NCBI GenBank assembly: GCA_964602665.1
Contig: CAZRRH010000002.1
Span: 62,171 to 126,170 of the forward strand
Source: an uncultured Candidatus Saccharibacteria bacterium
GTDB taxonomy: Bacteria; Patescibacteriota; Dojkabacteria; SC72; WJKH01
Direction of reading: 5' to 3'
Length of the DNA stretch: 64,000 bases
Part shown: in pieces, positions 1 through 64,000 of the stretch
How positions within the stretch are numbered: position 1 is the stretch's first letter
How the letters are laid out: every line of letters begins with the position of its first letter
The notes under the pieces: model-generated
Told to the model about the DNA's origin: nothing
Databases searched by the model: none
Seen by the model: the letters and a program-made list of their open reading frames with translations, nothing else
Position numbers and translations under genes: made by a program

Positions 1-41
1 TCTGTGGATGTTTTGCAAGGACTAAATTATTAACTCCAGAA

Positions 42-830
42 TTGCTAAATGCTGTTAAATCTCGAGGTGACGAATCAAATAATATTCCTAATGGCTTAAC
101 TGCATATGTAGGGAAATACTTTAAGCTTAATAAACCCGCCAATTTTACAGTTACGGGGGAAACAGATAGTGGAATTGATTTAACAAGAGATGATGATAAT
201 GCTGGCTTTAGTTATGCTTATGCCACAGGGTTTACTGGAAATTATACAGTCAAAAGTTGGGCCCAAAGAGCACTTACTGAATTTGCTTTGATACAAAATG
301 TGAGTATGACAGATGGAAACTCTCTGCCATCAGAAATTTCTGGTCATACTATACAAGAATTTGGTTTTACAGGAAATCTTTGGAATGTTCCTGTAAAGGG
401 AAAAATAACAGTTGGAATTTATGAAGCACCATATTATGGTGTTGGGACAAGATATTCATCAGCTTTTTGGGCGATACAAATCGCTGAAAGTTCAAATTGG
501 GAAGGAGCCTCTTCAACCTTGCAGCTTATACAAGACAGCTTTCAGATAATAGATATTGGCGCAACAAGGAAAAATACTTTATTGCCTTCAAATAGACCAA
601 TGGAGAGTAGTGGATCATCAATAACATCAAAAAGTAGTAGTTATTCATCGGCGCTTGACGATGAGTCTAGTGAAAATTGGGCAGAAGGTATGCGAGGTTA
701 CGAGACAGTTTCGTCTCCTAGCACAGGTCAATCTTATGATGTGCCACTTAACTCGTGGAGTTCATATGGACCAGAAGGTCCTGGCTATTATAGACAATTA
801 CCGGATAATTCTGTAGAAAAATTAAATTAA
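42..830 (+). CDS. hypothetical protein with a Ser-rich C-terminus; may be 5'-partial
   Basis: The ORF track calls 262 aa from a TTG start. No in-frame stop occurs upstream to base 3, so the true start may lie outside the window. No motif recognised. Confidence 0.35.
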   Translation: MLNAVKSRGDESNNIPNGLTAYVGKYFKLNKPANFTVTGETDSGIDLTRDDDNAGFSYAYATGFTGNYTVKSWAQRALTEFALIQNVSMTDGNSLPSEISGHTIQEFGFTGNLWNVPVKGKITVGIYEAPYYGVGTRYSSAFWAIQIAESSNWEGASSTLQLIQDSFQIIDIGATRKNTLLPSNRPMESSGSSITSKSSSYSSALDDESSENWAEGMRGYETVSSPSTGQSYDVPLNSWSSYGPEGPGYYRQLPDNSVEKLN

Positions 831-845
831 TTATTTAGAGAGAAA

Positions 846-1829
846 ATGGTAAAGAAAACAAAGATAATTATAGCAGTAATTGCGGTAGTCGTATTGTGTG
901 CGTCATGTTCTATTGGGACAATCATTTACAGACAAATTAAAGGTAAAGGAGGTAGTGGCTCATTAACAAAAATTGGAGGTTATAAAGCAGATGAAATAAC
1001 TCAAATAAAAGATTTTTCTGCAGTTACGGATGGTCAGGAGCTTATTTTAATGGGAAAAATCGCTGGACTTGCCTTTAATAGCCAAGATTCCAAGACATAT
1101 AGCTTAGAAATGGCTGATTATGTGACTCTTTTTATAGAAAGTAACCTATCTACAGAGCTGAAAAAAGACGACTTCGTTATTGTAGAAGGCACATGGATTT
1201 CTACAAGCTACACTTTAAAAGCAACGAAAATCACAAAAATTACTCAAGAAGATTATGAAGACATGCAAAAAGCTAATATGCCGCAGCTAAAAATTGAGAT
1301 AATAGATTATCCGACAGCTTTAAATCATAGTTGTGCTAAGACTTTTTTTAAACTAAAACTTACAAATATTGGCAATATTCCAATCGACCACTCAAAGATT
1401 TATGACTACGAGTATGGATATGGATTTTATTACTTTGTAGATGGTGAATATAGCAAATCTTACTCATATGATGAATCAAGAGGAGAAATTGCGCATCTTG
1501 GTCTTAAGGATTTTGGCGTATTAAATCCGGGTGATAGCAAAGAGGTCGAATTTGGCGGAGGTGGTCATGTTGTTCAGACTTTATATAAAGATTATTATTA
1601 CGACGACGGTAGAAGAAGAGAGCTTGGTGGATCAGGAGAAGGAAATTTATTGCAAAACAAGGGAATAGGTGAGCATCAAGTGCATTTTGGCTGGGCAAAA
1701 GATAGGGGAGATTTATCAGCACCTGATAAACCTATGTTTTTATATGAAACTGAACCTGTTAAAATATCTTTATCTAAAGATGAATGCGATATGACAGATA
1801 TTCACCAGACTGTCATTTCAGAATTGTAA
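846..1829 (+). CDS. membrane-anchored hypothetical protein
   Basis: A 327-aa ORF sits 16 bp after the upstream stop. It has an N-terminal hydrophobic anchor (IIIAVIAVVVLCASC) and a Gly/Tyr-rich extracellular part. No enzymatic motif recognised. Confidence 0.45.
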   Translation: MVKKTKIIIAVIAVVVLCASCSIGTIIYRQIKGKGGSGSLTKIGGYKADEITQIKDFSAVTDGQELILMGKIAGLAFNSQDSKTYSLEMADYVTLFIESNLSTELKKDDFVIVEGTWISTSYTLKATKITKITQEDYEDMQKANMPQLKIEIIDYPTALNHSCAKTFFKLKLTNIGNIPIDHSKIYDYEYGYGFYYFVDGEYSKSYSYDESRGEIAHLGLKDFGVLNPGDSKEVEFGGGGHVVQTLYKDYYYDDGRRRELGGSGEGNLLQNKGIGEHQVHFGWAKDRGDLSAPDKPMFLYETEPVKISLSKDECDMTDIHQTVISEL

Positions 1830-1872
1830 GAATCTTGCATTTTATCTTGCAAAAAAGTTATAAATAGAATAA

Positions 1873-1895
1873 TATATACCCAGGGAGGGTATATA
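1873..1895. promoter_or_regulatory. inverted repeat TATATACCC-N5-GGGTATATA about 20 bp upstream of the 1914 start
   Basis: Perfect 9-bp arms read directly from the sequence. Candidate operator or -10 overlapping element. Confidence 0.25.
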
Positions 1896-1913
1896 AATTT
1901 AATTGTAAAAATA

Positions 1914-3407
1914 ATGAAAAAACTGATACTAATCCTTATACCGACCGCTCTTTTGTTGTCTTCACCGATGATGATCAGCGCTCAAACAGGTACTAACAAT
2001 GTAGACTCTTATTCGCAGGAGTTAGAGACTCAACTAATGCTAGAGATGCCTCCTGTCACAGAGAATCCAAGTCACGCGATAATTTTTAAGGATCCTAGTG
2101 GAAAAGGTGTCTCGATTGTTATTGATGGTAAGGATTATGGCACTATTACAAGCCCTTATAGTCTCCCTACTTTAGGAATTGGTAAGCATACTATTGAGCT
2201 AAGCTTCAAAGATGAGGAAGAGGTCTCTCAAAAGGTCTTAAAAGATATTGTCATTATACCAAGACCACCTCGAATTGATACTCCAAAAATTATTGGAAAT
2301 AAAGTAAATCTTGCCGGTACAGGAGTCGCTGGCGGGTCAATAGAGGTTTTTATTTCAGGAGGACTATCTAATTATCGCAAAGAGGCGGAAATTAATATAA
2401 ATGGCATGTGGGAGCTTGCAATAACTGAAGACTTATTAGATGAGAAATATACTGTTATTGCGATCACTCGCAAAAATGGTTTCGCAAGCAAATATAGTGA
2501 GCCCGTCAATTTTGAGATCAGTATAAATGGAGGTCAAACAGAGGCAGAAAATCCTGTCGTTAGTGTGGCAGCAACGGACATTGAGAATATGAGCATAGAA
2601 GAGCTGATAGATTACATAATTAATTCTCAAAAGCTTCTGATAACTTCTGGGGTTCTTCTTTTAATCGGTATTTTGCTCGGCGTTTTACTTAAATTCTTAT
2701 TTACGGATAACAGCACTCGTAAAGTCGAAAGCTTGTTAAAAAACTCTCTCGGTCTTGGCAACAAAAGCCCTCAAGTCAATACAGAAAAAGTATTGCCGAA
2801 GAAAAAAGAAGAAGAAGTATGTTTTCCTGTCGATGAGGTTAAATCTATCAAAGATAAACTTGAACATGGACTTAGAAAAGATAGCGAAAAACCAGTCTTA
2901 AATGAGGTTGTTATATTAGATACCGCCACTCAGAAGAAGGAGTCGAAGGAATCTGTGGTTAAAAAAGAAGTTGTCAAAAATGATCAAAAAGATGTTGAGT
3001 CAAAACCTATTGAAGTTGCCCATGAAGAAGCAAAAACTGAGGAAGAACCAGTTGTGGCTGTTTTAGAGACCAAAGAGGAAGAAAAAACTGAGAAAATTAA
3101 GAAAATAAGCTTTTTTGATAAATTAAAAAAGAGGATTGGTACAAAGAAAGAGAAGATGGGAACAAAAATAGCTCCAGAAATAGCTCCTAATCTTATTGAA
3201 GAGGAAAATTTTGAACTTAAACCTTCGCTTGATGATTCTTTCGCTGATGAGAACGAGAATAAAGAAGAAGATGAGAAACCTAGTGAAGATATGCTCGCAA
3301 GCTTTCTTGATAATTTGTCCAAGAATAACAGTGAGAAATCGGATTCCGAAGTTGTAAACAAAGAAAAAGTTAAGAAGGACAAGACCAAAAAGAAGAAAAA
3401 GAAATAA
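1914..3407 (+). CDS. secreted, TM-anchored surface protein with an Ig-like ectodomain and a Lys/Glu-rich cytoplasmic tail
   Basis: There is a signal peptide (LLLSSPMMISAQT) and one TM helix (LLITSGVLLLIGILLGVLL). About 230 aa of low-complexity K/E-rich tail follows, ending KKDKTKKKKKK. The opposite-strand ORF 2984..3466 is an artefact of purine-rich codons. Confidence 0.5.
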   Translation: MKKLILILIPTALLLSSPMMISAQTGTNNVDSYSQELETQLMLEMPPVTENPSHAIIFKDPSGKGVSIVIDGKDYGTITSPYSLPTLGIGKHTIELSFKDEEEVSQKVLKDIVIIPRPPRIDTPKIIGNKVNLAGTGVAGGSIEVFISGGLSNYRKEAEININGMWELAITEDLLDEKYTVIAITRKNGFASKYSEPVNFEISINGGQTEAENPVVSVAATDIENMSIEELIDYIINSQKLLITSGVLLLIGILLGVLLKFLFTDNSTRKVESLLKNSLGLGNKSPQVNTEKVLPKKKEEEVCFPVDEVKSIKDKLEHGLRKDSEKPVLNEVVILDTATQKKESKESVVKKEVVKNDQKDVESKPIEVAHEEAKTEEEPVVAVLETKEEEKTEKIKKISFFDKLKKRIGTKKEKMGTKIAPEIAPNLIEEENFELKPSLDDSFADENENKEEDEKPSEDMLASFLDNLSKNNSEKSDSEVVNKEKVKKDKTKKKKKK

Positions 3408-3420
3408 GTGCTATTAAATC

Positions 3421-3533
3421 TGCCAAAGGAGGGACTTGAACCCTCACCCCTCCGTTTAACAGGCAATTATTACCTACTAAACGGAGGGACTGCGTTCTGA
3501 ACACAGCGTGTCTGCCAATTCCACCACTTTGGC
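3421..3533 (-). tRNA. tRNA-Leu(CAG) with an unusually long variable arm (about 44 nt)
   Basis: Manual fold of the minus strand gives acceptor GCCAAAG/CTTTGGC with discriminator A. The D-arm is identical to the tRNA-Leu(TAA) at 6143. The anticodon stem is CTGTG/CGCAG with loop TTCAGAA, so the anticodon is CAG. The T-arm is GAGGG-TTCAAGT-CCCTC. The variable region contains a perfect 11-bp stem, CCCTCCGTTTA/TAAACGGAGGG. Confidence 0.65.
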
Positions 3534-3535
3534 TT

Positions 3536-5296
3536 TTAAATCTTATCCCAGTAAACAATATTATCAAATCTATCCGAGGGAACAGCCATATATTCTTGCT
3601 CTGGTATTATAACATTTTTTGATATAAAAAAGGAATAAGTAGGGTTGTATAAGAACAAAACAGGTGCATCAGACATAAAATATTTCTGAAAGAGCTGATA
3701 ATACTCTTTTCGCCCTTTTTCGCCATTAATTTTCGTTGTCATTCTAGCCATCTCAAGCAAAAGGTCGATCCTTTTTGATTTCTCTGTTGGGCCAGAGATA
3801 TTTAGATTAGGGTAGTCGCTTTTTAGTGAGTGCCACAAATTATATTGATCCGGATCAATTGTAGTTTCAATTTCAAACAATAACATCTGAAAATCTCTGT
3901 TTGGAAGGATTTCTCTTATTAATTGATCATATGTTTTTTTGCCACTATCAATGTCAAGGATAATGCCATTTTGCATAAGTTGTTGGCTTATATTTTGTGC
4001 AATCTTATTGTTTAATGGTGTATCAAGATATGTTAAAACAAAGCTTAATTGCTCTCCACTAGAGTTTTTATAGAAAGAGGTTTGTTCATCTTTTGTATAA
4101 CCGTATGATTTGAGATATGCATCGGCTTTTTCTGGTGAATATTCGTAAAATATTGAAGGATCATCAAGATAAGCCCAAGATTTTCTACTTATTGGGCCAT
4201 TTATTGGCATTGCCAAAACTCCCACATCGTTTATTAGCTCCTGTTTATCGATAAGATGGCTAATTGCTTGTCTTAAATATACACTTTTAAATTTATCTCG
4301 CGTGTTAAAGTAAATAAGACGATTTCTATTTGATAATTCTATGTCAATTTGTCTAAAATTTACACTGGCGTTGGCAAAATCAGCTTGATACAGATCAAGG
4401 TTTGAGACAATATCAACTTTATTATTAAAATATGCGGTTAGAAGATCTTCATAACTGCTGTATATCCTAAATTCGTAGAAATCTATGTTCGGTTTCACGA
4501 GATAATATTCAGATGGAACAAGTGTTATAGAGTAGCCATTGTTTTGAGCTATCCTATAAGGACCTGAGCCAACAGGTTTATTATTTAACCAAGAATACTC
4601 GAGGATATTGACATCTGATTGTTCAAAATAGTGCTGTGGCACAATATACTGCGCTATAACTTCGAAAATTGTGGCGTTTTGCTCTTTTAATGTGAATTTA
4701 ATAGTGTAATCATCAATAACATCTATTGTAATACCTTCCATAGCTGTTCCAATTGTATTGATACCGTTTTTATCTGATAAGTAAATAGCCGTGTCAAAGG
4801 TGTATTTTACATCAGAAGCTGTTAACTTCTCACCATCACTAAAAAAAATATCGTCTCTTAGGTAAAAAGTATAAACTTTATCTTGCTCTATTCTCCATCT
4901 TGTCGCGATTGATGGGCGAGGATTACCATTTTCATCAATTTTTATTAATTTTTGAAATACAAGTGCCTGTACATCTTTATCTGTTTGACTTCTTGTGATA
5001 AATATCGGATTAAGATTTGAAATGGTGCCCAAAGTTCCCTCTGATATGCTCTTTTTTTCAGCATAAATCTGTGGAGGATTTTCTAGGCTTGATTTGATAT
5101 TGCCATAAGACAAAAAGAATATTATTGTTAGTAGCGTATATATTATTATGCTACTTAAAGGGGTTAATTTAACAATGTACTTTGCTAGAATTGTAGGATA
5201 ATCCCATAAAAAATCTCTAAATGTGCGCTTTTTATCAGACAAGATCTCTTCATATACTTCTTCTGAGATCTCTACTCTGTTTTGCAGGTAGTTCAT
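3536..5296 (-). CDS. ABC transporter substrate-binding protein, family 5 (oligopeptide/nickel-binding type), membrane-anchored
   Basis: The 586-aa protein has an N-terminal TM anchor. An SBP_bac_5-like block is present (ATRWRIEQDKVYTFYLRDDIFFSDGEKLTASDVKYTFD). Confidence 0.55.
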   Translation of the reverse strand: MNYLQNRVEISEEVYEEILSDKKRTFRDFLWDYPTILAKYIVKLTPLSSIIIYTLLTIIFFLSYGNIKSSLENPPQIYAEKKSISEGTLGTISNLNPIFITRSQTDKDVQALVFQKLIKIDENGNPRPSIATRWRIEQDKVYTFYLRDDIFFSDGEKLTASDVKYTFDTAIYLSDKNGINTIGTAMEGITIDVIDDYTIKFTLKEQNATIFEVIAQYIVPQHYFEQSDVNILEYSWLNNKPVGSGPYRIAQNNGYSITLVPSEYYLVKPNIDFYEFRIYSSYEDLLTAYFNNKVDIVSNLDLYQADFANASVNFRQIDIELSNRNRLIYFNTRDKFKSVYLRQAISHLIDKQELINDVGVLAMPINGPISRKSWAYLDDPSIFYEYSPEKADAYLKSYGYTKDEQTSFYKNSSGEQLSFVLTYLDTPLNNKIAQNISQQLMQNGIILDIDSGKKTYDQLIREILPNRDFQMLLFEIETTIDPDQYNLWHSLKSDYPNLNISGPTEKSKRIDLLLEMARMTTKINGEKGRKEYYQLFQKYFMSDAPVLFLYNPTYSFFISKNVIIPEQEYMAVPSDRFDNIVYWDKI

Positions 5297-5521
5297 TTAG
5301 CTTAGTTTTACAATAAAATAAGACAAAAACGCCCAGAAAATAGCTAAAATTATAGTTGCATAATATAAGAATTTCTCAAGTCCTCTCCTTGTTCTAAAAA
5401 CTTCTCCACCTCCGCCAAACATTTTGCCAAGTCCTTCGGCTCTGTTTTGTAGAAGAACTGATATTATAAGGAAAACTGATACAATAATTTCCGTGATCAT
5501 TAAAATGTCTCGTGTATTCAT
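5297..5521 (-). CDS. secG: preprotein translocase subunit SecG
   Basis: This 74-aa two-TM protein carries the SecG signature LLQNRAEGLGKMFGGGGEVFRTRRGLEKFL. Confidence 0.6.
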   Translation of the reverse strand: MNTRDILMITEIIVSVFLIISVLLQNRAEGLGKMFGGGGEVFRTRRGLEKFLYYATIILAIFWAFLSYFIVKLS

Positions 5522-5523
5522 AG

Positions 5524-5931
5524 TTAGTTTTTTAAGAAATTAAGAAAAGAGATGAATAATGAAACCGCAAAGCCAACAATAATCAAATTAAATGGCATAT
5601 CCAGTGCTGTTTCTTTTATAATTATGCTTCCAATAGACATAGTATTTATTATAAGAGGATCAATTAAAAATCCAGGAAGTAATGTTTGAGCAAGGAAAAG
5701 TGCAATACTAATGCAAACTGTGCTTGCCAGAATATAAGTTAAAAAATTGTTCCTTATTGTCAGAAAGCGAAGTAGGTTTCCCGCAAATGATAAAGACAGA
5801 GTAATCATAAGTAAAAAAGCTATAAAATATCCAGTTGATGTAGGTAACGTAATATTTGGGAAGAAGGATATTACCAAATAAGAAATCGCTGATTGAATTA
5901 TCAGATTATATAGAACTCTTTTAATGTTCAT
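5524..5931 (-). CDS. small polytopic membrane protein, unknown function
   Basis: 135 aa, four predicted TM helices, no motif. Directly upstream of secG. Confidence 0.4.
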   Translation of the reverse strand: MNIKRVLYNLIIQSAISYLVISFFPNITLPTSTGYFIAFLLMITLSLSFAGNLLRFLTIRNNFLTYILASTVCISIALFLAQTLLPGFLIDPLIINTMSIGSIIIKETALDMPFNLIIVGFAVSLFISFLNFLKN

Positions 5932-6027
5932 ACTTGCAAGTATACATCATTTTGAGCTTTTATGCAAAATAGTGTATAATTAGCTATCACTAGAAGCTAC
6001 TAAATAGCAACCAAACTTTTTTAATAA

Positions 6028-6100
6028 GGTGATGTAGCCAAGTTGGTTAAGGCCGCAGTCTGCAAAACTGCTACCGTGGGTTCGAATCCCGCCATCACCT
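6028..6100 (+). tRNA. tRNA-Cys(GCA)
   Basis: Cloverleaf: acceptor GGTGATG/CATCACC, anticodon stem GCAGT/ACTGC with loop CTGCAAA, T-arm GTGGG-TTCGAAT-CCCGC. Confidence 0.8.
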
Positions 6101-6142
6101 ATTATTGAAAAAAGTTCGTTGTTTTGGTAGAATCTACACATT

Positions 6143-6226
6143 GCCGGGGTGGTGGAATTGGCAGACACGCAGGACTTAAAATCCTGTTCTAGAAATAGAG
6201 TGCGGGTTCGATCCCCGCCCTCGGCA
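6143..6226 (+). tRNA. tRNA-Leu(TAA)
   Basis: Cloverleaf: acceptor GCCGGGG/CCTCGGC, anticodon stem CAGGA/TCCTG with loop CTTAAAA, a 15-nt variable arm, T-arm GCGGG-TTCGATC-CCCGC. Confidence 0.85.
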
Positions 6227-6273
6227 GTAGGATTTTACACGGGATTCTTAATTAAGAGATGGCTTCTGTAATA

Positions 6274-7011
6274 TTAGTCTAGGTCTTCAAATTTGTCTGG
6301 GGAGCTGTTCTTACATCTTGGACATGAAAGTATTTTCATAGGTTTCTCAATAACTAATCCACAGATAAGACATTTTTTTCTACTCCATGATAAATAAAGA
6401 TCATCGTCGTGCTCTTTATCTGTCAGCAGAGGATCATTTAGTACATCCACAGGAGATAATTCTTTTTTAATAAAATCTAAGACAGTTTGAACAGTTTGAT
6501 CTAATGTTTGTTTAGAAGAATCAAGTACTAGGTCATAATATTTTTGTGGACTTTTATAGTCGACATTATATAAAGATAGATATCGGTTAGCATCAAGTTC
6601 GTATCTTCTGATTAAATCTTCTTTTGCTTTATCAAAATTTTGGTAAAGATCGCTTTTACTTTCTAACGTGCGTTTTGCCCGTGTATCAATATCACAATCT
6701 AGCCATATTTTTACTGTTTTAGGCATGTCAAATGGCAAAATTGTTGCTACAATTTTACTCTCAACTAATGTGTCACCTTCTTTTAACTTTGCAATAAGCA
6801 TTTGATCGACATCTTTATCGTATTTTATTACCTCTTCTTCGCTTTTACCTTCTAGAAAAGTATTGACATTTTCAAATCCCTCTTTCTGAGCAAATTCTCG
6901 CATCATCCCCCCACCGTAAAAACGAGGAAGATTAAGTCTCTCTGAGACAGCTTTAGCTACTGCAGATGAGCCACTACCTCCAGGACCACCGATAATAACA
7001 TTATATTTCAT
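6274..7011 (-). CDS. archaeal-type cytidylate (CMP) kinase family protein with a C-terminal Cys4 zinc-ribbon extension
   Basis: A P-loop is present (IIGGPGGSGSSAV). The segment GGGMMREFAQKEGF resembles the archaeal CMK substrate-binding region. About 70 extra aa follow, ending CLICG...CPRCKN. Confidence 0.5.
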   Translation of the reverse strand: MKYNVIIGGPGGSGSSAVAKAVSERLNLPRFYGGGMMREFAQKEGFENVNTFLEGKSEEEVIKYDKDVDQMLIAKLKEGDTLVESKIVATILPFDMPKTVKIWLDCDIDTRAKRTLESKSDLYQNFDKAKEDLIRRYELDANRYLSLYNVDYKSPQKYYDLVLDSSKQTLDQTVQTVLDFIKKELSPVDVLNDPLLTDKEHDDDLYLSWSRKKCLICGLVIEKPMKILSCPRCKNSSPDKFEDLD

Positions 7012-7058
7012 ATTAATGCTTTAATAATTTATATAAATGTTATACAATTGTACATTAT

Positions 7059-8264
7059 ATGGTCAAATTAGACAAGCGAGCCCAAAATAGAAGGCATATT
7101 AGTAAAAAAAATATAAAATTGAGCTCAGAGCAGATTTATATTATAGGTTTTGTCATTTTTATGACAATTATTGGTTCGCTTGAGATATTTAATGCAAGCG
7201 GATATCGTGCTTTAGTAACATCATTTGCTGATCAGTTCCATTTTTTAAAGTTACATATTATATGGGTCATTGTCGGAGTTAGTTTTGGTACGGCTCTTTT
7301 TTTTATATCACATAAAATCTGGCTTAAAATGTTTTGGGGCATATTTATTGTACAGACAATTATGCTTATAGGTGTACTTATTTTTGGCGTTACAATAAAC
7401 TCTGCCAAAAGATGGTTTAATCTTGGCCCGATTCCCTTGCAGCCAGCAGAATTTGCTAAATTGGGAACGATAATAATATTATCTGTTTTACTCTCAGGCA
7501 GCTATGCAAGCATTGACATATGGAAGCGCAAAATGTTTGGTTGGAGCAGGGAATTTGCAAATAAAGTTACTATTTTTGTTATATTTTTGGTCGTTACCCT
7601 TGTTTTAATATTGATAGAGCCTGATATGGGTACGACAATGGCTATTGGTGCTACCTCGATTATCATGTTCTTCTTGTCTTCAAACGAAGCTGATCATATA
7701 AAAAACAGTTTTCTTATGGCGCTTGTTTTGGTTTTAGTTTTAGGACTGGCTATGATACTAGAGCCTTATAGGATGACAAGAATTAAGACTTATGTTAATT
7801 TATTGACGACCGGTGAAGTCTCTGATGTGAATAAAAGTGGTCATCAGATAGAACAAATTTTAATAGGGGTTGGTAGCGGAGGATTTTGGGGCAAGGGGTT
7901 TGGACTTTCAAGACAAAAATATGGCTATTTAGTTGAGAATACTGCGTTTACTGATTCTACTGTTGCAATATTACTTGAAGAACTTGGGACTGTTTCTGGT
8001 ATAATACTTGTGACTGGTTGGCTTCTGTTCCTTATGAATGGATATAAGATAGCAACAAAAACGACAGATCCGCGGTCAAAACTGCTTGCTTACGGTATAA
8101 CGAGTTGGTTGGTAATACAAGCATTTATAAATATTGGGGCTAATCTCGCTTTGATACCTCTAACAGGGATTCCTTTGCCTTTTCTTACATATGGGGGATC
8201 AAGCACGATAGCAACATTTATGGGAATTGGGATTTTACTTAATATTTCAAGAGAAAGTATATGA
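7059..8264 (+). CDS. ftsW: SEDS-family peptidoglycan glycosyltransferase (FtsW/RodA)
   Basis: Conserved motifs are QPAEFAKLG, GTTMAIG, GSGGFWGKGFG...LVENTAFTDSTVAILLEELG and IPLTGIPLPFLTYGGSS. The TGA stop overlaps the murG ATG (ATGA). Confidence 0.8.
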   Translation: MVKLDKRAQNRRHISKKNIKLSSEQIYIIGFVIFMTIIGSLEIFNASGYRALVTSFADQFHFLKLHIIWVIVGVSFGTALFFISHKIWLKMFWGIFIVQTIMLIGVLIFGVTINSAKRWFNLGPIPLQPAEFAKLGTIIILSVLLSGSYASIDIWKRKMFGWSREFANKVTIFVIFLVVTLVLILIEPDMGTTMAIGATSIIMFFLSSNEADHIKNSFLMALVLVLVLGLAMILEPYRMTRIKTYVNLLTTGEVSDVNKSGHQIEQILIGVGSGGFWGKGFGLSRQKYGYLVENTAFTDSTVAILLEELGTVSGIILVTGWLLFLMNGYKIATKTTDPRSKLLAYGITSWLVIQAFINIGANLALIPLTGIPLPFLTYGGSSTIATFMGIGILLNISRESI

Positions 8265-9427
8265 AAATAATTGTTACAGGAGGAGGAAGTGGTGGCCATG
8301 TTTCACCCGCAGTTGCTGTTATAGAAAAGTTACAGGAAATAAAGGATTATGATATCTTATATATTGGAGGAAGGGCCGTTTCACAAAGCGTTTCTAATTC
8401 AATAAGCATTGAAGAGAAAATTTTTGCCAATAAAGATGTAAAAAAAGTGTTTATAAGAGGAGGTAAATTGCAAAGGAAATTTAGGTGGTCTAGTTTTAAA
8501 CTGCTTTTTGGCGTTTTTGGAGGATTTATAGATGCTTACAGGCAGATAAAGAAATTTTCGCCAGAGTTGATATTTTCTACGGGAGGATATGTAACAGTGC
8601 CTGTTTGTATTGTTGGTTGGCTAAAAAAAGTTCCAATATACATACATGAGCAAACCGCAGGAGTTGGGCTGACTAATCGAATAGTAGGCAAGATAGCGAC
8701 TAAAATCTTCATCTCATTTGAGCAGTCTGCAAAATATTTTGACTCAAAAAAAACAATTTTAGTCGGGAATATTGTAAGACCTGCTATTTTTAAAATAAAT
8801 TCTAAAACTGATTTGTCTAAGCAAATAGCTAAAATGAAAGAAATTCGTAAACCAATTGTATTTATAGCAGGTGGAGGGCAGGGCTCTCATTTTATAAATT
8901 TGCTAGTCAGACAGATGCTTATTTATGCACTTATGGATTTCCAAATTGTCTTGCAGACTGGCGAAAATGATCAGTACAAAGATTTTGATATTTTTATAAG
9001 AGAAAAGCTAAAATTATCAAGTAAATTATGTGATTCTTTCGTTCCAGTAAAGTATATATATGAAGACGACATTGGTTATGTTTTTAAAAATGCCGATGTC
9101 TATGTTGGCAGAGCAGGTGCAAATTATGTCTACGAAATGGGAATTTACCGCAAGCCATCTTTATTAATCCCTATCCCTTGGGTTACTAACAACGAGCAGG
9201 TTAAGAATGCACAGGTACTAGTTGATTGTGGTATAGGGAGGATTCTACCACAAGGTGAGCTTACTGCAGAGAAATTACATCAGGAAATAAAAAAGTTTCT
9301 TGGTGATCTGAACTCGGGCAAGATTGTTGCCAACGAATCCGAAATCACCAAGAATTTTAAGACAGATGCGTTAAATACGATTATTACTAATATTGAGAAT
9401 CGTAATAATCTTGTGTTCGGAAAATAA
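8261..9427 (+). CDS. murG: UDP-GlcNAc:lipid I N-acetylglucosaminyltransferase MurG
   Basis: The N-terminus is IIVTGGGSGGHVSPAVAV and the C-terminal GT28 domain carries a GRAGANYVYE motif. Translationally coupled to ftsW. Confidence 0.8.
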   Translation: MKIIVTGGGSGGHVSPAVAVIEKLQEIKDYDILYIGGRAVSQSVSNSISIEEKIFANKDVKKVFIRGGKLQRKFRWSSFKLLFGVFGGFIDAYRQIKKFSPELIFSTGGYVTVPVCIVGWLKKVPIYIHEQTAGVGLTNRIVGKIATKIFISFEQSAKYFDSKKTILVGNIVRPAIFKINSKTDLSKQIAKMKEIRKPIVFIAGGGQGSHFINLLVRQMLIYALMDFQIVLQTGENDQYKDFDIFIREKLKLSSKLCDSFVPVKYIYEDDIGYVFKNADVYVGRAGANYVYEMGIYRKPSLLIPIPWVTNNEQVKNAQVLVDCGIGRILPQGELTAEKLHQEIKKFLGDLNSGKIVANESEITKNFKTDALNTIITNIENRNNLVFGK

Positions 9428-10910
9428 GCTTTAATTTAATATCTCCATCTAAGCCTAATTCCTCATTCTTTTTGTCTATATATTCTTTATCATCTTCGTA
9501 AATAGATCCATCATCATAATTTTTCTCTGGTTCTTTAGTAAAGGTTTTATTCTTTGGATCATATTTATAAGTGTAAGTTGTTTTATCTTCATCTTCATCT
9601 GCATCTTTTTGATAATAAAATTCTATATCGATCTCTGGATAATCTGTAATATTAAAATAAATGCAGTTATTATCTATTTCTCTAGCTACGCTATAAGATG
9701 CTTTTCCATCCAGATCTGTGACTAAATAATCATTTTTTTCTTCTATTAATATCTCTTTATTAAGGATCTCAATGTAGTAAATATAATCTGATTTATTCCA
9801 AGACCTTATGACTTTTGTCTCTCCCGTTTTAAGATCTTGTTTTTTTAAATTTAGATAAATATGACTAAAATAGCCTTCTTGATTGTCATATTTGCAATTG
9901 GATGAACAGTAAAAAGATATATCTGAAGTATATAAATAGACAGTGTTGTTTTCTTCTACTAGACCAAGCATTAATGTAGATGTCGCAGTTAACAGATCTT
10001 TGTCTCCAGTAAATCTTGGAGCCTCATTACCTGGGTAGATAAACTTTGCCAACTCAGTTTTTGCTCCAGATGAAAGATTTATTGTTATAACTGATTCTGT
10101 AATAAGCATTTCAGGAGAATTTTCATAATGTCCAAGAGTTACATCTATGTATGCGACATTATTTATTATTGATATTTTATCACTAATAATGAAATAACTA
10201 TCGGAATCTTCAAGACTTGTTAGAAGAATGGTATGTTTTGGAGTTGTGGATTTTTGATTTAGATCAAAAATATAGAGATTAACATTGCAAGGATTGCTGT
10301 TTTCATCCTGATAATTATAACTAAAAGCATATGGCCAAGCAAATAAGGTGTCTTGAACAATTTTAAACTCAACTTTTGTATATGAACTGGTGAGACAATT
10401 TGAATCGTTTTTAATAATGCTTGTTTTATTGGCAAAAAGTTCAAGGGTCTTTGTTTCTAAATTGTATCGAAATATCGAGCCATCTTTTACAAAATACAGG
10501 AAATCTTTATGGACATAAACATTTTTTAGGTAAGAATCATAAAAATAGTACTTATAAGACTGTTCTCCAATTGTATTTACTATTTCTTGATTTTCATCAT
10601 CAAAGATAACTAGCTCTGGTGATGTAAATTCATTTATTATGTCATAAGTTAGACTGTAATCTTTTGTACCCTCATCTTCTATCTTTTGCGTAGAAACGGG
10701 TGGAGTATAAGGGACTGTATCATCGCAACATTTCGATGCAACTTTGGGCGATACCAAAGCTTTTACATTATTGATAAATGCGTCAAGGAACAATATCCCG
10801 GCAAAGCCATAAATAAAGCAGTATATAGATACTGATAGAACGATAAAAAGCTGCATTAATAAACTGTTTGCCCTTAATGCAGAAAAGAGTGTTTTATTAT
10901 TTTTTTTCAT
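9387..10910 (-). CDS. membrane-anchored hypothetical protein with an acidic C-terminal tail
   Basis: 507 aa with an N-terminal TM anchor and a beta-rich ectodomain. The tail is D/E/Y/K-rich (DADEDEDKTTYTYKYDPKNK...). Confidence 0.4.
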   Translation of the reverse strand: MKKNNKTLFSALRANSLLMQLFIVLSVSIYCFIYGFAGILFLDAFINNVKALVSPKVASKCCDDTVPYTPPVSTQKIEDEGTKDYSLTYDIINEFTSPELVIFDDENQEIVNTIGEQSYKYYFYDSYLKNVYVHKDFLYFVKDGSIFRYNLETKTLELFANKTSIIKNDSNCLTSSYTKVEFKIVQDTLFAWPYAFSYNYQDENSNPCNVNLYIFDLNQKSTTPKHTILLTSLEDSDSYFIISDKISIINNVAYIDVTLGHYENSPEMLITESVITINLSSGAKTELAKFIYPGNEAPRFTGDKDLLTATSTLMLGLVEENNTVYLYTSDISFYCSSNCKYDNQEGYFSHIYLNLKKQDLKTGETKVIRSWNKSDYIYYIEILNKEILIEEKNDYLVTDLDGKASYSVAREIDNNCIYFNITDYPEIDIEFYYQKDADEDEDKTTYTYKYDPKNKTFTKEPEKNYDDGSIYEDDKEYIDKKNEELGLDGDIKLKLIFRTQDYYDSQY

Positions 10911-11057
10911 AAATACATTATATAAAAATTAACTAACTATTACAACGATATAATATCTAAAAAGTAACAAAATGTACTTTTGACAATGAAAAAGAGCATT
11001 GCAAATCATGATGAAAATATGTTAATATATATAGTGATAAAATAATCATAAAAAGCT

Positions 11058-13487
11058 ATGCCAGAACAAATAAATATAATGGATTACTTCTCGCAAAGAG
11101 CAAGTAATTCGCTACAAAAATCAGCAGAAATCGCAGTAAATGCCGGAAGTAATAAAATCGATACTGAGCATTTGCTTGCAGGAGTTCTTTCTGAAGATGA
11201 GGTCGTTAAAAGAGTCATAAAAGAGCTCAAGCTTGATATAGAACTTTTACAAAAGCAGCTGTCTGAATATATTGGTGAGGACGAGGATAGGGAAATCTCG
11301 TATGAACAAACACCGACGCTATCTCCTAGAGTAAAACAAGTTTTGCAACAATCTTTTATGGAATCTCGCAACTTAGGTCATAACTATATTGGAGGTGAAC
11401 ATATACTTTTGGGACTAATATCTGAAGGAGAAGGATTGGCTTCACAACTTTTTGTTAAATATGGTGTTGATTATAATCAAGCACGGCAAGCTGTTGTTAA
11501 AGTCGTCGGAGAGGGTGATGAAAAGGGTGAGAAAATAACCGAAAAATCAGAAACGCCAAATTTAGACAAATACTCTCGTGACCTAACACAATTGGCGTAT
11601 GATGGCAAAATTGATCCGATAATAGGTAGAGCTGATGAGATAACTCGGGTTATACAAATACTATCGCGTCGTAAGAAAAACAATCCTGTGTTAATTGGAG
11701 AACCTGGAGTTGGTAAAACAGCTATTGCAGAAGGGTTGGCTTATAGGATATCAAAAAATAATGTCCCAGATATCCTAAGAGATAAAAGAGTAAAAGAGCT
11801 TGATGTCGCGTTATTAGTCGCAGGTGCTAAATTTAGAGGTGAATTTGAAGAACGCGCAAAGAAGGTTATAAAAGAGCTACAGTCCACAGGTGGACAGATA
11901 ATTCTTTTTATAGATGAGTTACACACAATTGTTGGATCGGGTGCATCAGAAGGACAAATGGATCTTTCTAATATGTTAAAACCTGCTCTTGCTCGTGGAG
12001 AGCTCAAAGTAATTGGCGCAACAACTTTAAACGAATACAAGAAATATATAGAGAAAGATTCTGCTTTGGAGCGACGATTTCAGCCTGTACTTGTTAATGA
12101 GCCAACAGTTGATCAGACAATAGATATTCTCAAAGGACTTCGGGATAAATATGAAGCTCATCATAAGGTAAAAATAACTGACGAGGCAATTGTTAGTGCC
12201 TCAATTATGTCTGATAGATACATAAAAGATAGATTTCTTCCAGATAAGGCAATTGATTTGATAGATGAGTCTGCAAGCAAGGTTCGTATTGAGTCTTCAC
12301 TTGTTCCCGATGAGATCGCAACTTTACAAGACGAGATTGAGAAGCTTGAGAAAGAGAGAGAAGCTTACAGCAGGGCGGGTGAGCATGAGAAAGGCGCTCA
12401 ATTAAAAGTGCAAATCGAGAAATTAAAAAGTCAATTACAACCGCTTAACGACCAGTGGAGCAAGAAAAAAGGGACGGGTACTCCAACAGTAACAGCAGAT
12501 TCAATTGCGGATTTAATATCATTACAAACAGGGATACCAGTTAGCCAGCTAAAATCAGAGGATAAAGAGAGACTTTTGCACTTAGAGGAAGAATTACATA
12601 AAAAAGTTGTTGGTCAGGATGAAGCAGTTAAGGCCGTGTCTGAGGCTGTACGCAGAGCAAGAGTTGGCCTTAAAGATCCTAATAGACCAATAGGCTCATT
12701 TTTGTTTATGGGGCCAACAGGAGTAGGCAAAACATTGTTAGCTAAAACGCTTGCTTGGCAAATATTTGGTGATGAAGAAGCAATGATTAGGCTTGACATG
12801 AGCGAATATATGGAGAAATTTGCAGTAAGCAGAATGGTTGGGTCTCCTCCTGGTTATGTTGGATACGAGGAAGGAGGTCAGCTTACAGAAGCAGTACGAA
12901 GACAACCATATAGTGTTATTTTGCTAGATGAGATAGAGAAAGCTCACAGTGATGTTTTTAATATTTTGCTTCAAATTTTGGACGACGGGCGTCTTACTGA
13001 TGCTAAGGGGAGAACTGTTGATTTTAGAAATACAATTATAATCGCAACTAGTAATATAGGTTCTGATTTGATTATGGACTCCCTAAAAGGAGGCAAAGAT
13101 CCTGATTGGGATAGGCTCAAAGAAAAGATGATTGACAGATTAAAAAGTCATTTCCGACCAGAATTTTTGAATAGACTTGACGATGTTGTTATCTTTAGAA
13201 AGTTAGAAAAAGCTCAGATAAGAGAAGTCGCTAAAATTTTAATTGATGAAGTGGTTAGAATGCTTAAGGCACAAGGTTTTGAGCTAATTGTTACAGATGC
13301 TGTTCTTGATCATTTGGCTGATATTGGATACGATCCTGAATTTGGTGCAAGGCCAATGAGAAGAGTAATACAAGAGAGTATTGAAAATAAATTAGCTGAT
13401 GGATTGCTTAAGGGAGATTTTAAGACGGGACAGAAGATTACTGTGGATTTTAAAGAGGGGAAGGTTCTTTTAAATTCTAAATTTTAA
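11058..13487 (+). CDS. clpC: ATP-dependent Clp protease ATP-binding subunit ClpC (Clp_N plus two AAA+ modules)
   Basis: The Clp_N repeat is [19 protein letters not shown]. Walker A motifs are [15 protein letters not shown] and [15 protein letters not shown]. Sensor/arginine-finger regions are present. At 809 aa the middle domain is ClpC-length. The last codons and stop are supplied by a repeat element. Confidence 0.85.
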
Positions 13488-13544
13488 ATTCTAGATTTTG
13501 AATTCTAGATTTTGAATTCTAGATTTTGAATTCTAGATTTTGAA
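13475..13544. repeat. tandem 14-bp A/T-rich repeat: one degenerate copy plus four perfect copies of TTCTAGATTTTGAA
   Basis: Units lie at 13489-13502, 13503-13516, 13517-13530 and 13531-13544. A degenerate copy, TTCTAAATTTTAAA, at 13475-13488 overlaps the clpC stop codon at 13485-13487. Confidence 0.85.
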
Positions 13545-13596
13545 TTAGTAGAATGGTTTGGTTGCATTTATGCTTTAAATAAGATAAAATAATGAC

Positions 13597-15015
13597 ATGC
13601 AGAAAATAACAAAACAGAGCGAGAATTTTGCTAAGTGGTACCAAGATGTTGTGGCTTTTGCAGATCTTGCAGAGAGTTCTGAGGTCAGGGGCTGTGGTAT
13701 TATTAAACCTTATGGGCTCAAAATATGGGAATTGATAAAACAGAATCTTGCTAATAGAATTGAGGCTACTGGCGCACAAAATGTTTATTTCCCAATATTT
13801 ATACCTCTTGCTAATCTAGAGACAGAAAAAGAGCATGTAGAAGGATTTGCTCCTGAACTTGCTGTTGTAACACATGGAGGAGGGCAGGAGCTTACGGAGA
13901 AATTGACTGTCAGGCCAACAAGTGAAACAGGAATGTATAAAGCTTATGCTAAGTGGATTTCTAGCTATCGTGATCTTCCTTTAAGGCTAAATCAGTGGAA
14001 TAATGTTGTTAGGTGGGAGAAAAGGCCAAGGGCCTTTCTTAGATGGAGTGAATTTTTATGGCAGGAGGGACATACTGTTTTTGAGACGAAAGAAGAAGCG
14101 ATTGATGAAATGTGGCAAATGCTTGGAATATATGAGCAAGTTTACAAAGATTTGGCAATTCCTGTATTTAAAGGTAAAAAATCAGAGAAAGAAAAATTCG
14201 CAGGGGCTGATATAACAACTACAGTCGAGGTAATGGCTAAAGACGGGAAAGCAATACAAGGTGCAACAAGTCATCATCTCGGGCAGAATTTCTCAAAAGT
14301 TTTTGACATCAAATTTGCCGGAAAAGATGGTAAAGAGCATTTTCCATATCAAAACAGTTGGGGATTTACATGGAGGTCTGTTGGAGCTGTGATAATGGCT
14401 CATGGCGACGATTTTGGTCTAAAGTTACCCCCTAATGTCGCACCAATTCAGGTTGTCATAGTCCCTGTTATCAATAATGAAAAAATCGCTGTTTTGGATT
14501 CTGCTAAAAAGCTTGTAAAAGAATTAACAGATCTTGGATTAAGAGTAAAATTAGATGATCGAGAAGATCAAACAATTGGATACAAGTTTAATGAATGGGA
14601 GTTAAAAGGAGTTCCATTACGCATTACAATTGGTTCAAATGAGCTTAAAAATGGCGAATTTGAGCTATTTAGACGCGACAAGATGAGTAAAGAGTTTGCA
14701 AAAGCTGATTCTATTGGAGATTACATTGTAAAAAAGCTCATTAAGATTCAAGAAGATATGTATAAGGAAGCCAAGGAATTTGCCGATTCTCATGTTTATA
14801 CTATTAACAACTTAGAAGAAATAGATGAAAGAAAAGGATTCTTCCGTGCTAGCTGGTGTGAAAGTAAGGACTCTGAAAATTTACTCAAGGAGAAATATAA
14901 AATGGTGTCTCGAGTATTGCCTGTTGAGTGGGAAAAGCTACCTCCAACAAATAAAAAATGTTTTATCACTGGCCAAGAAGCAAAACACGACTGGCTTTTT
15001 GCAAAAAGTTACTAA
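13597..15015 (+). CDS. proS: prolyl-tRNA synthetase, archaeal/eukaryotic type (class II)
   Basis: The N-terminus WYQDVVAFADLAESSEVRGCGIIKPYGLKIWE is typical of archaeal-type ProRS. Class II motifs are present. The C-terminal Zn-binding domain ends in the conserved terminal Tyr (..FAKSY). Confidence 0.85.
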   Translation: MQKITKQSENFAKWYQDVVAFADLAESSEVRGCGIIKPYGLKIWELIKQNLANRIEATGAQNVYFPIFIPLANLETEKEHVEGFAPELAVVTHGGGQELTEKLTVRPTSETGMYKAYAKWISSYRDLPLRLNQWNNVVRWEKRPRAFLRWSEFLWQEGHTVFETKEEAIDEMWQMLGIYEQVYKDLAIPVFKGKKSEKEKFAGADITTTVEVMAKDGKAIQGATSHHLGQNFSKVFDIKFAGKDGKEHFPYQNSWGFTWRSVGAVIMAHGDDFGLKLPPNVAPIQVVIVPVINNEKIAVLDSAKKLVKELTDLGLRVKLDDREDQTIGYKFNEWELKGVPLRITIGSNELKNGEFELFRRDKMSKEFAKADSIGDYIVKKLIKIQEDMYKEAKEFADSHVYTINNLEEIDERKGFFRASWCESKDSENLLKEKYKMVSRVLPVEWEKLPPTNKKCFITGQEAKHDWLFAKSY

Positions 15016-15125
15016 TATCGTCCATAAAACGAGAAAAGTAAAATTCACGCAGATTTCACATAGGTTAGATTATAATTCGAAGCATAAGGTTGGCCACCAT
15101 AAATATTTAAATTTTTATTAAAAAT

Positions 15126-15602
15126 ATGATGAATAAAAAAATTATGGCTGTTGTAGGAGTAGTTGCTTTATCTGGCGCTGCTACTTATGGTTTATTAAAA
15201 GCCGATCCTGTAATTGCACAGGAAACAGATACAAATGTCCCAACCTGCGTATCAGAATTTATGCAGGAACAAAAGGCGCAAATTGATCAAAAGATCGAGG
15301 AAGCTTTAAGTGAGGGTAAAATAACTCAGAAACAGTACGATATAATTACTGCAATGAGAGATATTATGCCCGATTTAGGCAAGAATAGGGGTAATATGGA
15401 AGACATTGATCCCAATACAACTGTTGGACAACTTCATGAGCAAAGACAGCAAGAAATTGTTTCTGCACTCAAAGAAAAAGGTATAGAAGTTACCATGCAG
15501 GAGCTTGAGGATCTTAGAGAATTAAGAGAGGATCTAGGCCTAAAGGGCCCTATGGGAAGAGGTGGAAAAGGCAGAATGAGAGCAAATCAGTCTGCTGAGT
15601 AA
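15126..15602 (+). CDS. secreted all-helical periplasmic protein (possible CpxP/Spy-like stress or TCS accessory protein)
   Basis: A signal peptide (MAVVGVVALSGAATYG) precedes a Gln/Glu-rich helical protein with an ITQKQ (LTXXQ-like) motif. It sits immediately upstream of the response-regulator and histidine-kinase genes. Confidence 0.4.
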   Translation: MMNKKIMAVVGVVALSGAATYGLLKADPVIAQETDTNVPTCVSEFMQEQKAQIDQKIEEALSEGKITQKQYDIITAMRDIMPDLGKNRGNMEDIDPNTTVGQLHEQRQQEIVSALKEKGIEVTMQELEDLRELREDLGLKGPMGRGGKGRMRANQSAE

Positions 15603-15616
15603 TTAAATTTTTAGAT

Positions 15617-15644
15617 GTTCTCCCATCGTAAATGATGGGAGAAC
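15617..15644 (+). promoter_or_regulatory. perfect 11-bp-stem hairpin, GTTCTCCCATC-gtaaat-GATGGGAGAAC, between the secreted-protein gene and the response regulator
   Basis: Seen directly in the sequence, with no U-tract after it. It overlaps the first in-frame ATGs of the ORF-track response-regulator start, so the true start is probably the ATG at 15653. Confidence 0.4.
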
Positions 15645-15652
15645 AGAAAAAT

Positions 15653-16312
15653 ATGAGAATATTAGTTGTGGAAGACGAAAAAGACATATTAGATCCTATC
15701 GTAAAATTTTTGCAGTATAATAAATATGCTGTTGATGGCGTTATGGATGGTAAAACTGCTCTTGAACAAGCAAAAGTTAATAAATACGACTGTATCTTAC
15801 TAGATCTAAACTTACCTGAGATTGACGGCTTATCAGTTGCAAAGGAGCTAAGAGAAGAGAAAATCGATACTCCGATTATTATGCTTACAGCTAGAGGATC
15901 TTTGGGTGATAAACTGGTTGGATTTGAAACAGGAGCAGATGATTATATTGTCAAGCCTTTTGATTTTAATGAATTGATAATGAGGATTAATGCAGTAATT
16001 CGTCGTACTAGTGTAGTCAAAAAAGATGTTCTAAAATGCTGTGATATAGAGCTAGATACAATTAATAAAACAGTAAAAAAAGGGACAGAACACATAATAC
16101 TTGGTAGTAAAGAGTACGGTATTTTGGAGTATCTTTTGAGAAATAAGGGAAGATTTATAAGCGCAGAGGAGCTTTTAGAAAAAGTTTGGGATGAGCAGGT
16201 CAATATTTTTACGCAGACGGTTAGAGCTAATATCAAGACCTTGCGTAAAAAGATAGATAAGAATAAACAAATAATCAAAAATGAAAGAGGAAAAGGGTAT
16301 ATCATTTATTAA
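15653..16312 (+). CDS. OmpR/PhoB-family response regulator
   Basis: Receiver-domain motifs are MRILVVEDE, LLDLNLPEIDG, the phosphoacceptor Asp and TPIIMLTAR. The C-terminus is a winged-helix domain. The ORF track starts at 15632; I place the start at 15653 because of the hairpin. Confidence 0.8.
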   Translation: MRILVVEDEKDILDPIVKFLQYNKYAVDGVMDGKTALEQAKVNKYDCILLDLNLPEIDGLSVAKELREEKIDTPIIMLTARGSLGDKLVGFETGADDYIVKPFDFNELIMRINAVIRRTSVVKKDVLKCCDIELDTINKTVKKGTEHIILGSKEYGILEYLLRNKGRFISAEELLEKVWDEQVNIFTQTVRANIKTLRKKIDKNKQIIKNERGKGYIIY

Positions 16313-17405
16313 AAAAATTCCGCTGAGATGGAAGTTCACACTGTTATATTCGGGGATACTTTTTGCACTAATAATGATTTTTTCAATATCAATGAATTTG
16401 GCAATAAAGAATCATTTTGAGAGAACAGCCCTACTTCAACCAATAAGAAAAAATTCTTACTCAACACAGATAAGAGAGCAGATACAGGAGCAAATGAAAG
16501 AAAATAGAGCACAGGATTTGGAAAAAATCCAAGAGTTTACTTTAATAAGTATTCTTCCTACTATTTTTGTAAGCTTGATGTTTGGATACTATATTTCTGG
16601 ACAATTTTTGTCACCATTGAATAAATTGAGTAGAAAAATAGGTGAATTAACACAAAATAATCTTGGGCAGACAATTCCAATTGAAACAAACGACGAGATT
16701 GCTCTTATAACAAGCAGTTTTAATCAGATGTCGATAAGGCTTAAAAAACAGTTTGATTTGCAAGAAGAGTTTATACAAAACGCTTCACACGATATCCGCA
16801 CACCGATATCTATAATACAAGCCAATTTATCATCTGTATCTCTAATAAAGAATGCTAAGCAATCGGATTATAAAGAAGCGATTGATAAATCTCTTAAAAG
16901 TATAGAAAGATTAAATACGCTAACAGATTCTATCCTTAACTTATATGAGGCAAAAAAGCTTATAAAAACAGATGTCAATTTAAACGATTTAGTTAATGAC
17001 CAGATATTATTACTTAAAGATTATGCAAAAGAAAAAGGCGTTAAAATAATAAAAAAGTTTGATGAAAAAAGGAATGTTAGGATTGATAAACTCAAGATAG
17101 GGCGAGCGATTTACAATATAATTCATAATGCTATAAAATTTTCTTCTTCTAGTAAGAAAGCCTCTGTTATTATTACAATTAAGAGAGACAGAATTTCTAT
17201 AAAAGATAATGGTATTGGAATACCTAAAGATAAGACATGTAAAATTTTTGATAGATTTTATCGGGTTGATAAGGCAAGAAGCGGTAAAATAGCTGGGAAT
17301 GGACTTGGTTTGGCAATTGCCAAAGATATCATTGAAGCTCACAACGGAAAAATAGAGTGTATAAGTAACGTAGGTGAGGGAAGCGAGTTTGTGATATTTA
17401 TATAA
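16281..17405 (+). CDS. sensor histidine kinase (HisKA + HATPase_c) with two N-terminal TM helices
   Basis: H-box ASHDIRTPISII. N, G1 and G2 boxes are present (IIHNAIKFS, IKDNGIGIP, GNGLGLAIAKDII). It overlaps the response-regulator end, as is typical of an operon. Confidence 0.8.
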   Translation: MKEEKGISFIKKIPLRWKFTLLYSGILFALIMIFSISMNLAIKNHFERTALLQPIRKNSYSTQIREQIQEQMKENRAQDLEKIQEFTLISILPTIFVSLMFGYYISGQFLSPLNKLSRKIGELTQNNLGQTIPIETNDEIALITSSFNQMSIRLKKQFDLQEEFIQNASHDIRTPISIIQANLSSVSLIKNAKQSDYKEAIDKSLKSIERLNTLTDSILNLYEAKKLIKTDVNLNDLVNDQILLLKDYAKEKGVKIIKKFDEKRNVRIDKLKIGRAIYNIIHNAIKFSSSSKKASVIITIKRDRISIKDNGIGIPKDKTCKIFDRFYRVDKARSGKIAGNGLGLAIAKDIIEAHNGKIECISNVGEGSEFVIFI

Positions 17406-19125
17406 CCTCCGTAAGATCTGTTCCGTTCATACAATCTGGGGCTTTGACCCCAAGAAGTGATAATATCGTTGGTGCAACATCTGCAAGAATCGAAGTAGCT
17501 CCGTTTATATCTGGTCTTAATCCAATTTTATAGATTCGATCAGATGAGTTTTTCTCTACTTGAGAAATATCGTCAACAACAATAAAAGGAACAGGATTAT
17601 TTGTATGAGAAGTGTTTGGTTTATGAGTATATTGATCAATCATAACCTCGCAATTGCCATGATCTCCAACAATTAAGACTATGCCACCTTTTTTTATCGC
17701 TAGACTACAAACTTTTTGGACACATTTGTCGGTAAATTCAACGGCTTTAATTGTGGCATTATAGTCGCCTGTATGACCTACCATATCAGGGTTTGCATAA
17801 TTAATAAGCATAAAAGAGTAGTAATCAGCCGTATGGGCCTCCAACTCTTTTAAGACTTGATCTGTAACTGCTTGTGCACTCATCTCTGGTTTTTTTGAGT
17901 AATCAGGGTCAAAAGGTGATGGAATATTATAAAATTTCTCTTTGTTATGTTTCTCTTTTCGTCCTCCATTAAAAAAATATGTCACATGAGCTGTTTTTTC
18001 TGTCTCACTTATGTGAATTTGACCCCAACCTTGGCTAGCGATAACATCCGCAAGGGTTGTTTCAATTTTATGAGGTTCAAACATGTTTTTTGTTCCTAAA
18101 TCTCTTTCATATGAAGTCATTGTTACGATGTGGAGATTTTTTGGGGAGGAGATTTTTGGTAATATCGAAAATTTTTCATCTGCAAATACCCTTGTTATTT
18201 GTCGTGCTCTATCTTCTCTGAAATTAAAGAAAAAGAGTATATCATTATCTTTTATACTGCCAACTGGATTATTATTCTTGTCAACCATGGTCGTTGGTGT
18301 AAAAAACTCGTCTTTTTCACCGTTTTTATATGTCGATTGTAAAAGTACAAATGGATCAGTTGCAAACCTTTCGCCTTTGCCAATCATGCAATTATATGCA
18401 GCAATGGTTTTGTGCCATCTCTCATCTCTATCCATAGAAAATCTCCTTCCCGAGAGTGAAGCCAAGTGCCCGCATTTGCTTTGGCGCATAAATCTCATTA
18501 GATGGCTAAGATAAAGGTATCCATCCATATTTGGAGTGTCTTGACCGTCAAGAAAGCCATGAATGTAAGGATCTATTTTATTAGCTTTGCAAATCTTTAT
18601 TAGCTCAAAAAGATGGTCAATATGCCCATGAACACCTCCTGCGCTAATTATTCCAATTAAATGAAAATTGGTTTTTCTTTTTTTTGCGAGAGAAATAGCT
18701 TCTTTTAATGCCGGGATGTCTTTAAACGTGCCCTTTTCAATCGCATCGTTGATTTTTGGAAGGCTTTGTTGAACAATTTGTCCTGCTCCAAGATTAAGAT
18801 GGCCAACCTCACTGTTGCCGGGCTCATTTAAAGGCAGTCCGACATCTACACCGCTTGCTTTCATGAGTGTACTACGCCCTTTGCTCCACACAGTATCTAA
18901 GAAAGGTGTTTTTGCATTGTAAGTAGCATCTCCGTATGTTTCATCCGCACTAACTCCTAAAAACTCATCAAGCTTATTTTTTTTCTTTTTCTTAAGCTCT
19001 CTTGGGACAATGCCAAGACCATCAAGAACTATAAGAATAATTAAATCTGTCTTGCGAGCTTGTGTGTCGGGGATTTCTTTTATCTTATCGTCTTTTTTGA
19101 ATATAGAAAGTAGCTTTTTTATCAT
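17398..19125 (-). CDS. gpmI: 2,3-bisphosphoglycerate-independent phosphoglycerate mutase (iPGM)
   Basis: Motifs LIVLDGLGI, NSEVGHLNLGAGQIV, HLIGIISAGGVHGH, FLDGQDTP, SLSGRRFSMDRDERW and IVGDHGN. The N-terminal region carries short insertions rich in Lys. Confidence 0.85.
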   Translation of the reverse strand: MIKKLLSIFKKDDKIKEIPDTQARKTDLIILIVLDGLGIVPRELKKKKKNKLDEFLGVSADETYGDATYNAKTPFLDTVWSKGRSTLMKASGVDVGLPLNEPGNSEVGHLNLGAGQIVQQSLPKINDAIEKGTFKDIPALKEAISLAKKRKTNFHLIGIISAGGVHGHIDHLFELIKICKANKIDPYIHGFLDGQDTPNMDGYLYLSHLMRFMRQSKCGHLASLSGRRFSMDRDERWHKTIAAYNCMIGKGERFATDPFVLLQSTYKNGEKDEFFTPTTMVDKNNNPVGSIKDNDILFFFNFREDRARQITRVFADEKFSILPKISSPKNLHIVTMTSYERDLGTKNMFEPHKIETTLADVIASQGWGQIHISETEKTAHVTYFFNGGRKEKHNKEKFYNIPSPFDPDYSKKPEMSAQAVTDQVLKELEAHTADYYSFMLINYANPDMVGHTGDYNATIKAVEFTDKCVQKVCSLAIKKGGIVLIVGDHGNCEVMIDQYTHKPNTSHTNNPVPFIVVDDISQVEKNSSDRIYKIGLRPDINGATSILADVAPTILSLLGVKAPDCMNGTDLTEVI

Positions 19126-19146
19126 AATCTGATATAATTATACACT

Positions 19147-20235
19147 ATGGAAGAAATAAGTAAAGAAAAACTATCAAAATTACGAGAGCAAATATATGAT
19201 ACTATAAAAAAGATAAAGATAGACGAGAAAAGAAGCAAAATAGAGGAACTAAAAACTCTTAGTACTGCAGGGAATTTTTGGCAAGATAATGATAAAGCTC
19301 AGAAAACACTTAAAGAACTTAGTTCTTTGCAATCGCTGGTTGACGAGGCTCAAGGCATTTTAAAAAGCATTGACGGATTGACAGAATTTTATGATGAGGG
19401 AGGAATTGACGAAAAATTTATTATTGAACAGTATAATCAAATAGAATCAGATTATAATAACATTTCTAAATATCTCTTCTTGTCTGGTAAATATGATAAT
19501 TTAGGTGTAATAATGAGTATACATGCTGGACAAGGCGGCACAGAGGCTTGTGACTGGGCTATGATGCTTATGCGTATGTATACAAGATATTTTGATAGGA
19601 AAGGTTGGAGTTACAAAGTTGAACACATTGTTAGAAATATTGAGGCGGGAATTTCTACAGCAACAATGGTTATTGAAGGAGAGTATGCTTATGGACTTCT
19701 CAAAAACGAGCATGGGACACACCGCCTTGTAAGACTTTCGCCATTTAATGCACAGAACCTGAGGCAGACATCATTTGCTGGCGTTGATGTGATACCACTT
19801 ATTGAGGATACTGAAGATGAATTGATAATTCCTGATACTGATATAGAATTTAAGGCCGTTAGAGCAAGTGGTCCTGGTGGCCAATGTGTCAATACAACAT
19901 CGTCAGCTGTCCAAATTAAGCATATTCCCACAGGCATAACGGTACACTGCTCGCAGGAAAGAAGTCAGCTCCAAAATCGTCAAACAGCTATGCGTATTTT
20001 ACGTGCCAAACTTATTAAACTTGAGGATGAGAGGAAGGATACTGAATTAACAAAAATTAAGGGAGAGACGAAGAAAGCAAGCTGGGGCAATCAAGTTAGA
20101 AATTATATTCTTCAACCTTACAAATTAGTCAAAGATTTGCGTACGGGTGTAGAAAGTTTTAACCCTGATGCTGTTTTAGATGGTGAAATAGATCAATTTA
20201 TAGATGCGGGGATAAAACTGGTTGACATATCGTAG
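19147..20235 (+). CDS. prfB: peptide chain release factor 2
   Basis: The GGQ motif (ASGPGGQCVNTTSSAVQI) and SPF tripeptide (RLSPFNAQ) indicate RF2. It is one continuous ORF with no +1 frameshift site. Confidence 0.85.
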   Translation: MEEISKEKLSKLREQIYDTIKKIKIDEKRSKIEELKTLSTAGNFWQDNDKAQKTLKELSSLQSLVDEAQGILKSIDGLTEFYDEGGIDEKFIIEQYNQIESDYNNISKYLFLSGKYDNLGVIMSIHAGQGGTEACDWAMMLMRMYTRYFDRKGWSYKVEHIVRNIEAGISTATMVIEGEYAYGLLKNEHGTHRLVRLSPFNAQNLRQTSFAGVDVIPLIEDTEDELIIPDTDIEFKAVRASGPGGQCVNTTSSAVQIKHIPTGITVHCSQERSQLQNRQTAMRILRAKLIKLEDERKDTELTKIKGETKKASWGNQVRNYILQPYKLVKDLRTGVESFNPDAVLDGEIDQFIDAGIKLVDIS

Positions 20236-20241
20236 CAAATT

Positions 20242-20934
20242 TTGTATAAATTAGCTATGGTCAATTTTAATTCTGTGAGCAAAGTATATCAAGGTAGTAT
20301 TGTTGCATTACAAGACGCTACATTTAGCTTAAACGACGGTGAGTTTTGTTTTATAGTGGGACCGTCTGGCTCAGGTAAGTCAACAATTATAAGGTTGCTT
20401 GTTAGACAAGAACTCCCAACGCAGGGGAAAATTCTATTTGGAGATGTCGAAATAACGGATATACCAAGAAAATATCTCTCAGTTTATAGACAAAACCTTG
20501 GTGTTGTTTTCCAAGATCTAAAATTAATAGAAGCAAAAACAGTAAGAGGAAATGTCGAGTTTGCACTTGAAATTATTGGTACGAAAGATAATGAAATAAA
20601 AGATTTAACTGATTATTTGCTCGAGGTGGTAGGCCTGCAAGACAGACAAAAACTTTTGCCTGTTGCTTTATCGGGAGGTGAAAGACAAAAGGCTGCGATT
20701 GCAAGAGCCCTTGCTAATAATCCAAAGCTTTTTATTGCTGATGAACCTACGGGAAATTTGGACAACAAAACATCTCAGGAGATTCTTGAGATACTTAAGG
20801 TAATAAATAAAAGCGGAACAACTGTTTTAGTTGTTACACATGATAAAGATATCGTCGATGATATGCAAACTCGTGTAATTCATATGGAAAAAGGTAAAAT
20901 TGTAGCTGATAAGGTTGGCGGTTATTATATCTAA
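20242..20934 (+). CDS. ftsE: cell-division ABC ATPase FtsE
   Basis: Walker A GPSGSGKST, ABC signature LSGGERQKAAIARAL and Walker B FIADEPTGNLD. Followed by ftsX. Confidence 0.8.
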   Translation: MYKLAMVNFNSVSKVYQGSIVALQDATFSLNDGEFCFIVGPSGSGKSTIIRLLVRQELPTQGKILFGDVEITDIPRKYLSVYRQNLGVVFQDLKLIEAKTVRGNVEFALEIIGTKDNEIKDLTDYLLEVVGLQDRQKLLPVALSGGERQKAAIARALANNPKLFIADEPTGNLDNKTSQEILEILKVINKSGTTVLVVTHDKDIVDDMQTRVIHMEKGKIVADKVGGYYI

Positions 20935-20964
20935 AAATAAAAATAAATTTATTCTGATGATTTT

Positions 20965-21885
20965 GTGAAACTATTAAAGAAAATATTTAAAAACATGGCA
21001 TCAAATAAATGGATGTCAGTTGCAACAATAATTGTAATAACGATTGTCTTTTTCATAACAACTGTGTTTTTGGGGCTTGCTTTTGTATCTCAAAAAGCAG
21101 TAAATTATTACGAAAAGAAGGCTCAAGTCATAGTATATTTTGTATCGGATGCACCTGAAAGCGAGATTAGAAGTATACAGCTTTCAATTGAAGGAACTGG
21201 CAAAGTTGAATCAATAGAATATGTAAGTGAAGTTCAAGCTATTGAGAAATATAAAACGATGTTTGACAATGGTCAAAATCTTAATATATTGCCTGGAATA
21301 CTTCCTGCAAGTCTTGAAGTGAAGGGTAAAAGTGCCGAAGAACTTTCAGAATTAGTCGAATACATTGAAGGTCTAAAGAAAAATAATACATATATTGAAG
21401 ATGTGTGGTATTATAGAAATATAATAGATCAGATTCGTACATTATCTCTTGTGATAAAATATGGTGGAGCAACAATTGTTGGACTTTTGGTCTTTTTTAC
21501 TGTTATATTAATTGTTATAACAATTGGATTTAATATTGTTTCACATAAGGACGAGATAGAAATAATGCATTTGGTTGGTGGATCGGATGATTTTATTAAA
21601 TCTCCTTTCATTTTTGAAGGGGCATTTTATGGGCTAATTGGAGGCGTATGTTCGTCGTTGTTTTTGATTATAAACTGGTTGCTTATTGTCTATCTTGCTA
21701 AAGGGAGTGATCTTTTCTTGTGGACGGCATCTCAATTAAAAGAATTCTCTGTTGATTTCATAATATCGCCAAGCTTACCTTTATTACTTCTAATTGCTTT
21801 AACACAGATTTTTATTGGCACAGTCCTTGGCTCTATTTCTAGCTATTTTGCGGTTGTAAGATATCTAAATAGAAGGAGGGTATGA
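20965..21885 (+). CDS. ftsX: cell-division permease-like protein FtsX
   Basis: FtsX topology: TM1, a roughly 110-aa extracellular domain, then three C-terminal TM helices. It lies between ftsE and the M23 peptidase gene. Confidence 0.7.
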   Translation: MKLLKKIFKNMASNKWMSVATIIVITIVFFITTVFLGLAFVSQKAVNYYEKKAQVIVYFVSDAPESEIRSIQLSIEGTGKVESIEYVSEVQAIEKYKTMFDNGQNLNILPGILPASLEVKGKSAEELSELVEYIEGLKKNNTYIEDVWYYRNIIDQIRTLSLVIKYGGATIVGLLVFFTVILIVITIGFNIVSHKDEIEIMHLVGGSDDFIKSPFIFEGAFYGLIGGVCSSLFLIINWLLIVYLAKGSDLFLWTASQLKEFSVDFIISPSLPLLLLIALTQIFIGTVLGSISSYFAVVRYLNRRRV

Positions 21886-23219
21886 AGAAAATACTTTTGA
21901 CTATAACATTAATAATTGCTTTCGCTTTTCCATCAGTTGCTAGTGCACAACAAACAAGCTGTCCTACTGGTTTGACAGATGCACAGTGCCTAGAATATCT
22001 TCGCAATGAAGCTGCAAAAATATCACAGCAAAGTGATAAATTACAGAAACAGCTTTCATCTGAGAAGTTAAAACAGATGAATTTAACTCAAAAAATCAAT
22101 TATTATAACACTCAAATAAGTTCCCGTGAATCAAATATTAAGCAAATAGAGATTGAATTAGAAGCAAAAAACCTTGAAATAAGAATTATAGGACAGGATG
22201 TAAGCAGAATACAGGACAATATTGATCTTATAAAACAGGAAATAAATGAGTTTACTGAGGCAATTAATAGCAGAATAAAATTATCCTATAAATATGGTTT
22301 TATCTCTCCAATAGAATTAGCTCTCTCAGCAACTGATACACAGGAAGTTCTTTACAAAATGAAATATGTGGATATGGTAAAAAAACAAGATTATGAGAAT
22401 ATACTTGTTTTAAGTGATAAAAATGATGAGCTAAAGACTCATCAGGACGAATTAATTGCTCGTGAAGAGGAGATAAAGCAGGTAAGAGATGCCATCGAGG
22501 AAGAGAAAACGACTCTTTATAATGAGAAAACGCAACTTGCAGGTGAAAAAACCGAGTATACAGCACTTCTTGCCGAATCAAAGAAGCTTGAGGATGAGTA
22601 TAACAAGAGCATAAAAACTCTTGAGGCTGAGAAAAACAATTTTGATCAGCAGATTACCGCAATGATTATGAAGATGTATAATGAAGGTAATCTTAAGAAT
22701 GGTACTCCAGTAGTCAAGGGCCAAATAATCGGATTTCAGGGGCACACAGGATGTTCTTACGGTTCGCATTTACACTTTGGTATTGCGTCAACCTCAAACA
22801 ACAGATTTGTTGGTGATATTGATCCTTTTGCTACGGGTCATCTGACTAAATCAAATGGTTATGTTAGGGCGGGCAATGCATCTGCACCTATGGATAGTGC
22901 ATATATGACACAAGGATTTCATAGCGGTAAGTATGTTGATCTTGTAAGCATGACGGGTGGTAATCAGTTACAAAATACCTATGGAAGCTGTTGGAGTACA
23001 CCAACTGAGCATCAGTGCTATTTTGTGCCTGCTGGAACAAGATTGTGTGCAAAAAACACAACTTCTGATAAATGGTATTCACTTAGAGGAGAAGGCGCCC
23101 CAGTATATGCAATATACGATGGTACTGTGTATTATGGCGTTGATAGTTGGGGAGGAGCAAAATATGCTATGGTGGTCCACAACAACAACCTAATTTCAAT
23201 GTATGTTCACCTAAGATAA
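21882..23219 (+). CDS. coiled-coil M23 peptidase (EnvC/PcsB-like partner of FtsEX) retaining catalytic His residues
   Basis: A signal peptide and a long coiled coil precede an M23 domain with GFQGHTGCSYGSHLHFGI (HxH). The 4-bp overlap with ftsX suggests an operon. Confidence 0.75.
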   Translation: MKKILLTITLIIAFAFPSVASAQQTSCPTGLTDAQCLEYLRNEAAKISQQSDKLQKQLSSEKLKQMNLTQKINYYNTQISSRESNIKQIEIELEAKNLEIRIIGQDVSRIQDNIDLIKQEINEFTEAINSRIKLSYKYGFISPIELALSATDTQEVLYKMKYVDMVKKQDYENILVLSDKNDELKTHQDELIAREEEIKQVRDAIEEEKTTLYNEKTQLAGEKTEYTALLAESKKLEDEYNKSIKTLEAEKNNFDQQITAMIMKMYNEGNLKNGTPVVKGQIIGFQGHTGCSYGSHLHFGIASTSNNRFVGDIDPFATGHLTKSNGYVRAGNASAPMDSAYMTQGFHSGKYVDLVSMTGGNQLQNTYGSCWSTPTEHQCYFVPAGTRLCAKNTTSDKWYSLRGEGAPVYAIYDGTVYYGVDSWGGAKYAMVVHNNNLISMYVHLR

Positions 23220-23270
23220 TTTCATATTTTCTTCAAGATTTCTTAACCTTGCTTATATTAAAATTTTGCC

Positions 23271-24539
23271 ATGAAATTTATTATGGTAATTTTATTTTTT
23301 GCTCTTTTTGCAACTTCAGCCTATGCTGTAAAGATAAATGAGATTATGTACAATCCTACTGGGGCAGATCTTGGTTATGAATGGATAGAGCTTTATAACG
23401 GCACAGAAGATATAATTAATCTTAAGGATTATTCATTTGAGATTGCTGGCTCAAATTGGAATAGAGCTTTCATAATAGAACAAGATATTTCACTGGCAGA
23501 GGAAGAATTTATGCTTATTTGTGAGCGAGAAATAGTCGGATGTGATTATTATATAGATAAAATCGGTATGCAAAATGGTGGTGGAGCGACTGATGGCATA
23601 AGAATCAAAAATGAAAATGGTGCAGTCACAGACACTTTTTTATATGATACGCCCAATATTAATAAGCTAATAAATGATTTTGGTGATATAGAAATTGACG
23701 AGAATATTGCCAATAAATGCTTGGAAGGCAATTCTTTGGGCCGAAAAGTTGATGGAAATGACACTGAGAATTTAAGAGAAGAATTGGCTTGCTTTGTAAA
23801 ACCCACACCCAGGGTGACTAATCAGCAAATAAATTATGACAACATGTTCTCTTTATCTGAGATCTTTCCATATAAAGAAGGTGGGTATATTGAAATAATT
23901 GGTAATGGGTTAGACTTTGAAAGTTGGTACATAAAAAATAGCCTTGGAGAAAGAAATGCTTTAAAAACATCTTATTATGATAAGAATACAATAATTGTGG
24001 GCTATCCATTTAACGATGAAAAGGAGGGGTGTGTTTATTTACACTCTCCTGACGATAAAATTCAAGATAGCTTATGTTTCTCAAAACCAATTCTTTCCGT
24101 TAGCTTTTGTAAAGAAAGCTCTTTTTATTGCTATAAATCACAAGGAGAAATTCCAAATAAGGTTTATCCAAAAGAGCCTTCGACTTTATTTGTAGATGAT
24201 ATTGATATTAAAAATCCGCAATATGTTAAAATTACAGCCAAAGCTGTTTTGGAGAAGGAAAGTTATATATACTTTGAAATTGTAGATGATTCTGATATTG
24301 CTGATAAAGTTTTTAGAATTGAGAAAGATAAACTTGTCTTAGATATTGATTATAGCTCTTTATATTTACATCAATTTGAGATCGTCGGATTTTGGTATAG
24401 TTATGAGGAATATAAATACCAAATTTATCCAACTTCTGTAAAAAGTACAAGGCTTATAAGTAACGGATTGGTGCAAACAGGTGAGGGTACTTTCTTTGTA
24501 ATTTTACTTTGCATATTTTTGCTTTATCTGGTACAATAG
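23271..24539 (+). CDS. lamin-tail-domain (LTD) surface protein with a C-terminal TM anchor
   Basis: A signal peptide is followed by KINEIMYNPTGADLGYEWIELYNGTEDIINLKDYSF, which matches the LTD fold motif. A C-terminal hydrophobic helix is present. Confidence 0.55.
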   Translation: MKFIMVILFFALFATSAYAVKINEIMYNPTGADLGYEWIELYNGTEDIINLKDYSFEIAGSNWNRAFIIEQDISLAEEEFMLICEREIVGCDYYIDKIGMQNGGGATDGIRIKNENGAVTDTFLYDTPNINKLINDFGDIEIDENIANKCLEGNSLGRKVDGNDTENLREELACFVKPTPRVTNQQINYDNMFSLSEIFPYKEGGYIEIIGNGLDFESWYIKNSLGERNALKTSYYDKNTIIVGYPFNDEKEGCVYLHSPDDKIQDSLCFSKPILSVSFCKESSFYCYKSQGEIPNKVYPKEPSTLFVDDIDIKNPQYVKITAKAVLEKESYIYFEIVDDSDIADKVFRIEKDKLVLDIDYSSLYLHQFEIVGFWYSYEEYKYQIYPTSVKSTRLISNGLVQTGEGTFFVILLCIFLLYLVQ

Positions 24540-24575
24540 TAAAGTCAAAAATAATTTTATTTAATTAATATCGAT

Positions 24576-25403
24576 ATGCAAAAAAGTTCAAGTAGCAAGG
24601 GGAAATCACCTGTTGTAAGTAAAACGAAAGCTGTAGTCACAAAAAGTGTAAAAAGCAAGACTACTCCGGTAAGTTTTAATATTAACAAAAATAAACTTCT
24701 TGGGGTTATTAAGTCAAAGAAGTTAATAAAAGCAGTTTTATATTTACTGTTTTTTTTCGTTGGCTTGATCTTAATTGATTACAGTTTCCAATATCTTAAT
24801 AATGATTATAGTGCAGTTGTTATAACACATAAGGATGGAGTCGGGACAATCAGAGTTCCTAAAAGAAAAGTTGTAGAAGCGCTATTAAATAGCAGCGGAT
24901 CAAATACAGCTGAGTATCTTACAGATATTTATATAATTAATGATTATGCTACAAGAAACGGCATTGCTGTATCAGATATTGAGATAGAATTTTATAGATT
25001 TTCTTCAGAATACCAACTTTATGGTACGCTTGAGGAGTTTAGAAATGCAGATGCCTCAGCAGATAAAATTGCTAAACAGTTGGCAAATGATGAGTATGAA
25101 GCAGTTTTAATTTTACATAAAGTTATTTTTGGAGATCAGGATATATCCGAAGAGGAGGCTAACGCATCTTATGAGAAATATAAAGAGTCTTTTTCAGAAG
25201 CAGATTATAACTATTTTAACACAAAAGAAATTAGAGAGCTTAGCTACATGATTGAAAATATACAAACGAAAGCTGCAGATAGTACTAAGCTTGAAGAAAT
25301 ATACAACCAATATATAACTAATAACAATTTGTCAACAAAGCCTGAGTATGGATTTCTTAAATCAACAAAGGCTGTTTTCAATATGCTCAAAAAGGCCGAA
25401 TAA
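24576..25403 (+). CDS. type-II membrane protein with a basic Lys/Ser/Thr-rich N-terminal tail, unknown function
   Basis: 275 aa with a single TM (AVLYLLFFFVGLILI) and an acidic ectodomain. Confidence 0.4.
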   Translation: MQKSSSSKGKSPVVSKTKAVVTKSVKSKTTPVSFNINKNKLLGVIKSKKLIKAVLYLLFFFVGLILIDYSFQYLNNDYSAVVITHKDGVGTIRVPKRKVVEALLNSSGSNTAEYLTDIYIINDYATRNGIAVSDIEIEFYRFSSEYQLYGTLEEFRNADASADKIAKQLANDEYEAVLILHKVIFGDQDISEEEANASYEKYKESFSEADYNYFNTKEIRELSYMIENIQTKAADSTKLEEIYNQYITNNNLSTKPEYGFLKSTKAVFNMLKKAE

Positions 25404-25413
25404 ATTTGTTATA

Positions 25414-25486
25414 AAGATGGTAGCAAAGTAGCGGATATGATTTCATAAAAAAGAAATATGTCTGCGTATTGCGCCATCTTTTTTGT
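25414..25486 (+). terminator. candidate intrinsic terminator: imperfect long hairpin (AAGATGG...GCGCCATCTT) followed by TTTTTTGT
   Basis: The stem arms GATGG.../...CCATC are visible and a T-run follows. The loop is long and imperfect. Confidence 0.3.
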
Positions 25487-25531
25487 GTTGTAATAAATTC
25501 GTAATTATGTTATAATAACTCAACATTTAAT

Positions 25532-26323
25532 TTGATTGTAAAAAGTATGAAAGCATCAGATGATATAAAAAGTTTCTTGTCTGATAACTATAATCTTTCG
25601 GATATTGAGGTCTCTTTGTATATTAGCCTCTTAAAAAGAGGTCCTTCCACGATAATGGATTTAGCAAATTTTGCAGATGTAAACAGAGCTACAACTCATA
25701 TAAATGTTGAAACACTAATAAAAAAAGGCTTAATTGTACAAAGCCGAAAAGCTAATACAAAGCGAAGAATTGTTATTGCAGAGAAACCAGATAAACTAGG
25801 TTCAATACTAAATAATCGCAAAATGCAGATAGAGAAAGCCCAGGTTGTTCTTCCTGATATTGTAAAAAATCTTAGTGCATTACTTCCTGAAATCGACTCA
25901 AGATCTGGTATTGAGATAGAGTATTTTGAGAACAAGAAAGAGGTAAAAAATATCTATAAAAAAGTTTTGGAGGCAAATGAGATAAGAAGTTACGTCAATC
26001 TAGACAAAGTATCTGAGATGATGCCTGACAATGGACCTTTATACATCGAAGCTCATAAAAAGAATAAAAAAATGAAAATATGGTCAATTGTTAGTAGTGC
26101 AGATCCTAAAAAAAATGTTTTCCAGAAAAGCATGGACAATAAAAGATATTTTTGTAAATATCTAAAAAACGATACGGACATTTCGTTGATAGATTTCTTA
26201 ATATTTGATGATTATATTGCATATATAACCGTTGAGGAGCAAACAAAGGGTGTTATAATTAAAAATAAATATATTCAACAGCATTCAGAGGCTATTCATA
26301 AATTAGTCTGGAGCTTATTATAA
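25532..26323 (+). CDS. TrmB-family transcriptional regulator (N-terminal wHTH plus C-terminal TrmB-type domain)
   Basis: The N-terminus LSDIEVSLYISLLKRGPSTIMDLANFADVNRATTHINVETLIKKGLIV fits the TrmB HTH pattern. About 180 aa of C-terminal domain follow. Confidence 0.45.
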   Translation: MIVKSMKASDDIKSFLSDNYNLSDIEVSLYISLLKRGPSTIMDLANFADVNRATTHINVETLIKKGLIVQSRKANTKRRIVIAEKPDKLGSILNNRKMQIEKAQVVLPDIVKNLSALLPEIDSRSGIEIEYFENKKEVKNIYKKVLEANEIRSYVNLDKVSEMMPDNGPLYIEAHKKNKKMKIWSIVSSADPKKNVFQKSMDNKRYFCKYLKNDTDISLIDFLIFDDYIAYITVEEQTKGVIIKNKYIQQHSEAIHKLVWSLL

Positions 26324-26970
26324 TGAATAAAGAGCAGTTGCTTGAGATTTTCTTTAAAACCCCATCTTTGATAAACATATCAAGCAATAAAGATTTACAA
26401 GTTAAAAAAGGTGTCTTTACGCCTATTTTGATGAATATGAAATCGTTACTCTCATATCCAGATCGTCGTAGGGTAATTATTAAATTGATGAGCCAAGAAA
26501 TTGATAAGAAATACTCTGCAATCGTCGGTATTGCCTATGGAGGAGATTATTTTGCTGCTGCCTTGGCAGATGAAGTGGACACACCTGTTGCTTTTTTGCG
26601 CAAAGAGAATAAAGCTTATGGAATTTTGCTTAACGATTTGTTTGTTGGTAAAATTGATAAAGCAAATGAGCAAATACTTCTTATTGACGATGTGGTTGCC
26701 ACAGGTAATGAAGCTAAAAAAGCTCTTGTAAATATTACAAAATTATTAAAAGAAAGAAATCAAGAGATAGATTACAGTAAAATCTCTTTATTATCAATCT
26801 TTTCTTATTGCGATGAAGTTGAGATATCAAAAAAAGTTGGTATAAAAATTAGTGCTTTAATATATGCTAAAGATATAATTGAATATGGATTAGAGCATGG
26901 CTATATTGATGAAAAAACTGCTCAAATGATTACAGATCAGATCTCTTTTAATAAAGGGTTTGAAATCTAA
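26323..26970 (+). CDS. type-I phosphoribosyltransferase (orotate PRTase-like)
   Basis: The PRPP-binding motif is ILLIDDVVATGNEA. The upstream pattern IVGIAYGGDYFAAAL...FLRKENKAYG matches the PyrE family. Confidence 0.5.
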   Translation: MNKEQLLEIFFKTPSLINISSNKDLQVKKGVFTPILMNMKSLLSYPDRRRVIIKLMSQEIDKKYSAIVGIAYGGDYFAAALADEVDTPVAFLRKENKAYGILLNDLFVGKIDKANEQILLIDDVVATGNEAKKALVNITKLLKERNQEIDYSKISLLSIFSYCDEVEISKKVGIKISALIYAKDIIEYGLEHGYIDEKTAQMITDQISFNKGFEI

Positions 26971-27007
26971 GAGAAGAAATCCCGTTTTTATGGTAAAATA
27001 AGCTCAT

Positions 27008-27919
27008 ATGAATACATCCGTCGATAAAAGCGTTGCGATTCTCATATTGGCATATAATGGCATTGATAGGCTTAAACTTTGCCTTGAGAATCTAAAATGG
27101 GTGATAGATCGACCTAATACAAAAATAGTCCTTGTAGACAATGGCTCTATAGACCCTATTGCTCCACTTGTAAAAAGCAAATATCCTTGGATTTCTTTCA
27201 TTAAGAACAGTGAGAATTTAGGTTTTGCGATAGGCCAAAATAGCGCATATGAATTTATTAAGAATTCCGGTAAAAAATATAAATATATACTTGCATTAAA
27301 TCCTGATACTTTACTAAATGAAGATGTATTAGATAAGATGATTGAACAAATCGAAAAGGATGAGAATATTGGTTTAATAGGACCTAAAATAATAAACGAT
27401 GACGGACAACTTGAGAAGAGTATACATATAAAGCCAACAGCTTTTACATTCTTTTATAAATTAATAGGTTTGGATTTACAATATTTAATAAATTATCGTA
27501 AATATAAAGCCAAAAGGGCCGTAAGAGTTTTTAGCGTTTCAGGGGCTTGCATGCTAATAAAGACGCAGGTTATAGAAAAAGTTGGCTACTTTGATACTGA
27601 TTTCTTTTTCTATTATGAGGATGTAGATTTATGCAAGCGCATAAATGATGCAGGATATTTTGTTTATTACTTACCCAGTGTTGTTATAAAGCATGCCAGA
27701 GGTCGATCTGTAAGTACTCAAAGTGATAAAAACTGGAGTAAAGAGCAGACATATATATCAAGTTGGATATATTTTAAGAAAAACAGTAGCTTATTTGAGA
27801 AATGTTTATTAAAATATGGTAGAATGTTTGAAATGAATTTGCGCATTTTGATAAACTTCGAGCGAGAATGGGCAAAAAAAATGCTTTTATATTTTAAAGA
27901 TGAAAAAATTTCTAGCTAA
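27008..27919 (+). CDS. family 2 glycosyltransferase
   Basis: GT2 N-terminus VAILILAYNG...VDNGSID, DxD region and GACMLIKTQ. Confidence 0.7.
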   Translation: MNTSVDKSVAILILAYNGIDRLKLCLENLKWVIDRPNTKIVLVDNGSIDPIAPLVKSKYPWISFIKNSENLGFAIGQNSAYEFIKNSGKKYKYILALNPDTLLNEDVLDKMIEQIEKDENIGLIGPKIINDDGQLEKSIHIKPTAFTFFYKLIGLDLQYLINYRKYKAKRAVRVFSVSGACMLIKTQVIEKVGYFDTDFFFYYEDVDLCKRINDAGYFVYYLPSVVIKHARGRSVSTQSDKNWSKEQTYISSWIYFKKNSSLFEKCLLKYGRMFEMNLRILINFEREWAKKMLLYFKDEKISS

Positions 27920-28625
27920 AAAAATATTTGCTGTTATTATTTTTCTTCTGTTAACTCAGAACACATATGCTACAGATGGCTTGATGCTTTTAGAAAAGGA
28001 TGCACAAACCGTCTCAGTTGGACAAGAATTTTCTGTTGATGTAAAAATCTTCTCTGATGAAGAAGAGCTAATACTAGGTCGAGCAGTACTAACATTTGAT
28101 CCCGACTATTTGCAAATTACAAGGATATTAAGAAATGAAGACATTTTCTGCAATTATGATGATGACAGGCAAAGTGCAGATAATGAGAATGGTGTGATAG
28201 TTATCGAAGGCTATTGCCAAAGTGGAGAAGATGAGCTTTATAAGACAGCTACAGACCCGGATGTGTTTGCAAGGATATATTTTAGACCAATCATCGCTGG
28301 GAGTACAGATATTGAATGGGAACATAGTGGTCAAAATGTTGATTTTAAATCTGTGTTAATGGCTGAGGGTAGTCCTCCTCAAAATATATTAAAATTTGCT
28401 CCATCAAAGCTGATAATTAATATCCAATCTGTAAACAACAAGACAAAGACACCACAGACTAATATTTTTGGAGTAGACAACGTCTTAATAGGTATTCTTC
28501 TAATAGTAATCGGGATAGCTTCATTTGCTGTTCTATCTATGATTATAACCCTTATAAGATATCGAGGCGTTAGAGCGTATAATACAATTATTATATCAGA
28601 CGATGAAGATAGCAATCGTCCATGA
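27900..28625 (+). CDS. cohesin-like domain surface protein with a C-terminal TM anchor
   Basis: A signal peptide is followed by GQEFSVDVKIFSDEEELILGRAVLTFDPDYLQI, a cohesin-like beta-sandwich pattern. A C-terminal TM helix is present. Confidence 0.4.
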   Translation: MKKFLAKKIFAVIIFLLLTQNTYATDGLMLLEKDAQTVSVGQEFSVDVKIFSDEEELILGRAVLTFDPDYLQITRILRNEDIFCNYDDDRQSADNENGVIVIEGYCQSGEDELYKTATDPDVFARIYFRPIIAGSTDIEWEHSGQNVDFKSVLMAEGSPPQNILKFAPSKLIINIQSVNNKTKTPQTNIFGVDNVLIGILLIVIGIASFAVLSMIITLIRYRGVRAYNTIIISDDEDSNRP

Positions 28626-29697
28626 TTTCGCATACAAAATGGGCGGAGCTGAGCGATTAGTTGATACTCTCCTAAGTATGTATCCGCAAGCAGACCTTTT
28701 TATGCTTTTTGGTGACAAATCAAAATTGTCCAAGAATTTTAGTAAAAGAGATATTAAATACTCATTTTTGCAAAAGATACCTTTTATCAGATATTTTTAT
28801 AGGTGGACATTTCCTTTGTGGCCAGGGGCTATCGAGAGTTTTAATTTCGAGGGATATGATTTAGTTATATCTCACAGCACCGTCGCTGCAAAGGGTGTAA
28901 TTACTGATATAAACAGCTATCATTTTGCATATATTTCATCTTTCATGCGGTATGCTTGGGATTTGCGACATAGATATTTCGATAAAAAGCCCAGAGTCCT
29001 AAGATTTTTCATAAATTTCTGGCTAAGTTATCTAAGGGCGTGGGATGTATCTGTTAATAATAGAGTAAATAGCTTTGTGGCATGCTCAAAATTTGTTGCC
29101 AAAAGGATGCAGAAATATTACAAAATTGATAATGTGCCTGTTATATTTCCTCCAGTTGACGTAAAGAGTTGTTTGCCTCATAAAAGCATTAAAGAGCAGT
29201 ATTTTCTATCAATTGCACCGTTTGAACCTAATAAAAATGGCAATTTAGCAATAGAATGTGCAAAAAAGCACGGTTTTAATTTAAAAATTATTGGCACAGG
29301 TTCAGGATTAAAAAAGATTAAAAAAAGTGCAAAAAAATATAGAAACATAGAAATATTAGGTTGGGTAGATGAAAAGCAGAAGCTTGATTTATTAGCTGGA
29401 GCAAAAGGGCTTCTTTTTTGTGGTATTGAGGATTTTGGAATAGCTGCAGTTGAGGCTATTGGGAGTGGTACGCCGGTTATAGCTCTAAAAGCAGGTGGAG
29501 CATTAGATTATATTGTAGAAGGAGAGACAGGTGTGTTTTTTGAGAATGAAAATGCTGATAATTTATGGGAAGCAATAACAAAATCTAACCAGATTAAATG
29601 GAATCATGAAAAGATGCGCGAATTTGCTTATGACAATTTTGATAAGCACATTTTTGTACAAAAGATCGCTAGCGAGTTGAAAAAAAAACTAAAATAG
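28603..29697 (+). CDS. family 4 (GT-B) glycosyltransferase
   Basis: The N-terminus is KIAIVHDFAYKMGGAER. The C-terminus is EDFGIAAVEAIGSGTPVIALKAGGALDYIVEGETGVFF. Confidence 0.7.
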   Translation: MKIAIVHDFAYKMGGAERLVDTLLSMYPQADLFMLFGDKSKLSKNFSKRDIKYSFLQKIPFIRYFYRWTFPLWPGAIESFNFEGYDLVISHSTVAAKGVITDINSYHFAYISSFMRYAWDLRHRYFDKKPRVLRFFINFWLSYLRAWDVSVNNRVNSFVACSKFVAKRMQKYYKIDNVPVIFPPVDVKSCLPHKSIKEQYFLSIAPFEPNKNGNLAIECAKKHGFNLKIIGTGSGLKKIKKSAKKYRNIEILGWVDEKQKLDLLAGAKGLLFCGIEDFGIAAVEAIGSGTPVIALKAGGALDYIVEGETGVFFENENADNLWEAITKSNQIKWNHEKMREFAYDNFDKHIFVQKIASELKKKLK

Positions 29698-29714
29698 TGT
29701 ATTATTGAAGCTAA

Positions 29715-29787
29715 GCCGAGATAGCTCAGTTGGTAGAGCACGCGACTGAAAATCGTGGGGTCACCAGTTCAAGCCTGGTTCTCGGCA
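29715..29787 (+). tRNA. tRNA-Phe(GAA)
   Basis: Acceptor GCCGAGA/TCTCGGC, anticodon stem CGCGA/TCGTG with loop CTGAAAA, T-arm CCAGTTCAAGCCTGG. Confidence 0.85.
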
Positions 29788-29819
29788 TATGTTCGAGTAC
29801 AAATTTGATCTATAAATGT

Positions 29820-29893
29820 GCGGGAGTAGTTCAGTTGGCTAGAACGTTACTTTGCCAAAGTGAAGGTCGCGGGTTCGAGCCCCGTCTCCCGCT
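29820..29893 (+). tRNA. tRNA-Gly(GCC)
   Basis: Acceptor GCGGGAG/CTCCCGC, anticodon loop TTGCCAA, T-arm GCGGGTTCGAGCCCCGT. Confidence 0.85.
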
Positions 29894-30000
29894 TGTTTTA
29901 AATAATGAAGAGCGGGGCGAGACTTGTCTGTCTATTACAAAGTAATGGGCAGAAGCAGGGTTAGGCCACTATGAAGCGAAGCGAAATAGTAGCGTAAAGT

Positions 30001-30022
30001 CCCGTCTCCCGCTTGTTTTAAA
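30001..30022 (+). repeat. 22-bp perfect direct repeat of the tRNA-Gly 3' end plus trailer (CCCGTCTCCCGCTTGTTTTAAA); first copy at 29881-29902
   Basis: An exact duplicate lies 98 bp downstream of the tRNA, immediately before the 30027 ORF. This is an att-like scar, but no integrase is present. Confidence 0.75.
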
Positions 30023-30026
30023 AACC

Positions 30027-30659
30027 ATGAAAAAGCTTTTACCGTATATAATAATACTGACATCTTTTGTCCTCTCGTTATTTTCTTTGAGCAATTATCC
30101 TTATAAATATGCTGTACATTGGGGAATAACCGGAGAAGCTGATGGATTCGCAACAAATCGATTTGGGCTGTTTTTCATTCCAATAATGCTTCTTGTATTG
30201 CAGGTATTTCTTGTCCTTGTGCCCAAAATTGACCCAAAAAAGAAAAACATCGAAAAGTTTAGTGGCGCATATGAACGATTTATACTGTCTTTTCATCTTT
30301 TGTTCCTTTATTTACAGATAATTATGTTTGTGTGGAATGTAATTTCTGAATTTAACTTTACACAGGTTACTGGCTTAGGTATGGGTCTGTTTTTTATCAG
30401 CATAAGCGATCTTATAAAACATGCAAAATCAAATTACACAATAGGCATTCGCACTCCGTGGACATTGGTAAATGAGCAGATCTGGGATAAAACTCATCAA
30501 CTAGGTGCTAAACTAATTAAGTATATCTCAATAATTGCTATTATAACATTGCCTTTTGCTAAATATTCATTCTTTATTCTTATCGGAGGGGTTTTATTGT
30601 CATTTCTTTTTCTGACATTTTATTCATTCTATTTATTTAAAAAGGATGTTAAGAAATAG
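30027..30659 (+). CDS. polytopic membrane protein (SdpI/DUF1648-like)
   Basis: 210 aa. The N-terminus HWGITGEADGFATNRFGLFFIPIMLL...PKIDPKKKN resembles the SdpI/YfhL family. Low confidence. Confidence 0.35.
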   Translation: MKKLLPYIIILTSFVLSLFSLSNYPYKYAVHWGITGEADGFATNRFGLFFIPIMLLVLQVFLVLVPKIDPKKKNIEKFSGAYERFILSFHLLFLYLQIIMFVWNVISEFNFTQVTGLGMGLFFISISDLIKHAKSNYTIGIRTPWTLVNEQIWDKTHQLGAKLIKYISIIAIITLPFAKYSFFILIGGVLLSFLFLTFYSFYLFKKDVKK

Positions 30660-31143
30660 TTTCATGAATAAGCAAGAAATAAGAGATAAGGTAAAAAAAA
30701 TCAAAATAAGCGATAAAGATAGTAGATCAGCACAGATTAGAGCAGAAATAGTCAAAATAATCGCAAATAGAAATTCTCGAAAAGTATTTATTTATCAAGA
30801 ACTCTCTGATGAAATCGCAGTTTACGAAATTGTTAAATTACTGTCTAATATTTCATTTTATATTCCGATTTTTACATCTAAATGGCAAATAATTTCCAAT
30901 GATAGTAAAGAGCTTTTTGATAATGTAAATGATGCAGGATTTGATAAAAACGATATTTGTATTGTTCCCGGGCGAGCTTTTACTATTAGTGGTTGTAGGG
31001 TAGGCAGGGGTGGGGGATACTATGACAGATACCTTGTCGACTCTATTTGTTATAAAATCGGTGTTTGTTTTAGGGAGCAGATTTTTGAAGAATTGCCTTT
31101 TGAGAAACACGACATTACAATGGATATTGTTTTGGCTGCTTAA
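30646..31143 (+). CDS. 5-formyltetrahydrofolate cyclo-ligase (MTHFS)
   Basis: C-terminal family motif VPGRAFTISGCRVGRGGGYYDRYL. Confidence 0.6.
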   Translation: MLRNSFMNKQEIRDKVKKIKISDKDSRSAQIRAEIVKIIANRNSRKVFIYQELSDEIAVYEIVKLLSNISFYIPIFTSKWQIISNDSKELFDNVNDAGFDKNDICIVPGRAFTISGCRVGRGGGYYDRYLVDSICYKIGVCFREQIFEELPFEKHDITMDIVLAA

Positions 31144-32010
31144 TTATACCGATAAATCTTTTAAGATATATTTGAACATGCGGACAATTGGATCCATACC
31201 AAAAGATCCTGCACCAATACCCATTCCAGGAGAATTGTTTATCTCGATTATGAAGAACTCTCCATTTTCATCTATAGCAATATCAAGCCCAACAAAATTT
31301 ATTGGGATGGCGTTAAATACCCCTTGAGAAAAAGCCTCTAATTTCTCCAGTATATTTGCATCTTGCACAAGAACACCTTTTGCGTTCTCCCAGTGCAAAG
31401 GACTTAAGTTGCCGACAAAAATTGCATCGTCAATGTTCTTTTCATAAGCAAACATAAGCTTTCTTTTATAAGCTATTACTCTGTATTCCTTTTTGATTTT
31501 AATGTATTCTTGTGCGATAGCAATATAATCAAAAGCACCAAATTTGCGTGATCTACTAAATATCCTTCTTAATGCTGAAAGAATATCTGCTCTGTTATTG
31601 CATAAGTATACATTATGTCCTTGCGAGCCAAAATTTCTTTTTAAAACGATTGGATATTTAAAGTTTTTTTCGATATCGTTGGCAATGGTTTTTCTTGTTG
31701 GGAACTCCAATAGTGGTAAGTATTTTTCGTTTAAATTAGGTGCGAGATAGCTTTTCCACTTAGGTACTTTTATATGTGGTGCTAAAACAGTGTATGAAAG
31801 GTCTTTGTCTTTGCATATTTTTACAATATCTTCTCTGTTAAATGCTTTGTAATGATGTGTAAAGAAAAGATTTGTTTTATTGGGAAGGGTTACTTTGACA
31901 AGAATTTGATGCTTATGAATAATCTCATACTGAATATTTAGCTCTTTGCAAGCCTTTATTAGAGCTAGTTGCGATATCTTTAATCCGGTTCTTGCATCGT
32001 TTTGTTCCAT
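31144..32010 (-). CDS. ATP-grasp enzyme (RimK/alpha-L-glutamate-ligase-like)
   Basis: The ATP-grasp fold shows in IVLKRNFGSQGHNVYL, EYRVIAYK and FVGLDIAIDENGEFFIIEINNSPGMGI. Co-directional with and adjacent to fhs and glyA. Confidence 0.55.
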   Translation of the reverse strand: MEQNDARTGLKISQLALIKACKELNIQYEIIHKHQILVKVTLPNKTNLFFTHHYKAFNREDIVKICKDKDLSYTVLAPHIKVPKWKSYLAPNLNEKYLPLLEFPTRKTIANDIEKNFKYPIVLKRNFGSQGHNVYLCNNRADILSALRRIFSRSRKFGAFDYIAIAQEYIKIKKEYRVIAYKRKLMFAYEKNIDDAIFVGNLSPLHWENAKGVLVQDANILEKLEAFSQGVFNAIPINFVGLDIAIDENGEFFIIEINNSPGMGIGAGSFGMDPIVRMFKYILKDLSV

Positions 32011-32102
32011 TATATAATTATACTATAAAACAGCTGATTTTACAAGAGTTCCACTGCATAAGGGTCACCAATAATTCATAATAATAAAGGCAAATTAATT
32101 TT

Positions 32103-33806
32103 CTACGACAACCCGACAATATTACCATCTTCATCTATGTCTATAATTTGCGCATTTGGATGAGAGGATAACCCGGGCATAAGGCGCATTTTGCCAAGCA
32201 TTGCGACTATAAAGCCGGCTCCTGCAGAGACTTTTACTTCTCTTACAGTTATATCAAAGTTTGTTGGTCTGCCGACTTTAGTTGGATCATCAGATAAAGA
32301 AAGATGAGTTTTGGCCATGCAGATTGGAAGTTTATCCATACCATTTTGCTCTATTAATTTGATCGATTTATCAGCTTCTTCGGTATATTTTACGTTATTT
32401 GCACCGTAAATATTCTGCGCAATTTTGCTTATTTTATCTTTAATGCCTTCTTTTTCATCATACAGAAGTTTAAAATTCTTATCACCTTTTTCTATTACTT
32501 GTACGACAGCGGTTGCTAGATCAATTCCGCCATCAGCTCCTTTGGCAAAAACTTCGCTTATTACGCTTTGATCAGCCCCAAGTTCACTTGCGCGATTCTT
32601 TACATACTCGACCTCTTTATCTGTGTCTGTTGGAAATCTGTTTATCGCAACAATTACAGGTACACCAAATAACTTAGCGTTTTCAATCTGTTTAGCGAGA
32701 TTTCCGATTCCTTGCTCGATACTCTCAATATCTTCTTGTATAAGTTTTTTGGGCAATTTTTTGCCTGGTTTAATATCGAATTTACCGCTGTGGTACTTAA
32801 GTGCTCTTACTGTTGCGACTATTATTACAGCATCAGGCGTTAGTCCGCTATATCTGCATTTTATATTCATAAATTTCTCCATACCAATATCAGCACCAAA
32901 ACCAGCTTCTGTGATAAGATAATCTGCCATCTTAATTCCGATAAGATCTGCTATTATCGAGCTGTTACCGTGTGCGATATTTGCAAATGGTCCGGCATGT
33001 ATAATTGCTGGTGTATTATCTAGTGTTTGCACGAGATTTGGTTTTATCGCGTCTTTCATTATTACCGCCACACTTCCCGCAACTTTTAGATCTCCTATTG
33101 TGACAGGTTTACCGTCTGTATTGTATGCAACTACAGTTCTTGCAACTCGAGCTTTTAGATCTTGCAAATCATTAGCAAGTGCAAGTATTGCCATTATCTC
33201 TGAAGCTACGGTTATGTCAAACCTTGTCTCTCGTTCTATACCAAACTCTTTTGGGTCTTTATTATCACCAATGCGGACTTTGCGAAGTGCCCTGTCGCTT
33301 ACATCAAGGACTCTTGGCCATATAATTTTATCAGGATCTATTTTGAGTTTATTTCCTTTAAGAAGATGGTTGTCTATTATTGCTGCAACAAGGTTATGTG
33401 ATGCAGTGATTGCGTGTATATCGCCAGTGAAATTTAGATTAAACTCCTCCATTGGAATAACTTGTGCGTATCCACCACCTGCTGCACCACCTTTTATGCC
33501 AAATGTCGGGCCCATTGATGGCTGTCTTATTGCTATCACGCTGTTTTTACCAATTTTGTGCATAGCCTGTCCAAGTCCAACTGTGGTTGTTGTTTTGCCC
33601 TCACCAAGTGGAGTGGGCGTTATTGCTGACACAACAATGTATTTGGCGTTTGGGCGATTTTGCAATCTCTTGCGTACTGATAAATCGATTTTGGCTATAT
33701 ATTTGCCGTACTGATCGTACTCATCAGGATTAAGACCTAGCTTTTTTGCTATGTCTGTTATTGGGAGTTTTTTTGCTTCCCGTGCAATTTCCAAATCAGT
33801 TTTCAT
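32103..33806 (-). CDS. fhs: formate--tetrahydrofolate ligase
   Basis: FTHFS signature PTPLGEGKTTTTVGL with full-length similarity. I place the start at the internal Met (MKTDLEIAREAK), which removes the overlap with glyA that the ORF-track start at 33851 creates. Confidence 0.85.
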   Translation of the reverse strand: MKTDLEIAREAKKLPITDIAKKLGLNPDEYDQYGKYIAKIDLSVRKRLQNRPNAKYIVVSAITPTPLGEGKTTTTVGLGQAMHKIGKNSVIAIRQPSMGPTFGIKGGAAGGGYAQVIPMEEFNLNFTGDIHAITASHNLVAAIIDNHLLKGNKLKIDPDKIIWPRVLDVSDRALRKVRIGDNKDPKEFGIERETRFDITVASEIMAILALANDLQDLKARVARTVVAYNTDGKPVTIGDLKVAGSVAVIMKDAIKPNLVQTLDNTPAIIHAGPFANIAHGNSSIIADLIGIKMADYLITEAGFGADIGMEKFMNIKCRYSGLTPDAVIIVATVRALKYHSGKFDIKPGKKLPKKLIQEDIESIEQGIGNLAKQIENAKLFGVPVIVAINRFPTDTDKEVEYVKNRASELGADQSVISEVFAKGADGGIDLATAVVQVIEKGDKNFKLLYDEKEGIKDKISKIAQNIYGANNVKYTEEADKSIKLIEQNGMDKLPICMAKTHLSLSDDPTKVGRPTNFDITVREVKVSAGAGFIVAMLGKMRLMPGLSSHPNAQIIDIDEDGNIVGLS

Positions 33807-33825
33807 CACTTTTCTTAAGATTATT

Positions 33826-35070
33826 TTAATTATTAATTCCCGGTATTTCAAATTTGCTCATATAGGAGGCTACTTTAGCTCTTAATTTGCTCAAATAAGA
33901 CTCATCTTTTCTATTTTTTAGTGCTTTGTCAATTGAGTCAGCGACAAACTCCATGTCTTTCTCAACTAAACCTCTTGTGGTTATTGCTGGAGTACCTATT
34001 CGGACGCCTGATGGATCCCAAGGCTTGCGAGGATCGTTTGGTATACCGTTTTTATTTAGTGTAATATTTGCAAGCTCCAAAGTATCGCTAGCGATTTTGC
34101 CTGTGAGACCATTTTGTGTTGTCACATCGACAAGCATAAGGTGGTTATCTGTTCCGCCTGATATAATTCGATAGCCCTTGTCCATAAGTAACTTTGATAA
34201 ATAAGCTGCATTAGCAATAATCTGCTTAGCATATGCTTTGAAATCATCCTGGCTTGCTTCTTCTAACGCAACGGCAATTCCTGCAGTAGTGTGATTATGT
34301 GGTCCACCTTGCAATCCTGGGAATACAGCTCCGTCAATCTTCTCGGCAAACTCTTTTTTGCACATAATCATCGCGCCTCTTGGTCCTCTTAGCGTCTTAT
34401 GTGTAGTAGTAGTAACGACATCAGCGTATGGGAATGGATTTGGATGGACTCCTCCTGCGATTAATCCTGCTATGTGAGCTATATCTGCAACGAGAATTGC
34501 TCCGACTTCATCGGCTATCTCTTTAAATTTCGCAAAATCTATTATGCGTGGATAAGCTGACCCTCCTGCCCATATAAGTTTAGGCTGGTGCTTTTTTGCG
34601 ATATCTCTAACTTCATCGTAATCTATATAGCCGTTTTTGTCTACACCGTAAGATGCAGAATTAAAATATTTACCAGTAATGCTAACTTTAAAACCGTGTG
34701 TGAGATGGCCACCAGCAGATAATGCCATCCCAAGTGTGCGATCGCCGGCGTCAAGAAATGCAAAATGCACAGCGAGATTTGCGGGAGAACCTGAATATGG
34801 TTGGACATTAGCATGCTCTGCATTAAATAACTTGCAAGCACGCTCTTTTGCAAGATCTTCTATCTCGTCGATAAACTCATTGCCTGCATAATATCTTTTA
34901 CTTGAGTATCCTTCTGAGTATTTGTTTGTTAAAATAGAACCCATTGCCTCAAGTACTGCTGATGAGACATAGTTTTCGGAAGCGATTAACTCGATTCCTT
35001 CTTTTTGGCGTTTAGCCTCGCTTTTTATAGCGTTGTAGACCTTTTGGTCTTGGTTTTGTAAAGTGGACAT
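33826..35070 (-). CDS. glyA: serine hydroxymethyltransferase
   Basis: Motifs NKYSEGYSSKRYYAGNEFID, HLTHG and the PLP-Lys region VVTTTTHKTLRGPRG. Confidence 0.9.
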   Translation of the reverse strand: MSTLQNQDQKVYNAIKSEAKRQKEGIELIASENYVSSAVLEAMGSILTNKYSEGYSSKRYYAGNEFIDEIEDLAKERACKLFNAEHANVQPYSGSPANLAVHFAFLDAGDRTLGMALSAGGHLTHGFKVSITGKYFNSASYGVDKNGYIDYDEVRDIAKKHQPKLIWAGGSAYPRIIDFAKFKEIADEVGAILVADIAHIAGLIAGGVHPNPFPYADVVTTTTHKTLRGPRGAMIMCKKEFAEKIDGAVFPGLQGGPHNHTTAGIAVALEEASQDDFKAYAKQIIANAAYLSKLLMDKGYRIISGGTDNHLMLVDVTTQNGLTGKIASDTLELANITLNKNGIPNDPRKPWDPSGVRIGTPAITTRGLVEKDMEFVADSIDKALKNRKDESYLSKLRAKVASYMSKFEIPGINN

Positions 35071-35140
35071 AAATATAAATTTTAAATTTTAAATTTTAAA
35101 TGCTAAATTTTAGATTTTAAATTTTAGATTTCAGATTTTA
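35071..35140. repeat. A/T-rich tandem repeat array (AAATTTTAAA / TTTAGATTTTAAA units) between the four-helix-bundle gene stop and the glyA start
   Basis: It contains TAAATTTTAGATTTTAAATTTTAGATTTCAGATTTTAAA. This belongs to the same motif family as the 13475-13544 array. Confidence 0.7.
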
Positions 35141-35142
35141 AA

Positions 35143-35502
35143 TTAAATAAGTGGTTTTTTCTTTGAACAGCTGATAACAATTTTTGTTAGTATTTTAATT
35201 ATTTCTTCAATATCTATAAGTAAATTAGAGCATTCTGCATCAACTAAGTTACTTTCTTTAAGCAAATTTAGCCAGTATCTTGTCTCTCTTGCTTCTTTTG
35301 ATGCGATTGACATCTTATGTGTAAAGTCCTTTTTACTTTGTCCTGCAAGAGCCTCTTCAATATTTGCGCCAATGCTCGTACCGCTTCTAAGTAATTGCTT
35401 AGATAGAATATATTCTTTTTCTGCTATTAAAATTTTATAAAATTTAATTATGTTTAAGCTAAAAACAAACGCCTTCTTTTGAATTATATTTTCTGTTTTC
35501 AA
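35143..35502 (-). CDS. four-helix-bundle protein of the '23S rRNA intervening-sequence protein' family
   Basis: The family pattern is KEYILSKQLLRSGTSIGANIEEALAGQSKKDFTHKMSIASKEARETRYWLNLL. It uses a TTG start. Confidence 0.6.
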   Translation of the reverse strand: MKTENIIQKKAFVFSLNIIKFYKILIAEKEYILSKQLLRSGTSIGANIEEALAGQSKKDFTHKMSIASKEARETRYWLNLLKESNLVDAECSNLLIDIEEIIKILTKIVISCSKKKPLI

Positions 35503-35589
35503 TACAAATTTTAAACTCTAAATTTAGAAGTTTCATTTTATTTTACCTCTCTAATGATTAAAAAATCCTGAATTATAAATGATAATACT

Positions 35590-35680
35590 CAATTCAAAAT
35601 TCAAAATTTAGAATTTAAAATTACAAATTGTAAATCCTTTGCCTTTAATTCAAAATTTAAACTTTAGAATTTAAAATTGT
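35590..35680. repeat. A/T-rich repeat array (TTCAAAATT / TTTAGAATTTAAAATT units) overlapping the 3' end of the ABC ATPase gene
   Basis: The sequence is ATTCAAAATTCAAAATTTAGAATTTAAAATT...TTCAAAATTTAAACTTTAGAATTTAAAATTG. This is the reverse-complement orientation of the 13489 unit. The last six codons and the stop of the 35657..36463 gene lie inside it. Confidence 0.7.
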
Positions 35681-36463
35681 TCTGTATTTCTTCACCACCT
35701 CTTTTGGTGTACCATCTATTGCAACTTGTCCTTCATTGATAAGAATTGCTCTAGTGCAGAATTTCTCGACTAGCTCTAAATCATGAGATACAAAAATTAC
35801 CGTTTTATCTTTTTTGCGGAAACTCTCAAATTCATTAAAACACTTCTTCTGAAAATTGGCGTCACCAACTGCTAATACCTCGTCCATTATGTAAATATCG
35901 GCGTATGAGCGGATAGCGATTGAGAAAGCGAGTCTGACCTGCATACCTGAGGAGAAATTTTTAAGCGGCATATCAAGGAACTCTTCAAGCTCCGAGAATG
36001 CGACGATACTGTTAAATTTATCCTCAACCTCTTTGCGCGACATGCCAAGTATTACACCATTTAGATAGATATTGTCACGAGCTGTTAATTCTGGGTTAAA
36101 GCCAACACCAAGCTCCAGAAAAGGCACCAAAATACCTCTTACTTTGATTTTACCTTGGTTTGGCAAGTAAATTCCTGACATTATCTTAAGAAGGGTCGAT
36201 TTGCCTGATCCGTTATTTCCAAGTATTCCAACAAATTCGCCTTTTTCGACCTTAAAAGAGACATTTTTTAAAACTTCGAGTTTTCTTTTGCCATCGTTGC
36301 TAATCCATTTGTGCGGTTTTGCGAGTCTTTGGATTAGGGTGTCTGTTTTCTCTGTTGGTATGTTAAAGTGTTTACTTACATCTGACACGATAAGTGAGTA
36401 ATCATGTTCTTGTACGATTTTTTTTTGCTTGGTTTTTGCCATATTTTTAAAAAAATTCTGCAA
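35657..36463 (-). CDS. polysaccharide/teichoic-acid ABC exporter ATP-binding protein (Wzt/TagH-like)
   Basis: Walker A GILGNNGSGKSTLLK, signature FSSGMQVRLAFSIA and Walker B IYIMDEVLAVGD. It is paired with an ABC-2 permease. Confidence 0.75.
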   Translation of the reverse strand: MQNFFKNMAKTKQKKIVQEHDYSLIVSDVSKHFNIPTEKTDTLIQRLAKPHKWISNDGKRKLEVLKNVSFKVEKGEFVGILGNNGSGKSTLLKIMSGIYLPNQGKIKVRGILVPFLELGVGFNPELTARDNIYLNGVILGMSRKEVEDKFNSIVAFSELEEFLDMPLKNFSSGMQVRLAFSIAIRSYADIYIMDEVLAVGDANFQKKCFNEFESFRKKDKTVIFVSHDLELVEKFCTRAILINEGQVAIDGTPKEVVKKYRTILNSKV

Positions 36464-37214
36464 TCCTCTTAACTGTGGGTTTAAAATAGTTATATCCCAT
36501 AGATGTAAATAAAAATATTATTGAGAAAAGGAGGAATATCGTTGCGAAATCGTTTATGCTTACTTTATCGGCCTCTAAAAGCCCAGTGCGGAAAGCTTGG
36601 AGGATATGTGTTAGTGGATTAAGTTTAATAATCCTAGCGAGATTGTCTGGAAGCTGATCAACGCTATAAAGAATCGGAGTACCCCAAAACACCATTTGTA
36701 AGCCAAGCTCTACTAGATGATGCAGGTCTTTCATAAGAATATTGCCAAGACTTGTGAAGAAAGAGATAGACAAAATAAGCAGGTATAGTGTAAGTAGAGA
36801 GAATATAACTAATAATAGACCCCAAAAAGAGAGCTTTATTCCTGCTGCTATAGCAAATACTAGAAGTATGCCAAGATTAACAAGAAAATTAATAAGTGCA
36901 ACGGCCGTCGAACTGAATATAACAACCTCTCTTGGGAAGTTGATTTTTAGTATTATGTGAGACTTGTTTTCTAGGCACTTAAGACCAAGAGTTATGCCAT
37001 CATTGAAGTAGTTTGATATCATGATACCAGAAAGTAGGAAGAGGCTATTTTGATCTCGTGTGCGAAATATAGATGTCCAAATAAAATATAGTATAGAGAA
37101 TAATGCTAGGGGTTTAATTACCATCCATAAGAAGCCAAGCGCGGAGTTTTTATATCTATGTTTGAAGTCTGTTTTGACAAATTCATTTAGTAGATCGATA
37201 TAGTTTTTAAACAT
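36447..37214 (-). CDS. ABC-2 type polysaccharide exporter permease (Wzm/TagG-like)
   Basis: 255 aa with six TM helices and ABC-2 family architecture. Upstream of and overlapping the ATPase gene. Confidence 0.7.
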   Translation of the reverse strand: MFKNYIDLLNEFVKTDFKHRYKNSALGFLWMVIKPLALFSILYFIWTSIFRTRDQNSLFLLSGIMISNYFNDGITLGLKCLENKSHIILKINFPREVVIFSSTAVALINFLVNLGILLVFAIAAGIKLSFWGLLLVIFSLLTLYLLILSISFFTSLGNILMKDLHHLVELGLQMVFWGTPILYSVDQLPDNLARIIKLNPLTHILQAFRTGLLEADKVSINDFATIFLLFSIIFLFTSMGYNYFKPTVKRIAEFF

Positions 37215-37292
37215 GGTTTGTATTGTATCATATGATCATGTTTTAGGCAATTATTTTTCTGTTTTTTTGGCTGTTGTTATTATGATGTCAGG

Positions 37293-37320
37293 TTGACAAA
37301 AATTGTCATAGAGGTATAAT
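37293..37320 (+). promoter_or_regulatory. sigma70-type promoter TTGACA-16 bp-TATAAT for the galE-like gene, with a -35-overlapping palindrome TGACAAAAATTGTCA
   Basis: The -35 box is at 37293-37298 and the -10 box at 37315-37320, 40 bp upstream of the 37360 start. Confidence 0.45.
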
Positions 37321-37359
37321 CGAGAAGTAAAGTTTTAATTCAAGGTCTGATTTTAGTAT

Positions 37360-38391
37360 ATGAAAAAAGCTGTTTTAATAACTGGAGGTGCAGGATATAT
37401 CGGCTCACATGCGGTAAAGATGATGCTAGATCAAGGGTATAAGGTTATCGTATTTGATAATCTTTTTAGAGGCTATCAAGAAGCTATTGATACGCTTGCA
37501 AAATATTCGAAAGATAAAGGTCGTGGGGAGCTTCTTTTTTTTAAAGGCGACTTGCAAAAAAAGAATGATATTAAGAAAGTTTTAGCAAAGAATAAGGTTG
37601 GTGGGGTAATGCATTTTGCGGCATTGTGCCTTGTCAATGAGTCAATGGAGCAACCTGCTTTGTATTTTGAAAACAATGTTATGGGGACACTTAATCTGCT
37701 TGAGGCAATGAGAGCGTATGATGTTAAGAATATTATTTTTTCGTCGACTTGTGCAATATATGGTGAATCTAAATATTTACCTATGGATGAGAAACACCCT
37801 GTTAGTCCAATGAATCCCTATGGAGAATCAAAATTAATGGCTGAAAATATAATAAGGTGGTATACAAAACTTCATGGATTTAACAGTATAATTTTTAGAT
37901 ATTTTAATGTATGTGGAGCAGACTCTAGTGGGCTTATTGGCGATAGTAAAAAGCCTTCTCAACTTTTGGTACAAAATGCAGTAAGAGGTGCTATGGGGAT
38001 TGAGAAATTTTATCTTACATGTGGCAAGGTTGATACTCCTGATAAGACCCCTATAAGAGACTATATTGATGTGGAGGATCTTGTCAATGCTCATGGGTTG
38101 GCATATAATAAGTTACAAAATTTAAAAAAAGTTGGCATTGAAACTGTCTATAATCTTGGTAATGGCAAGGGCTGGTCGGTGCTTGAAATTGTGAGTGAAG
38201 TCGAGAAGATTTTTAATGTCAAGTTAAATGCACAGATGGGTGAGATTAGGAAGGGTGAGTATGCGATGGTGTATGCGGATACTAAAAAAGTAAAGAATGA
38301 ACTAAATTGGGCTCCAAGGAAAAATTTATCTGACAGTGTAAAAAGTTTGAAGCTATGGTATGCAAATTATAAGAATGGATGGCATAAATAA
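37360..38391 (+). CDS. galE: NAD-dependent sugar-nucleotide epimerase (UDP-glucose 4-epimerase family)
   Basis: Rossmann motif ITGGAGYIGSH and catalytic YGESK. Confidence 0.7.
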   Translation: MKKAVLITGGAGYIGSHAVKMMLDQGYKVIVFDNLFRGYQEAIDTLAKYSKDKGRGELLFFKGDLQKKNDIKKVLAKNKVGGVMHFAALCLVNESMEQPALYFENNVMGTLNLLEAMRAYDVKNIIFSSTCAIYGESKYLPMDEKHPVSPMNPYGESKLMAENIIRWYTKLHGFNSIIFRYFNVCGADSSGLIGDSKKPSQLLVQNAVRGAMGIEKFYLTCGKVDTPDKTPIRDYIDVEDLVNAHGLAYNKLQNLKKVGIETVYNLGNGKGWSVLEIVSEVEKIFNVKLNAQMGEIRKGEYAMVYADTKKVKNELNWAPRKNLSDSVKSLKLWYANYKNGWHK

Positions 38392-38411
38392 AATTAACAT
38401 TTAAAATATAA

Positions 38412-39428
38412 ATGTCTAAAAACAAAAAGAAAAAAGCATTAATAACAGGCATTACAGGTCAAGATGGAGCTTATTTAGCGAAGTTTCTTTTAGCGAAAAA
38501 TTATGAAGTTATTGGTGGCGCGAGAAGAAGTGCTTCTGGAGAATTATGGCGACTTGATAAACTTGGAATAAAAGATAAGGTAAAAATAGTAGATTTTGAA
38601 CTTACAGACTTTAGAAATATGTATGATCTCATAAAAGATTTGCAACCTGACGAATTATATAATCTTGCCGCAATGAGCTTTGTTGGATCATCGTTTAAAG
38701 CCCCAATTTCGACATACATAACTAACGGCTTAAGTGTAGCATATATATGTGATATTATTAGCTCAATTTCGCCTAAAACGAAAATATATCAAGCATCTAC
38801 TTCTGAAATGTTTGGAAAAGTAAGAGAAATTCCACAGAAGGAAACGACACCCTTCTATCCAAGGAGTCCTTATGGTGTTTCAAAACTAAATGCTTATTGG
38901 GCTATTGTAAATTACCGAGAGGCTTATAATGTGTTCGGATGTAATGGGATACTGTTTAATCATGAATCACCGCTTCGTGGTTCAGAGTTTGTTACTAAGA
39001 AAATTGTTGAATATGTTGGAAGATATAAGAAGGGGCTTACCAAGAAGGCGTTAGAGCTTGGCAATATGCATAGTAAAAGAGATTGGGGTTTTGCTGGAGA
39101 TTATATCGAAGGAATGTATCTTATGTTACAGCAACAAAAAGCTGATGATTTTGTACTAGCAACTGGTGAAACACATGAGATCATTGAATTTGTTGAAGAG
39201 GCTTTTAAACTAATAGATGTAAATATCAAGTGGGAGGGAGAAGGAATAAATGAGATTGGTAAAAATGGAAAAGAGTTAATCGTTAAAGTTAATCCTGAAT
39301 TTTTCAGACCGGCAGAAGTTGATTTACTTATTGGAGACTTCTCTAAAGCAAAAAAGAGTTTAGGTTGGGAACCGAAAACAAAATTTAAGGAACTTGTTAA
39401 GTTAATGGTTGATGCGGAATTAAAGTAA
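38412..39428 (+). CDS. gmd: GDP-mannose 4,6-dehydratase
   Basis: Motifs ITGITGQDGAYLAKFLL, MSFVGSSF, YGVSKL and NHESPLRG. Confidence 0.85.
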   Translation: MSKNKKKKALITGITGQDGAYLAKFLLAKNYEVIGGARRSASGELWRLDKLGIKDKVKIVDFELTDFRNMYDLIKDLQPDELYNLAAMSFVGSSFKAPISTYITNGLSVAYICDIISSISPKTKIYQASTSEMFGKVREIPQKETTPFYPRSPYGVSKLNAYWAIVNYREAYNVFGCNGILFNHESPLRGSEFVTKKIVEYVGRYKKGLTKKALELGNMHSKRDWGFAGDYIEGMYLMLQQQKADDFVLATGETHEIIEFVEEAFKLIDVNIKWEGEGINEIGKNGKELIVKVNPEFFRPAEVDLLIGDFSKAKKSLGWEPKTKFKELVKLMVDAELK

Positions 39429-39443
39429 GTAAGGAATTTTTAT

Positions 39444-40382
39444 ATGAGAAAAAAAATAGACATAATATTACCTGTTCATAATGAAGAGGAAAATATCCCA
39501 TTAATTTATAAAGAAATTTTGGATCAAGTTAAATTTGTTAATAAAAAATATGATTTTGAGATTATATTTGTAAACGATGGAAGTACCGATAAAAGTACGG
39601 AAGAAATAAAAAAATTGGTAAAAAAGAATAGTAAGATCAAATATCTTGTTTTTTCAAGAAATTTTGGTCATCACGCAGCGTTAGAGGCTGGCATGAAATA
39701 TGCTAAAGGTAATGCGGTAATCATGATGGATGCGGATTTACAGCATCCACCTTCTAAAATTCTTGAAATGATTAAAAAATGGGAAGAAGGTTTTCAAATC
39801 GTTAATACGAAGAGAGAGAATACCGAGAAAATAGGTTTTTTGAAGAAAATAATGTCCGATGGTTTTTATTGGGTGATAAATAGAATATCCGATATCAAAA
39901 TTGAAAATGGATCAGCAGATTTTAGATTAATTGATCGAAAAGTTGTAGAAGTCTTGAATAAACTGCCTGAAAAAGAGAAATTTTATAGAGGTCTTATTAA
40001 CTGGGTGGGATTTAATACCGTTGTAATAAATTATAAAGTGAGGGCCAGAATACATGGTAAGCCATCATATTCTATGAAAAAAATGATAAATCTGGCAAGA
40101 ATTGGGATAACATCTTTCAGCATGTTACCAATGAAGATAATACTTTCTTTTGGTATTTTACTAAGCCTTTTTGGAGGGATATTCTTTGTAGTAACACTAA
40201 TAGGATATTTTTTCTGGGAGAATTTTTTTTCTGGATCTACAATACTGGGGTCATTTATTTTAATGAACACAGGATTTATTGTTATAATGCTTGGAATAAA
40301 TTCAACATATCTGCTAAAAGCATTAAAACAAGTTGAAAACAGACCAAGTTATATTATAATGGAAAGCAATATAAATGAATAA
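39444..40382 (+). CDS. GT2 polyprenyl-phosphate glycosyltransferase (GtrB/CsbB/DPM1-like) with C-terminal TM helices
   Basis: Motifs DIILPVHNEE, FVNDGSTD and MMDADLQH, with two C-terminal TM helices. Confidence 0.7.
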   Translation: MRKKIDIILPVHNEEENIPLIYKEILDQVKFVNKKYDFEIIFVNDGSTDKSTEEIKKLVKKNSKIKYLVFSRNFGHHAALEAGMKYAKGNAVIMMDADLQHPPSKILEMIKKWEEGFQIVNTKRENTEKIGFLKKIMSDGFYWVINRISDIKIENGSADFRLIDRKVVEVLNKLPEKEKFYRGLINWVGFNTVVINYKVRARIHGKPSYSMKKMINLARIGITSFSMLPMKIILSFGILLSLFGGIFFVVTLIGYFFWENFFSGSTILGSFILMNTGFIVIMLGINSTYLLKALKQVENRPSYIIMESNINE

Positions 40383-41559
40383 AATAGGTATAGTTTCAAC
40401 ATATCCATCAGAAGATTTTTCTGATATGAACGAAAGCGCAATGAGCTGGTACAGTAAAAAGCTTTTAGATACTGTTCCAAAAGAATTAAGAAAAAATTTT
40501 ATCGTTCTTGCGAATAAGGAAGAAAGCTTAACTTCTTATTATGATAATGAAGTAAAAATAGATAGGTGTTGGAGTAGAAAGTCGTTTTTCTTCTTTATTG
40601 ATTTAATAAAAGAAATTAAGAGAGAGAAAATAAAAACAGTTCATGTCCAGCATGAGTTTAATCTTTTTGGATCGTTAATATCAACACCTTTTGTTTTATT
40701 GACGCTCTTTTTTTTAAAACTTATCGGAACGAGAATTATCGTCACTTTTCATGGGGTAATAAGTAAGAAAATCATTAAAGATGATTTTAATAAAATAAAT
40801 CAAATTAGATACCCTAATTTTTTCTTGAAAATATGCTTCTTTATATTTTATTTTCTTTCAGGCATTTTTATAGATCAAATAATTGTTCATGAGGAAATAT
40901 TTAAAAAAATTTTGGTAAAAGAATATTTCTTTTCTAAAAAAAGAATTCAAATTATAAATATAGGAATAGAGAAAATACAGAAGATTGATAAAGAAGATCC
41001 GTTACTAAGAGAGTTAGGAGTGATAAAAGACAAAAAGAATCTCTTATATTTCGGCTTTCTTGCAGGATATAAAGGAATAGATCTTTTAATAGATAGCTTT
41101 AATTTGCTTAATCAAGATAAATATACACTTTTTATATGCGGTGGTAAGCCAAAAAGAGTTGAAGAAGATATAAAATACAATGCCTGGTACAATAGGGTTG
41201 AAGAAAAAATCAAGAAAAATAAAAACATTATTATGACAGGCTTTGTGCCTGAGAATGATATAATAAAATATTTCTCAGTAGCTGATTTGCTAATTATTCC
41301 TTATTTGCAAATGTTGTCTGCAAGTGGTCCAATGGCTTTGGCTATTAGTTATGGTTTGCCGTTCATTGCAAGTGAAGTGTTTTCTGAAATTTGGGGAGAA
41401 GAAATTTGTTTTAAACTAAACAAAAAAAGCTTAGCAGAAAAAATCGAATATTATTTCGAACACGGAAAAGATAATATAAATGATATCGTAATTAAAGCAA
41501 GAGAAGAAAGAGAATGGAAGAATTTATGGTTAAAATATCAACAAATTTATTTTAGATGA
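40375..41559 (+). CDS. GT-B (GT4-like) glycosyltransferase; module A gene 1
   Basis: The C-terminal half, FGFLAGYKGIDLLIDSF, fits Glycos_transf_1. It is a paralog of 54872..56041. Confidence 0.5.
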   Translation: MNKIGIVSTYPSEDFSDMNESAMSWYSKKLLDTVPKELRKNFIVLANKEESLTSYYDNEVKIDRCWSRKSFFFFIDLIKEIKREKIKTVHVQHEFNLFGSLISTPFVLLTLFFLKLIGTRIIVTFHGVISKKIIKDDFNKINQIRYPNFFLKICFFIFYFLSGIFIDQIIVHEEIFKKILVKEYFFSKKRIQIINIGIEKIQKIDKEDPLLRELGVIKDKKNLLYFGFLAGYKGIDLLIDSFNLLNQDKYTLFICGGKPKRVEEDIKYNAWYNRVEEKIKKNKNIIMTGFVPENDIIKYFSVADLLIIPYLQMLSASGPMALAISYGLPFIASEVFSEIWGEEICFKLNKKSLAEKIEYYFEHGKDNINDIVIKAREEREWKNLWLKYQQIYFR

Positions 41560-42737
41560 AGATTCTTTTAGGAGTTCCTGAGTATCCTCCTTACAATGTA
41601 GGGGGAGGGGGGATAGTGTTTAAAAACTTAGCGGAACAATATAGGCAGAAAGGGCATGAAGTGGTTGTAGTTTATGGCTTTTATCCAACCAAGTCTATTT
41701 TTGCTAGCGTTTTAGAGTTTAAAGATGAAAATGGGATTCATTTTTATCAGATACCTGAGATACCTTATCCCAAGAAATTGCCTTTTTTAAGAACAGTTAT
41801 GCCACCAAATTTATCCGGATTTATAGCCATGTGGAAGATTTTGGGCTTAGAGAAACCGGATGTTGCACATTTACATGGATATGGGCTATTTATTGTTAAT
41901 TTAATGTCCGTTATGTTAAAGTTAAAAAAAATTAAATATGTCTTAACGATACATGGGTATCCTGAAACGCAGAAAAAAAGTGCTCCTTTGGTAAAATTAA
42001 TTTGGGGAATTTTCGATAAAACTTTAAATTATTTCTTGATTAAAAATGCTTCAAAAATTACTGCGGTAAGTAAATTTATTTTAAATGATTCAAGAAATAA
42101 ATTTAAACAAAAATCCATAGTGATTTATAATGGGTTTGATTACTATTCTTACAATAAAGTAAATAAGAAGTATGACATAAGAAATAAACACAAACTTAAG
42201 AAAGACGATTTCATAATTCTCTCTATTGGGCGAATTACTGAAATGAAAGGATTTCAATTAGTTGTGAAAAAAATTCCGGATCTTATAAAAAATGGTTTTA
42301 AACCAATATATATGATAATGGGAGAAGATGACGGATACAAAGCTGAATTACAGAGAATAATTTCTAAAGAGAAACTTGTTGATAATGTTCTTTTTTTAGG
42401 TTACATGAATATTGATGATAAAAAACAGTATTTAGAGCAATGTGATATATTCGCTGCTACATCAATTTGGGAGCCATTTGGACTTATTGCTCTTGAAGCA
42501 ATTTTTTTTAATAAAATAATATGGACTACCAACATAGGAGGTTTGAAAGAGATTCTAAAAGAGTACAAGAAAAAAATATTATTTACTACCAAAACCAATG
42601 AATTTATGAATAAAATAAATTTAAGCAAAAAAATAAAGGATGATTTTAATTTAGATCAATATTGGTGGGATAATATAACTTTAACATATCTAGAAACTCT
42701 TAATGAAATCAAAGAAGATTTTAATAATAACAAATGA
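41556..42737 (+). CDS. GT4 glycosyltransferase; module A gene 2
   Basis: The N-terminus is MKILLGVPEYPPYNVGGGG. Other motifs are GRITEMKGFQLV and EPFGLIALEA. About 60% identical to 56016..57149. Confidence 0.7.
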   Translation: MKILLGVPEYPPYNVGGGGIVFKNLAEQYRQKGHEVVVVYGFYPTKSIFASVLEFKDENGIHFYQIPEIPYPKKLPFLRTVMPPNLSGFIAMWKILGLEKPDVAHLHGYGLFIVNLMSVMLKLKKIKYVLTIHGYPETQKKSAPLVKLIWGIFDKTLNYFLIKNASKITAVSKFILNDSRNKFKQKSIVIYNGFDYYSYNKVNKKYDIRNKHKLKKDDFIILSIGRITEMKGFQLVVKKIPDLIKNGFKPIYMIMGEDDGYKAELQRIISKEKLVDNVLFLGYMNIDDKKQYLEQCDIFAATSIWEPFGLIALEAIFFNKIIWTTNIGGLKEILKEYKKKILFTTKTNEFMNKINLSKKIKDDFNLDQYWWDNITLTYLETLNEIKEDFNNNK

Positions 42738-43518
42738 CTTGTATGCAAAAATAAAAGCATCAATTTGGTTAATAAGAAAAATCGGTTTGTTTAAATTCGT
42801 TATGATTTTTGGAGGAATATTGTTGCAAATAAAACGAAAGATCATTACAGTTTTTGATTTTCGCGGAGAAAAAATCTCTATGCAGATAGATTCCTTAAGA
42901 ACGGACATATCGATGTTAACAGAATGTTTTTATTTTGAATCATATTTACATGAAAAATTATCAATTGGGAAAAACGGTCTTATAATTGATGCTGGTGGTT
43001 ATAAGGGAGATAGTACAGTTTACTTATCAAAGATGTACCCTCTTGCAAGATTTGTTGTTTTAGAAGCTAACTCATCTCTTATTGATTATATAAAGACGAA
43101 TTTAGAATTAAATAAGATAAAAAGATACAAAATTATTAATAAGGCACTGTGTGACTTTAAGGGGACAATAAAATTTAAAATTAATGATAACCTTCAATAT
43201 TCAAGAGGAAGTAATGATGGAGAAACTTTTGTTGAGACAATTACTATAGAAGATATAAACAATCAGTTCGGCAGAATTTCTCTTTTAAAACTAGATATTG
43301 AGGGAGCCGAAGAAGATGTTTTAGTTCGTTCTAATTTGTCAAAAGTTGATGCAATAATAATGGAGGCTCACAACGATAGAATTAATCTATGGAGAATAAT
43401 AAAAAAGCTTAGGAAAGAGGGATTTAAAAAAATTAAGTTGAAGAATAGTAATCTGAAACTGCTGAATTTAGAAGATGAAAATGCTATTGTGTTTTTTGTA
43501 AAAGAGCATACAAAGTAA
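42703..43518 (+). CDS. FkbM-family SAM-dependent methyltransferase
   Basis: The pattern IIDAGGYKGDSTVYL...FVVLEANSSLIDYIKTNLELN...GTIKFKIND is FkbM-like. Confidence 0.55.
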   Translation: MKSKKILIITNDLYAKIKASIWLIRKIGLFKFVMIFGGILLQIKRKIITVFDFRGEKISMQIDSLRTDISMLTECFYFESYLHEKLSIGKNGLIIDAGGYKGDSTVYLSKMYPLARFVVLEANSSLIDYIKTNLELNKIKRYKIINKALCDFKGTIKFKINDNLQYSRGSNDGETFVETITIEDINNQFGRISLLKLDIEGAEEDVLVRSNLSKVDAIIMEAHNDRINLWRIIKKLRKEGFKKIKLKNSNLKLLNLEDENAIVFFVKEHTK

Positions 43519-43566
43519 AAACATTAAAATGGATAGTAGATATTAATTTATTAATTTTGTAATAAA

Positions 43567-44658
43567 ATGATAAAACAGAAAATGGCTGTTTGTATTACTG
43601 CATACGAGCCGGGCGGACAATCGGTAGTAGTGGAAGAAACGACTAAAAGATTTGCTAAATTTTATGATATTGATTTATACTGCGTTGGTGCGTCAAAACC
43701 TAAGCCTGCGTGGATAGACAATTTATACCTAGTTAAGCCGTGGGTACATAAGTATATTCCAATAATCAATAAGCAGTTTATAAATGATATAAAATCTCGT
43801 AATTATGCGCTTATACATTGTCACGATTCGCTTCCCTTCTTAAACGCATTCTACAAAAACGGTATAAAATATATGGTAACTTGTCTTGGTAACACAGATT
43901 GGCAGTATAGAGATGGATTAGTATCAAAAATAGATGGTATTGCGAGTTTACTATTTTATGGTAGAGGATACAAAGAAGCTGTTAAAGTTATATCTATAAG
44001 CAAATACTTGCAAGAATGGCTTAAAAAGACTTATAAAGTTGAATCACAAGTAATAGATCTTGGTGCCAATACAGACAGATTTCACCCTACGCAAAAAGCA
44101 AATTGGAGAGACAAAAGATTTATTTACTTTGGACAAATATCTTATCGCAAAGGCATTTTAGATCTTATTGAAATGTCTAGATTAATAAAAGATAAACATC
44201 CAGATTTTGTGCTTGAAATATATGGATTTGGCAAAGAAGAGTTTATGGAGAAAGTCCGAAATTTAATAAAAAAGCACAAACTAGAAAAAAATGTAAATTT
44301 AATCGGCTTTATAAAAGATGAGGAGCAAAATAGTAAGTATAACAGTGCTTTAGGTGTTATATCAGCTTCTTATTGGGAAGGATTTGGGTTGCCAATAATC
44401 GAGGCGTATAGATGTAACAGGCCAATCTTTGTTAGAAACAGAACCGCCATGAAAGATCTTGTAATTGATGAGAGATTTCGATTTGATGATGTTGATCAGC
44501 TTGTTGGGAAACTAGATTATTTTCTTTCAAATGAGAAAGAGTTTAGAGATATTGATTGGACAACTAAGCTTGATAGTGAAAAGTTCAGTTGGGATTTTAA
44601 CGCAAAAAAATACTTAAATTTATTTAAAAAAAAATATGATTATAGGGCAGAATTTTAA
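43567..44658 (+). CDS. GT4 glycosyltransferase; module A gene 3, with a 999-bp core identical to 57149..58240
   Basis: Motifs GQISYRKGILDLIE and EGFGLPIIEA. Bases 43603-44601 are identical to 57182-58180. Confidence 0.7.
   Translation: MIKQKMAVCITAYEPGGQSVVVEETTKRFAKFYDIDLYCVGASKPKPAWIDNLYLVKPWVHKYIPIINKQFINDIKSRNYALIHCHDSLPFLNAFYKNGIKYMVTCLGNTDWQYRDGLVSKIDGIASLLFYGRGYKEAVKVISISKYLQEWLKKTYKVESQVIDLGANTDRFHPTQKANWRDKRFIYFGQISYRKGILDLIEMSRLIKDKHPDFVLEIYGFGKEEFMEKVRNLIKKHKLEKNVNLIGFIKDEEQNSKYNSALGVISASYWEGFGLPIIEAYRCNRPIFVRNRTAMKDLVIDERFRFDDVDQLVGKLDYFLSNEKEFRDIDWTTKLDSEKFSWDFNAKKYLNLFKKKYDYRAEF
43603..44601 (+). repeat. 999-bp exact dispersed repeat, copy A (copy B is 57182-58180)
   Basis: The two tracts were compared directly. 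Identity starts and stops abruptly inside the two GT4 ORFs. Confidence 0.8.
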
Positions 44659-45343
44659 ACAAAATGTTACGACGGAAAAATCTCTTAGAGATGGGTATGA
44701 TAAAGTTTATGCTGAAGAAATAATGAAATTGGATGAGGATAAATTTTATAACTATATAGCAAAATTAGCAAAAAAATACTCAAATAACGGAAGTTTACTT
44801 GATATATCGTGCGGGTTAGGCCAATTGACAAACTTCTCTAGGGAACTTGGATTTGATGCTTATGGTATAGATATATCAAATGAAGCGATAAACAAAGCAA
44901 AAAGGAATTATCCTGATTGTAAATTTAATATTGGAAATTCGGAAAGATTACCATTTGAGAATGAAACGTTTGATATTGTTACAAATATGGGTTCTTTAGA
45001 ACATTATATTGATATGGAAAAGGCAATAAAAGAATCTGCTCGTGTTCTGAAGAAAAAGGGTTTTGCATTGTATATGTTGCCAAATCAATATTTTTTGCCA
45101 GATTTCTTCAAGGTTTTTTTACTTGGTGATCCAAATAATAAGCTTCAGCCAATTGAACGATTTGCCTCAAAAAATGAATGGAAGGGCTTACTTGAAAACA
45201 ACGGATTAAAAGTTGTTAAAATCTTAAGGTATAATCAAAAGTTTAGAGGCAAAGGATTTTTAGGTTTTATTTATAATGTGATCGAAAAGATAATTCCTTT
45301 TAATCTGTCTTGGCATTTTATATATATATGTAACCGAGCATAG
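44636..45343 (+). CDS. class I SAM-dependent methyltransferase (Methyltransf_11-like)
   Basis: SAM motif LLDISCGLGQL, then FDIVTNMGSLEH. Confidence 0.65.
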   Translation: MIIGQNFKQNVTTEKSLRDGYDKVYAEEIMKLDEDKFYNYIAKLAKKYSNNGSLLDISCGLGQLTNFSRELGFDAYGIDISNEAINKAKRNYPDCKFNIGNSERLPFENETFDIVTNMGSLEHYIDMEKAIKESARVLKKKGFALYMLPNQYFLPDFFKVFLLGDPNNKLQPIERFASKNEWKGLLENNGLKVVKILRYNQKFRGKGFLGFIYNVIEKIIPFNLSWHFIYICNRA

Positions 45344-45389
45344 GTTAAATGGTTATCATCTGTGAGGAACGAAGCAAATTGAAAGAATC

Positions 45390-47654
45390 ATGAAAAGATC
45401 TCTTTATATTATATATACGGTTTTTTTTATAATATTTTTTATCTTGCCATTGTTTTATCTTTTTTGGAAAAATAAGGGCTCTTCTATTCTTGGGCTTGAT
45501 TTGATAAATTATTATAATCCTGAAAAGAATCTCAAAGAAATTTTTTATATGTGGATTGAGAACGGCGGGAATGGATTTGGGTTTTATTTACCTATAAGAA
45601 TATTTGAAATTTTGAATGTCTCGATAAGCGTTTTTTTAAAGAAGTTGGGGGTTTCATTTAATGCTTGGTATAAAATATATTATTTTTTATCATTGATAAT
45701 TGGATATATTGGAATTTTTAAGCTTCTTAGTATGTTTTATAGAACAAAGATCATGTCTATTAAATTATTACTCGTTTCATATATATATATATTAAATCCA
45801 TTTACTTTAATAATAATTTATAACCCCGTTCCTTACTTTATAAATTTTATGGCTTTAACTCCATGGATTGCCTTTTTTTATATTCGAATTATTCGTGATC
45901 CTAACAGTAAAAGCTTATTATTGTTTTTAGCACTTAGTATTTTCTTAAATGTGGCATTTGCAAATTTAGCCTTCTTGGCTACATTAGTAATTCTCTTATT
46001 GATAATTAGCGTATTAGAAATAAAGAATATTTATAAAAATAGGAAAATACTTACTATTTATTTAATTATAATTTTTCTATTCAACTCATATTGGACTTTG
46101 AACTTAGGTCATTTTTATATTTTTAATAGAACAGACTTATTTGAAAGTGAGATAAACATTATTAAAACGGTCTTTGATATTGAGTCGATAAGTAAGTATG
46201 CTAAACTATCTAATATTTATCGTGGAATCGGAGGTTGGGATTTTTTTAATTCTCCTTTTGGTAAGCCATCGATAAGCTTCTCCTCGTTTTATAAGCAAGT
46301 TGTGCCAAGTATTTTGTTGTTTTTAAATCTGGTGCCTTTTCTAATGATTATTATTGACAAGAAGCATCAAGGTAGAAAAAGCATAATCATGGGTTCGTAC
46401 TTGCTAATAATATTTATGATATCTTATGGATTAGATAGTCTATGGTTTAAATCTGGAATTGTTAAGTCTGGTTTATATATGTTTAGAGATACTTTTAGTA
46501 AATTTGGAATGCTAATTCCATTTTTAATGACTATTTCTTGGTGTGAAACGATTAAGAGTAGCGGAAAAACAGCAATTTTTTTTCTTAGCCTTGCCATGCT
46601 TATAAATTCATATCCTCATTTAACAGGACAATTTATTAATAACGACTATTACTCTAATTATCCAAATGAATATAAGATTATTGGCAAAATAATCGATGAA
46701 GATTTTTCGTCAAATAGAGCTCTAAAGGTTCCAATCCCGACTTTTATTGCCATAGGAGAGAAAAATGATACATTGGCATGGGATTATTGGGGACCAGCTT
46801 TTTTATATGAGTTCACTGAAAAAAGGACGATAGAGATTCCTTCAAGAGCTGTTAATCGTTACTCAGATAAATACATGGAGAATTTCGTTGAAAATATAAA
46901 TGAAGAATATTTTTGTGAAAACTTAGATGAGATAAACATAAAACATATTCTTTTCAATAATAATTATTATGACTATTTATCTCCGAATGATAATGAAAAG
47001 ATTAAAGATAAATATTTTAAGATAGTAAATTCTTGTCAAAAGCTGGAACTTGTTTATGAAAGTAATGGTTATTACCTTTTCATAAACAAGGATGATTTAA
47101 GAGCAATTATTGATGGGAAAAACTTGTCTTTCCATAAAAATAATCCTACAAAATATAGTTTAAAAGTAGATAAAATAAAAGATAAGTTAAAGATAAACTT
47201 TTATGATTCATTTGATTATAATTGGCAATTGTATTTAAAAAGTAATAAAGAGTTTGCATCTGAAATGTTTTTAAATGCAGAAAAAAAACATATTGGCAAT
47301 TCAATAGAATATATTTCTAAAGATAAATTTGCTTTTAAGCTTACTGATCTCTCATACCTTTGGCGTAAGCCAATATTTGAAGATACGCATGAACTAGTAT
47401 ATGACTATGCAAACGGGTGGACAATAGATCCTGAGTACATAAAAGCAAACTATCCACCAGAATATTACCACGAGAACCCAGATGGCTCAATAGACATACA
47501 GTTGACCCTGTACTTTAAACCCCAGTCATACTTTTATCTTGGCATAATAATCTCCGTCACGACATTTACAGGATGTATAATATACCTAATAATAGACACA
47601 ATTAAAACTAAACGGCGCAAAAAAGATACAAATGAACCTCAAAACAAAAAGTAA
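45390..47654 (+). CDS. YfhO-like GT-C fold membrane glycosyltransferase (N-terminal polytopic domain, C-terminal extracytoplasmic domain, terminal TM)
   Basis: 754 aa with about 12 N-terminal TM helices, a roughly 300-aa soluble C-terminal domain and a final TM helix. It has the same architecture and C-terminal motif (GWxIDP...LTLYFxPQ) as its neighbour at 47632. Confidence 0.45.
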   Translation: MKRSLYIIYTVFFIIFFILPLFYLFWKNKGSSILGLDLINYYNPEKNLKEIFYMWIENGGNGFGFYLPIRIFEILNVSISVFLKKLGVSFNAWYKIYYFLSLIIGYIGIFKLLSMFYRTKIMSIKLLLVSYIYILNPFTLIIIYNPVPYFINFMALTPWIAFFYIRIIRDPNSKSLLLFLALSIFLNVAFANLAFLATLVILLLIISVLEIKNIYKNRKILTIYLIIIFLFNSYWTLNLGHFYIFNRTDLFESEINIIKTVFDIESISKYAKLSNIYRGIGGWDFFNSPFGKPSISFSSFYKQVVPSILLFLNLVPFLMIIIDKKHQGRKSIIMGSYLLIIFMISYGLDSLWFKSGIVKSGLYMFRDTFSKFGMLIPFLMTISWCETIKSSGKTAIFFLSLAMLINSYPHLTGQFINNDYYSNYPNEYKIIGKIIDEDFSSNRALKVPIPTFIAIGEKNDTLAWDYWGPAFLYEFTEKRTIEIPSRAVNRYSDKYMENFVENINEEYFCENLDEINIKHILFNNNYYDYLSPNDNEKIKDKYFKIVNSCQKLELVYESNGYYLFINKDDLRAIIDGKNLSFHKNNPTKYSLKVDKIKDKLKINFYDSFDYNWQLYLKSNKEFASEMFLNAEKKHIGNSIEYISKDKFAFKLTDLSYLWRKPIFEDTHELVYDYANGWTIDPEYIKANYPPEYYHENPDGSIDIQLTLYFKPQSYFYLGIIISVTTFTGCIIYLIIDTIKTKRRKKDTNEPQNKK

Positions 47655-49902
47655 AAAAACATATACCACAATAATTCTTATCCTACTAATCATCCTCTCC
47701 ATCCTCAACCTTCTCCCACTTAACCACATATATTCTCAATATGACATCGCACAGCAAATTGTTCCACGCCAGATCTTAGAGCAAATATACCTGTGGTCAC
47801 AAAGAGATCTAGGTGCAATGGCAACATCTTACTCCTCACTCCAATACTATCTTCCTCTCACAATCATCCCTACCACGCTCCACACAGCATACTATTACCT
47901 CATATTCCTCATCCCAACATACCTTGGCATAACATACTACCTATCCCAAAATAAAACGCAAAAATTAAAAAACAAAACTTACCTGCTCTCTCTAGTCTAT
48001 ACCATCTCCTTCTTCCCAGTATACTCATTCTTCTATCAGGGAGGACATTTCCCATTTCATAACCTATACTCACTATTTCCACCAATATTCATCCTATACT
48101 ACTTATACATAAGCAAAACAGAAAAAGAGGAGGCAAAAAGCTATCAATTTAAAATTCAAAACTTAAAATTTAAAATTGATAATAATTTATTAATCCTCCT
48201 TGCCATTCTTTTTCTAACTAACATAGTCAACTCCAATATCCCGTATTTTTTCTCGCTTAACCTAGTTTTAATACTAATTGCAGTAGTTAATTACATCATC
48301 CTAAAATCACGCAAAGCGGTTCGTACAATACCTTACTTGTTCAAAATAGCTAAATTTTACATACTATATTTCTTAATTACCGTTTGGAGCACAGTGCCAC
48401 AAATAATACAGCATTTAAACACATATTCATCGTTTATGAGACAGCAAGAGCACTTTCCCATAGACCAATGGCTGTTTTGGCAGTCAATGAATTTCACAGA
48501 GAGCTTGACGATGTTTTGGGAGACTCGCAGATACCTGGATCAGATACCTCTAACTGTATATGGCGCACTGGCCATTACATTTCTAGCCTTTGTCGTTTTA
48601 ATCGCAACAAAAAAGAGAACAGCGATACTTACGATACTTTGGGCAACATATATATTTGTCATATTTTTAGCCAATAAAGGGGCATACTGGCTTCCGCAGC
48701 GTTGGACACTTGCCATTTTCAAGCTTCCATTTTTGGCACCAATAAGATCATATGATAAGACGCTAATTTTTATGCCATTTCTTTTGTTTGCGATAATATC
48801 TTACTATATCCTGACTGATTACGAGAAAAACAAGAGATTAAAGCAAGTCATGCTTGCAGTACTATGCATCTCACAGATAATCGCCTCATATCCACTATGG
48901 AGTGGCCAGTTAGTCACAAAGTACTCACAACAGCATGCTAAAGGTGAGGATTACACAACTGCAGAGTATTCGCCCGTTGTACAAATCCCACAAGATTATT
49001 ATGATGTAGCACAAATATTAAATGCCAAGTATGATAATGGTAGAAATCAATTCCGTGTTATGCGCTTGCCATATTCTGTAGTAAACTCGGCGGGTTGGGC
49101 TAACTACCCTAAGTGGAAAGTCAACAGCGCTGATCCTACAATACAGCTATTTGATATGCCTTCCGTTCAGCCACAGTCCTTTCCTGATGAAGCTTTTGGT
49201 TTGTGGAATTGGGGATTGGAGTGGAATGAGGATGATAAATCGCAGAGCATGTGGCTTCTTAATTTTATGACATTTACTAATAGTCGATATATTATTTATC
49301 ATAAAGATGTTAAGCCGGAGTTTATTGCTGATACGATTGACAAGATAAACTACTACAAAGAGCAGGGGTTGATAACGCAGATTTATAGTGGTGAGTATAT
49401 TGACGCTTATGAATTATCTCGGATTTACATTGGCGATCATTTTTATATCGCTGATAAAATCGAGTATTTTAGTGGCGACTACGATAATTATGCAAGCCGG
49501 CTTTACAATTTGAATGCTAACTCGGTTTTTATACATAGCGATAGAATTACACAAGAACAGTTAGTTTCGCTATATAATATTAAAAAATCAGATGCACAAA
49601 TAAGCTATGAGTATATTAGCCCGATAAAATATAAAATAACCGTAAAAAATGCGACAGAGCCGTTCGTTTTGGTTATGCGAGAGGGTTATCACAAAGGCTG
49701 GAGGCTTACTGGTGCAAGCTGTGATCATATATTTGCAAATGGTTTTGCTAATGGATGGATAATTGATCCTGGTGATAGCGATGAGCTTGACTTAACTCTC
49801 TATTTTATACCGCAAACATTATACTGGGTTACTTTTGCTATATCCTCTTTGACTTTTTTATGGGTTTTATATATGATAATCATGATTAAAAAAAAGAAAT
49901 GA
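47632..49902 (+). CDS. YfhO-like GT-C fold membrane glycosyltransferase, tandem paralog
   Basis: 756 aa with the same topology as 45390..47654. Its 5' third has unusual G-depleted codons, and an in-frame repeat-family copy lies at 48156-48187. Confidence 0.45.
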   Translation: MNLKTKSKKTYTTIILILLIILSILNLLPLNHIYSQYDIAQQIVPRQILEQIYLWSQRDLGAMATSYSSLQYYLPLTIIPTTLHTAYYYLIFLIPTYLGITYYLSQNKTQKLKNKTYLLSLVYTISFFPVYSFFYQGGHFPFHNLYSLFPPIFILYYLYISKTEKEEAKSYQFKIQNLKFKIDNNLLILLAILFLTNIVNSNIPYFFSLNLVLILIAVVNYIILKSRKAVRTIPYLFKIAKFYILYFLITVWSTVPQIIQHLNTYSSFMRQQEHFPIDQWLFWQSMNFTESLTMFWETRRYLDQIPLTVYGALAITFLAFVVLIATKKRTAILTILWATYIFVIFLANKGAYWLPQRWTLAIFKLPFLAPIRSYDKTLIFMPFLLFAIISYYILTDYEKNKRLKQVMLAVLCISQIIASYPLWSGQLVTKYSQQHAKGEDYTTAEYSPVVQIPQDYYDVAQILNAKYDNGRNQFRVMRLPYSVVNSAGWANYPKWKVNSADPTIQLFDMPSVQPQSFPDEAFGLWNWGLEWNEDDKSQSMWLLNFMTFTNSRYIIYHKDVKPEFIADTIDKINYYKEQGLITQIYSGEYIDAYELSRIYIGDHFYIADKIEYFSGDYDNYASRLYNLNANSVFIHSDRITQEQLVSLYNIKKSDAQISYEYISPIKYKITVKNATEPFVLVMREGYHKGWRLTGASCDHIFANGFANGWIIDPGDSDELDLTLYFIPQTLYWVTFAISSLTFLWVLYMIIMIKKKK
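48156..48187. repeat. in-frame copy of the A/T-rich repeat family inside the 47632 CDS (AATTTAAAATTCAAAACTTAAAATTTAAAATTG)
   Basis: It encodes YQFKIQNLKFKIDNNL within the ORF. The motif matches the arrays at 35590-35680. Confidence 0.5.
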
Positions 49903-52049
49903 AAAAAAAGATACTACTAACAGTCCTTGTTACAAGCGCTATATCAGCACTCCTTCTAGCTTTGTCATCGTATATGAGCAAAGACTTGCAGGTCAAGCCA
50001 ATTGATTCGCTCGATCAGCTGTATTTATCTAAGTATATTTCTCAAGGTAGTGCAGGACTAAGTGTGTCGACTACAGATCAAAACGCAGATAAACTTGTCC
50101 CATACACCAAGGAGTCTTATGTATCAGCACAAACCGCACAAAACACTCCTTATTCTAATTATAAATATGAGGGCGCGTATTTACCAAAAGAATCGTATTA
50201 TAAAAGGTTAGATTTCTCAGAGTATTATGGCCTTAAAACGGTTATATCCCTTTGTAAAGACGAGTATTTTTACACATCAGAGGTTGGAGAGGAATTTATT
50301 ACTCACAATCAGTCAAGAGATCATGAATATCTTCTTAACCGCAAATTAAGCGATATTGCAAAATGCAATGTCTCGGTACTTAAGTTTGATGATACAAATC
50401 TACTTCAAAATCTCCAAACCAGTAAAGATTTTCCTGCTGTTTTAAGTGATCACAGACTGGCACTCTCAAGCGAGAGAAGTTACACTATTGATGAGAATGG
50501 GCAAGCAGGTATATTGATAGAAGTTAAGGAAAAACCAGCATATTATGCTCAAAGATATCTTGCTACGATAAAACCATTTGACGATTATCTTCTTGAGTTT
50601 AAGTATCAAGCGCATGACACCCTAAATCTTCGTTATGGAGTTAGATTATTTACACAAAAGTATCTTGATAGACAAACCGCAATGGAGCAAGAAGATTATG
50701 ATCCTATTGCCTGGAGTGATATTGACAATGAGTACACTGAATACTATTTTGACATTGCAAATGAGCAGTCGCATTTATTACAGCAGGTCGTTTCGACAAA
50801 CTTAGAAGATGTCATCGGAGTAGAGGTGATATATTATGCTGATTCGTGTACAAATGCCAGATATTCTTTTGGGATGCCTTCTCTCTACTCTTTGGTTTCA
50901 CAAGATAGTATTGATGAATATAAACAGGAATACTCTTTGTTGGCTGAACTTGTAAAAGTAGATTTACCTGCTAAATTGCCTGTATCCGAATTGGAATCTC
51001 CGTTTTATATTCTCAATAAGTCTGTGCAGTCAGAAGATGGCATATATACTACAGATGTCTACATAGCTAGTAATGACTATGCTCTGTATTTACTTGAGTT
51101 TGATGGCAAAGCATATACTATTACTGGTGAATTTGGCGAAATGGTGGTTGAAGATTATGATTGTGGTAAGGTTGTTATTGGCGATATAGCACTTGGCAAG
51201 ATAATGAATTTATCATTAAAGAGCGATAAGCCGGTTGATAGCATATCTTTGGAAAAGGCTACCTTTTACGATCCTTCATATTCAGAAACGCTTTTCAAAC
51301 TTGATAAAACTCAGTTTACAAGTGGCGATTATAAGTTAGTTCTATTAGAGAAACCTTATTCTCTCAAATATTATATAGCGGATTCTGATTATTATCATTA
51401 TATGACAAATGGTAATCAGAACTTATTTCTAATAAATAGTGATATAACTATATACCCCATAGGGTATAAAACAGCCGAAAGTATTAGAATATTGGCCTTT
51501 TTGATTATACCCATAGGGGTATTTATTATGCTTGTTTATCTTAACCGGTCTAAAATCGTTGGAATCTATAAAAAGATTAATAAATCTTATATCTATATAA
51601 ACACGCTTTTTTCAAGGAAGATTAGTATTCCACTGCTTAAATTCGTTTTTGACTCAAAGGAGATAAAATATAAGCATATTTTTGATACCAAAAGCAAATT
51701 TTGGGGTGAAATTGACATGATAATTGAGAAGATTGTTACTGATGTTATTAACAAGCCACTTGGGCTGATTTTTATCGTTGCAGGATGTATTCCTTTGATA
51801 TTTGCCCTATCTATACCTCTTAAATCTATTGCTATTCTGATCGTTTTCGCAATTATGTTGATTTGGCTTCTTTACGGATGGGATAGTAGGGTTTTGGGTC
51901 TTGTAGCGTTGATTTTTTTGTGTGCAGTGCCTGTTTTGCTGATTCTTAAAAAAGATGGCTATGCTGAAGGTTTTGCCATTATGGTCTACTTTTTCCTTGT
52001 TGCTAATGTCGCCGTGCAGGTTAAAGAAGGCCTAGAGCATAAGCAGTAG
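49899..52049 (+). CDS. large membrane protein (N-terminal anchor, about 500-aa extracytoplasmic domain, C-terminal polytopic domain), unknown function
   Basis: 716 aa with N-terminal TM and signal and about six C-terminal TM helices. Composition resembles the higher-GC patch. Confidence 0.4.
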   Translation: MKKKILLTVLVTSAISALLLALSSYMSKDLQVKPIDSLDQLYLSKYISQGSAGLSVSTTDQNADKLVPYTKESYVSAQTAQNTPYSNYKYEGAYLPKESYYKRLDFSEYYGLKTVISLCKDEYFYTSEVGEEFITHNQSRDHEYLLNRKLSDIAKCNVSVLKFDDTNLLQNLQTSKDFPAVLSDHRLALSSERSYTIDENGQAGILIEVKEKPAYYAQRYLATIKPFDDYLLEFKYQAHDTLNLRYGVRLFTQKYLDRQTAMEQEDYDPIAWSDIDNEYTEYYFDIANEQSHLLQQVVSTNLEDVIGVEVIYYADSCTNARYSFGMPSLYSLVSQDSIDEYKQEYSLLAELVKVDLPAKLPVSELESPFYILNKSVQSEDGIYTTDVYIASNDYALYLLEFDGKAYTITGEFGEMVVEDYDCGKVVIGDIALGKIMNLSLKSDKPVDSISLEKATFYDPSYSETLFKLDKTQFTSGDYKLVLLEKPYSLKYYIADSDYYHYMTNGNQNLFLINSDITIYPIGYKTAESIRILAFLIIPIGVFIMLVYLNRSKIVGIYKKINKSYIYINTLFSRKISIPLLKFVFDSKEIKYKHIFDTKSKFWGEIDMIIEKIVTDVINKPLGLIFIVAGCIPLIFALSIPLKSIAILIVFAIMLIWLLYGWDSRVLGLVALIFLCAVPVLLILKKDGYAEGFAIMVYFFLVANVAVQVKEGLEHKQ

Positions 52050-52052
52050 TGA

Positions 52053-52337
52053 TTAATATATAGGTGAATGACAAATTTCCATGACTATTGTGTTATCATC
52101 TGTCGGGGGTGTAAATGTTATGGTATTTTTTTGGCCGTTTTTTCCAAATATAACGGAGAAGCCCTCTACATGGATAGTGAATGGAGTTAGTTCATCAGCT
52201 TGTATTTGGAGAGATGCTTTGGCGGGCTCGTAAATTCCTGTTGCTCCATTAAGATTATCTGTAGTTATTTTCCCTACGATATGGGATTGATTTAGAACTT
52301 CAGACGATCCTTTAGGTAGTCCATTAAACATTGTCAT
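52053..52337 (-). CDS. small hypothetical protein (higher-GC patch)
   Basis: 94 aa with no TM and atypical Gly/Thr/Pro-rich composition for this genome. It may be the 3' fragment of a split gene together with 52387..52734. Confidence 0.3.
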   Translation of the reverse strand: MTMFNGLPKGSSEVLNQSHIVGKITTDNLNGATGIYEPAKASLQIQADELTPFTIHVEGFSVIFGKNGQKNTITFTPPTDDNTIVMEICHSPIY

Positions 52338-52386
52338 ATTTTAATTATATCATAAGGCTGGCTGTATGTCAAGTGATTGCATTACT

Positions 52387-52734
52387 TCAATTAATATTTG
52401 AATCGCAAATATTTGTTAATGAGAACAATGGCGGCCCTTCTTGTGGACGAATACTTACTGTTGATGGTTCTTTAGCGTATGAAAAGGTCTCGCAAATGTA
52501 TCCGGCTAAGTCTAATGCTACTCCTCTTGCTGTTGTTGGACCAAGCGGCGTTAAGTATAGCTGTTGTAATTCTGAGTCAAAATAAGCGGCTACGGGAATT
52601 TCTTTAACAGTTGTTCCTGGGCCTTTTTCATTAGCACAAAGTTGTTGAAAACTAGCTGTAAAAAAGCCTACAGGTAAAACAACATTCCATGGTATATTTG
52701 ATTCAAATTTTGCCCTATTATTTCCGTCTTCCAT
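52387..52734 (-). CDS. small hypothetical protein (higher-GC patch)
   Basis: 115 aa, co-directional with and upstream of 52053..52337 in a different frame. No motif recognised. Confidence 0.3.
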   Translation of the reverse strand: MEDGNNRAKFESNIPWNVVLPVGFFTASFQQLCANEKGPGTTVKEIPVAAYFDSELQQLYLTPLGPTTARGVALDLAGYICETFSYAKEPSTVSIRPQEGPPLFSLTNICDSNIN

Positions 52735-52804
52735 GTTATCATTATATCATATCAAGGCCAAAAAGACAAGATATGTAATTAGGTAATAATAACATATTGT
52801 TAGG

Positions 52805-54253
52805 CTACTCTCTAGAGATAAACGCCTTAAAAATATAAGCAGAGTCGTCTTCAATGCAAACAGAAAAAATATTGTTGGAGAAGGCATCTTGGCAATCAGT
52901 AAATGGCTGATTAATGCTGTCATCTTGATTGCTTTCAAAGTTGTAAAATCTCAAAATAATGCTTGTAAGTTTATCGTTGGTATAGCTTTTGCTAACGCCC
53001 TTATCGGCAATAAATTCTATAACATCAGTAGTCTTATTGTAATCAAGCCTATATTTAGCTATCATCACTGAGCTATTTATGATAGATAAACCAATTGCAC
53101 AGACAATAACTAAATAGTAAATTTTCTTAAATCTCGCAATAACAAAGCTTAATATAGCAAAAACCATTACAGGAATAAAATATCTTCCAGGGTCAACGCT
53201 ATTATATAAATCAAAATATATCATATATATTGTCCCAAAGGTTAGAATTGACAGTGATGAAATTATGATAGTTAAGGCAGTTTTTTTGTCTTTTTTGAGG
53301 TTTTCGACAAGGCTAATGGCAAGAAGTACTGTTAGGATACCAAAAATTATAACATTGCTCAAATAGAAAGCGGTAAGAAGCCAACTTGGTACACTACCCA
53401 GTGTTGACAATTTATCAAGCGATGCAAACTCCCAAAAATACTCAAAACTTTGTTTTAATTGAGGTAAAAAGCGATCAAATCCGATAAATTTAAGTCTTAT
53501 ACTCTGACTTAGATCATTTGTACCTACATTTACATCTTGTACTGAGCCGTTTTTAGCAAACCAAGGAATATACCCTGCGATGCCAATCATTGTTGACAAT
53601 CCAAAGATCATAATATGCTTTATTTTAAACCAGTTTTTATATAGAAAGAGCAAGCAAAGTGATGGTAAAGCAAGAAATCCGGTTGGTTTTGTCATGAGCA
53701 TAAGCCAAATGATTAGTGCGAGCTTGATAAAAGATTTAGTATCTGGCTTAAAGCTATATACCACGCAAAGTGAAATAGAAAACAGCATCGCAAAAAGCAT
53801 GTCATTATGTATAGAAGCGCTCATTAAAATGCTCCAAGAAGTAAAAGAGGTTATCAAAATGGCAAATTTGCTTGCTTTATCGCTTATACCAATTAATCTT
53901 AAGAATTTATGCGAAAAATACGCCCAGCCCGTGAAAAAAAGCAGGTTAAGAAGTTTGATAAAAAAAGTGGCTGTAATAAATGGAAGTAAGCCCAGAAAAG
54001 GTGCTATTATAGCGATATAAAGTGGAGGATACCAAAAACTTAAATCAAGTTCTAGTAATTTGAAAGCAGATGGGATATAATTATCAATACCATCGGTAAA
54101 TAGCGTCGGTGGTGCTATAATAATTAAAATAAGGCGAAGAAGTAACGCAAGAAGAAAGCCGATTTTAAACCAATTCTTTTTTAGAAATATGCTAATATCT
54201 GTTATCACGCCAGTATATAAAGGAGAGAAGTTATTAGTACAGGATTTTACCAA
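52805..54253 (-). CDS. GT-C fold membrane glycosyltransferase (ArnT/PMT-like, polyprenyl-phosphate-sugar dependent)
   Basis: 482 aa with about 12 TM helices. The first loop resembles the PMT_2 pattern (YPPLYIAIIAPFLGLLPF). It lies divergent to a GtrB-like GT2. Its TTG start overlaps the neighbour's start, so the start is uncertain. Confidence 0.45.
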   Translation of the reverse strand: MVKSCTNNFSPLYTGVITDISIFLKKNWFKIGFLLALLLRLILIIIAPPTLFTDGIDNYIPSAFKLLELDLSFWYPPLYIAIIAPFLGLLPFITATFFIKLLNLLFFTGWAYFSHKFLRLIGISDKASKFAILITSFTSWSILMSASIHNDMLFAMLFSISLCVVYSFKPDTKSFIKLALIIWLMLMTKPTGFLALPSLCLLFLYKNWFKIKHIMIFGLSTMIGIAGYIPWFAKNGSVQDVNVGTNDLSQSIRLKFIGFDRFLPQLKQSFEYFWEFASLDKLSTLGSVPSWLLTAFYLSNVIIFGILTVLLAISLVENLKKDKKTALTIIISSLSILTFGTIYMIYFDLYNSVDPGRYFIPVMVFAILSFVIARFKKIYYLVIVCAIGLSIINSSVMIAKYRLDYNKTTDVIEFIADKGVSKSYTNDKLTSIILRFYNFESNQDDSINQPFTDCQDAFSNNIFSVCIEDDSAYIFKAFISRE

Positions 54254-54890
54254 GAAATATAAGTATTTGCAATCAAGGTTTGGTGAGGGTAATTTTGAGA
54301 TGATTTATGTGTTTGATGGAGCATTACAAAATAACCCCAAAAAGCTACTAGATTTAAAGAATAAGTCGTTAAGAGTTGTTTTTAGAGCTGAAAATAAAGG
54401 CAAAGGATTCTCTGTTAAGGAGGGGTTCTCATTGGCCAAAGGAAAATTTCTATGCTTTATAGATTTTGATCCTGAGGTTCCTGTCAAATTCATTGGAGAT
54501 ATGTATGATGCTTTGATTAATAGCAATGCAGACTTTTGTATCGGTAACAGATTTGACAAAAAATCAATATATAAAACAGATCTTGTCCGTAAGAGCCTAT
54601 CAAGAGGCTATTTGGCGTTTAATAAAATGTTATTTGGGTCAAAATTCCCAGATAGTCAAGCGGGTATTAAAATGATAAGAAAAGACGGATATGATAAGAT
54701 TAAAAAAGATCTGACTGTAGATGGCTTTGCTTTTGATATTGAGCTAATAGAATCAGCTTTACACAGAGGATTAAAACTTGTTACTATACCAATCGAGTAT
54801 ATCCGAGAGGATAATATAAGCACAATTAAGCCAATAACGCCAATAAATATGGCCAAAGAGTCTGTAAAGATATGGAAAAAATCTTATTAA
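54189..54890 (+). CDS. GT2 polyprenyl-phosphate glycosyltransferase (DPM1/GtrB-like, soluble)
   Basis: Motifs MLISVITPVYKGEK, FIDFDPEV and QAGIKMIRKD. Confidence 0.65.
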   Translation: MLISVITPVYKGEKLLVQDFTKKYKYLQSRFGEGNFEMIYVFDGALQNNPKKLLDLKNKSLRVVFRAENKGKGFSVKEGFSLAKGKFLCFIDFDPEVPVKFIGDMYDALINSNADFCIGNRFDKKSIYKTDLVRKSLSRGYLAFNKMLFGSKFPDSQAGIKMIRKDGYDKIKKDLTVDGFAFDIELIESALHRGLKLVTIPIEYIREDNISTIKPITPINMAKESVKIWKKSY

Positions 54891-56041
54891 TAACAAAAAT
54901 CCCTTATCAAAACAAAGATCTTGATGGAATTGGAAGATACTCGCAAAACATTGTAAAAGGGTTTAAAAACACAAAGTTTATTATTATCGCCCAGAAAAGT
55001 GACGATAAGGTATCTGAAGATAAAGATATACATCGTGTGCTTGATATAAAAAGGCCATATCTTCTATGGACCAAAATTCCTTACATAATAAGGGTCGCAA
55101 AAAGAAGAAAAGTTCACCTCATGCATATACAATACGAGTTTTTCTCTTACGGGAGCGCTGTATGGGGTGCTGTATTTATTTATTTGCTTGGCATAAGCGC
55201 AAAAGTTTGTGGGATTAAGGCTGTTATGACTGTCCATCAGGTACCAACCCAAGATGAGATCAAAGAGATAATGGGAAGCGAGAGAACCGAGCTGTTTTTC
55301 TTTATAAAACAGTTTTATCAGCAGTGCGGTTATTTATACGAGATGATTGTACATGAGAAGGTGCTCGCTGATCGTCTTGTCAATGAATATAGGATAGCAC
55401 GCAGGAAAATTGTTGTAATAAATCATCCAATTCCGCAAAACAAAAAAATTCTGACAAAAACCAAATTCTCAAATGAGCAAATTATAAAGCAATATCAGGG
55501 TTATGAACGCAAAATTCTCTTTTTTGGATACTTATCATATTATAAAGGAATTGATCTTTTTATTGAGAGCATACTTTCTCTGCCTAAAAAAGATCTTAAC
55601 CGTACTGGAGTACTTATTGTTGGTGGATATAATCTACGCGATCAGAAAAAACCTGCTTATAAAAGCTGGATTGATGGTCTGAAAGCTAAAACAGCAAATA
55701 TCCCAAGTATCATGTGGTACGGATTTGCAAAAGATGAAGAAATCGATAATATATTCTCATTGTCAGATGCTCTGGTTTTATCTTATCGAAGCTGTTTTTC
55801 ATCAAGTGGGCCTTTTAGTTTTGCTGTCTCAAATGAGATCCCTGTTATTGTCTCAGAAAAGATGGTTTATCTGGAAGAGCTTGGTTATCCAGTTTTTGAC
55901 AACAGCAATTTTAATAAGATATTAGATGAAGTGATTAGCAAAAAAGAGAAATATGCTCAGCTTGCCCGCAAAATTAAAAAAGATCGAAGCTTAGTTAATA
56001 TGGAGCGCAAATTTCATGAAAATTTTATTAGGCGTACCTGA
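54872..56041 (+). CDS. GT-B (GT4-like) glycosyltransferase; module B gene 1
   Basis: The C-terminal half is FGYLSYYKGIDLFIESI. Distant paralog of 40375..41559. Confidence 0.5.
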   Translation: MEKILLITKIPYQNKDLDGIGRYSQNIVKGFKNTKFIIIAQKSDDKVSEDKDIHRVLDIKRPYLLWTKIPYIIRVAKRRKVHLMHIQYEFFSYGSAVWGAVFIYLLGISAKVCGIKAVMTVHQVPTQDEIKEIMGSERTELFFFIKQFYQQCGYLYEMIVHEKVLADRLVNEYRIARRKIVVINHPIPQNKKILTKTKFSNEQIIKQYQGYERKILFFGYLSYYKGIDLFIESILSLPKKDLNRTGVLIVGGYNLRDQKKPAYKSWIDGLKAKTANIPSIMWYGFAKDEEIDNIFSLSDALVLSYRSCFSSSGPFSFAVSNEIPVIVSEKMVYLEELGYPVFDNSNFNKILDEVISKKEKYAQLARKIKKDRSLVNMERKFHENFIRRT

Positions 56042-57149
56042 GTATCCTCCGTATAACATTGGTGGTGGTGGCTTAGTATATGAAGCACTAGCTAATCATT
56101 ATCGTGATTTGGGACATGATGTTACAGTTCTATACGGTTTTTATCCAACAAAGAGCATATTTGACAGGACTAAGAGTTATACAGATAAAAAGATAAAATT
56201 TCATCAAATTCCGCTTATCCCGTATCCTAAAAAGATGCCTTTTTTACGTGGTGTGATGCCACCGAATCTTGCAGGCTTTATTAAAATGGTAAGAGTTGTT
56301 ATAAAGCAAAGACCTGATGTTGTCCATTTGCATGGATACGGTCAAGTTTTTGTAAACATGCTTGCGATTTTCTTAAAACTGTTAAAAATCCCTTATCTAT
56401 TAACATTTCATGGGTATAGTGATACTCAAAACAGTGCAGGTAAATTAGTAAAAATATTGTGGAACATATACGACAAATTGTTTAATAGTTTCACGATTAG
56501 AGGCGCGAGAAGGATTACATGTATTAGTAAATTTATTTGTGACGACAAACGAAATATCGGTAAAAGCAAGTCAGTCGTGATAAATAACGGTTTTGATTTT
56601 AGCATATATGACAACATAAAAACTGAAATTGATATTAAAAAGAAACATAATCTGCCTCAGAATGCAACAACAATCTTATCAATCGGTAGGATAAGCAAAA
56701 TGAAGGGCTTCCAATTAGTTGTAGAAAAACTTCCTGAGCTTATAAAAAACGGTTTAAATCCTTACTATTTTATAATGGGCGATGACGATGGTTATAGAGA
56801 TGAATTAGAAAATTTAATAAAGGAAGAAAAAGTACAAGATAGAGTTATCTTCTTGGGGTTTATGGGACCCAAAGATAAAAAAGTATACTTGGAGCAGTGT
56901 GATATCTTTGCGGCAGTGTCTTTATGGGAGCCGTTTGGGCTTATGGTTCTTGAGGCAATGTATTTTGGCAAACATATCTGGTCATCAGAAGTAGGCGGAA
57001 TCGGCGAATTATTGGCGGACTACAAATATAAAACAGTAATTGACAAGATCCCACGGATTGACAAACGAGAGTATAAATACGATATGAGTAAATACAAATG
57101 GGATAATATTGCAAAAGAATATATTAAATTATTACAAGAGATTTCTTAA
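56016..57149 (+). CDS. GT4 glycosyltransferase; module B gene 2
   Basis: The N-terminus is MKILLGVPEYPPYNIGGGG. Other motifs are GRISKMKGFQLV and EPFGLMVLEA. Confidence 0.7.
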   Translation: MKILLGVPEYPPYNIGGGGLVYEALANHYRDLGHDVTVLYGFYPTKSIFDRTKSYTDKKIKFHQIPLIPYPKKMPFLRGVMPPNLAGFIKMVRVVIKQRPDVVHLHGYGQVFVNMLAIFLKLLKIPYLLTFHGYSDTQNSAGKLVKILWNIYDKLFNSFTIRGARRITCISKFICDDKRNIGKSKSVVINNGFDFSIYDNIKTEIDIKKKHNLPQNATTILSIGRISKMKGFQLVVEKLPELIKNGLNPYYFIMGDDDGYRDELENLIKEEKVQDRVIFLGFMGPKDKKVYLEQCDIFAAVSLWEPFGLMVLEAMYFGKHIWSSEVGGIGELLADYKYKTVIDKIPRIDKREYKYDMSKYKWDNIAKEYIKLLQEIS

Positions 57150-58240
57150 TGAAAAAAAAGATTGCTGTTTGTATAACATATTACGAGCCGGGCGGACAAT
57201 CGGTAGTAGTGGAAGAAACGACTAAAAGATTTGCTAAATTTTATGATATTGATTTATACTGCGTTGGTGCGTCAAAACCTAAGCCTGCGTGGATAGACAA
57301 TTTATACCTAGTTAAGCCGTGGGTACATAAGTATATTCCAATAATCAATAAGCAGTTTATAAATGATATAAAATCTCGTAATTATGCGCTTATACATTGT
57401 CACGATTCGCTTCCCTTCTTAAACGCATTCTACAAAAACGGTATAAAATATATGGTAACTTGTCTTGGTAACACAGATTGGCAGTATAGAGATGGATTAG
57501 TATCAAAAATAGATGGTATTGCGAGTTTACTATTTTATGGTAGAGGATACAAAGAAGCTGTTAAAGTTATATCTATAAGCAAATACTTGCAAGAATGGCT
57601 TAAAAAGACTTATAAAGTTGAATCACAAGTAATAGATCTTGGTGCCAATACAGACAGATTTCACCCTACGCAAAAAGCAAATTGGAGAGACAAAAGATTT
57701 ATTTACTTTGGACAAATATCTTATCGCAAAGGCATTTTAGATCTTATTGAAATGTCTAGATTAATAAAAGATAAACATCCAGATTTTGTGCTTGAAATAT
57801 ATGGATTTGGCAAAGAAGAGTTTATGGAGAAAGTCCGAAATTTAATAAAAAAGCACAAACTAGAAAAAAATGTAAATTTAATCGGCTTTATAAAAGATGA
57901 GGAGCAAAATAGTAAGTATAACAGTGCTTTAGGTGTTATATCAGCTTCTTATTGGGAAGGATTTGGGTTGCCAATAATCGAGGCGTATAGATGTAACAGG
58001 CCAATCTTTGTTAGAAACAGAACCGCCATGAAAGATCTTGTAATTGATGAGAGATTTCGATTTGATGATGTTGATCAGCTTGTTGGGAAACTAGATTATT
58101 TTCTTTCAAATGAGAAAGAGTTTAGAGATATTGATTGGACAACTAAGCTTGATAGTGAAAAGTTCAGTTGGGATTTTAACTCTAAAAGATATTTGGATAT
58201 TATCGAGGAGATTATTGCCAATACGATGGTAATAGAGTGA
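57149..58240 (+). CDS. GT4 glycosyltransferase; module B gene 3, with a 999-bp core identical to 43567..44658
   Basis: Residues Y12-N344 are identical to the module A copy. Only the first 11 aa and the last about 19 aa differ. Confidence 0.7.
   Translation: MKKKIAVCITYYEPGGQSVVVEETTKRFAKFYDIDLYCVGASKPKPAWIDNLYLVKPWVHKYIPIINKQFINDIKSRNYALIHCHDSLPFLNAFYKNGIKYMVTCLGNTDWQYRDGLVSKIDGIASLLFYGRGYKEAVKVISISKYLQEWLKKTYKVESQVIDLGANTDRFHPTQKANWRDKRFIYFGQISYRKGILDLIEMSRLIKDKHPDFVLEIYGFGKEEFMEKVRNLIKKHKLEKNVNLIGFIKDEEQNSKYNSALGVISASYWEGFGLPIIEAYRCNRPIFVRNRTAMKDLVIDERFRFDDVDQLVGKLDYFLSNEKEFRDIDWTTKLDSEKFSWDFNSKRYLDIIEEIIANTMVIE
57182..58180 (+). repeat. 999-bp exact dispersed repeat, copy B
   Basis: See copy A. 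The offset between copies is 13,579 bp. Confidence 0.8.
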
Positions 58241-58358
58241 TGTCCACGGCAAGTAGATTATGCTAACAAGAGTTATTAATTAAATTTGACCGCAAAAAAT
58301 CCATTTAGTAAAGAGTTTTTAGGCGTGAGCATATTCTAAATTATCGGTAAAGTAAATC

Positions 58359-59687
58359 TTAGGCCGATTTCGCAATTGCTTTTCTGCTTTGTACGAGAAT
58401 AAAAAGGACATTAGTTACAATGAAGATTGCTGCTAAAACAGCTGTGGCATACGCGATATGAAATAGTGAGCCTGAGAAAACATACAAAACAATAATGAAC
58501 GATGTCGCGTATATGAAAATGAGTGTTCGTTCAACTTTATTATCAGGGACTGTTTTTAGCATATATATAAATAGGTAGTATACAAAAGTATTAAGAAACC
58601 AAGCTAGGCCAAACCAGAGAGAATAGCCGGATAAAAAATACTCTTCATATCCTACAAATGATAATATGGCTCCCGGTGCTAACCATTCTGCTATAAAAAC
58701 AGCTCCGTATGAAAGAGAAATAAGCGCTAAAGATACACCTAAAATTTGTACTAAATATTTGCTTATATGCTTTTTACCCTCTGCCATAAGGTCTTTACCT
58801 GTCAATACAACAACAAGACTTGTGCTTATAAAAAGTGGAAATTTATAGAGGAAAGCATAAGTTGTATAAATAACATAATTGGTATCTGAAAGTAGTGATT
58901 TTAATACAATGCCATCTAAGCCAAAAAAGACAACTAGACTAAGTTGGATAAGCATATTTACCAGAATTTGAACCGTGTCAATTTTCAGATCTTTTGCTAG
59001 CTGTTTATTTTTGTTAACAAAGAATTTCTTAAGAAGCTCTTTAACGCTAATATTGTCCTCTTTTGCAACAGCTAAAAATGTAATATATGTGTTAATAAGC
59101 GGAGTTACTAAGAAGGCCGTAAAAAGTGGCCACACAGCACCATTGGAGACAAATAGTAATGTAAAAAGTGTCCTAGCAATAGGTGCAGTAAGTGCAAGTA
59201 ATCCTGTTAAAGTAAATTTCTCGCGGATAACGGCGATAGCTTGTGGAAATACAGCAATCATCCCAAGAGAGTTGGATATCAAAAGAAGGACGATTATTAA
59301 ACTTTCATCAACGGCAAGGGGTAAGTTTCTAATTATTATTATCGCACATATAATTATTGATATTATAAGATTTATAATTGAGGTTTTTTTAATAAGTATT
59401 GCGATAGCGTTAAACCGATCTTCTTGTTTAATTGCTGATAATTTTAATAAAATCCAGTTGTAAAGAGAGGAGGTTGCATAACCAAGAAGTCCCATTGTGT
59501 ATATTCCGAAGTTTAGAGTTGCCAAGTTAGTATCTGTTAGTTGCTTTACTTGTTTTTGTATGTAGAAGCCACCAACTTGTAATATGCTGCTAAGCGCAGA
59601 GAAAAAGATGACTTTAAAATATGACGAATAAAAAAATCTTGTTAAAAATGCAACAGGGCTATCTTTTTTTAAATTGTCATCTTTCAT
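58359..59687 (-). CDS. polytopic membrane protein, probable oligosaccharide flippase (Wzx/MOP-family-like)
   Basis: 442 aa with about 12-14 TM helices and no soluble domain, sited within the glycan locus. The family assignment rests on topology only. Confidence 0.4.
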   Translation of the reverse strand: MKDDNLKKDSPVAFLTRFFYSSYFKVIFFSALSSILQVGGFYIQKQVKQLTDTNLATLNFGIYTMGLLGYATSSLYNWILLKLSAIKQEDRFNAIAILIKKTSIINLIISIIICAIIIIRNLPLAVDESLIIVLLLISNSLGMIAVFPQAIAVIREKFTLTGLLALTAPIARTLFTLLFVSNGAVWPLFTAFLVTPLINTYITFLAVAKEDNISVKELLKKFFVNKNKQLAKDLKIDTVQILVNMLIQLSLVVFFGLDGIVLKSLLSDTNYVIYTTYAFLYKFPLFISTSLVVVLTGKDLMAEGKKHISKYLVQILGVSLALISLSYGAVFIAEWLAPGAILSFVGYEEYFLSGYSLWFGLAWFLNTFVYYLFIYMLKTVPDNKVERTLIFIYATSFIIVLYVFSGSLFHIAYATAVLAAIFIVTNVLFILVQSRKAIAKSA

Positions 59688-59767
59688 TAATCTTATATAT
59701 TATTACTAATTTATTTTACAAGAATCAGGTTTGATTATACCATAAAAATATATTATAATCAGCCTTA

Positions 59768-61891
59768 ATGAGAAAGATAGATATAATAATTCCTCTTTTT
59801 AACGGGCAAGATTTTTTTGTTAAGTGTCTTGAGTCAGTTTTAAAATATAATGATCTTGATAAACTCAATATAGTGATTATTGATGATGCAAGCACAGAAG
59901 ATAAACTTCTTGATTTCTTAAAGGAGGTGTCAGATAAAAAGATTCCAAACCTCACAATTTTAAAAAACGATAAAAATTACGGCTTTGTAAAAACTGTAAA
60001 TCGTGGAATGAGTCATAATAAAATTAATGATGTGATTTTGCTAAATACCGATACTGTGGTAACAGAAAATTGGTGGCAAAACATGGCAAAAGCTTGTTAT
60101 TCAAAAGATAATATCGCAACTGTAACGCCCTTGTCAAATAATGCAACTTTGACTTCTGTGCCAATTCCATTTGTTAAAAACGAGCTTTTTGATGGAGTAA
60201 CCGCTGAGGATTATAGCAAAATAGTACAAAGTGTTGGGGAGCCTAAATATTACGAATTACCAACGGCAAACGGTTTTTGTATGTACATATCTAGGCAGGC
60301 ACTTAATGAAATCGGACTTTTTGATTATGATAAATTTGGAGCAGGATATGGAGAAGAAACTGATTTTTGCTTACGAGCAAGAAAACGAGGATATATAAAC
60401 ATCGTTGCTGACAATGTTTATATAGAGCATCTTGGAAGCGCAACTTTTTCAATCAAAAGCAGGGAGCAGAAAGTTAAAAACGCCATTAAAATAATTAAAA
60501 AAGAGTACCCTAAATATTCTCGTGAAATATTTGATTTTGGATATAATAATCCACTAAAACCCCTGTGTGACAAAGTTAAAATATTACAGATGCTATGGAA
60601 ATACCAGCAGAAAAAGAAACTTTTATTATACAAACATTATGAGGCGACTACAGCAGGAACAGGTGTTTATGTTTATGACATAGCTAGAAGTAAATCTAGT
60701 GATTGGCTTTATATTGTTATGTGTCCAACACCGCATGATCAGCATAAAATTGAAATTATGACGGATAATGGAGTTGTGACATTTAATATTTCATCAAATG
60801 AACCCATTGAAAAAATTATTGATATGCTAGGGATTGATTTGTTGCATGTTAACTTTTTGACTGATTATATTAAGAAATCATTAAAAAACATTGAGATACC
60901 CAAAATCATATCTGTGCATGAATACAGCTTTATTTCTCCCGACAATCCTTTTATTGTAATCCCGGGAAAGCATGGTAGAGATCGTTTTGCAAAAAGCCTT
61001 GTTGACTACTTTAAAAAAGTGGATAGGAGCGAGCAGGAAGAAATCGATCAGAAATTAACAGAAATATACTCTCAATTTGATAAAATACTTTTCTTGTCGC
61101 CTTATATGCTTGAGCAAATTAAAACTATTTTTCCCAAAAAAACCAAGATTTTTGATGAAAAAACAATTATTTTACCGCCCAAATTGACACCCTTTAGTAA
61201 GATAAAGAGTAAAGATGGTAAAAAGACTATCGCATATTTAGCCCCTAGTGTTGAACATAAAGGCATAATTGAGTATTTGGAAATTTGTTCTGATCCTCAA
61301 ATAAGACAAAAATACAAATTCTTAGCAATTGGTAGTGTTAAGCATATTCCAAGACCGCTTTTAAAAATGCCCAAATTACTTATTTTCTTTGGATTTAAAG
61401 TAAAAAAAAGTGGTGAATATAAGAAAGAAGAGCTTGGAAAGATATTTGAAGATAATAATGTAGAAATAGTAATTATTCCATCGCTTTTTGCTGAAACATA
61501 CAGTTATACTTTATCTGAAGCTAGTATGCTTGTTGACAAGGTTTTGGTAAATAGCGTAGGAGCACTTGCTTGGCGAGCAAAACATGAAAATATCGCTACA
61601 GAATACAACTGTACTGAAGAAGCAAAGAAGATAATATTGCATAATAGTTTTAAAAAAACTGACAATATAAATACAAAAGAAGGAGAGTTTATAGAGAAGT
61701 ATCATCAAATAACAGATGAATATGTTAAAAACAGTAGAAGTGGTATAATACTTGACATCGAGATAGATTTATCTGACAACACAACTAATAAAAGAGGCGT
61801 AAAAAATCGAATAAGAGAAAGGTTAATTGGTACTTGGGTGATGAAACTAATTAAAGATATCAAATATTACAAAAATGAGTATTTGGGGTAG
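59768..61891 (+). CDS. multidomain glycosyltransferase (N-terminal GT2 plus a C-terminal GT-B-like domain)
   Basis: The GT2 N-terminus is IDIIIPLFNGQ...IIDDASTED...LLNTDTVV. The C-terminal roughly 350 aa have a Rossmann-like glycosyltransferase pattern. Confidence 0.55.
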   Translation: MRKIDIIIPLFNGQDFFVKCLESVLKYNDLDKLNIVIIDDASTEDKLLDFLKEVSDKKIPNLTILKNDKNYGFVKTVNRGMSHNKINDVILLNTDTVVTENWWQNMAKACYSKDNIATVTPLSNNATLTSVPIPFVKNELFDGVTAEDYSKIVQSVGEPKYYELPTANGFCMYISRQALNEIGLFDYDKFGAGYGEETDFCLRARKRGYINIVADNVYIEHLGSATFSIKSREQKVKNAIKIIKKEYPKYSREIFDFGYNNPLKPLCDKVKILQMLWKYQQKKKLLLYKHYEATTAGTGVYVYDIARSKSSDWLYIVMCPTPHDQHKIEIMTDNGVVTFNISSNEPIEKIIDMLGIDLLHVNFLTDYIKKSLKNIEIPKIISVHEYSFISPDNPFIVIPGKHGRDRFAKSLVDYFKKVDRSEQEEIDQKLTEIYSQFDKILFLSPYMLEQIKTIFPKKTKIFDEKTIILPPKLTPFSKIKSKDGKKTIAYLAPSVEHKGIIEYLEICSDPQIRQKYKFLAIGSVKHIPRPLLKMPKLLIFFGFKVKKSGEYKKEELGKIFEDNNVEIVIIPSLFAETYSYTLSEASMLVDKVLVNSVGALAWRAKHENIATEYNCTEEAKKIILHNSFKKTDNINTKEGEFIEKYHQITDEYVKNSRSGIILDIEIDLSDNTTNKRGVKNRIRERLIGTWVMKLIKDIKYYKNEYLG

Positions 61892-63827
61892 TAACGCAAA
61901 TCCTTCCAATACAAGGCTTGCAATTCGAAACTTAATACTTAAGTGCAATTTGTTACATAAGGGCTATAGTAATGCCAAGTATTTTTTCCAAGGTAGTCTA
62001 AAAAAAGATAATTATAATAATTGGATAAAAAATGTTGAGCAGCCGATGTTCGAAAAAGTCTATGAAAACACACTTCCTGAGCATTTTGTTTATCAGCCTA
62101 AAATAAGTATATTATTACCCGTATTTAATGTTCATCCTAAATATCTTAGTCGTGCAATTAAATCTGTGCAAGCTCAAAAAGCACAAAACTGGCAACTTTG
62201 CATTCATGACGATGGAAGTACATTATATAAAGATGAGAACAACTCTTTAATAAAAGAATTCATGAAAAAGGATGCAAGGATTTTTTACAGCGAATCAGCA
62301 AAGAATGAAAACTTATCAGAGTCTACTAATAAAGCATTTTTGTTGTCTACGGGCGATTTTGTAACATTCCTAGATCAAGATGATCAGCTTTCACCGTATG
62401 CAATTTATTTTGTGACCAAGACCTTAAATGAGGATAGAAAAATAAAAATAATTTATTCTGATGAAGATAATATTGCAGACATCAAAGATGAACAGTCACA
62501 AACTATCCGACAGAGTCATTTTTTTAAACCTGACTTTGCGCCTGATACTCTTTTGAGTATGCCTTATACCACGCATTTAACTGCTTATGAAAGCAAGCTT
62601 TTTAAGAAAATGGGAGGCTATAGAATAGGATATGAGGGTGCACAGGATTTTGATATGATACTTAGAGCTAGCGAAGTTGTTTCTTACGAGCAAATTTATC
62701 ATATCCCTCATGTGCTATATCATTGGAGGACGGTTGCTACATCAACAGCAAGCGCTAAGCAAACATACAAAGACAAAAGATATGCAGAAAACAAGTCTGG
62801 AATTGAGAAATCGCAAGAAAAAGCGCTAAAAGATGCTATAATGCGTCGTAAAGAAGGCAAAGATGTAAAAGCAGGCATGGTCAAAAACAGCTGGCAAGTA
62901 ATTTACCCAATCGATCCTAAAAAAGATAAAGTATACATACTTATCCCAACAAAAAACCGAGAGGATTTGCTTAAAATTTGTCTTGATAGCATAAAAGAGA
63001 GAAGTACATACAAAAATTATGAAGTCGTAATAATTGATAATCAATCCAGCACAAAAGAAAGCCTTGATTTCTTAGCAAATATTAAAAAAGAATATGGTAG
63101 AAAATTTAGCGTTATAAAACATGATAAGCCCTTTAACTACTCTGCAATAAATAATTATGCTGTTAATAAGAGCGTAAAAAGCTTAAAAAACGCTCACTTA
63201 CTATTTTTAAACAATGATACACAAGTTATTTCTCCTGACTGGATTGAGCAAATGCTTATGCATAGTAAAAGGGATAGTATTGGTGTTGTTGGGGCGCTAC
63301 TACTTTTTGCGAATGAGACTGTACAACACGCTGGAATTGCAATTGGGACAGGTATTGTTGGAACATATTTAAAAGATGACATAGTTAAATATAGTCGCGA
63401 TGAAAGCGCAATAATTCGCGTTGCATCAGAGTATCACAAGTACTACAATGCAAAAAACTCTGGCTATATGGAGAGATTAAAAATTGTAAATAATGTCTCT
63501 GCAGTCACGGGTGCCTGCATGATGATAAAAGCTTCCCTTTTTAAGAAATTAGGCGGCTTTGACGAGCAGAATTTGCCAATAACTTGCAATGATATGGACT
63601 TGTGCTTAAAGGCTCTTGAAAAAGGTCTTAGAAATATTTATACTCCTTATGCAAAACTTTATCATTACGAGAGTTATACTCGTAAAGAAGAGACATATAT
63701 TGAGAAAATCAGTGATGTCAAACTTGAGGAGATTAACTTTTTTAGAAAAAAATGGTCCAAATATATTGATCACGATCCTTATTATAATAAAAATTTCAGT
63801 AAGGATAATGCTAATTTTGAGATATAA
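61875..63827 (+). CDS. tandem double-GT2-domain glycosyltransferase (polymerising rhamnosyl/glycosyl-transferase-like)
   Basis: The first GT2 domain is ISILLPVFNV...IHDDGS...FLDQDD. The second is VYILIPTKNRED...VIIDNQS...FLNNDT. Confidence 0.65.
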   Translation: MSIWGSNANPSNTRLAIRNLILKCNLLHKGYSNAKYFFQGSLKKDNYNNWIKNVEQPMFEKVYENTLPEHFVYQPKISILLPVFNVHPKYLSRAIKSVQAQKAQNWQLCIHDDGSTLYKDENNSLIKEFMKKDARIFYSESAKNENLSESTNKAFLLSTGDFVTFLDQDDQLSPYAIYFVTKTLNEDRKIKIIYSDEDNIADIKDEQSQTIRQSHFFKPDFAPDTLLSMPYTTHLTAYESKLFKKMGGYRIGYEGAQDFDMILRASEVVSYEQIYHIPHVLYHWRTVATSTASAKQTYKDKRYAENKSGIEKSQEKALKDAIMRRKEGKDVKAGMVKNSWQVIYPIDPKKDKVYILIPTKNREDLLKICLDSIKERSTYKNYEVVIIDNQSSTKESLDFLANIKKEYGRKFSVIKHDKPFNYSAINNYAVNKSVKSLKNAHLLFLNNDTQVISPDWIEQMLMHSKRDSIGVVGALLLFANETVQHAGIAIGTGIVGTYLKDDIVKYSRDESAIIRVASEYHKYYNAKNSGYMERLKIVNNVSAVTGACMMIKASLFKKLGGFDEQNLPITCNDMDLCLKALEKGLRNIYTPYAKLYHYESYTRKEETYIEKISDVKLEEINFFRKKWSKYIDHDPYYNKNFSKDNANFEI

Positions 63828-63845
63828 ATTATAATTAAATAAATT

Positions 63846-64000
63846 ATGAAATATCTAATATTTGCCGGCGGGAGTGGTACAAGATTTTGGCCTCTAAGTA
63901 GGAAAAATGAGCCAAAACAGTTTTTAAAAATATTTAATGGCAAATCAACATTTGAGCTTGCGGTTGAAAGAGCATTTAAAAACTGTAATGCAGATGATAT
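63846..64000 (+). CDS. manC: mannose-1-phosphate guanylyltransferase (ManC/CpsB-like), 3'-truncated by the window edge
   Basis: The N-terminus MKYLIFAGGSGTRFWPLSRKNEPKQFL matches the NTP_transferase signature (AGGSGTRLWPLSR). Confidence 0.55.
   Translation, partial: MKYLIFAGGSGTRFWPLSRKNEPKQFLKIFNGKSTFELAVERAFKNCNADD

Follow-up and report, generated by a model that had tools for sequence, protein, structure and literature searches.

The window analysed here, a 64-kb stretch of DNA from a Candidatus Dojkabacteria (CPR/Patescibacteria) genome, carries on its minus strand a tRNA-Leu(CAG) gene next to the gene of a solute-binding protein. Read from 3533 to 3421, the sequence of the tRNA gene is GCCAAAG TG GTG GAATTGGCAGA CAC G CTGTG TTCAGAA CGCAG T CCCTCCGTTTAGTAGGTAA TAA TTGCCTGTTAAACGGAGGG GT GAGGG TTCAAGT CCCTC CTTTGGC A, and the locus comprises the following parts.

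3421..3533, minus strand: tRNA-Leu(CAG), whole gene, 113 nt, CCA not encoded; assigned from sequence, covariance models and syntenic orthologues
3527..3533, minus strand: acceptor stem, 5' strand GCCAAAG, forming 7 of 7 pairs with 3422-3428
3508..3524, minus strand: D-arm GTG-GAATTGGCAGA-CAC, 17 nt, with a 3-bp stem and an 11-nt loop containing G18G19, of the class II tRNA-Leu type
3490..3506, minus strand: anticodon arm CTGTG-TTCAGAA-CGCAG, with a 5-bp stem and a 7-nt loop, identical in the orthologues L001 and L002
3497-3499, minus strand: anticodon CAG, with U33 and A37
3446..3489, minus strand: variable region of 44 nt, composed of an unpaired T, a 19-bp hairpin and an unpaired GT
3470..3488, minus strand: helix of the variable arm, 5' strand CCCTCCGTTTAGTAGGTAA; 11 perfect, G+C-rich pairs at its base, followed by G.U, U.G and the conserved UAGGUAA
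3467..3469, minus strand: apical loop of the variable arm, UAA (UUA in L140)
3448..3466, minus strand: 3' strand of the variable-arm helix, TTGCCTGTTAAACGGAGGG, pairing with CCCTCCGTTTAGTAGGTAA
3429..3445, minus strand: T-arm GAGGG-TTCAAGT-CCCTC, with a 5-bp stem and a loop that fits the GTTCRA pattern
3421..3428, minus strand: acceptor stem, 3' strand CTTTGGC, and the discriminator A73 at 3421
3540..3567, minus strand: promoter-like site TTGATA-16-TAAGAT, a consensus match only, ending 6 nt before the 5' end of the tRNA and within the 3'-terminal part of the ORF upstream
3536..5296, minus strand: gene of an SBP_bac_5 solute-binding protein (SBP), with its stop codon 2 nt before the tRNA; a conserved anchor of synteny

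The acceptor, D-, anticodon and T-arms are all perfectly paired, and the D-arm is the same as that of the tRNA-Leu(TAA) at 6143-6226, the 17-nt sequences matching as the original prediction had it; indeed, this D-arm is invariant across 12 aligned Dojkabacteria tRNA-Leu genes. With its 7/5 acceptor/T stems, A73, 3-bp D-stem with a GGAAUUGGCAGAC-type D-loop and CAG anticodon, and with one unpaired base 5' and two unpaired bases 3' of the variable hairpin at an orthologous locus, the gene resembles a canonical bacterial class II tRNA-Leu. The acceptor stem with A73, the D-arm, the anticodon arm, the T-arm and the orthology are all those of that class, and the departure is in length alone: the variable hairpin, usually of about 13-21 nt, has here become an arm of 44 nt with a 19-bp stem, whereas nothing unusual is seen in its position, flanks and hairpin nature. 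Sequence, structure and synteny thus allow the stretch from 3421 to 3533 to be assigned with confidence as a true orthologous gene for tRNA-Leu(CAG) in a Candidatus Dojkabacteria genome, and its first description as a minus-strand tRNA of about 113 nt, canonical apart from an arm about three times the usual length, is upheld by covariance models and comparative analysis.

The variable arm is a gapless helix of 19 bp (16 Watson-Crick and 3 G.U pairs) closed by a 3-nt loop, and the total length reaches 113 nt as compared with 82-89 nt in the normal orthologues. A variable region of about 44 nt had been estimated earlier, and the sequence gives 44 nt; a perfect 11-bp stem with a 19-nt loop had also been proposed, of which the stem stands but the loop does not, because the putative loop keeps pairing up to 19 bp and leaves only three nucleotides open. 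Neither strand of the 11-bp perfect helix has a further match in the window. The folding energy of the 113-nt RNA is -55.6 kcal/mol (z = -7.1 relative to shuffled sequences). The unpaired flanks of the arm, T before and GT after, are those seen in the normal-arm orthologues, and a covariance model aligns its four basal pairs with the normal V stem. The extra bases lie wholly within the variable hairpin; in effect, the normal hairpin of 4-5 bp is swapped for one of 19 bp with the flanks kept, as an "expansion segment" on a tRNA.

Such an arm has consequences for gene finding. ARAGORN, which had been suggested as a check, gives no call on the 113-nt gene but calls tRNA-Leu(cag) once the arm is cut in silico to at most 10 bp (a variable region of at most 26 nt); the miss is therefore purely a matter of a length limit. 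The Rfam tRNA model RF00005 leaves the window copy unreported at its gathering score (threshold 29 bits), and the L140 copy, distinct by a single base in the loop, scores 49.4 bits over the full model with 41 extra bases put in the variable region. We also built our own covariance model from normal-arm Dojkabacteria tRNA-Leu genes only and ran it with filters off: the window copy scored 65.4 bits (E of about 2e-15) with a 33-nt insert inside the variable hairpin, as compared with just 32-34 bits for the non-Leu tRNAs of the window. Other long-arm genes described below scored 44-62 bits with this model and 44-52.5 bits with RF00005. While all long-arm genes found here are missed by ARAGORN, Rfam scanning picks them up erratically. 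It had been considered that covariance models might reject the tRNA call or move the extra bases to the anticodon loop. The call stands, and an intron in the anticodon loop was rejected because both models place the insert in the variable hairpin.

A true intron of another kind, either of the archaeal bulge-helix-bulge type or of group I, would, once excised and with its exons ligated, leave a tRNA of about 85 nt. The variable region can host non-canonical tRNA introns in Archaea, CPR genomes are reportedly noted for insertions in rRNA genes (Brown et al. 2015), and archaeal bulge-helix-bulge introns and split tRNAs do share with our gene the extra sequence outside the anticodon loop. The non-canonical intron of the original prediction nonetheless falls at the bulge-helix-bulge test, in that a bacterial host is concerned and one unbroken 19-bp helix, coaxial with the variable stem, has taken the place of two 3-nt bulges flanking a 4-bp helix. 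Furthermore, the roughly 30 extra nucleotides are in the variable arm and far below the size of group I introns (200 nt or more, in the anticodon loop), no intron family was matched even at E<=10, and a class II D-arm would be combined with a variable region of just 3 nt if the hairpin were removed. Among all the explanations weighed here, we therefore regard a spliced intron as the least probable.

Sprinzl numbering provides e11-e17/e21-e27, namely 7 pairs, for the variable arm, and the arm described here has about twice the length of the tRNA-Sec arm. The e-numbering has been described without an upper limit on the arm (PMC7954030), and tRNA-Sec and allo-tRNAs, which combine a long stable variable arm with an otherwise L-shaped tRNA as in our gene, are said to have the largest natural tRNA structures (PMC7590224, PMC5389517). 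The Rfam tRNA-Sec model RF01852 indeed matches weakly (22.3 bits against a gathering score of 47), because this model tolerates a long arm. The acceptor/T stems are, however, 7/5 and not 8/5, 9/4, 8/4 or 9/3, and the gene is set apart from tRNA-Sec by the 3-bp D-stem (6 bp in tRNA-Sec), the CAG anticodon (UCA in tRNA-Sec) and A73. In the literature searched on tRNAs of CPR/Patescibacteria/Dojkabacteria and on long variable arms, we found no natural arm of more than 30 nt, although absence there is not proof.

In terms of gene order, the SBP gene adjoins tRNA-Leu(CAG) in L001, L002, L004, L005, L009 and L131-L137, and the neighbourhood of SecG, SBP, tRNA and a convergent ORF is common to those loci at which ARAGORN calls tRNA-Leu(cag) (L001, L004, L009 and L131-L137). 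At the syntenic loci of ten relatives, the arms are normal and 13-15 nt long; L002 has a homologous 47-nt arm with compensatory changes, and L005 has an arm of as many as 82 nt. Long and normal arms alternate even within one clade, where the window and L002 are long-armed but L001 is normal, and the window tRNA differs from that of L001 at 2 positions outside the arm. Similarly, L016 is long-armed whereas its GAG orthologue in L139 is normal (17 nt). Among syntenic orthologues, therefore, arms are either 13-17 nt or at least 44 nt long, with nothing between. In L159, a TsaD relative, no tRNA was found downstream. We also considered that the tRNA might be a tRNA-like 3' element of the SBP mRNA, which was rejected because its orientation relative to the SBP gene is reversed in L131, L132 and L136.

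Given that several relatives are normal-armed, and that the window copy escapes both ARAGORN and Rfam at its gathering score, a decaying tRNA pseudogene or an assembly artefact might be suspected. The same gene, with the apical loop UUA as the sole difference in the tRNA, is nonetheless present in L140, an independent assembly of a 99%-identical strain, which argues against an artefact. As for decay, all stems are perfect, the body is near-identical to those of functional-looking orthologues, the changes in the helix are compensatory across genomes, CUG codons are used, and the conserved locus holds a single tRNA-Leu(CAG), which is the long-arm gene. The normal arms of related genomes hence do not make a pseudogene of the long-arm copy, and both decay and artefact appear very improbable.

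Long arms are not confined to the CAG isoacceptor. On CPR-type contigs, genes for Leu(CAA), Leu(GAG) and Leu(UAG) with arms of 45-48 nt were found as well, and two genes of different leucine isoacceptors, L011 and L016, lie on one contig; the arm is 44-48 nt long in five of the six long-arm genes compared. The taxonomy of L011/L016 reaches the level of Patescibacteria. L087 was grouped with L011/L016 solely by a tRNA body resembling those of L005 and L016. L001 and L011/L016 come from one metagenome and are similar in GC content and codon usage, and there are hints of a single organism. These searches do not measure prevalence, since the pattern scan of the metagenome required TGGCAGACRC and a gap of 39-69 nt and misses arms like that of L005; most of the matches listed in that scan were false, namely normal tRNA-Leu genes with their own T-arm in the gap, and were removed by a cloverleaf filter. 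In viral contigs, no genuine long-arm tRNA-Leu was found.

When the six arms were compared, 107 of 114 helix cells (93.9%) were paired as opposed to 69% in shuffled sequences, and none of 500 shuffles reached 93.9%; the long helix is hence evidently kept by compensatory substitutions, although six unrelated hairpins would likewise give a high value and the homology of the arms rests on short shared motifs. In the basal 8 pairs, all 48 of 48 are Watson-Crick, four of these positions showing 3-4 types of pair, and both sides have changed at 12 of 20 pairs; controls in which the strands were slid pair at 34-54%. The shared motif is UAGGUAA of the distal arm, common to the window, L002 and L016, and its conservation between the window and L002 contrasts with an identity of only 66% between the SBP proteins of the two. 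The boundaries of the arm within the tRNA are, furthermore, exactly the same in every gene, with T before and GT after (TT in L087).

The presence of related arms in different leucine isoacceptor genes, two of them on one contig, together with the patchiness among close relatives and the wholesale swapping of the stem rather than its lengthening from the old one, would suit the insertion of a short mobile palindrome of the MITE or REP type into the variable arm, the arm then being selfish DNA and not a selected feature of the RNA. Searches for any of the six arms by exact match, with one mismatch and with blastn-short, however, revealed no extra copy, whether within the 64 kb of the window or across the fetched loci, which amount to about 1 Mb, so that the miniature element put forward earlier lacks the dispersed copies that would betray it. 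Neither terminal repeats nor target duplications are seen, the endpoints in the tRNA are identical for every arm, and the unpaired flanks are preserved. Also, arms were seen only in tRNA-Leu genes, while the scans of the collection used a Leu-specific pattern and are blind elsewhere. A mobile element is thus considered improbable.

With regard to expression, transcription of the tRNA would start at its own promoter-like site or run through from the upstream gene; TGTAAAAT-type -10 elements are present upstream of other long-arm genes and of the normal orthologue L139. Maturation would involve RNase P and the CCA-adding enzyme, and charging with leucine would be performed by a bacterial-type LeuRS. 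The LeuRS of E. coli and T. thermophilus reads A73 and the core of the D- and T-loops and makes no contact with the variable arm; the extension therefore need not disturb leucine identity. The anticodon, too, is disregarded by LeuRS (PMC11028032). The long-arm tRNA-Leu(CAG) would then serve CUG codons, of which 90 occur in the ORFs of the window (4.7% of the Leu codons). The window samples just 64 kb of the genome, so that another tRNA-Leu(CAG) with a normal arm may sit outside it, and tRNA-Leu(UAG) might also cover CUG and make the long-arm gene dispensable. Taken together, we put the probability that this is a functional tRNA-Leu gene with a selected expansion of the variable arm at roughly four in five, as judged from sequence comparison.

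What becomes of the arm is a separate matter. Retention of the helix in the mature tRNA, where it would form a rod that projects from the tRNA body, is the fate that we lean towards, at a little less than an even chance. In E. coli, translation is still supported by engineered tRNAs whose V-arm bears a hairpin aptamer, and V-arm fusions of this type (MS2, boxB and other aptamers on allo-tRNAs; V-Spinach tRNAs) include several that are active in translation (PMC7590224). These fusions share with our gene a variable-arm hairpin far longer than natural ones; they are, however, man-made and lose activity as the arm grows, whereas the arms here are natural and conserved and belong to leucine tRNAs for sense codons. 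On the ribosome, a stiff helix of 19 bp (about 50 Å) may lead to steric conflict, the more so with an arm of 82 nt as in L005. Helix H78, near the L1 stalk, has reportedly been lost in Dojkabacteria (bioRxiv 10.1101/2024.11.29.625318).

Alternatively, and rather tentatively, the arm might be a module that is processed or recognised: either an "intervening sequence" that is clipped to give a nicked, two-piece leucine tRNA still active in translation, or a docking helix (wobble plus UAGG) for a CPR-specific protein. Clipping, which we hold to be somewhat unlikely, would mean that RNase III or another double-strand-specific RNase cuts off the distal helix with no religation, and that two stems, the acceptor stem of 7 bp and the G+C-rich basal stem of the arm (8-12 bp), keep the pieces of the nicked tRNA together; such clipping would bear on the arm's fate and leaves room for a functional gene. 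The precedent is given by the intervening sequences of 23S rRNA, in which an extra stem in a hairpin's place is patchily distributed and is removed by RNase III, the ribosome showing no detected change in function (PMC8708148). Our gene parallels these sequences, and the CPR rRNA insertions as well, in its well-paired stem at the site of a short hairpin, in its patchiness even between close relatives and in a host RNA that is otherwise unchanged; it differs in that the host is a tRNA, that the insert is about 30 nt instead of 100-200 nt, and that excision by RNase III is known for the rRNA sequences. Clipping would further fit the size of the arms, all of which are at least about 19 bp or roughly two helical turns and one of which is far longer (82 nt), the lack of intermediate lengths between 13-17 nt and at least 44 nt among syntenic orthologues, and the build of the helix, where the basal 8 pairs, G+C-rich and all Watson-Crick, give way to a position without a Watson-Crick pair and then to a distal stem rich in A+U. 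A free length as in L005 also suits a discarded part better than a retained one. No tRNA is, however, known to undergo such processing, and the conservation of the distal UAGGUAA strand across deep divergence is unexpected for a discarded segment. Neither a LeuRS gene nor an RNase III gene or signature motif was found in the window, the latter saying little in a 64-kb sample.

Conservation beyond pairing would fit an arm that serves as a binding site for a partner specific to the lineage (for instance a modified LeuRS, a modification enzyme or an RNA-binding protein), or an RNA that is a regulatory, non-translational tRNA-like molecule. An identity or anti-determinant role of the arm and a regulatory role, both put forward earlier, are conceivable. 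The (A/G)-UAGG-UAA motif is common to the window, L002 and L016 and in part to L011, an A.C or G.U pair stands directly before UAGG in all four of them, and the similar arm length of 44-48 nt in five of six genes points in the same direction. The apical loops nonetheless vary (UAA, UUA, AUAC, GCUUA and others), UAGG is absent from L087 and L005, the gene occupies the orthologous position of an ordinary tRNA-Leu(CAG) whose close relatives manage with a normal arm, and no candidate gene for a partner was found; such a role is therefore doubtful.

A functional leucine tRNA gene with a selected expansion of its variable arm, as we favour here, has implications for how these genomes are read. Since ARAGORN misses the long-arm genes and Rfam scanning detects them erratically, genomes that carry them will seem to lack tRNA-Leu isoacceptors, and the missed genes can skew estimates of completeness and inferences of codon reassignment in CPR bacteria. 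For synthetic biology, these genes offer natural scaffolds, namely evolution-tested tRNAs with long variable-arm hairpins of the kind that the field tries to engineer. If true, clipping or docking of the arm would represent a mode of tRNA biogenesis or recognition undescribed in bacteria, and an arm that is clipped or specifically bound would be a new step of tRNA biogenesis in a poorly understood, uncultivated bacterial radiation.

The gene at issue lies in the window as follows:
3533 to 3421, minus strand: tRNA-Leu(CAG), a 113-nt RNA.
Its 5' part reads GCCAAAG TG GTG GAATTGGCAGA CAC G CTGTG TTCAGAA CGCAG T, and after that T the 3' part continues as CCCTCCGTTTAGTAGGTAA TAA TTGCCTGTTAAACGGAGGG GT GAGGG TTCAAGT CCCTC CTTTGGC A. 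The acceptor (7 bp), D (3 bp), anticodon (5 bp) and T (5 bp) stems are fully paired; the 11-nt D-loop includes GG, the anticodon loop UUCAGAA presents CAG, the discriminator is A, and the 17-nt D-arm is that of the tRNA-Leu(TAA) called by ARAGORN at 6143-6226. The anticodon stem and T-stem are separated by 44 nt, which the original prediction had described as a perfect 11-bp helix with a 19-nt loop. The helix is indeed present, but the loop is not: pairing runs on to give a gapless helix of 19 bp (16 Watson-Crick and 3 G.U) closed by a 3-nt loop. The predicted fold of the 113-nt RNA has an energy of -55.6 kcal/mol (z = -7.1 relative to shuffled sequences), and the two helix strands are the sole matches to their 11-mer within the 64-kb window.

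The window has a G+C content of 29-37%, and its chromosomal genes include those for SecG, cytidylate kinase, FtsW, a ClpC/B-like protein, ProRS and FTHFS. The gene immediately 5' of the tRNA encodes an SBP_bac_5 solute-binding protein (SBP) and has its stop codon 2 nt from the tRNA start; the protein's named homologues all belong to Candidatus Dojkabacteria, a lineage of CPR/Patescibacteria. A promoter-like TTGATA-16-TAAGAT, recognised by its match to the consensus only, ends 6 nt 5' of the tRNA. Elsewhere in the window, three successive, slightly overlapping ORFs of 754, 756 and 716 aa (45390-52049, plus strand) have zero Pfam matches, and the prolyl-tRNA synthetase (13597-15015, plus strand) carries a C-terminal ProRS-C_1 domain, which we take to be a mark of the archaeal/eukaryote-like architecture. 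Archaeal-type synthetases have been reported in CPR (PMC5370408), and this ProRS adds to them.

Standard tools handled the gene poorly. ARAGORN did not call it in the window, whereas trimming the arm in silico to 10 bp or fewer (which brings the variable region to 26 nt at most) restored a tRNA-Leu(cag) call, and the failure is therefore one of length limit only. At its gathering score, the Rfam tRNA model gave no hit to the window copy in either the 64-kb or the 8-kb search, and a permissive search surfaced the tRNA-Sec model alone (22.3 bits). On the copy in L140, a locus from an independent ENA assembly with one loop base different, however, the same tRNA model scored 49.4 bits over its full length, with 41 extra bases placed as an insertion within the variable region. 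Four further long-arm genes were also picked up (44-52.5 bits), whereas cmscan at gathering score missed the one in L002, a relative's locus. The cmscan hit in L140 (3264-3376) and the missed window gene (3421-3533) lie on opposite strands. This erratic detection is presumably due to speed filters. A covariance model of our own, R1, trained on 12 Dojkabacteria tRNA-Leu genes with normal arms, was then run on the window with filters disabled. The tRNA-Leu(TAA) ranked first (99.2 bits) and the tRNA-Leu(CAG) second (65.4 bits, E about 2e-15), far ahead of the tRNAs for Phe, Cys and Gly (32-34 bits); in the alignment, four basal arm pairs correspond to the normal variable stem and a 33-nt insert stands in place of the 4-nt loop. 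The covariance models (R1, and Rfam on the L140 copy) thus uphold the predicted tRNA-Leu(CAG) and assign its additional nucleotides to the variable arm rather than to the anticodon loop.

The SBP gene and tRNA-Leu(CAG) adjoin throughout Dojkabacteria. At ten such loci (L001, L004, L009 and L131-L137) the tRNA has a normal arm of 13-15 nt and is called by ARAGORN; in L001, whose SBP is 69% identical to that of the window, the tRNA body differs at 2 positions outside the arm, and the arm is T-TTCC-TAAC-GGAA-GT. L002, in contrast, with an SBP 66% identical, has a 47-nt arm, T-CCCGTCCGTCCA-A-TAGGTAA-ATAC-TTACCTA-C-TGGACGGACGGG-GT, which has TCCG and UAGGUAA in common with that of the window and differs from it in a compensatory manner, for example UUUA/UAAA against UCCA/UGGA. 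The longest arm was seen at a more distant syntenic locus (SBP about 38-40% identical):
L005:3713-3862, minus strand: tRNA-Leu(CAG) of 150 nt with an 82-nt variable region, otherwise normal.
Its arm consists of the basal 8 bp, an A.C opposition and a long imperfect A+U-rich stem; RF00005 scored it at 44 bits and ARAGORN missed it. The L140 strain, with an SBP 99% identical to the window's, has the same long-arm gene, the sole difference being UAA to UUA at an unpaired position of the apical loop, and an assembly artefact is thereby excluded. In a simple neighbour-joining tree, the SBP proteins group as ((window, L001), L002), and the lineages with normal arms branch outside this group. The arm has therefore switched state on more than one occasion, through loss of the long arm in L001 or through its transfer between genes. 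The orientation of the tRNA relative to SBP also flips, L131, L132 and L136/L137 differing from the window, L001, L002 and L133-L135. Position 37 is A in the tRNA-Leu(CAG) of this clade, normal and long-arm alike (window 3495-3501, loop UUCAGAA), and G in L133 and L134; m1G37 is usual in bacterial CUN-reading tRNA-Leu.

Long arms were found in other isoacceptors as well. Metagenomes were scanned for a tRNA-Leu-like D-loop with an unduly long stretch between it and the T-loop downstream, and the matches were then filtered by cloverleaf; among the matches listed, this pattern-restricted scan, which gives minimum counts and no measure of prevalence, yielded at least three more genes with the same arm design:
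L011:8150-8263, minus strand: tRNA-Leu(CAA), 45-nt arm, contig NPID01000825.1, identical in L119.
L016:6203-6317, plus strand: tRNA-Leu(GAG), 46-nt arm, contig NPID01000825.1, identical in L138.
L087: tRNA-Leu(UAG), 48-nt arm.
ARAGORN missed every long-arm gene (CAG, CAA, GAG and UAG), while R1 scored those other than the window's at 44-62 bits. L011 and L016 belong to one 158-kb contig, placed by TsaD homologues to the level of Patescibacteria, and their arms are related in sequence with compensatory differences. In L139, whose TsaD is 68% identical to that of this contig, the orthologous tRNA-Leu(GAG) has an almost identical body and a normal 17-nt arm, repeating the contrast between the window and L001. 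Since L001 and L011/L016 come from one metagenome with similar G+C (0.40 and 0.41) and leucine codon usage, a single organism may have both normal and long arms.

All six arms start directly after one unpaired T, stop before GT (TT in L087) like normal arms, and pair without gaps. The first three pairs are C-G in every case, and the basal eight are Watson-Crick throughout (48/48), with three or four pair types at four positions. After the eighth pair comes an A.C opposition in L016, L011 and L005 and U.U in L087, while the odd pair is A.C after the twelfth in L002 and G.U after the eleventh in the window; in the window, L002, L016 and L011 it lies directly 5' of UAGG. In their distal halves the arms are rich in A+U, include G.U pairs and end in small loops that are not conserved. 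Over all six arms, 107 of the 114 cells are paired. When pairs were counted by a tool on 19-nt strands, with tips swapped for a GAAA placeholder to hold register, 93.9% of cells were paired (against 69% in shuffles, none of 500 reaching the observed value, and 34-54% in slid registers), 12 of 20 pairs had changed on both sides, and the covariation score was 0.72 versus 0.22 in shuffles, in a table where unrelated hairpins would look covariant too. The putative homology of the arms rests on their common CCC...GGG base, GC(U/C)A core and UAGG(U/A)AA motif.

Other identities were rejected: a dispersed repeat, as no second copy of any of the six arms turned up in the window or across about 1 Mb of fetched loci; a bulge-helix-bulge intron, the arm having no bulges; a group I intron, the extra sequence being only ~30 nt, wrongly located and with no Rfam match; and tRNA-Sec, given the 7/5 helices, the CAG anticodon and a tRNA-Sec model score of 22.3 bits, below the threshold of 47. 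A pseudogene is unlikely, given perfect stems, a conserved body, compensatory changes in the helix, a syntenic locus and the use of CUG codons (90, or 4.7% of Leu codons, in window ORFs).

Over-long arms may extend beyond CPR. Candidate tRNA-Leu(UAA/UAG) genes with variable regions of 34-38 nt, none called by ARAGORN, occur on G+C-rich, apparently non-CPR metagenomic contigs (L050:3564-3670, one of 12 tRNA genes clustered within 2 kb; L059:3651-3756 and L023:1810-1913, both minus strand; L121, L040, L046 and L017); most have an intact cloverleaf, the last four having one acceptor or anticodon stem mismatch each. Many other matches were a normal tRNA-Leu followed by a second T-arm and acceptor 3' end, or internal duplications (L012, L029, L074, L093, L100, L106, also L037, L042, L092 and L125), a pattern suggestive of tRNA 3' ends duplicated at integration sites or of faulty assembly. 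One Logan contig ends in Illumina adapter sequence (L159:1729-1753, AGATCGGAAGAGCGTCGTGTAGGGA).

The window gene is an orthologous tRNA-Leu(CAG) with a conserved variable-arm hairpin and the usual unpaired flanks, its stem being four to five times the usual length. Bacterial LeuRS reportedly reads A73 and the tertiary core, not the variable arm, in E. coli identity studies and in the T. thermophilus and E. coli complexes, and EF-Tu contacts the acceptor/T helix, so that charging and delivery need not be affected by the long arm. Translation persists in E. coli with hairpin aptamers on the variable arm of engineered tRNAs, the bulkier V-Spinach being poor (PMC7590224). We consider the RNA a functional leucine tRNA whose arm resembles an expansion segment (probability roughly 0.8). 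That the arm is kept on the mature tRNA is our tentative leaning, because five arms are similar in length and the distal UAGGUAA is kept across deep divergence. That the arm is clipped, by RNase III or an enzyme like it, appears rather unlikely but would recall 23S rRNA intervening sequences, namely extra stems, patchy among relatives, which RNase III excises without any effect on ribosome function having been detected (PMC8708148); consistent with clipping, arm length apparently has a floor of about two helical turns and no ceiling (L005), intermediate lengths are absent among orthologues, and the basal stem, always perfect and G+C-rich, could keep two pieces joined. Recognition by a specific protein partner is improbable. 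The reported loss of 23S helix H78 near the L1 stalk in Dojkabacteria (bioRxiv 10.1101/2024.11.29.625318) may be relevant to space for a bulky tRNA, as a lead only.

Our full-text literature search, of incomplete coverage, found no report of natural variable arms longer than 30 nt, and an earlier description is possible. Sprinzl numbering provides for seven variable-stem pairs. A description of the e-numbering states no limit (PMC7954030), and tRNA-Sec has been described as the largest tRNA structure (PMC7590224). Known here from DNA sequence, in 64 kb of its genome, the window gene is a class II tRNA-Leu beyond the known size range and recurrent in a CPR clade; should the arm turn out to undergo processing or specific recognition, the finding could prove to be more than that.

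Follow-up and report, generated by a model that had tools for sequence, protein, structure and literature searches.

Records of tandem heptamer repeats in bacteria go back to 1990, when Mazel et al. reportedly described the cyanobacterial STRR repeats with their 7-nt units, and to our knowledge no function has been agreed upon for them. Small, widespread genes of the PF05635/TIGR02436 family, the 23S rRNA intervening-sequence protein (S23p) family, have no assigned function that we know of outside diversity-generating retroelements (DGRs); their four-helix-bundle product is related to Avd, an accessory protein of DGRs. The REP/BIME and REPIN sequences of Proteobacteria each consist of one conserved palindrome, about 20-35 nt long, and are moved by RAYT transposases, and the RPE of Rickettsia and the Correia elements of Neisseria are discrete units of 100-150 nt with defined ends, accompanied in Correia elements also by TA target duplications.

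Long simple-sequence repeats with 7-nt units are known as LSSR (Mrazek et al. 2007, as cited in PMC4679880). Repeats of TAACTGA, found in Beggiatoaceae, Cyanobacteria and Bacteroidetes (MacGregor 2015, PMC4679880), form arrays a few nucleotides ahead of start codons without a ribosome-binding site; in forward orientation they carry stops in three frames and therefore overlap an ORF by no more than its last 18 nt, and thirteen ORFs in MacGregor's genome end within such a repeat (PMC4679880). Ribosomal protein S1, Csp or CsrA were proposed as TAACTGA binders, and the paper holds zero occurrences of PF05635, S23 or four-helix-bundle and no inverted arm pairs (PMC4679880). The Coxiella 23S intervening sequence combines a PF05635 ORF with terminal inverted repeats that are cut by RNase III and with tandem heptamers ahead of the start codon whose number varies between strains, and S23p intervening sequences (Leptospira; Coxiella) show a sporadic, apparently horizontal distribution (PMC4990558).

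The window analysed here, a 64-kb stretch of DNA taken as a whole, belongs to a genome of Dojkabacteria (CPR) that is almost without Shine-Dalgarno sequences. We consider it rather probable, on balance, that the window combines two related phenomena, slippage-prone heptamer arrays that rewrite gene ends and inverted arms of such arrays that bracket a PF05635 cassette. A sequence-only reading of the same DNA had described a dispersed 14-bp repeat. Its repeats are real, lie far above chance and were recovered at or beside every place where it had located them, but the true unit is a heptamer, T[AG][AG]ATT[TC] (equally T + RRATTY), arranged in tandem and head-to-tail, so that the 14-mer is two units. 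The 14-mer TTCTAGATTTTGAA occurs in four exact copies (13489-13544) and the degenerate motif TTTTAGATTTTAAA once, at 35108, the remaining arrays consisting of TAAATTT, TAGATTT and TGAATTT variants. The features concerned are these:

13471-13547, + strand: heptamer array of 11 units between clpC and proS, overlapping the clpC stop codon (13485-13487); unit order TAAATTC TAAATTT TAAATTC, then four TAGATTT TGAATTC pairs, the final unit being TGAATTA
13474-13487, + strand: last four ClpC codons and stop (AAT TCT AAA TTT TAA, NSKF*), written wholly by the array
35076-35145, + strand: heptamer array of 10 units, the downstream cassette arm, antisense with respect to genes on the - strand, overlapping the stop codon of the PF05635 gene (35143-35145) and ending 5 nt before the ATG of glyA (35068-35070)
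35143-35502, - strand: PF05635/TIGR02436 gene of 119 aa with TTG start, the cassette cargo
35505-35525, + strand: heptamer array of 3 units directly upstream of the PF05635 TTG, inner arm partner of 35590-35617
35590-35617, - strand: heptamer array of 4 units, sense for the - strand genes, the inner upstream arm
35646-35673, - strand: heptamer array of 4 units, the outer upstream arm, overlapping the stop codon of the Wzt-like ABC ATPase (35657-35659) and encoding NSKV*
48145-48179, - strand: heptamer array of 5 imperfect units in stop-free orientation, in frame in the ORF 47632-49902

Arrays of period 7/14 were detected by TRF. A search for 3 consecutive units with at most 2 mismatches gave 26 matches against 0.52 expected, the shuffle maximum being 3, and third-order Markov simulations yielded 0.74 runs of 3 units or more and none longer than 4 units, compared with observed runs of 11 and 10. 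Even the motif in its original 14-bp form exceeds what composition predicts (46 against 17.6 expected, at most 2 mismatches).

In sense orientation the unit always carries TAA, TAG or TGA, a point that the sequence-only reading had overlooked together with the 7-nt period. Because each unit has a stop and its length of 7 is not divisible by 3, every one of the three frames is closed within three units, which for any entering frame means about five codons, and genes that abut an array thus receive array-encoded last residues, LNSK[F/V/Q]*. The translations confirm what had been proposed for two unrelated genes, namely that the repeats supply their last codons together with the stop: ClpC of the window ends ...GKVLLNSKF* and the Wzt-like ABC ATPase ...RTILNSKV*. 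Comparison of orthologs places both tails as lineage-specific. The LNSKF* ending of ClpC is confined to six near-identical strains, the ClpC of an 83% relative ending GKVVAGKK* and that of most Dojkabacteria GKIVFEKK*, while Wzt ends ILNSKQ* in strain P0121 and KILEET* in an 82% relative.

Antisense frames can stay open, and an array can therefore be carried in frame within a tolerant protein loop. The sole array copy internal to an ORF in the window (48145-48179) is indeed antisense, and among 120 array loci of other phyla 19 arrays inside ORFs are antisense and 1 is sense. The host of the window copy is a 756-aa membrane protein ORF (47632-49902) that contains ...SYQFKIQNLKFKIDNNL... and, called 'YfhO-like' previously, has no match in Pfam or NCBIfam. 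The array is translated as QFKIQNLKFKI inside a length-variable loop; the window and a 92% homolog have this segment and a 74%-identical homolog lacks it, which upholds the in-frame copy as lineage-specific.

Such observations had suggested a non-autonomous miniature element of the RPE/Correia kind, inserting at gene ends and in frame and mobilised in trans now or recently. Copies dispersed over several loci in 64 kb, the single in-frame, lineage-specific copy in a loop that holds other heptamer arrays in a relative, and a wzt-glyA spacer that is wholly different between strains are all compatible with it. The arrays of the window, however, comprise 3, 4, 4, 5, 10 and 11 units, with no common length and no termini beyond the repeat; target-site duplications are visible neither at array edges nor where filled alleles are compared with empty ones; and many unrelated heptamers form arrays with the same behaviour in other genomes. 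With no fixed length, no termini of its own and no target-site duplication, a MITE-like element is not supported. The clpC-proS array differs in length between strains: it has 5 units in L122 and L123, 11 in the window and 15 in L125 with flanks identical throughout, and it extends from 5 to more than 20 units among strains with otherwise identical genes. Its assemblies are broken at the repeat in L124, L126, L127 and L128 (scaffold gaps within the array) and in the contigs L001 and L129-131, which terminate inside it. The shortest allele still has 5 units, and alleles of one locus differ by whole 7- or 14-nt units only, as in the downstream cassette arm, longer by 14 nt in strain L216. Differences of whole units between fixed flanks point to slippage, not transposition. 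We thus regard the mobile miniature element as very unlikely and have high confidence in heptamer simple-sequence arrays instead, for which the alternative offered by the sequence-only reading, a 'recombination-prone simple-sequence family', was essentially the right term.

The arrays at 35.07-35.68 kb have a higher-order arrangement that was overlooked before. They are inverted arms around a PF05635/TIGR02436 four-helix-bundle gene (Pfam PF05635, E = 1.5e-26; TIGR02436, E = 1.2e-30; PDB 2RLD, E = 2.7e-24), which lies between wzt and glyA and is co-directional with both. Over 45 nt the arm at 35076-35145 is 82% complementary to 35591-35635, and a second cassette arm pairing spans 53 nt at 74% complementarity. 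The inner pair 35505-35525/35590-35617 (32 nt, 84% complementary) is present in the MFE structure, and the outer arm 35646-35673 pairs with the 35076-35145 arm around the ORF in both MFE and centroid structures; the RNA of the whole 631-nt cassette is no more stable than its shuffles (z = -0.5). An ORF within inverted complementary arms is thus the demonstrated architecture of this cassette. Among close genomes the PF05635 gene itself undergoes gain, loss and relocation. Strain L135, whose Wzt is 99% identical, has no PF05635 gene, and its wzt-glyA spacer carries, at the position of the gene, a perfect 19-bp hairpin of heptamer-like units with an 8-nt loop. In L134, an 82-83% relative from a related species, the gene occupies a different site: wzt and glyA are adjacent with no array between them, and a PF05635 gene only 49% identical to that of the window is located between glyA and fhs, there also bracketed by arrays, the two arms being different heptamers, TGATTGA and TAAATTA. 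The spacers of filled and empty alleles are unlike over their full length and too different to align, and no clean insertion junction can be defined. Both the unlike arms of L134 and the missing junction speak against a clean mobile unit. PADLOC returned no defence-system match for the four-helix-bundle protein.

The same layout recurs far beyond Dojkabacteria. A metagenome scan with a three-sequence alignment as query gave at least 565 confirmed PF05635/TIGR02436 relatives, and the 80 metagenomic loci that were compared, picked by protein similarity alone, are the best matches (48-72% identity), a sample that represents one part of the diverse PF05635 family and covers a locus GC of 0.28 to 0.63. 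Within 200 nt of the PF05635 ORF, 7-nt arrays reach a density of 5.0 per kb, compared with 0.26 per kb elsewhere; at least one side of the gene has an array in 67/71 loci and both sides in 48/71. Adjacent gaps contain an array in 89 of 106 cases (84%), other gaps of the same loci in 24 of 102 (24%; Fisher p = 4e-19). The arms are mutually complementary and locus-specific: scored as ungapped complementarity, which replaced RNA duplex energy, their mean inverted match is 16.1, whereas mismatched loci average 9.4 and random segments 7.3, and a score of at least 14 is attained by 46/72 loci and 0/70 controls. RNA duplex energy had been discarded as a measure of arm pairing, for although it separated real flanks from reversed, shuffled and mismatched ones, coding controls of higher GC reached equally low values. 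Neighbouring genes are mostly co-directional (upstream 55/62, downstream 44/51) at median gaps of 42 and 29 nt; the stop of the upstream neighbour lies inside the array in 27/56 cassettes, giving tails such as ILNFKF*; and arm polarity is consistent, upstream arms being G-rich and stop-rich and downstream arms C-rich. Plasmid loci annotated as 'four helix bundle protein' have flanking heptamer arrays in 6/6 cases from four phyla (Bernardetia, Nostoc punctiforme, Euhalothece, Planktothrix, Treponema and Chlorohelix). For several pairs of genes, homology stops within about 50 nt of the PF05635 ORF. Taken together, the arms and the PF05635 gene very probably constitute a recurrent cassette. Heptamer repeats as such are already known; for the cassette layout our literature search, in an incomplete collection, found no earlier description, S23p with flanking heptamers appearing only in the Coxiella intervening sequence.

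The converse association, in which a PF05635 gene would accompany each TRRATTY array, was considered and rejected, such a gene being found by tblastn and two profile-search rounds in 3 of the 120 array loci. Arrays are thus far commoner than cassettes, and their presence in 24% of the unrelated gaps of cassette loci shows that they exist independently of the gene. TAGATTT, TGGATTT and TGAATTT arrays are plentiful in Nostoc, Microcoleus, Calothrix and others. A neutral interpretation would see in the arrays A/T-rich runs born of slippage, devoid of function and retained where they are harmless in a small, A/T-rich, Shine-Dalgarno-poor genome, their adjacency to PF05635 genes being incidental. 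Freely varying copy number, tails that replace non-conserved residues of about equal length and the placement of the in-frame copy in a length-variable loop all agree with this interpretation, as does the account that heptamers are the most abundant long SSR class in prokaryotes (Mrazek 2007, in the citation of PMC4679880). It does not anticipate a 17-19 fold enrichment of arrays at PF05635 genes over other gaps of the same loci, nor locus-specific arm complementarity, nor the consistent polarity of the arms, and genomes whose GC reaches 0.68 contain A/T-rich arrays as well. We therefore think that a purely neutral by-product is an improbable explanation.

Position relative to start codons could argue for a control region, in which arrays directly ahead of start codons, in organisms that make no use of Shine-Dalgarno pairing, serve as unstructured A/U-rich leaders or putative binding sites and copy number tunes the downstream gene, candidate binders being S1, Csp or CsrA, as MacGregor proposed for TAACTGA, or the four-helix-bundle protein itself. 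The array adjoining the glyA ATG, the Shine-Dalgarno-like motif in front of only 5 of the 53 genes of the window, and the 17 of 48 array-facing start codons of other phyla that lie within 10 nt of the array are suggestive in this regard, and TAACTGA repeats are placed likewise (PMC4679880). The last clpC-proS unit and its flank moreover form a promoter-like site, TTGAAT-17-TAGAAT, directed towards proS, but repeats as A/T-rich as these can be expected to match promoter consensus sequences. Arrays also occur in both orientations and after stop codons, vary from 5 to more than 20 units in strains whose genes are otherwise identical, and, where they are inverted and mutually complementary, are left unexplained by a leader or binding-site function. 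Regulation by the arrays seems unlikely to us. Intrinsic terminators, sought in and after the arrays, were absent at clpC-proS and gave near the cassette a single match, inside glyA on the opposite strand; an Rfam scan of the window returned four tRNAs and no other family.

Returning to slippage-prone arrays and the cassette that they bracket, the arms would pair into a long A-U-rich stem, either within the transcript or as a hairpin of DNA. As an RNA stem it might allow RNase III to separate the cassette from the host message, in the manner of an rRNA intervening sequence; a role of RNase III, or any RNA-level role of the arms, is suggested only tentatively by this analogy, and the stability of the cassette RNA, no greater than that of shuffles, speaks against an RNA-level stem, as does the lack of G-U bias in the arms described below. 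As a DNA hairpin it might be the substrate or landing site for gain and loss of the cassette. Solo arrays such as that of clpC-proS would be instances of this repeat that lack a cargo. The 14-mer array is self-complementary, and its RNA is predicted to fold on its own (-33.4 kcal/mol, z = -2.86). A specific DNA-level proposal is that arrays extrude hairpins or cruciforms at whose apex the PF05635 gene enters or is exchanged by a host or element enzyme, comparable perhaps to attC sites, REPINs and the intervening sequences at rRNA helix tips. The hairpin at the empty site of L135, at the exact position of the gene, fits this proposal, as do cargo-free inverted array pairs with loops of 8-13 nt in other genomes, the end of homology between gene copies close to the ORF, and the mismatches in the arms, which show no G-U wobble bias in sense RNA (41 G-U-compatible against 60 A:C-type, p = 0.07). 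Against it, the heptamers of the filled allele are not those of the empty one, so that insertion into the L135 hairpin itself is not demonstrated; no recombinase, transposase or integrase was identified adjoining the cassette, in what was not a systematic scan of the window; and no catalytic activity is known for a four-helix bundle of this size, about 120 aa. A recombination structure of this kind, and its likeness to attC sites and REPINs, appears to us an outside candidate.

It is conceivable, if on sequence comparison still doubtful, that heptamer arrays and PF05635/TIGR02436 genes together make up a widespread, hitherto unrecognised class of operon-embedded, IVS-like mobile cassettes whose protein acts on array hairpins. 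The hosts would then include CPR, Bacteroidota, Cyanobacteriota, Chloroflexota, Spirochaetota and others, and the four-helix-bundle protein might bind, protect or propagate the hairpins. If true, the STRR/heptamer repeats would be linked to a very large uncharacterised PF05635/TIGR02436 protein family, and the rRNA intervening sequence would be a special case of a general element. All that is said here of the cassette rests on computation. The link between repeat and gene across phyla (84% of flanking gaps, complementary locus-specific arms, co-directional neighbours) nonetheless makes two puzzles experimentally approachable. Heptamer arrays interrupt short-read assemblies, produce strain-specific C-terminal tails and may sit in frame in membrane proteins, and they are to be reckoned with in the annotation and strain comparison of CPR, Bacteroidota and cyanobacteria.

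Compared with described systems, the arrays of the window resemble LSSR/STRR in being head-to-tail heptamers, mostly intergenic, of slippage-prone copy number and scattered over genomes, and in entering ORFs only in the stop-free orientation in the window and predominantly so elsewhere (19 antisense, 1 sense). The published LSSR/STRR repeats differ in that they are not tied to one gene family or to paired inverted arms, and we found no literature description of such heptamers in CPR bacteria. The situations of ClpC, Wzt and glyA correspond to those of TAACTGA repeats, and the resemblance to TAACTGA leaders holds for one of two downstream genes, glyA at 5 nt from its array as opposed to proS at about 50 nt; the unit itself, T[AG][AG]ATT[TC], is a different one. 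With REP/BIME and REPIN sequences the window arrays share short length, intergenic position, hairpin formation, occurrence in operons and arrangement as inverted pairs, but they are tandem 7-nt arrays. Like RPE, the repeat is translated in frame at one place (48145-48179), lineage-specifically, and is found at gene boundaries; unlike RPE and Correia elements, it has no unit beyond the heptamer and its alleles arise by slippage. An integron gene cassette consists of a promoterless ORF and an attC hairpin and belongs to an array beside an integrase gene with attI, whereas the cassette of the window is single and set between housekeeping genes. The 23S rRNA intervening sequence shares with it the PF05635 cargo, stem-forming complementary termini and heptamers by the start codon, and its excision by RNase III is a feature that for the window cassette is putative only. 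In place of helix 9, 25 or 45 of the rRNA, the window cassette is located between wzt and glyA, and its arms are themselves built of heptamer arrays.

All of the A/T-rich tandem repeats that the sequence-only reading had located are present on inspection of the sequence, and when read in register, the six arrays of the window are composed of one heptamer, T[AG][AG]ATT[TC] (sense orientation; antisense denotes the reverse complement).

Heptamer arrays of the window and genes discussed with them
13471-13547, plus strand, heptamer array, 11 units
35076-35145, plus strand, heptamer array, 10 units
35505-35525, plus strand, heptamer array, 3 units
35590-35617, minus strand, heptamer array, 4 units
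35646-35673, minus strand, heptamer array, 4 units
48145-48179, minus strand, heptamer array, 5 units
11058-13487, clpC, upstream of the array 13471-13547
13597-15015, proS, downstream of the array 13471-13547
45390-52049, plus strand, three consecutive, slightly overlapping ORFs of 754, 756 and 716 aa

TRF assigns periods 7 and 14 at 13468-13546 and period 7 at 35076-35144, 35591-35634, 35647-35678 and 48146-48177. The 14-bp unit proposed earlier does exist, as an alternation of TAGATTT and TGAATTC, with exact copies confined to 13489-13544 and one degenerate-motif copy at 35108; the true unit is the heptamer. The family is not an effect of composition and is commoner than A/T content predicts: runs of three consecutive units with at most two mismatches occur 26 times in the window compared to 0.52 expected, every one within the six arrays, and the longest run in third-order Markov sequences is 4 units, against 11 and 10 in the window arrays. 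The RRATTY core is palindromic: AAATTT and GAATTC are exact palindromes, and AGAUUU and GGAUUU become so with G-U pairing. Through its UCUAGA and UUUGAA blocks, RNA of the clpC-proS array is predicted to self-fold at -33.4 kcal/mol (z = -2.86), a stability equalled in 1 of 200 shuffled sequences, and no intrinsic-terminator pattern was found at this array. At 13526-13554 (plus strand), the final unit and its flank form a promoter-like TTGAAT-17-TAGAAT site facing proS, by consensus match only.

Each sense unit starts with TAA, TAG or TGA and shifts the frame by one, so that all three frames are closed within three units. From 13471, the frames read TAA; AAA TTC TAA; and AAT TCT AAA TTT TAA, the last being that of ClpC and giving NSKF-stop; the NSKV-stop of the Wzt-like ABC ATPase is read from equivalent repeat DNA on the opposite strand. 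The proposal that array DNA supplies the C-terminal codons and stops of both proteins is thus borne out. In comparison with homologs, these tails are lineage-specific; the ClpC homologs with a named source are assigned to Candidatus Dojkabacteria. Six near-identical ClpC proteins end in GKV[L/F]LNSKF, an 83% relative in GKVVAGKK and most Dojkabacteria in GKIVFEKK; for the Wzt-like protein, the window has TILNSKV, a 99% strain TILNSKQ, an 82% relative KILEET and a 78% relative EMMEK. Overall length of both proteins is nearly constant across relatives, which indicates that the array took the place of a short, non-conserved tail. The effect is already known from TAACTGA repeats, for which MacGregor described the same rewriting of gene ends (PMC4679880).

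The arrays behave as slippage repeats. Comparison of contigs from other samples that encode identical or near-identical ClpC reveals 5 (L122, L123), 11 (window) and 15 (L125) units between clpC and proS, with the same flanks, and strain L216 exceeds the window by 14 nt in the array between the 119-aa gene described below and glyA. No repeat-free allele was present among the strain alleles compared, and the comparison showed neither an element boundary beyond the repeat itself nor a target duplication. The idea of a transposable miniature element is not sustained, and identity as RPE, Correia or MITE is rejected because defined ends and target duplication are both lacking and the alleles differ in unit number. 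Short-read assemblies of the same species break or carry N-gaps exactly at the clpC-proS array, four contigs having scaffold gaps inside it (L124, L126, L127, L128) and four ending within it (L001, L129-L131). For wzt, most contigs from other assemblies are about 1-3 kb long. In practice, the arrays are thus a source of fragmentation in CPR assemblies.

The array 48145-48179 is antisense to the 756-aa ORF (47632-49902), called YfhO-like earlier, which has no Pfam or NCBIfam match and only 8 homologs at E <= 1e-10. It is translated as QFKIQNLKFKI in a length-variable loop flanked by conserved hydrophobic segments (alignment of 8 homologs). A 92% homolog keeps the array; a 74% homolog (L219) has unrelated, repeat-free sequence at this position; and a 61% relative (L218:594-689, GCA_015657875.1) carries at the same loop three other in-frame heptamer arrays of AATTAC, CGTAATT and [C/T]ATCAAT type. 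The segment is therefore not conserved in all homologs and not ancestral. Since the AATTACG-type and CGTAATT-type arrays of L218 are mutually inverted, they constitute a cargo-free inverted pair translated within a membrane protein. The sequence-only reading is upheld in part: tail writing and the in-frame copy stand, and the RPE/Correia-like transposed element does not.

The arrays near 35 kb form the arms of a cassette around one gene, and those on either side of it face opposite ways.

Gene string around the 35-kb arrays
36447-37214, minus strand, wzm
stop at 35657, minus strand, Wzt-like ABC ATPase
35143-35502, minus strand, 119-aa PF05635/TIGR02436 gene (Pfam, NCBIfam), TTG start
33826-35070, minus strand, glyA

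The 119-aa gene, the only PF05635 gene in the window, belongs to the '23S rRNA-intervening sequence protein' family (PF05635, E = 1.5e-26) and to TIGR02436, 'four helix bundle protein' (E = 1.2e-30), with 2RLD as the closest solved structure. The arms pair as 35079-35123 with 35591-35635 (45 nt, 82% complementary) and 35092-35144 with 35626-35678 (53 nt, 74%), with an inner pair 35507-35538/35591-35622; in the predicted RNA structure (MFE and centroid), the outer arms close round the entire ORF. On the minus strand, a 25-codon ORF at 35459-35536 (MKLLNLEFKICIENRKYNSKEGVCF, then stop) overlaps the TTG start in a different frame, its ATG preceded by GAGAGG, one of the window's few Shine-Dalgarno-like motifs; the ORF may encode a leader peptide, or else be left over from a start that was frameshifted.

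The PF05635 gene is polymorphic. It is present in strain L216 and absent between wzt and glyA in strain L135 (Wzt 99% identical), where the wzt stop is followed by about 80 nt of heptamer-like units, containing a perfect 19-bp hairpin with an 8-nt loop, and then the glyA ATG. (In L216, strain ERZ22348845, the Wzt-like gene at 1643-2439 is predicted as two separate ORFs, 188 and 76 aa long, which reflects a genuine frameshift or else an error, coverage being 3x.) In an 82-83% relative (GCA_015657875.1), an ordinary spacer of 84 nt is all that separates wzt from glyA, and a PF05635 gene just 49% identical to that of the window lies between glyA and fhs, preceded by (TGATTGA)x10 overlapping the glyA stop and followed by (GAATT)x7 and (TAAATTA)x7 ahead of the fhs ATG. 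Arms are therefore not always heptamers, the period-5 array (GAATT)x6.8 overlapping the stop of the PF05635 gene in this Dojkabacteria relative (L134:5596-5629).

The architecture recurs widely. JGI metagenome contigs were scanned with a three-protein alignment of the PF05635 family and the best 80 loci (GC 0.28 to 0.63) were kept by protein similarity alone. The density of arrays of period 7, 14 or 21 is 5.0 per kb up to 200 nt from the ORF and 0.26 per kb beyond 300 nt; of the 71 loci with sequence on both sides, 67 carry at least one flanking array and 48 carry them on both flanks. Arrays are found in 89 of the 106 gaps that adjoin the gene and in 24 of 102 elsewhere in these loci (Fisher p = 4e-19). 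The heptamer varies between loci, yet both arms of one locus are reverse complements (e.g., TTACGAA/CGTAATT, AGTTACA/ACTTGTA, TTTGAGT/TCAAAAC). Scored by best ungapped inverted match, the arms of one locus average 16.1, compared to 9.4 for cross-locus arms, 10.0 for the reversed partner and 7.3 for random segments, and they reach at least 14 in 46/72 loci versus 0/70 controls. Upstream arms are rich in G and downstream arms in C; the upstream arms stop all three frames in 43/73. Neighbours are mostly co-directional (upstream 55/62, downstream 44/51; median gaps 42 and 29 nt). Of 56 cassette loci, 27 have the stop of the upstream neighbour within the array, which yields tails like ILNFKF and LLANFEF. 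Nucleotide homology ends within about 50 nt of the ORF in several related gene pairs. All six annotated plasmid 'four helix bundle protein' loci examined (Bernardetia, Nostoc punctiforme PCC 73102, Euhalothece, Planktothrix, Treponema saccharophilum, Candidatus Chlorohelix) have flanking heptamer arrays, visibly inverted in most. The bracketed genes of the Planktothrix (L225) and Chlorohelix (L223) plasmids stand between defence genes, DISARM drmD and an MmeI-type restriction enzyme at one, a DUF1156 protein and a Swt1-family HEPN protein at the other.

The converse does not hold, arrays being no marker of the gene. A scan for four consecutive TRRATTY units, one genome per species, gave at least 120 stretches; among the loci listed, just 3 have a detectable PF05635 gene, each having a second array across the gene. 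Hosts among the matches listed are Cyanobacteria, Bacteroidota, Acidobacteriota, Planctomycetota, Chloroflexota, Verrucomicrobiota and CPR, some with GC 0.60-0.68. For about a fifth of the arrays listed, a second array in inverted orientation lies no more than 900 nt away, and some of these pairs are tight, cargo-free hairpins. Arrays inside ORFs of other phyla are antisense in 19 cases and sense in 1, among the loci listed. A helicase-like (RecG-like) ORF of an uncultured Phycisphaerales (L024:4120-4760, GC 0.60) includes a 569-nt stretch with TGAATTC arrays at either end, translated in frame as NSEFRIQNSEFR.

At the TRRATTY loci listed, many arrays adjoin the start codon of the gene that faces them: of 48 such start codons, 17 are at 10 nt or less. 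In the window (GC ~0.33), gene leaders are plain A/T-rich sequence and a Shine-Dalgarno-like motif lies within 20 nt of the start codon in only 5 of 53 predicted genes. MacGregor's idea of arrays as unstructured leaders in Shine-Dalgarno-poor genomes (PMC4679880) is consistent with glyA, but leaves the paired arms unexplained. In the Coxiella 23S rRNA intervening sequence, a PF05635 ORF lies within a 28-bp terminal stem cut by RNase III, and three strain-variable tandem heptamers precede its start codon (PMC4990558). By this analogy, the arms might serve RNase III release of the cassette from the host message, a proposal that two tests failed to support: G-U-compatible mismatches show no excess in the arms as sense RNA (41 vs 60), and whole-cassette RNA stability is not above that of shuffles. 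The empty site of L135 agrees equally well with a hairpin in DNA whose apex would be the place of insertion or exchange of the gene.

The repeat class is known, as heptanucleotide LSSR/STRR and TAACTGA repeats, and a heptamer simple-sequence repeat that writes gene tails is the ordinary component. Our literature search, which was incomplete, found no report of PF05635 genes outside rRNA bracketed by inverted heptamer arrays, and an earlier description is possible; the family is absent from the text of the TAACTGA paper (PMC4679880). The point of interest is the cassette, a four-helix-bundle gene enclosed by inverted heptamer arrays, which recurs across phyla. Its closest precedent is the ORF-bearing 23S rRNA intervening sequence, with which it has the layout of cargo and arms in common and from which the window cassette differs in being located outside rRNA.

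Follow-up and report, generated by a model that had tools for sequence, protein, structure and literature searches.

A repeated tRNA-Gly 3′ end in a CPR genome most likely caps a conserved folded module behind the tRNA gene

Introduction

In the CPR genome studied here, the last bases of a tRNA-Gly gene and a few bases of its trailer occur a second time, about a hundred base pairs downstream and just ahead of a gene for an SdpI-like membrane protein. The question raised by this locus is what such a repeat records. The textbook mark of integration is a directly repeated tRNA 3′ end, and fragments of tRNA genes are found widely as attR sites (PMC9897764). Cis-mobilizable elements or CIMEs, which have decayed but retain both attL and attR, have also been described (PMC5704250). 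The original prediction, made for the window (the whole stretch of 64 kb that was analyzed), followed this line and proposed either a remnant attL/attR pair left by the deletion of an integrated element, or a site at which an element leaves and re-enters. The evidence assembled below leads to a different answer: most likely, the tRNA-Gly end repeat caps a conserved, folded module of 120 bases behind the tRNA gene, and is not the scar of a lost island.

The repeat and its putative operon setting

The features of the locus, in order, are as follows.

29677–29705, plus strand: promoter-like TTGAAA-17-TATTAT upstream of tRNA-Phe (10 of 12 consensus positions matched)
29715–29787, plus strand: tRNA-Phe(GAA), found by ARAGORN and Rfam (69.4 bits)
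29820–29893, plus strand: tRNA-Gly(GCC), found by ARAGORN and Rfam (65 bits)
29881–29902, plus strand: repeat copy 1, with 13 nt of tRNA-Gly (the 3′ strands of T stem and acceptor stem, and the discriminator) followed by 9 nt of trailer
29894–30013, plus strand: module X, a 120-nt unit of linker, structured body and terminal copy of the tRNA-Gly 3′ end
30001–30022, plus strand: repeat copy 2, comprising the tRNA-like end of module X (30001–30013) and the native trailer TGTTTTAAA that leads into sdpI
30027–30659, plus strand: sdpI, encoding an SdpI/DUF1648 membrane protein (PF13630, PF07853)

The 22-mer CCCGTCTCCCGCTTGTTTTAAA matches exactly at 29881–29902 and 30001–30022, both times on the plus strand. 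The copies are separated by 98 bp (29903–30000) and their starts by 120, and if one mismatch (AGC/AGT) is allowed the repeat grows to 25 nt. No further match was found in the 64-kb window with up to 3 mismatches. The tRNA-Gly gene, which encodes no CCA and has the acceptor stem GCGGGAG/CTCCCGC and discriminator T, ends at 29893, so that copy 1 consists of its last 13 nt and 9 nt of trailer. The repeat, its composition and its spacing had all been described correctly in the original prediction, as had the position of copy 2 immediately before the SdpI-like gene (copy 2 ends 4 nt, and module X 13 nt, before the sdpI ATG). The same holds for the lack of an integrase, since no integrase, recombinase or transposase family in Pfam matched any of the 55 window ORFs that reach 90 aa or more. 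Homologues of the neighboring proteins carry the names Dojkabacteria, Pacebacteria and Portnoybacteria, which places the window in a CPR/Patescibacteria genome. GC content is 0.33 for the window and 0.46 for the 98-nt interior of module X.

The promoter-like site at 29677–29705 is the only one ahead of the tRNA-Phe/tRNA-Gly pair. Its motif AAAATAGTGTAT(A/T)AT is also present ahead of tRNA-Cys (about 5966–5981), and an identical TTGAAA-17-TATTAT precedes tRNA-Phe in L148, a relative described below. Between 29706 and 30026 no promoter-like or terminator-like site was scored, and a search of 29700–30100 for an intrinsic terminator (a compact GC-rich hairpin followed by a T run) found none. The position and strand of the tRNAs, the repeat-bounded segment and sdpI, with neither promoter nor terminator scored among them, suggest that they would form one transcript, and sdpI in the window species probably depends on read-through from the tRNA promoter. 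In L002, a relative without tRNAs at this position, a TGATATAAT box stands immediately before the homologous sdpI ATG. The idea that module X itself carries an sdpI promoter was rejected, as its -10-like TAAAGT reads TAAAGC in most strains and no promoter was scored there.

Gain and loss among strains

The locus was compared across 17 contigs of one CPR species, namely the window and 16 others drawn from the members of its SdpI 90% cluster. Samples containing this species include those behind SRR12133403, ERZ28614920 and ERZ15185023. The 120-bp unit is present in 14 of these, the window included. The other three (L015, L016 and L147, from two assemblers and three samples) lack exactly 120 bp, corresponding to the 98-bp interior and one copy of the repeat; in them tRNA-Gly runs directly into TGTTTTAAAAACCATG, an attB-like single-copy site. 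With 14 filled and three exactly empty contigs, the unit is a genuine insertion/deletion polymorphism. The junction between tRNA and sdpI is unchanged in the strains without module X. Module X is dispensable, three contigs being without it.

Filled contigs fall into two types by the sequence of copy 2. In type A (the window and L001) it reads AAAGT followed by CCCG...TGTTTTAAAAACC; in type B (n = 12) it reads AAAGC followed by CCCG...TGTCTTGAAAACC, and the native trailer before sdpI is TGTCTTGAA. From 29894 to 29999, that is, over the trailer and interior, there are no differences across all filled contigs, while their flanks diverge by 9–25%. Identity to the window is 92–99.5% for the family 4 glycosyltransferase GT4; for sdpI the two strain types share 91% identity; and the 32-nt spacer between tRNA-Phe and tRNA-Gly is 75% identical between L009 and the window. 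The flanks are mosaic between strains, with divergence picking up again at 30000, 30017 and 30020. At 9% divergence, the probability of at most one difference in 107 nt is by our calculation about 5e-4. Such near-zero divergence beside flanks that differ by 9% indicates that the unit is either constrained or has spread recently, and its invariance could equally stem from the recent spread of a mobile unit.

Of the original expectation that an element leaves and re-enters here, the gain or loss of a unit at the repeat boundaries was therefore found. Comparison of related loci gave the exact single-copy empty site in three contigs. A larger occupied variant was not detected in viral contigs, phages or plasmids, and neither was an attP-like copy, which the original prediction had suggested seeking on circular elements. 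Genomes of this lineage are scarce in the collections searched. Exact patterns for the att core and three interior segments gave zero matches in viral contigs, and blastn gave zero matches in phages and plasmids. An interior 21-mer was absent from JGI metagenome contigs, a collection that does not include the sample of L018, a known carrier of the unit. A structure-anchored pattern run over metagenomes returned three chance hairpins, none beside a tRNA. Finally, a genome scan with the 3′ half of tRNA-Gly, a sequence common to many phyla, returned unrelated genomes, and no short-range partial duplicate or X-like unit was seen among the matches listed.

Anatomy and predicted fold of module X

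Within module X, whose 3′ end is the discriminator-equivalent T at 30013, three parts can be told apart.

29911–29923, plus strand: 5′ strand of P1, AGCGGGGCGAGAC, complementary in the predicted fold to the terminal GTCTCCCGCT
29927–29953, plus strand: P2, a predicted 12-bp hairpin with an AAA triloop and two G.U pairs
29947–30013, plus strand: core kept between species, with a T-arm-like stem, the P3 hairpin and the tRNA 3′ strand

The plus strand of 29909–30016 has a predicted folding energy of -42.2 kcal/mol (z -4.1 versus shuffled sequences), and the opposite strand of module X reaches -35.7 kcal/mol (z -3.8), 6.5 kcal/mol poorer. In a GC-corrected scan of folding energy on both strands, module X ranks third among 2370 windows. 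P1 is predicted to close the module as an acceptor-stem-like helix, in which GCGGG/CCCGC equals base pairs 1 to 5 of the acceptor stem in tRNA-Gly; the sole long-range inverted pairing of the module uses the tRNA-derived copy itself. The strings on either side of P2, GGGGCGAGA and GGGCAGA, are similar. P2 falls in a 26-column gap in the homologue X′, described below, and its absence there makes it look like a secondary insertion. In the core, a T-arm-like stem (GC..GGGT / GTCCC..GT) is topped by P3, a longer imperfect hairpin predicted at about 29955–30005, which replaces the T loop and bears the apical motif AAG-Y-GAA-R-CGAA. The lone SNP between strain types shifts the predicted basal pairing, which leaves the basal register uncertain, and the register of the basal helix also differs between X and X′.

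Known RNA families did not account for the module. Rfam searches (29000–31000 and L148 7100–7800 in E-value mode, the whole window in gathering mode) matched only tRNAs, with no SRP, tmRNA, ribozyme, RtT or Y-RNA match to module X, and neither ARAGORN nor the Rfam tRNA clan placed a tRNA or tmRNA domain at 29894–30022. A hammerhead-like or SRP-like motif, an idea arrived at by eye, had no support from Rfam. The 5′ part of module X resembles tRNA-Gly weakly (shuffle p 0.027), and this marginal alignment led us to reject a decayed full-length tandem copy of the tRNA. A MITE-type transposon was rejected as well: TAATGAAG... and ...GCGTAAAGT, the two ends of the interior, do not form an inverted repeat, the duplicated stretch measures 22 bp, and the 64-kb window holds no second copy of module X.

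A homologue and an array in a related genome

The closest GT4 outside the species, 58% identical, is found in a metagenome-assembled genome at NCBI (GCA_015657875.1, here L148). Gene order is the same on both sides of the locus, and sdpI is absent. In L148, GT4 is followed by tRNA-Phe, by tRNA-Gly(GCC) with the acceptor stem GCGAGAG/CTCTCGC, and then by an array of at least four units, each ending in GTCTCTCGCT, the 3′ strand of that tRNA-Gly's own acceptor stem. The order is Y-Y-X′-Y, the first unit being interrupted by a 66-N gap (contig NPID01000164.1). The intact units are

Y, 73 nt
X′, 93 nt, ending in GAAGCCCCGTCTCTCGCT
a second Y, 73 nt, with 3 differences from the first

Beyond the array lie unique DNA and a convergent gene, and no integrase or transposase was found among the genes called in the 13 kb of L148.

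X′ without its tRNA-derived end is the best match of the X interior in this 13-kb locus (blastn E 0.001, nhmmer E 0.12), and reciprocally X is the best match of X′ in the 64-kb window (E 0.49). Taken alone, the nhmmer values of 0.12 and 0.49 are marginal. Aligned over 66 columns (L148 7567–7632), X and X′ are 74% identical, or 71% outside the tRNA-derived 15 nt. The shared hairpin has 18 pairs, of which four are changed on both sides, two on one side and two are mismatched in X, a count that comes from two species and thus two effective sequences; control structures slid by 1–3 columns gave no double-sided changes.

Under a covariance model made from X and X′, the Y units reach 14.5 and 12.1 bits, and the T arm and 3′ end of tRNA-Gly about 12.9 bits. 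These cross-matches suggest that the core of X and X′ is an expanded tRNA-Gly T arm, with a hairpin set into its loop. The ends of the modules follow the resident tRNA (CTCCCGC in the window, CTCTCGC in L148), and in every module a 5′ strand rebuilds the first 4–6 acceptor-stem pairs of that tRNA; in X′, for example, GCGAGA pairs with its own TCTCGC. Among 7 distinct tRNA genes (nine copies, four loci), such repeats were found at tRNA-Gly only.

Comparison with the RtT repeats of E. coli

A similar layout has been known in E. coli since the late 1970s, in the form of the RtT repeats, which Rfam classes as cis-regulatory. In E. coli K-12, one further copy of the final 19 nt of tRNA-Tyr stands between tyrT and tyrV, and three more follow tyrV at a spacing of 178 bp. 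The first of these three is exactly where the annotated sRNA RttR ends, and each downstream unit holds GGGGAAGGAT, complementary to the tRNA-Tyr end copy. The mode of action of rtT RNA was still called unknown in a 2024 preprint (10.1101/2024.07.17.603846).

The CPR modules agree with RtT in several respects. Like RtT, they follow a tRNA gene directly and on its strand, with neither promoter nor terminator in between; they close with a repeated tRNA 3′ end that begins within the T loop, and they contain an internal stretch complementary to that end. The copied end is 19 nt with CCA in RtT and 16–25 nt without CCA in the CPR modules. In E. coli, three whole tandem units come after tyrV and another lies between tyrT and tyrV; L148 has at least four units, and the window species one or none. 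RtT has in addition an annotated RNA that terminates exactly on the copied tRNA end. Differences are also evident: the tRNA is tRNA-Gly and not tRNA-Tyr, and the hosts are CPR and not Enterobacteria; the CPR units measure 73–120 nt instead of 178 nt, with two or three types mixed per array; they hold no tpr-like ORF; and for them presence and absence between strains is documented here. The RtT family model RF00391 recovered four matches of 133–138 bits in E. coli as a positive control, and gave no match up to E 10 in the window (29000–31000) or in L148 (7100–7800). As no RF00391 match was found, the link to RtT is one of anatomy and not of demonstrated descent. We found no report of tRNA-like non-coding RNAs in CPR in the literature.

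A probable trailer module derived from tRNA-Gly

Given the observed repeat, polymorphism, conservation, array and parallel with the RtT layout, we regard it as probable, on balance, that X is an RtT-like trailer module that arose from tRNA-Gly, is co-transcribed with the tRNAs, and is gained or lost between repeated tRNA ends. Module X would have come from tRNA-Gly and been attached to the tRNA-Phe/tRNA-Gly operon. Its last 13–16 nt repeat the 3′ end of tRNA-Gly, T loop through discriminator; a strand further upstream would pair with this copied end to form a closing helix resembling acceptor and T stems, and hairpins would form the body. Transcription is expected to start at the tRNA-Phe promoter and to cover the tRNAs, X and, in the window species, sdpI. 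The tRNA-like end may then let the enzymes of tRNA 3′ and 5′ processing excise X, by analogy with other tRNA-like RNAs a plausible route of release, and the 5′ end of the sdpI message would not differ from that in strains lacking X. One tRNA-derived repeat closes all units, so that slippage between repeats, or unequal recombination, may remove units or raise their number.

Alternative explanations

The main rival, possible though rather doubtful, is that X, X′ and Y represent non-autonomous miniature integrative elements that target the tRNA-Gly 3′ end and are moved by a recombinase encoded elsewhere. Each insertion would regenerate the target site, so that arrays would grow by accretion, and the folded body would serve as the recombination substrate. 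The exact empty-site allele fits this proposal, as does the L148 array, in which differing module types are interleaved with repeated identical ones and the same core stands at each boundary. So do the module 3′ ends, which always match the resident tRNA end down to the species-specific C/T difference, and the 100% identity of X across diverged strains. The trailers agree as well, the tRNA-proximal one being invariant and the sdpI-proximal one following each strain's flank, with divergence resuming within 30000–30020. Folded single-strand recombination sites are known from integron attC cassettes and from the attP of CTX phage, which inserts at dif. The modules bear a tentative likeness to these, as short units in arrays with the same core bounding each, and each unit is more or less an imperfect hairpin that restores the core duplex in its stem; unlike them, they have no adjacent integron integrase and no Xer-type site, and their core is a tRNA end. 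The junction of an excised circle would read ...GTAAAG(T/C)CCCGTCTCCCGCTTGTTTTAAATAATGAAG..., a hypothetical sequence. Against a miniature element stand the lack of an integrase or transposase match in the 55 window ORFs and in the genes called in L148, the single X in the window, and the failure to find an attP-like copy in viral contigs, phages or plasmids. The spacing from core to inverted partner varies (13, 17 and 28 nt), which is unfit for a fixed double-stranded core site, and the similarity between X and tRNA-Gly reaches the T-stem 5′ strand and the first T-loop bases, which a plain attP core would not need. Moreover, direct repeats of 22 bp lying 120 bp apart can be deleted without any recombinase. 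A trailer module of the RtT kind and a miniature element mobilized in trans are not fully exclusive readings.

Less likely again is that X, X′ and Y act as natural mimics of the "top half" of tRNA-Gly, cut by RNase P and RNase Z, tailed with CCA, and perhaps glycylated or used as decoys. They may be closed by the resident acceptor stem (G1-C72, C2-G71, G3-C70, U73) stacked on a T-stem-like helix; as decoys, they would perhaps engage enzymes that recognize the acceptor end of tRNA-Gly. The stacking of an acceptor-like on a T-stem-like helix is also the design of tRNA minihelices, the tRNA-like domain of tmRNA, YrlA and mascRNA, and the first three acceptor pairs and the discriminator of the module are those of tRNA-Gly. 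Unlike these RNAs, the module has a hairpin in place of a canonical T loop, and ARAGORN and the Rfam tRNA clan are silent.

We consider it improbable that X is a cis-acting element of the operon, whether a 5′ leader or stabilizer for sdpI or a region for termination or processing of the tRNA transcript. X does end 13 nt before the ATG of an sdpI gene without a promoter-like site of its own, and Rho-dependent termination of the tyrT operon takes place within the RtT repeats according to older literature. However, the L148 array precedes a convergent gene, and the lack of sdpI or any other downstream gene on the same strand there argues against a dedicated sdpI leader. No site resembling an intrinsic terminator was found at the window locus, and strains without X keep the same tRNA-to-sdpI junction.

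An inert scar, in which attL and attR have come together after the internal deletion of a prophage or island and enclose meaningless filler, is very improbable. It has in its favor the tRNA-end repeat itself and the precedent of CIMEs, and the locus resembles such footprints in having a direct repeat of a tRNA 3′ end around an insert, an empty-site allele and no internal recombinase. Unlike in CIMEs, the insert measures 98 bp and not kilobases, holds no decayed genes, is conserved and structured across species, and occurs in arrays of near-identical small units. The remnant attL/attR pair of the original prediction is contradicted by an interior that is invariant within the species, that folds with a z of -4.1 and is among the most structured stretches of the window, and that is conserved with compensatory changes in L148, where the flanking protein is 58% identical; the four or more tandem units of L148 likewise do not suit a scar. 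A chance repeat or an assembly artefact is of negligible probability, as 100 dinucleotide-preserving shuffles gave no match to CCCGTCTCCCGCTTGTTTTAAA, SPAdes, MEGAHIT and Logan assemblies of many samples agree on the structure, and the empty allele has flank haplotypes of its own.

Implications

For annotation, the locus advises caution: a duplicated tRNA 3′ end near its gene is not by itself evidence of past integration. If the units are inert hitch-hikers, the finding is a modest curiosity. If they are top-half mimics, they and RtT would form a general, independently evolved class of tRNA-end-capped RNAs carried on tRNA operons. The presence behind tRNA-Gly in CPR of a counterpart to RtT that is unrelated to it in sequence suggests that the attachment of structured units with a tRNA-end cap to tRNA operons is recurrent and not an enterobacterial oddity. 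To what is known of RtT, the CPR counterpart adds conservation across species together with gain and loss at the population level, and so makes the RtT question approachable by lineage comparison.

Structured elements in and around the tRNA operons

Both tRNA operons of the window share an upstream promoter motif, AAAATAGTGTAT(A/T)AT, at 5966-5981 and 29690-29705. In L002, a relative that has no tRNAs before its sdpI gene, a TGATATAAT box lies at 2965-2985; because the box ends about 6 nt ahead of the sdpI ATG, the sequence suggests that this message is leaderless there, the start chosen by the gene caller being a later ATG.

A tRNA-Phe/tRNA-Gly operon is also present on L148, a contig of a related species (GCA_015657875.1). 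Behind its tRNA-Gly (7385-7705) stand at least four tandem units, each terminating in GTCTCTCGCT, the count being a lower bound as a 66-N assembly gap falls within the array. The two complete Y units, one of the module types in this array, differ at three positions, of which one is in a loop, one is in a bulge, and one changes an A-U pair to G.U. The spacer between the two tRNA genes (7235-7310) carries a perfect 18-bp hairpin (CCGCCATTAGGGCACTTG ... CAAGTGCCCTAATGGCGG), a further structured insert within the same tRNA operon; the window's 32-nt spacer lacks it.

An unannotated tRNA-like gene with an oversized variable arm is present elsewhere in the window:

3422-3533, minus strand: 112-nt tRNA-Leu(CAG)-like gene, with normal acceptor stem and T arm and anticodon loop UUCAGAA

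Its D arm matches the D arm of tRNA-Leu(UAA) (6142-6227) at every base, and its variable arm of about 43 nt forms a hairpin of about 19 bp, G.U pairs included, closed by a UAA triloop. The gene was detected neither by ARAGORN nor by the Rfam tRNA model at the gathering score, and the sole match at this position was a weak one to tRNA-Sec (22.3 bits). With a fold z of -6.2, it is the strongest folding outlier in the window. Two of the following AT-rich stretches, which are made up of short repeats such as AAATTTTAAATTCTA and form inverted-repeat pairings with each other, also rank among the strongest:

13468-13518: AT-rich repeat stretch, intergenic
35069-35109: AT-rich repeat stretch, intergenic
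35584-35634: AT-rich repeat stretch, intergenic
48146-48186: AT-rich repeat stretch, intergenic

Other genes of the window

At 35143-35502 (minus strand), a solitary gene encodes a 23S rRNA intervening-sequence protein (PF05635); it adjoins the serine hydroxymethyltransferase gene and lies outside any rRNA gene. At E <=1e-5, Pfam gives no match for three large ORFs in succession at 45390-52049 (754, 756, and 716 aa), nor for the ORFs at 42-3407 and 52053-54253. Two genes for family 4 glycosyltransferases (GT4) of 363 aa each, at 43567-44658 and 57149-58240, are 13.6 kb apart; given at least 97% identity across their first 300 nt and near-identical Pfam scores, the pair looks like a recent gene duplication inside the glycosyltransferase region.

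Strain variation near the tRNA locus

Type-B strains, the filled strains with the AAAGC variant at repeat copy 2, have an additional gene between those for ATP-grasp and formate-tetrahydrofolate ligase:

L009 5014-5655: extra 213-aa gene, no Pfam match
L017 4954-5595: extra 213-aa gene, no Pfam match

All that remains of it in the window is a short 3′-end stub (~32011-32102): a second polymorphism of the insertion/deletion type, at a distance of 2 kb from the tRNA locus.

The strains are also mosaic. When window positions 27000-33000 were compared with five contigs of the same species (L009, L010, L011, L015, and L017), identity shifted abruptly from segment to segment; L009 is 99.5% identical to the window in GT4 and 75% in the tRNA-Phe/Gly spacer, while the corresponding values for L010 are 91.9 and 100%. 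These switches coincide with the tRNA genes or lie close to them, a pattern suggestive of frequent homologous exchange in which the tRNA block serves as a breakpoint.
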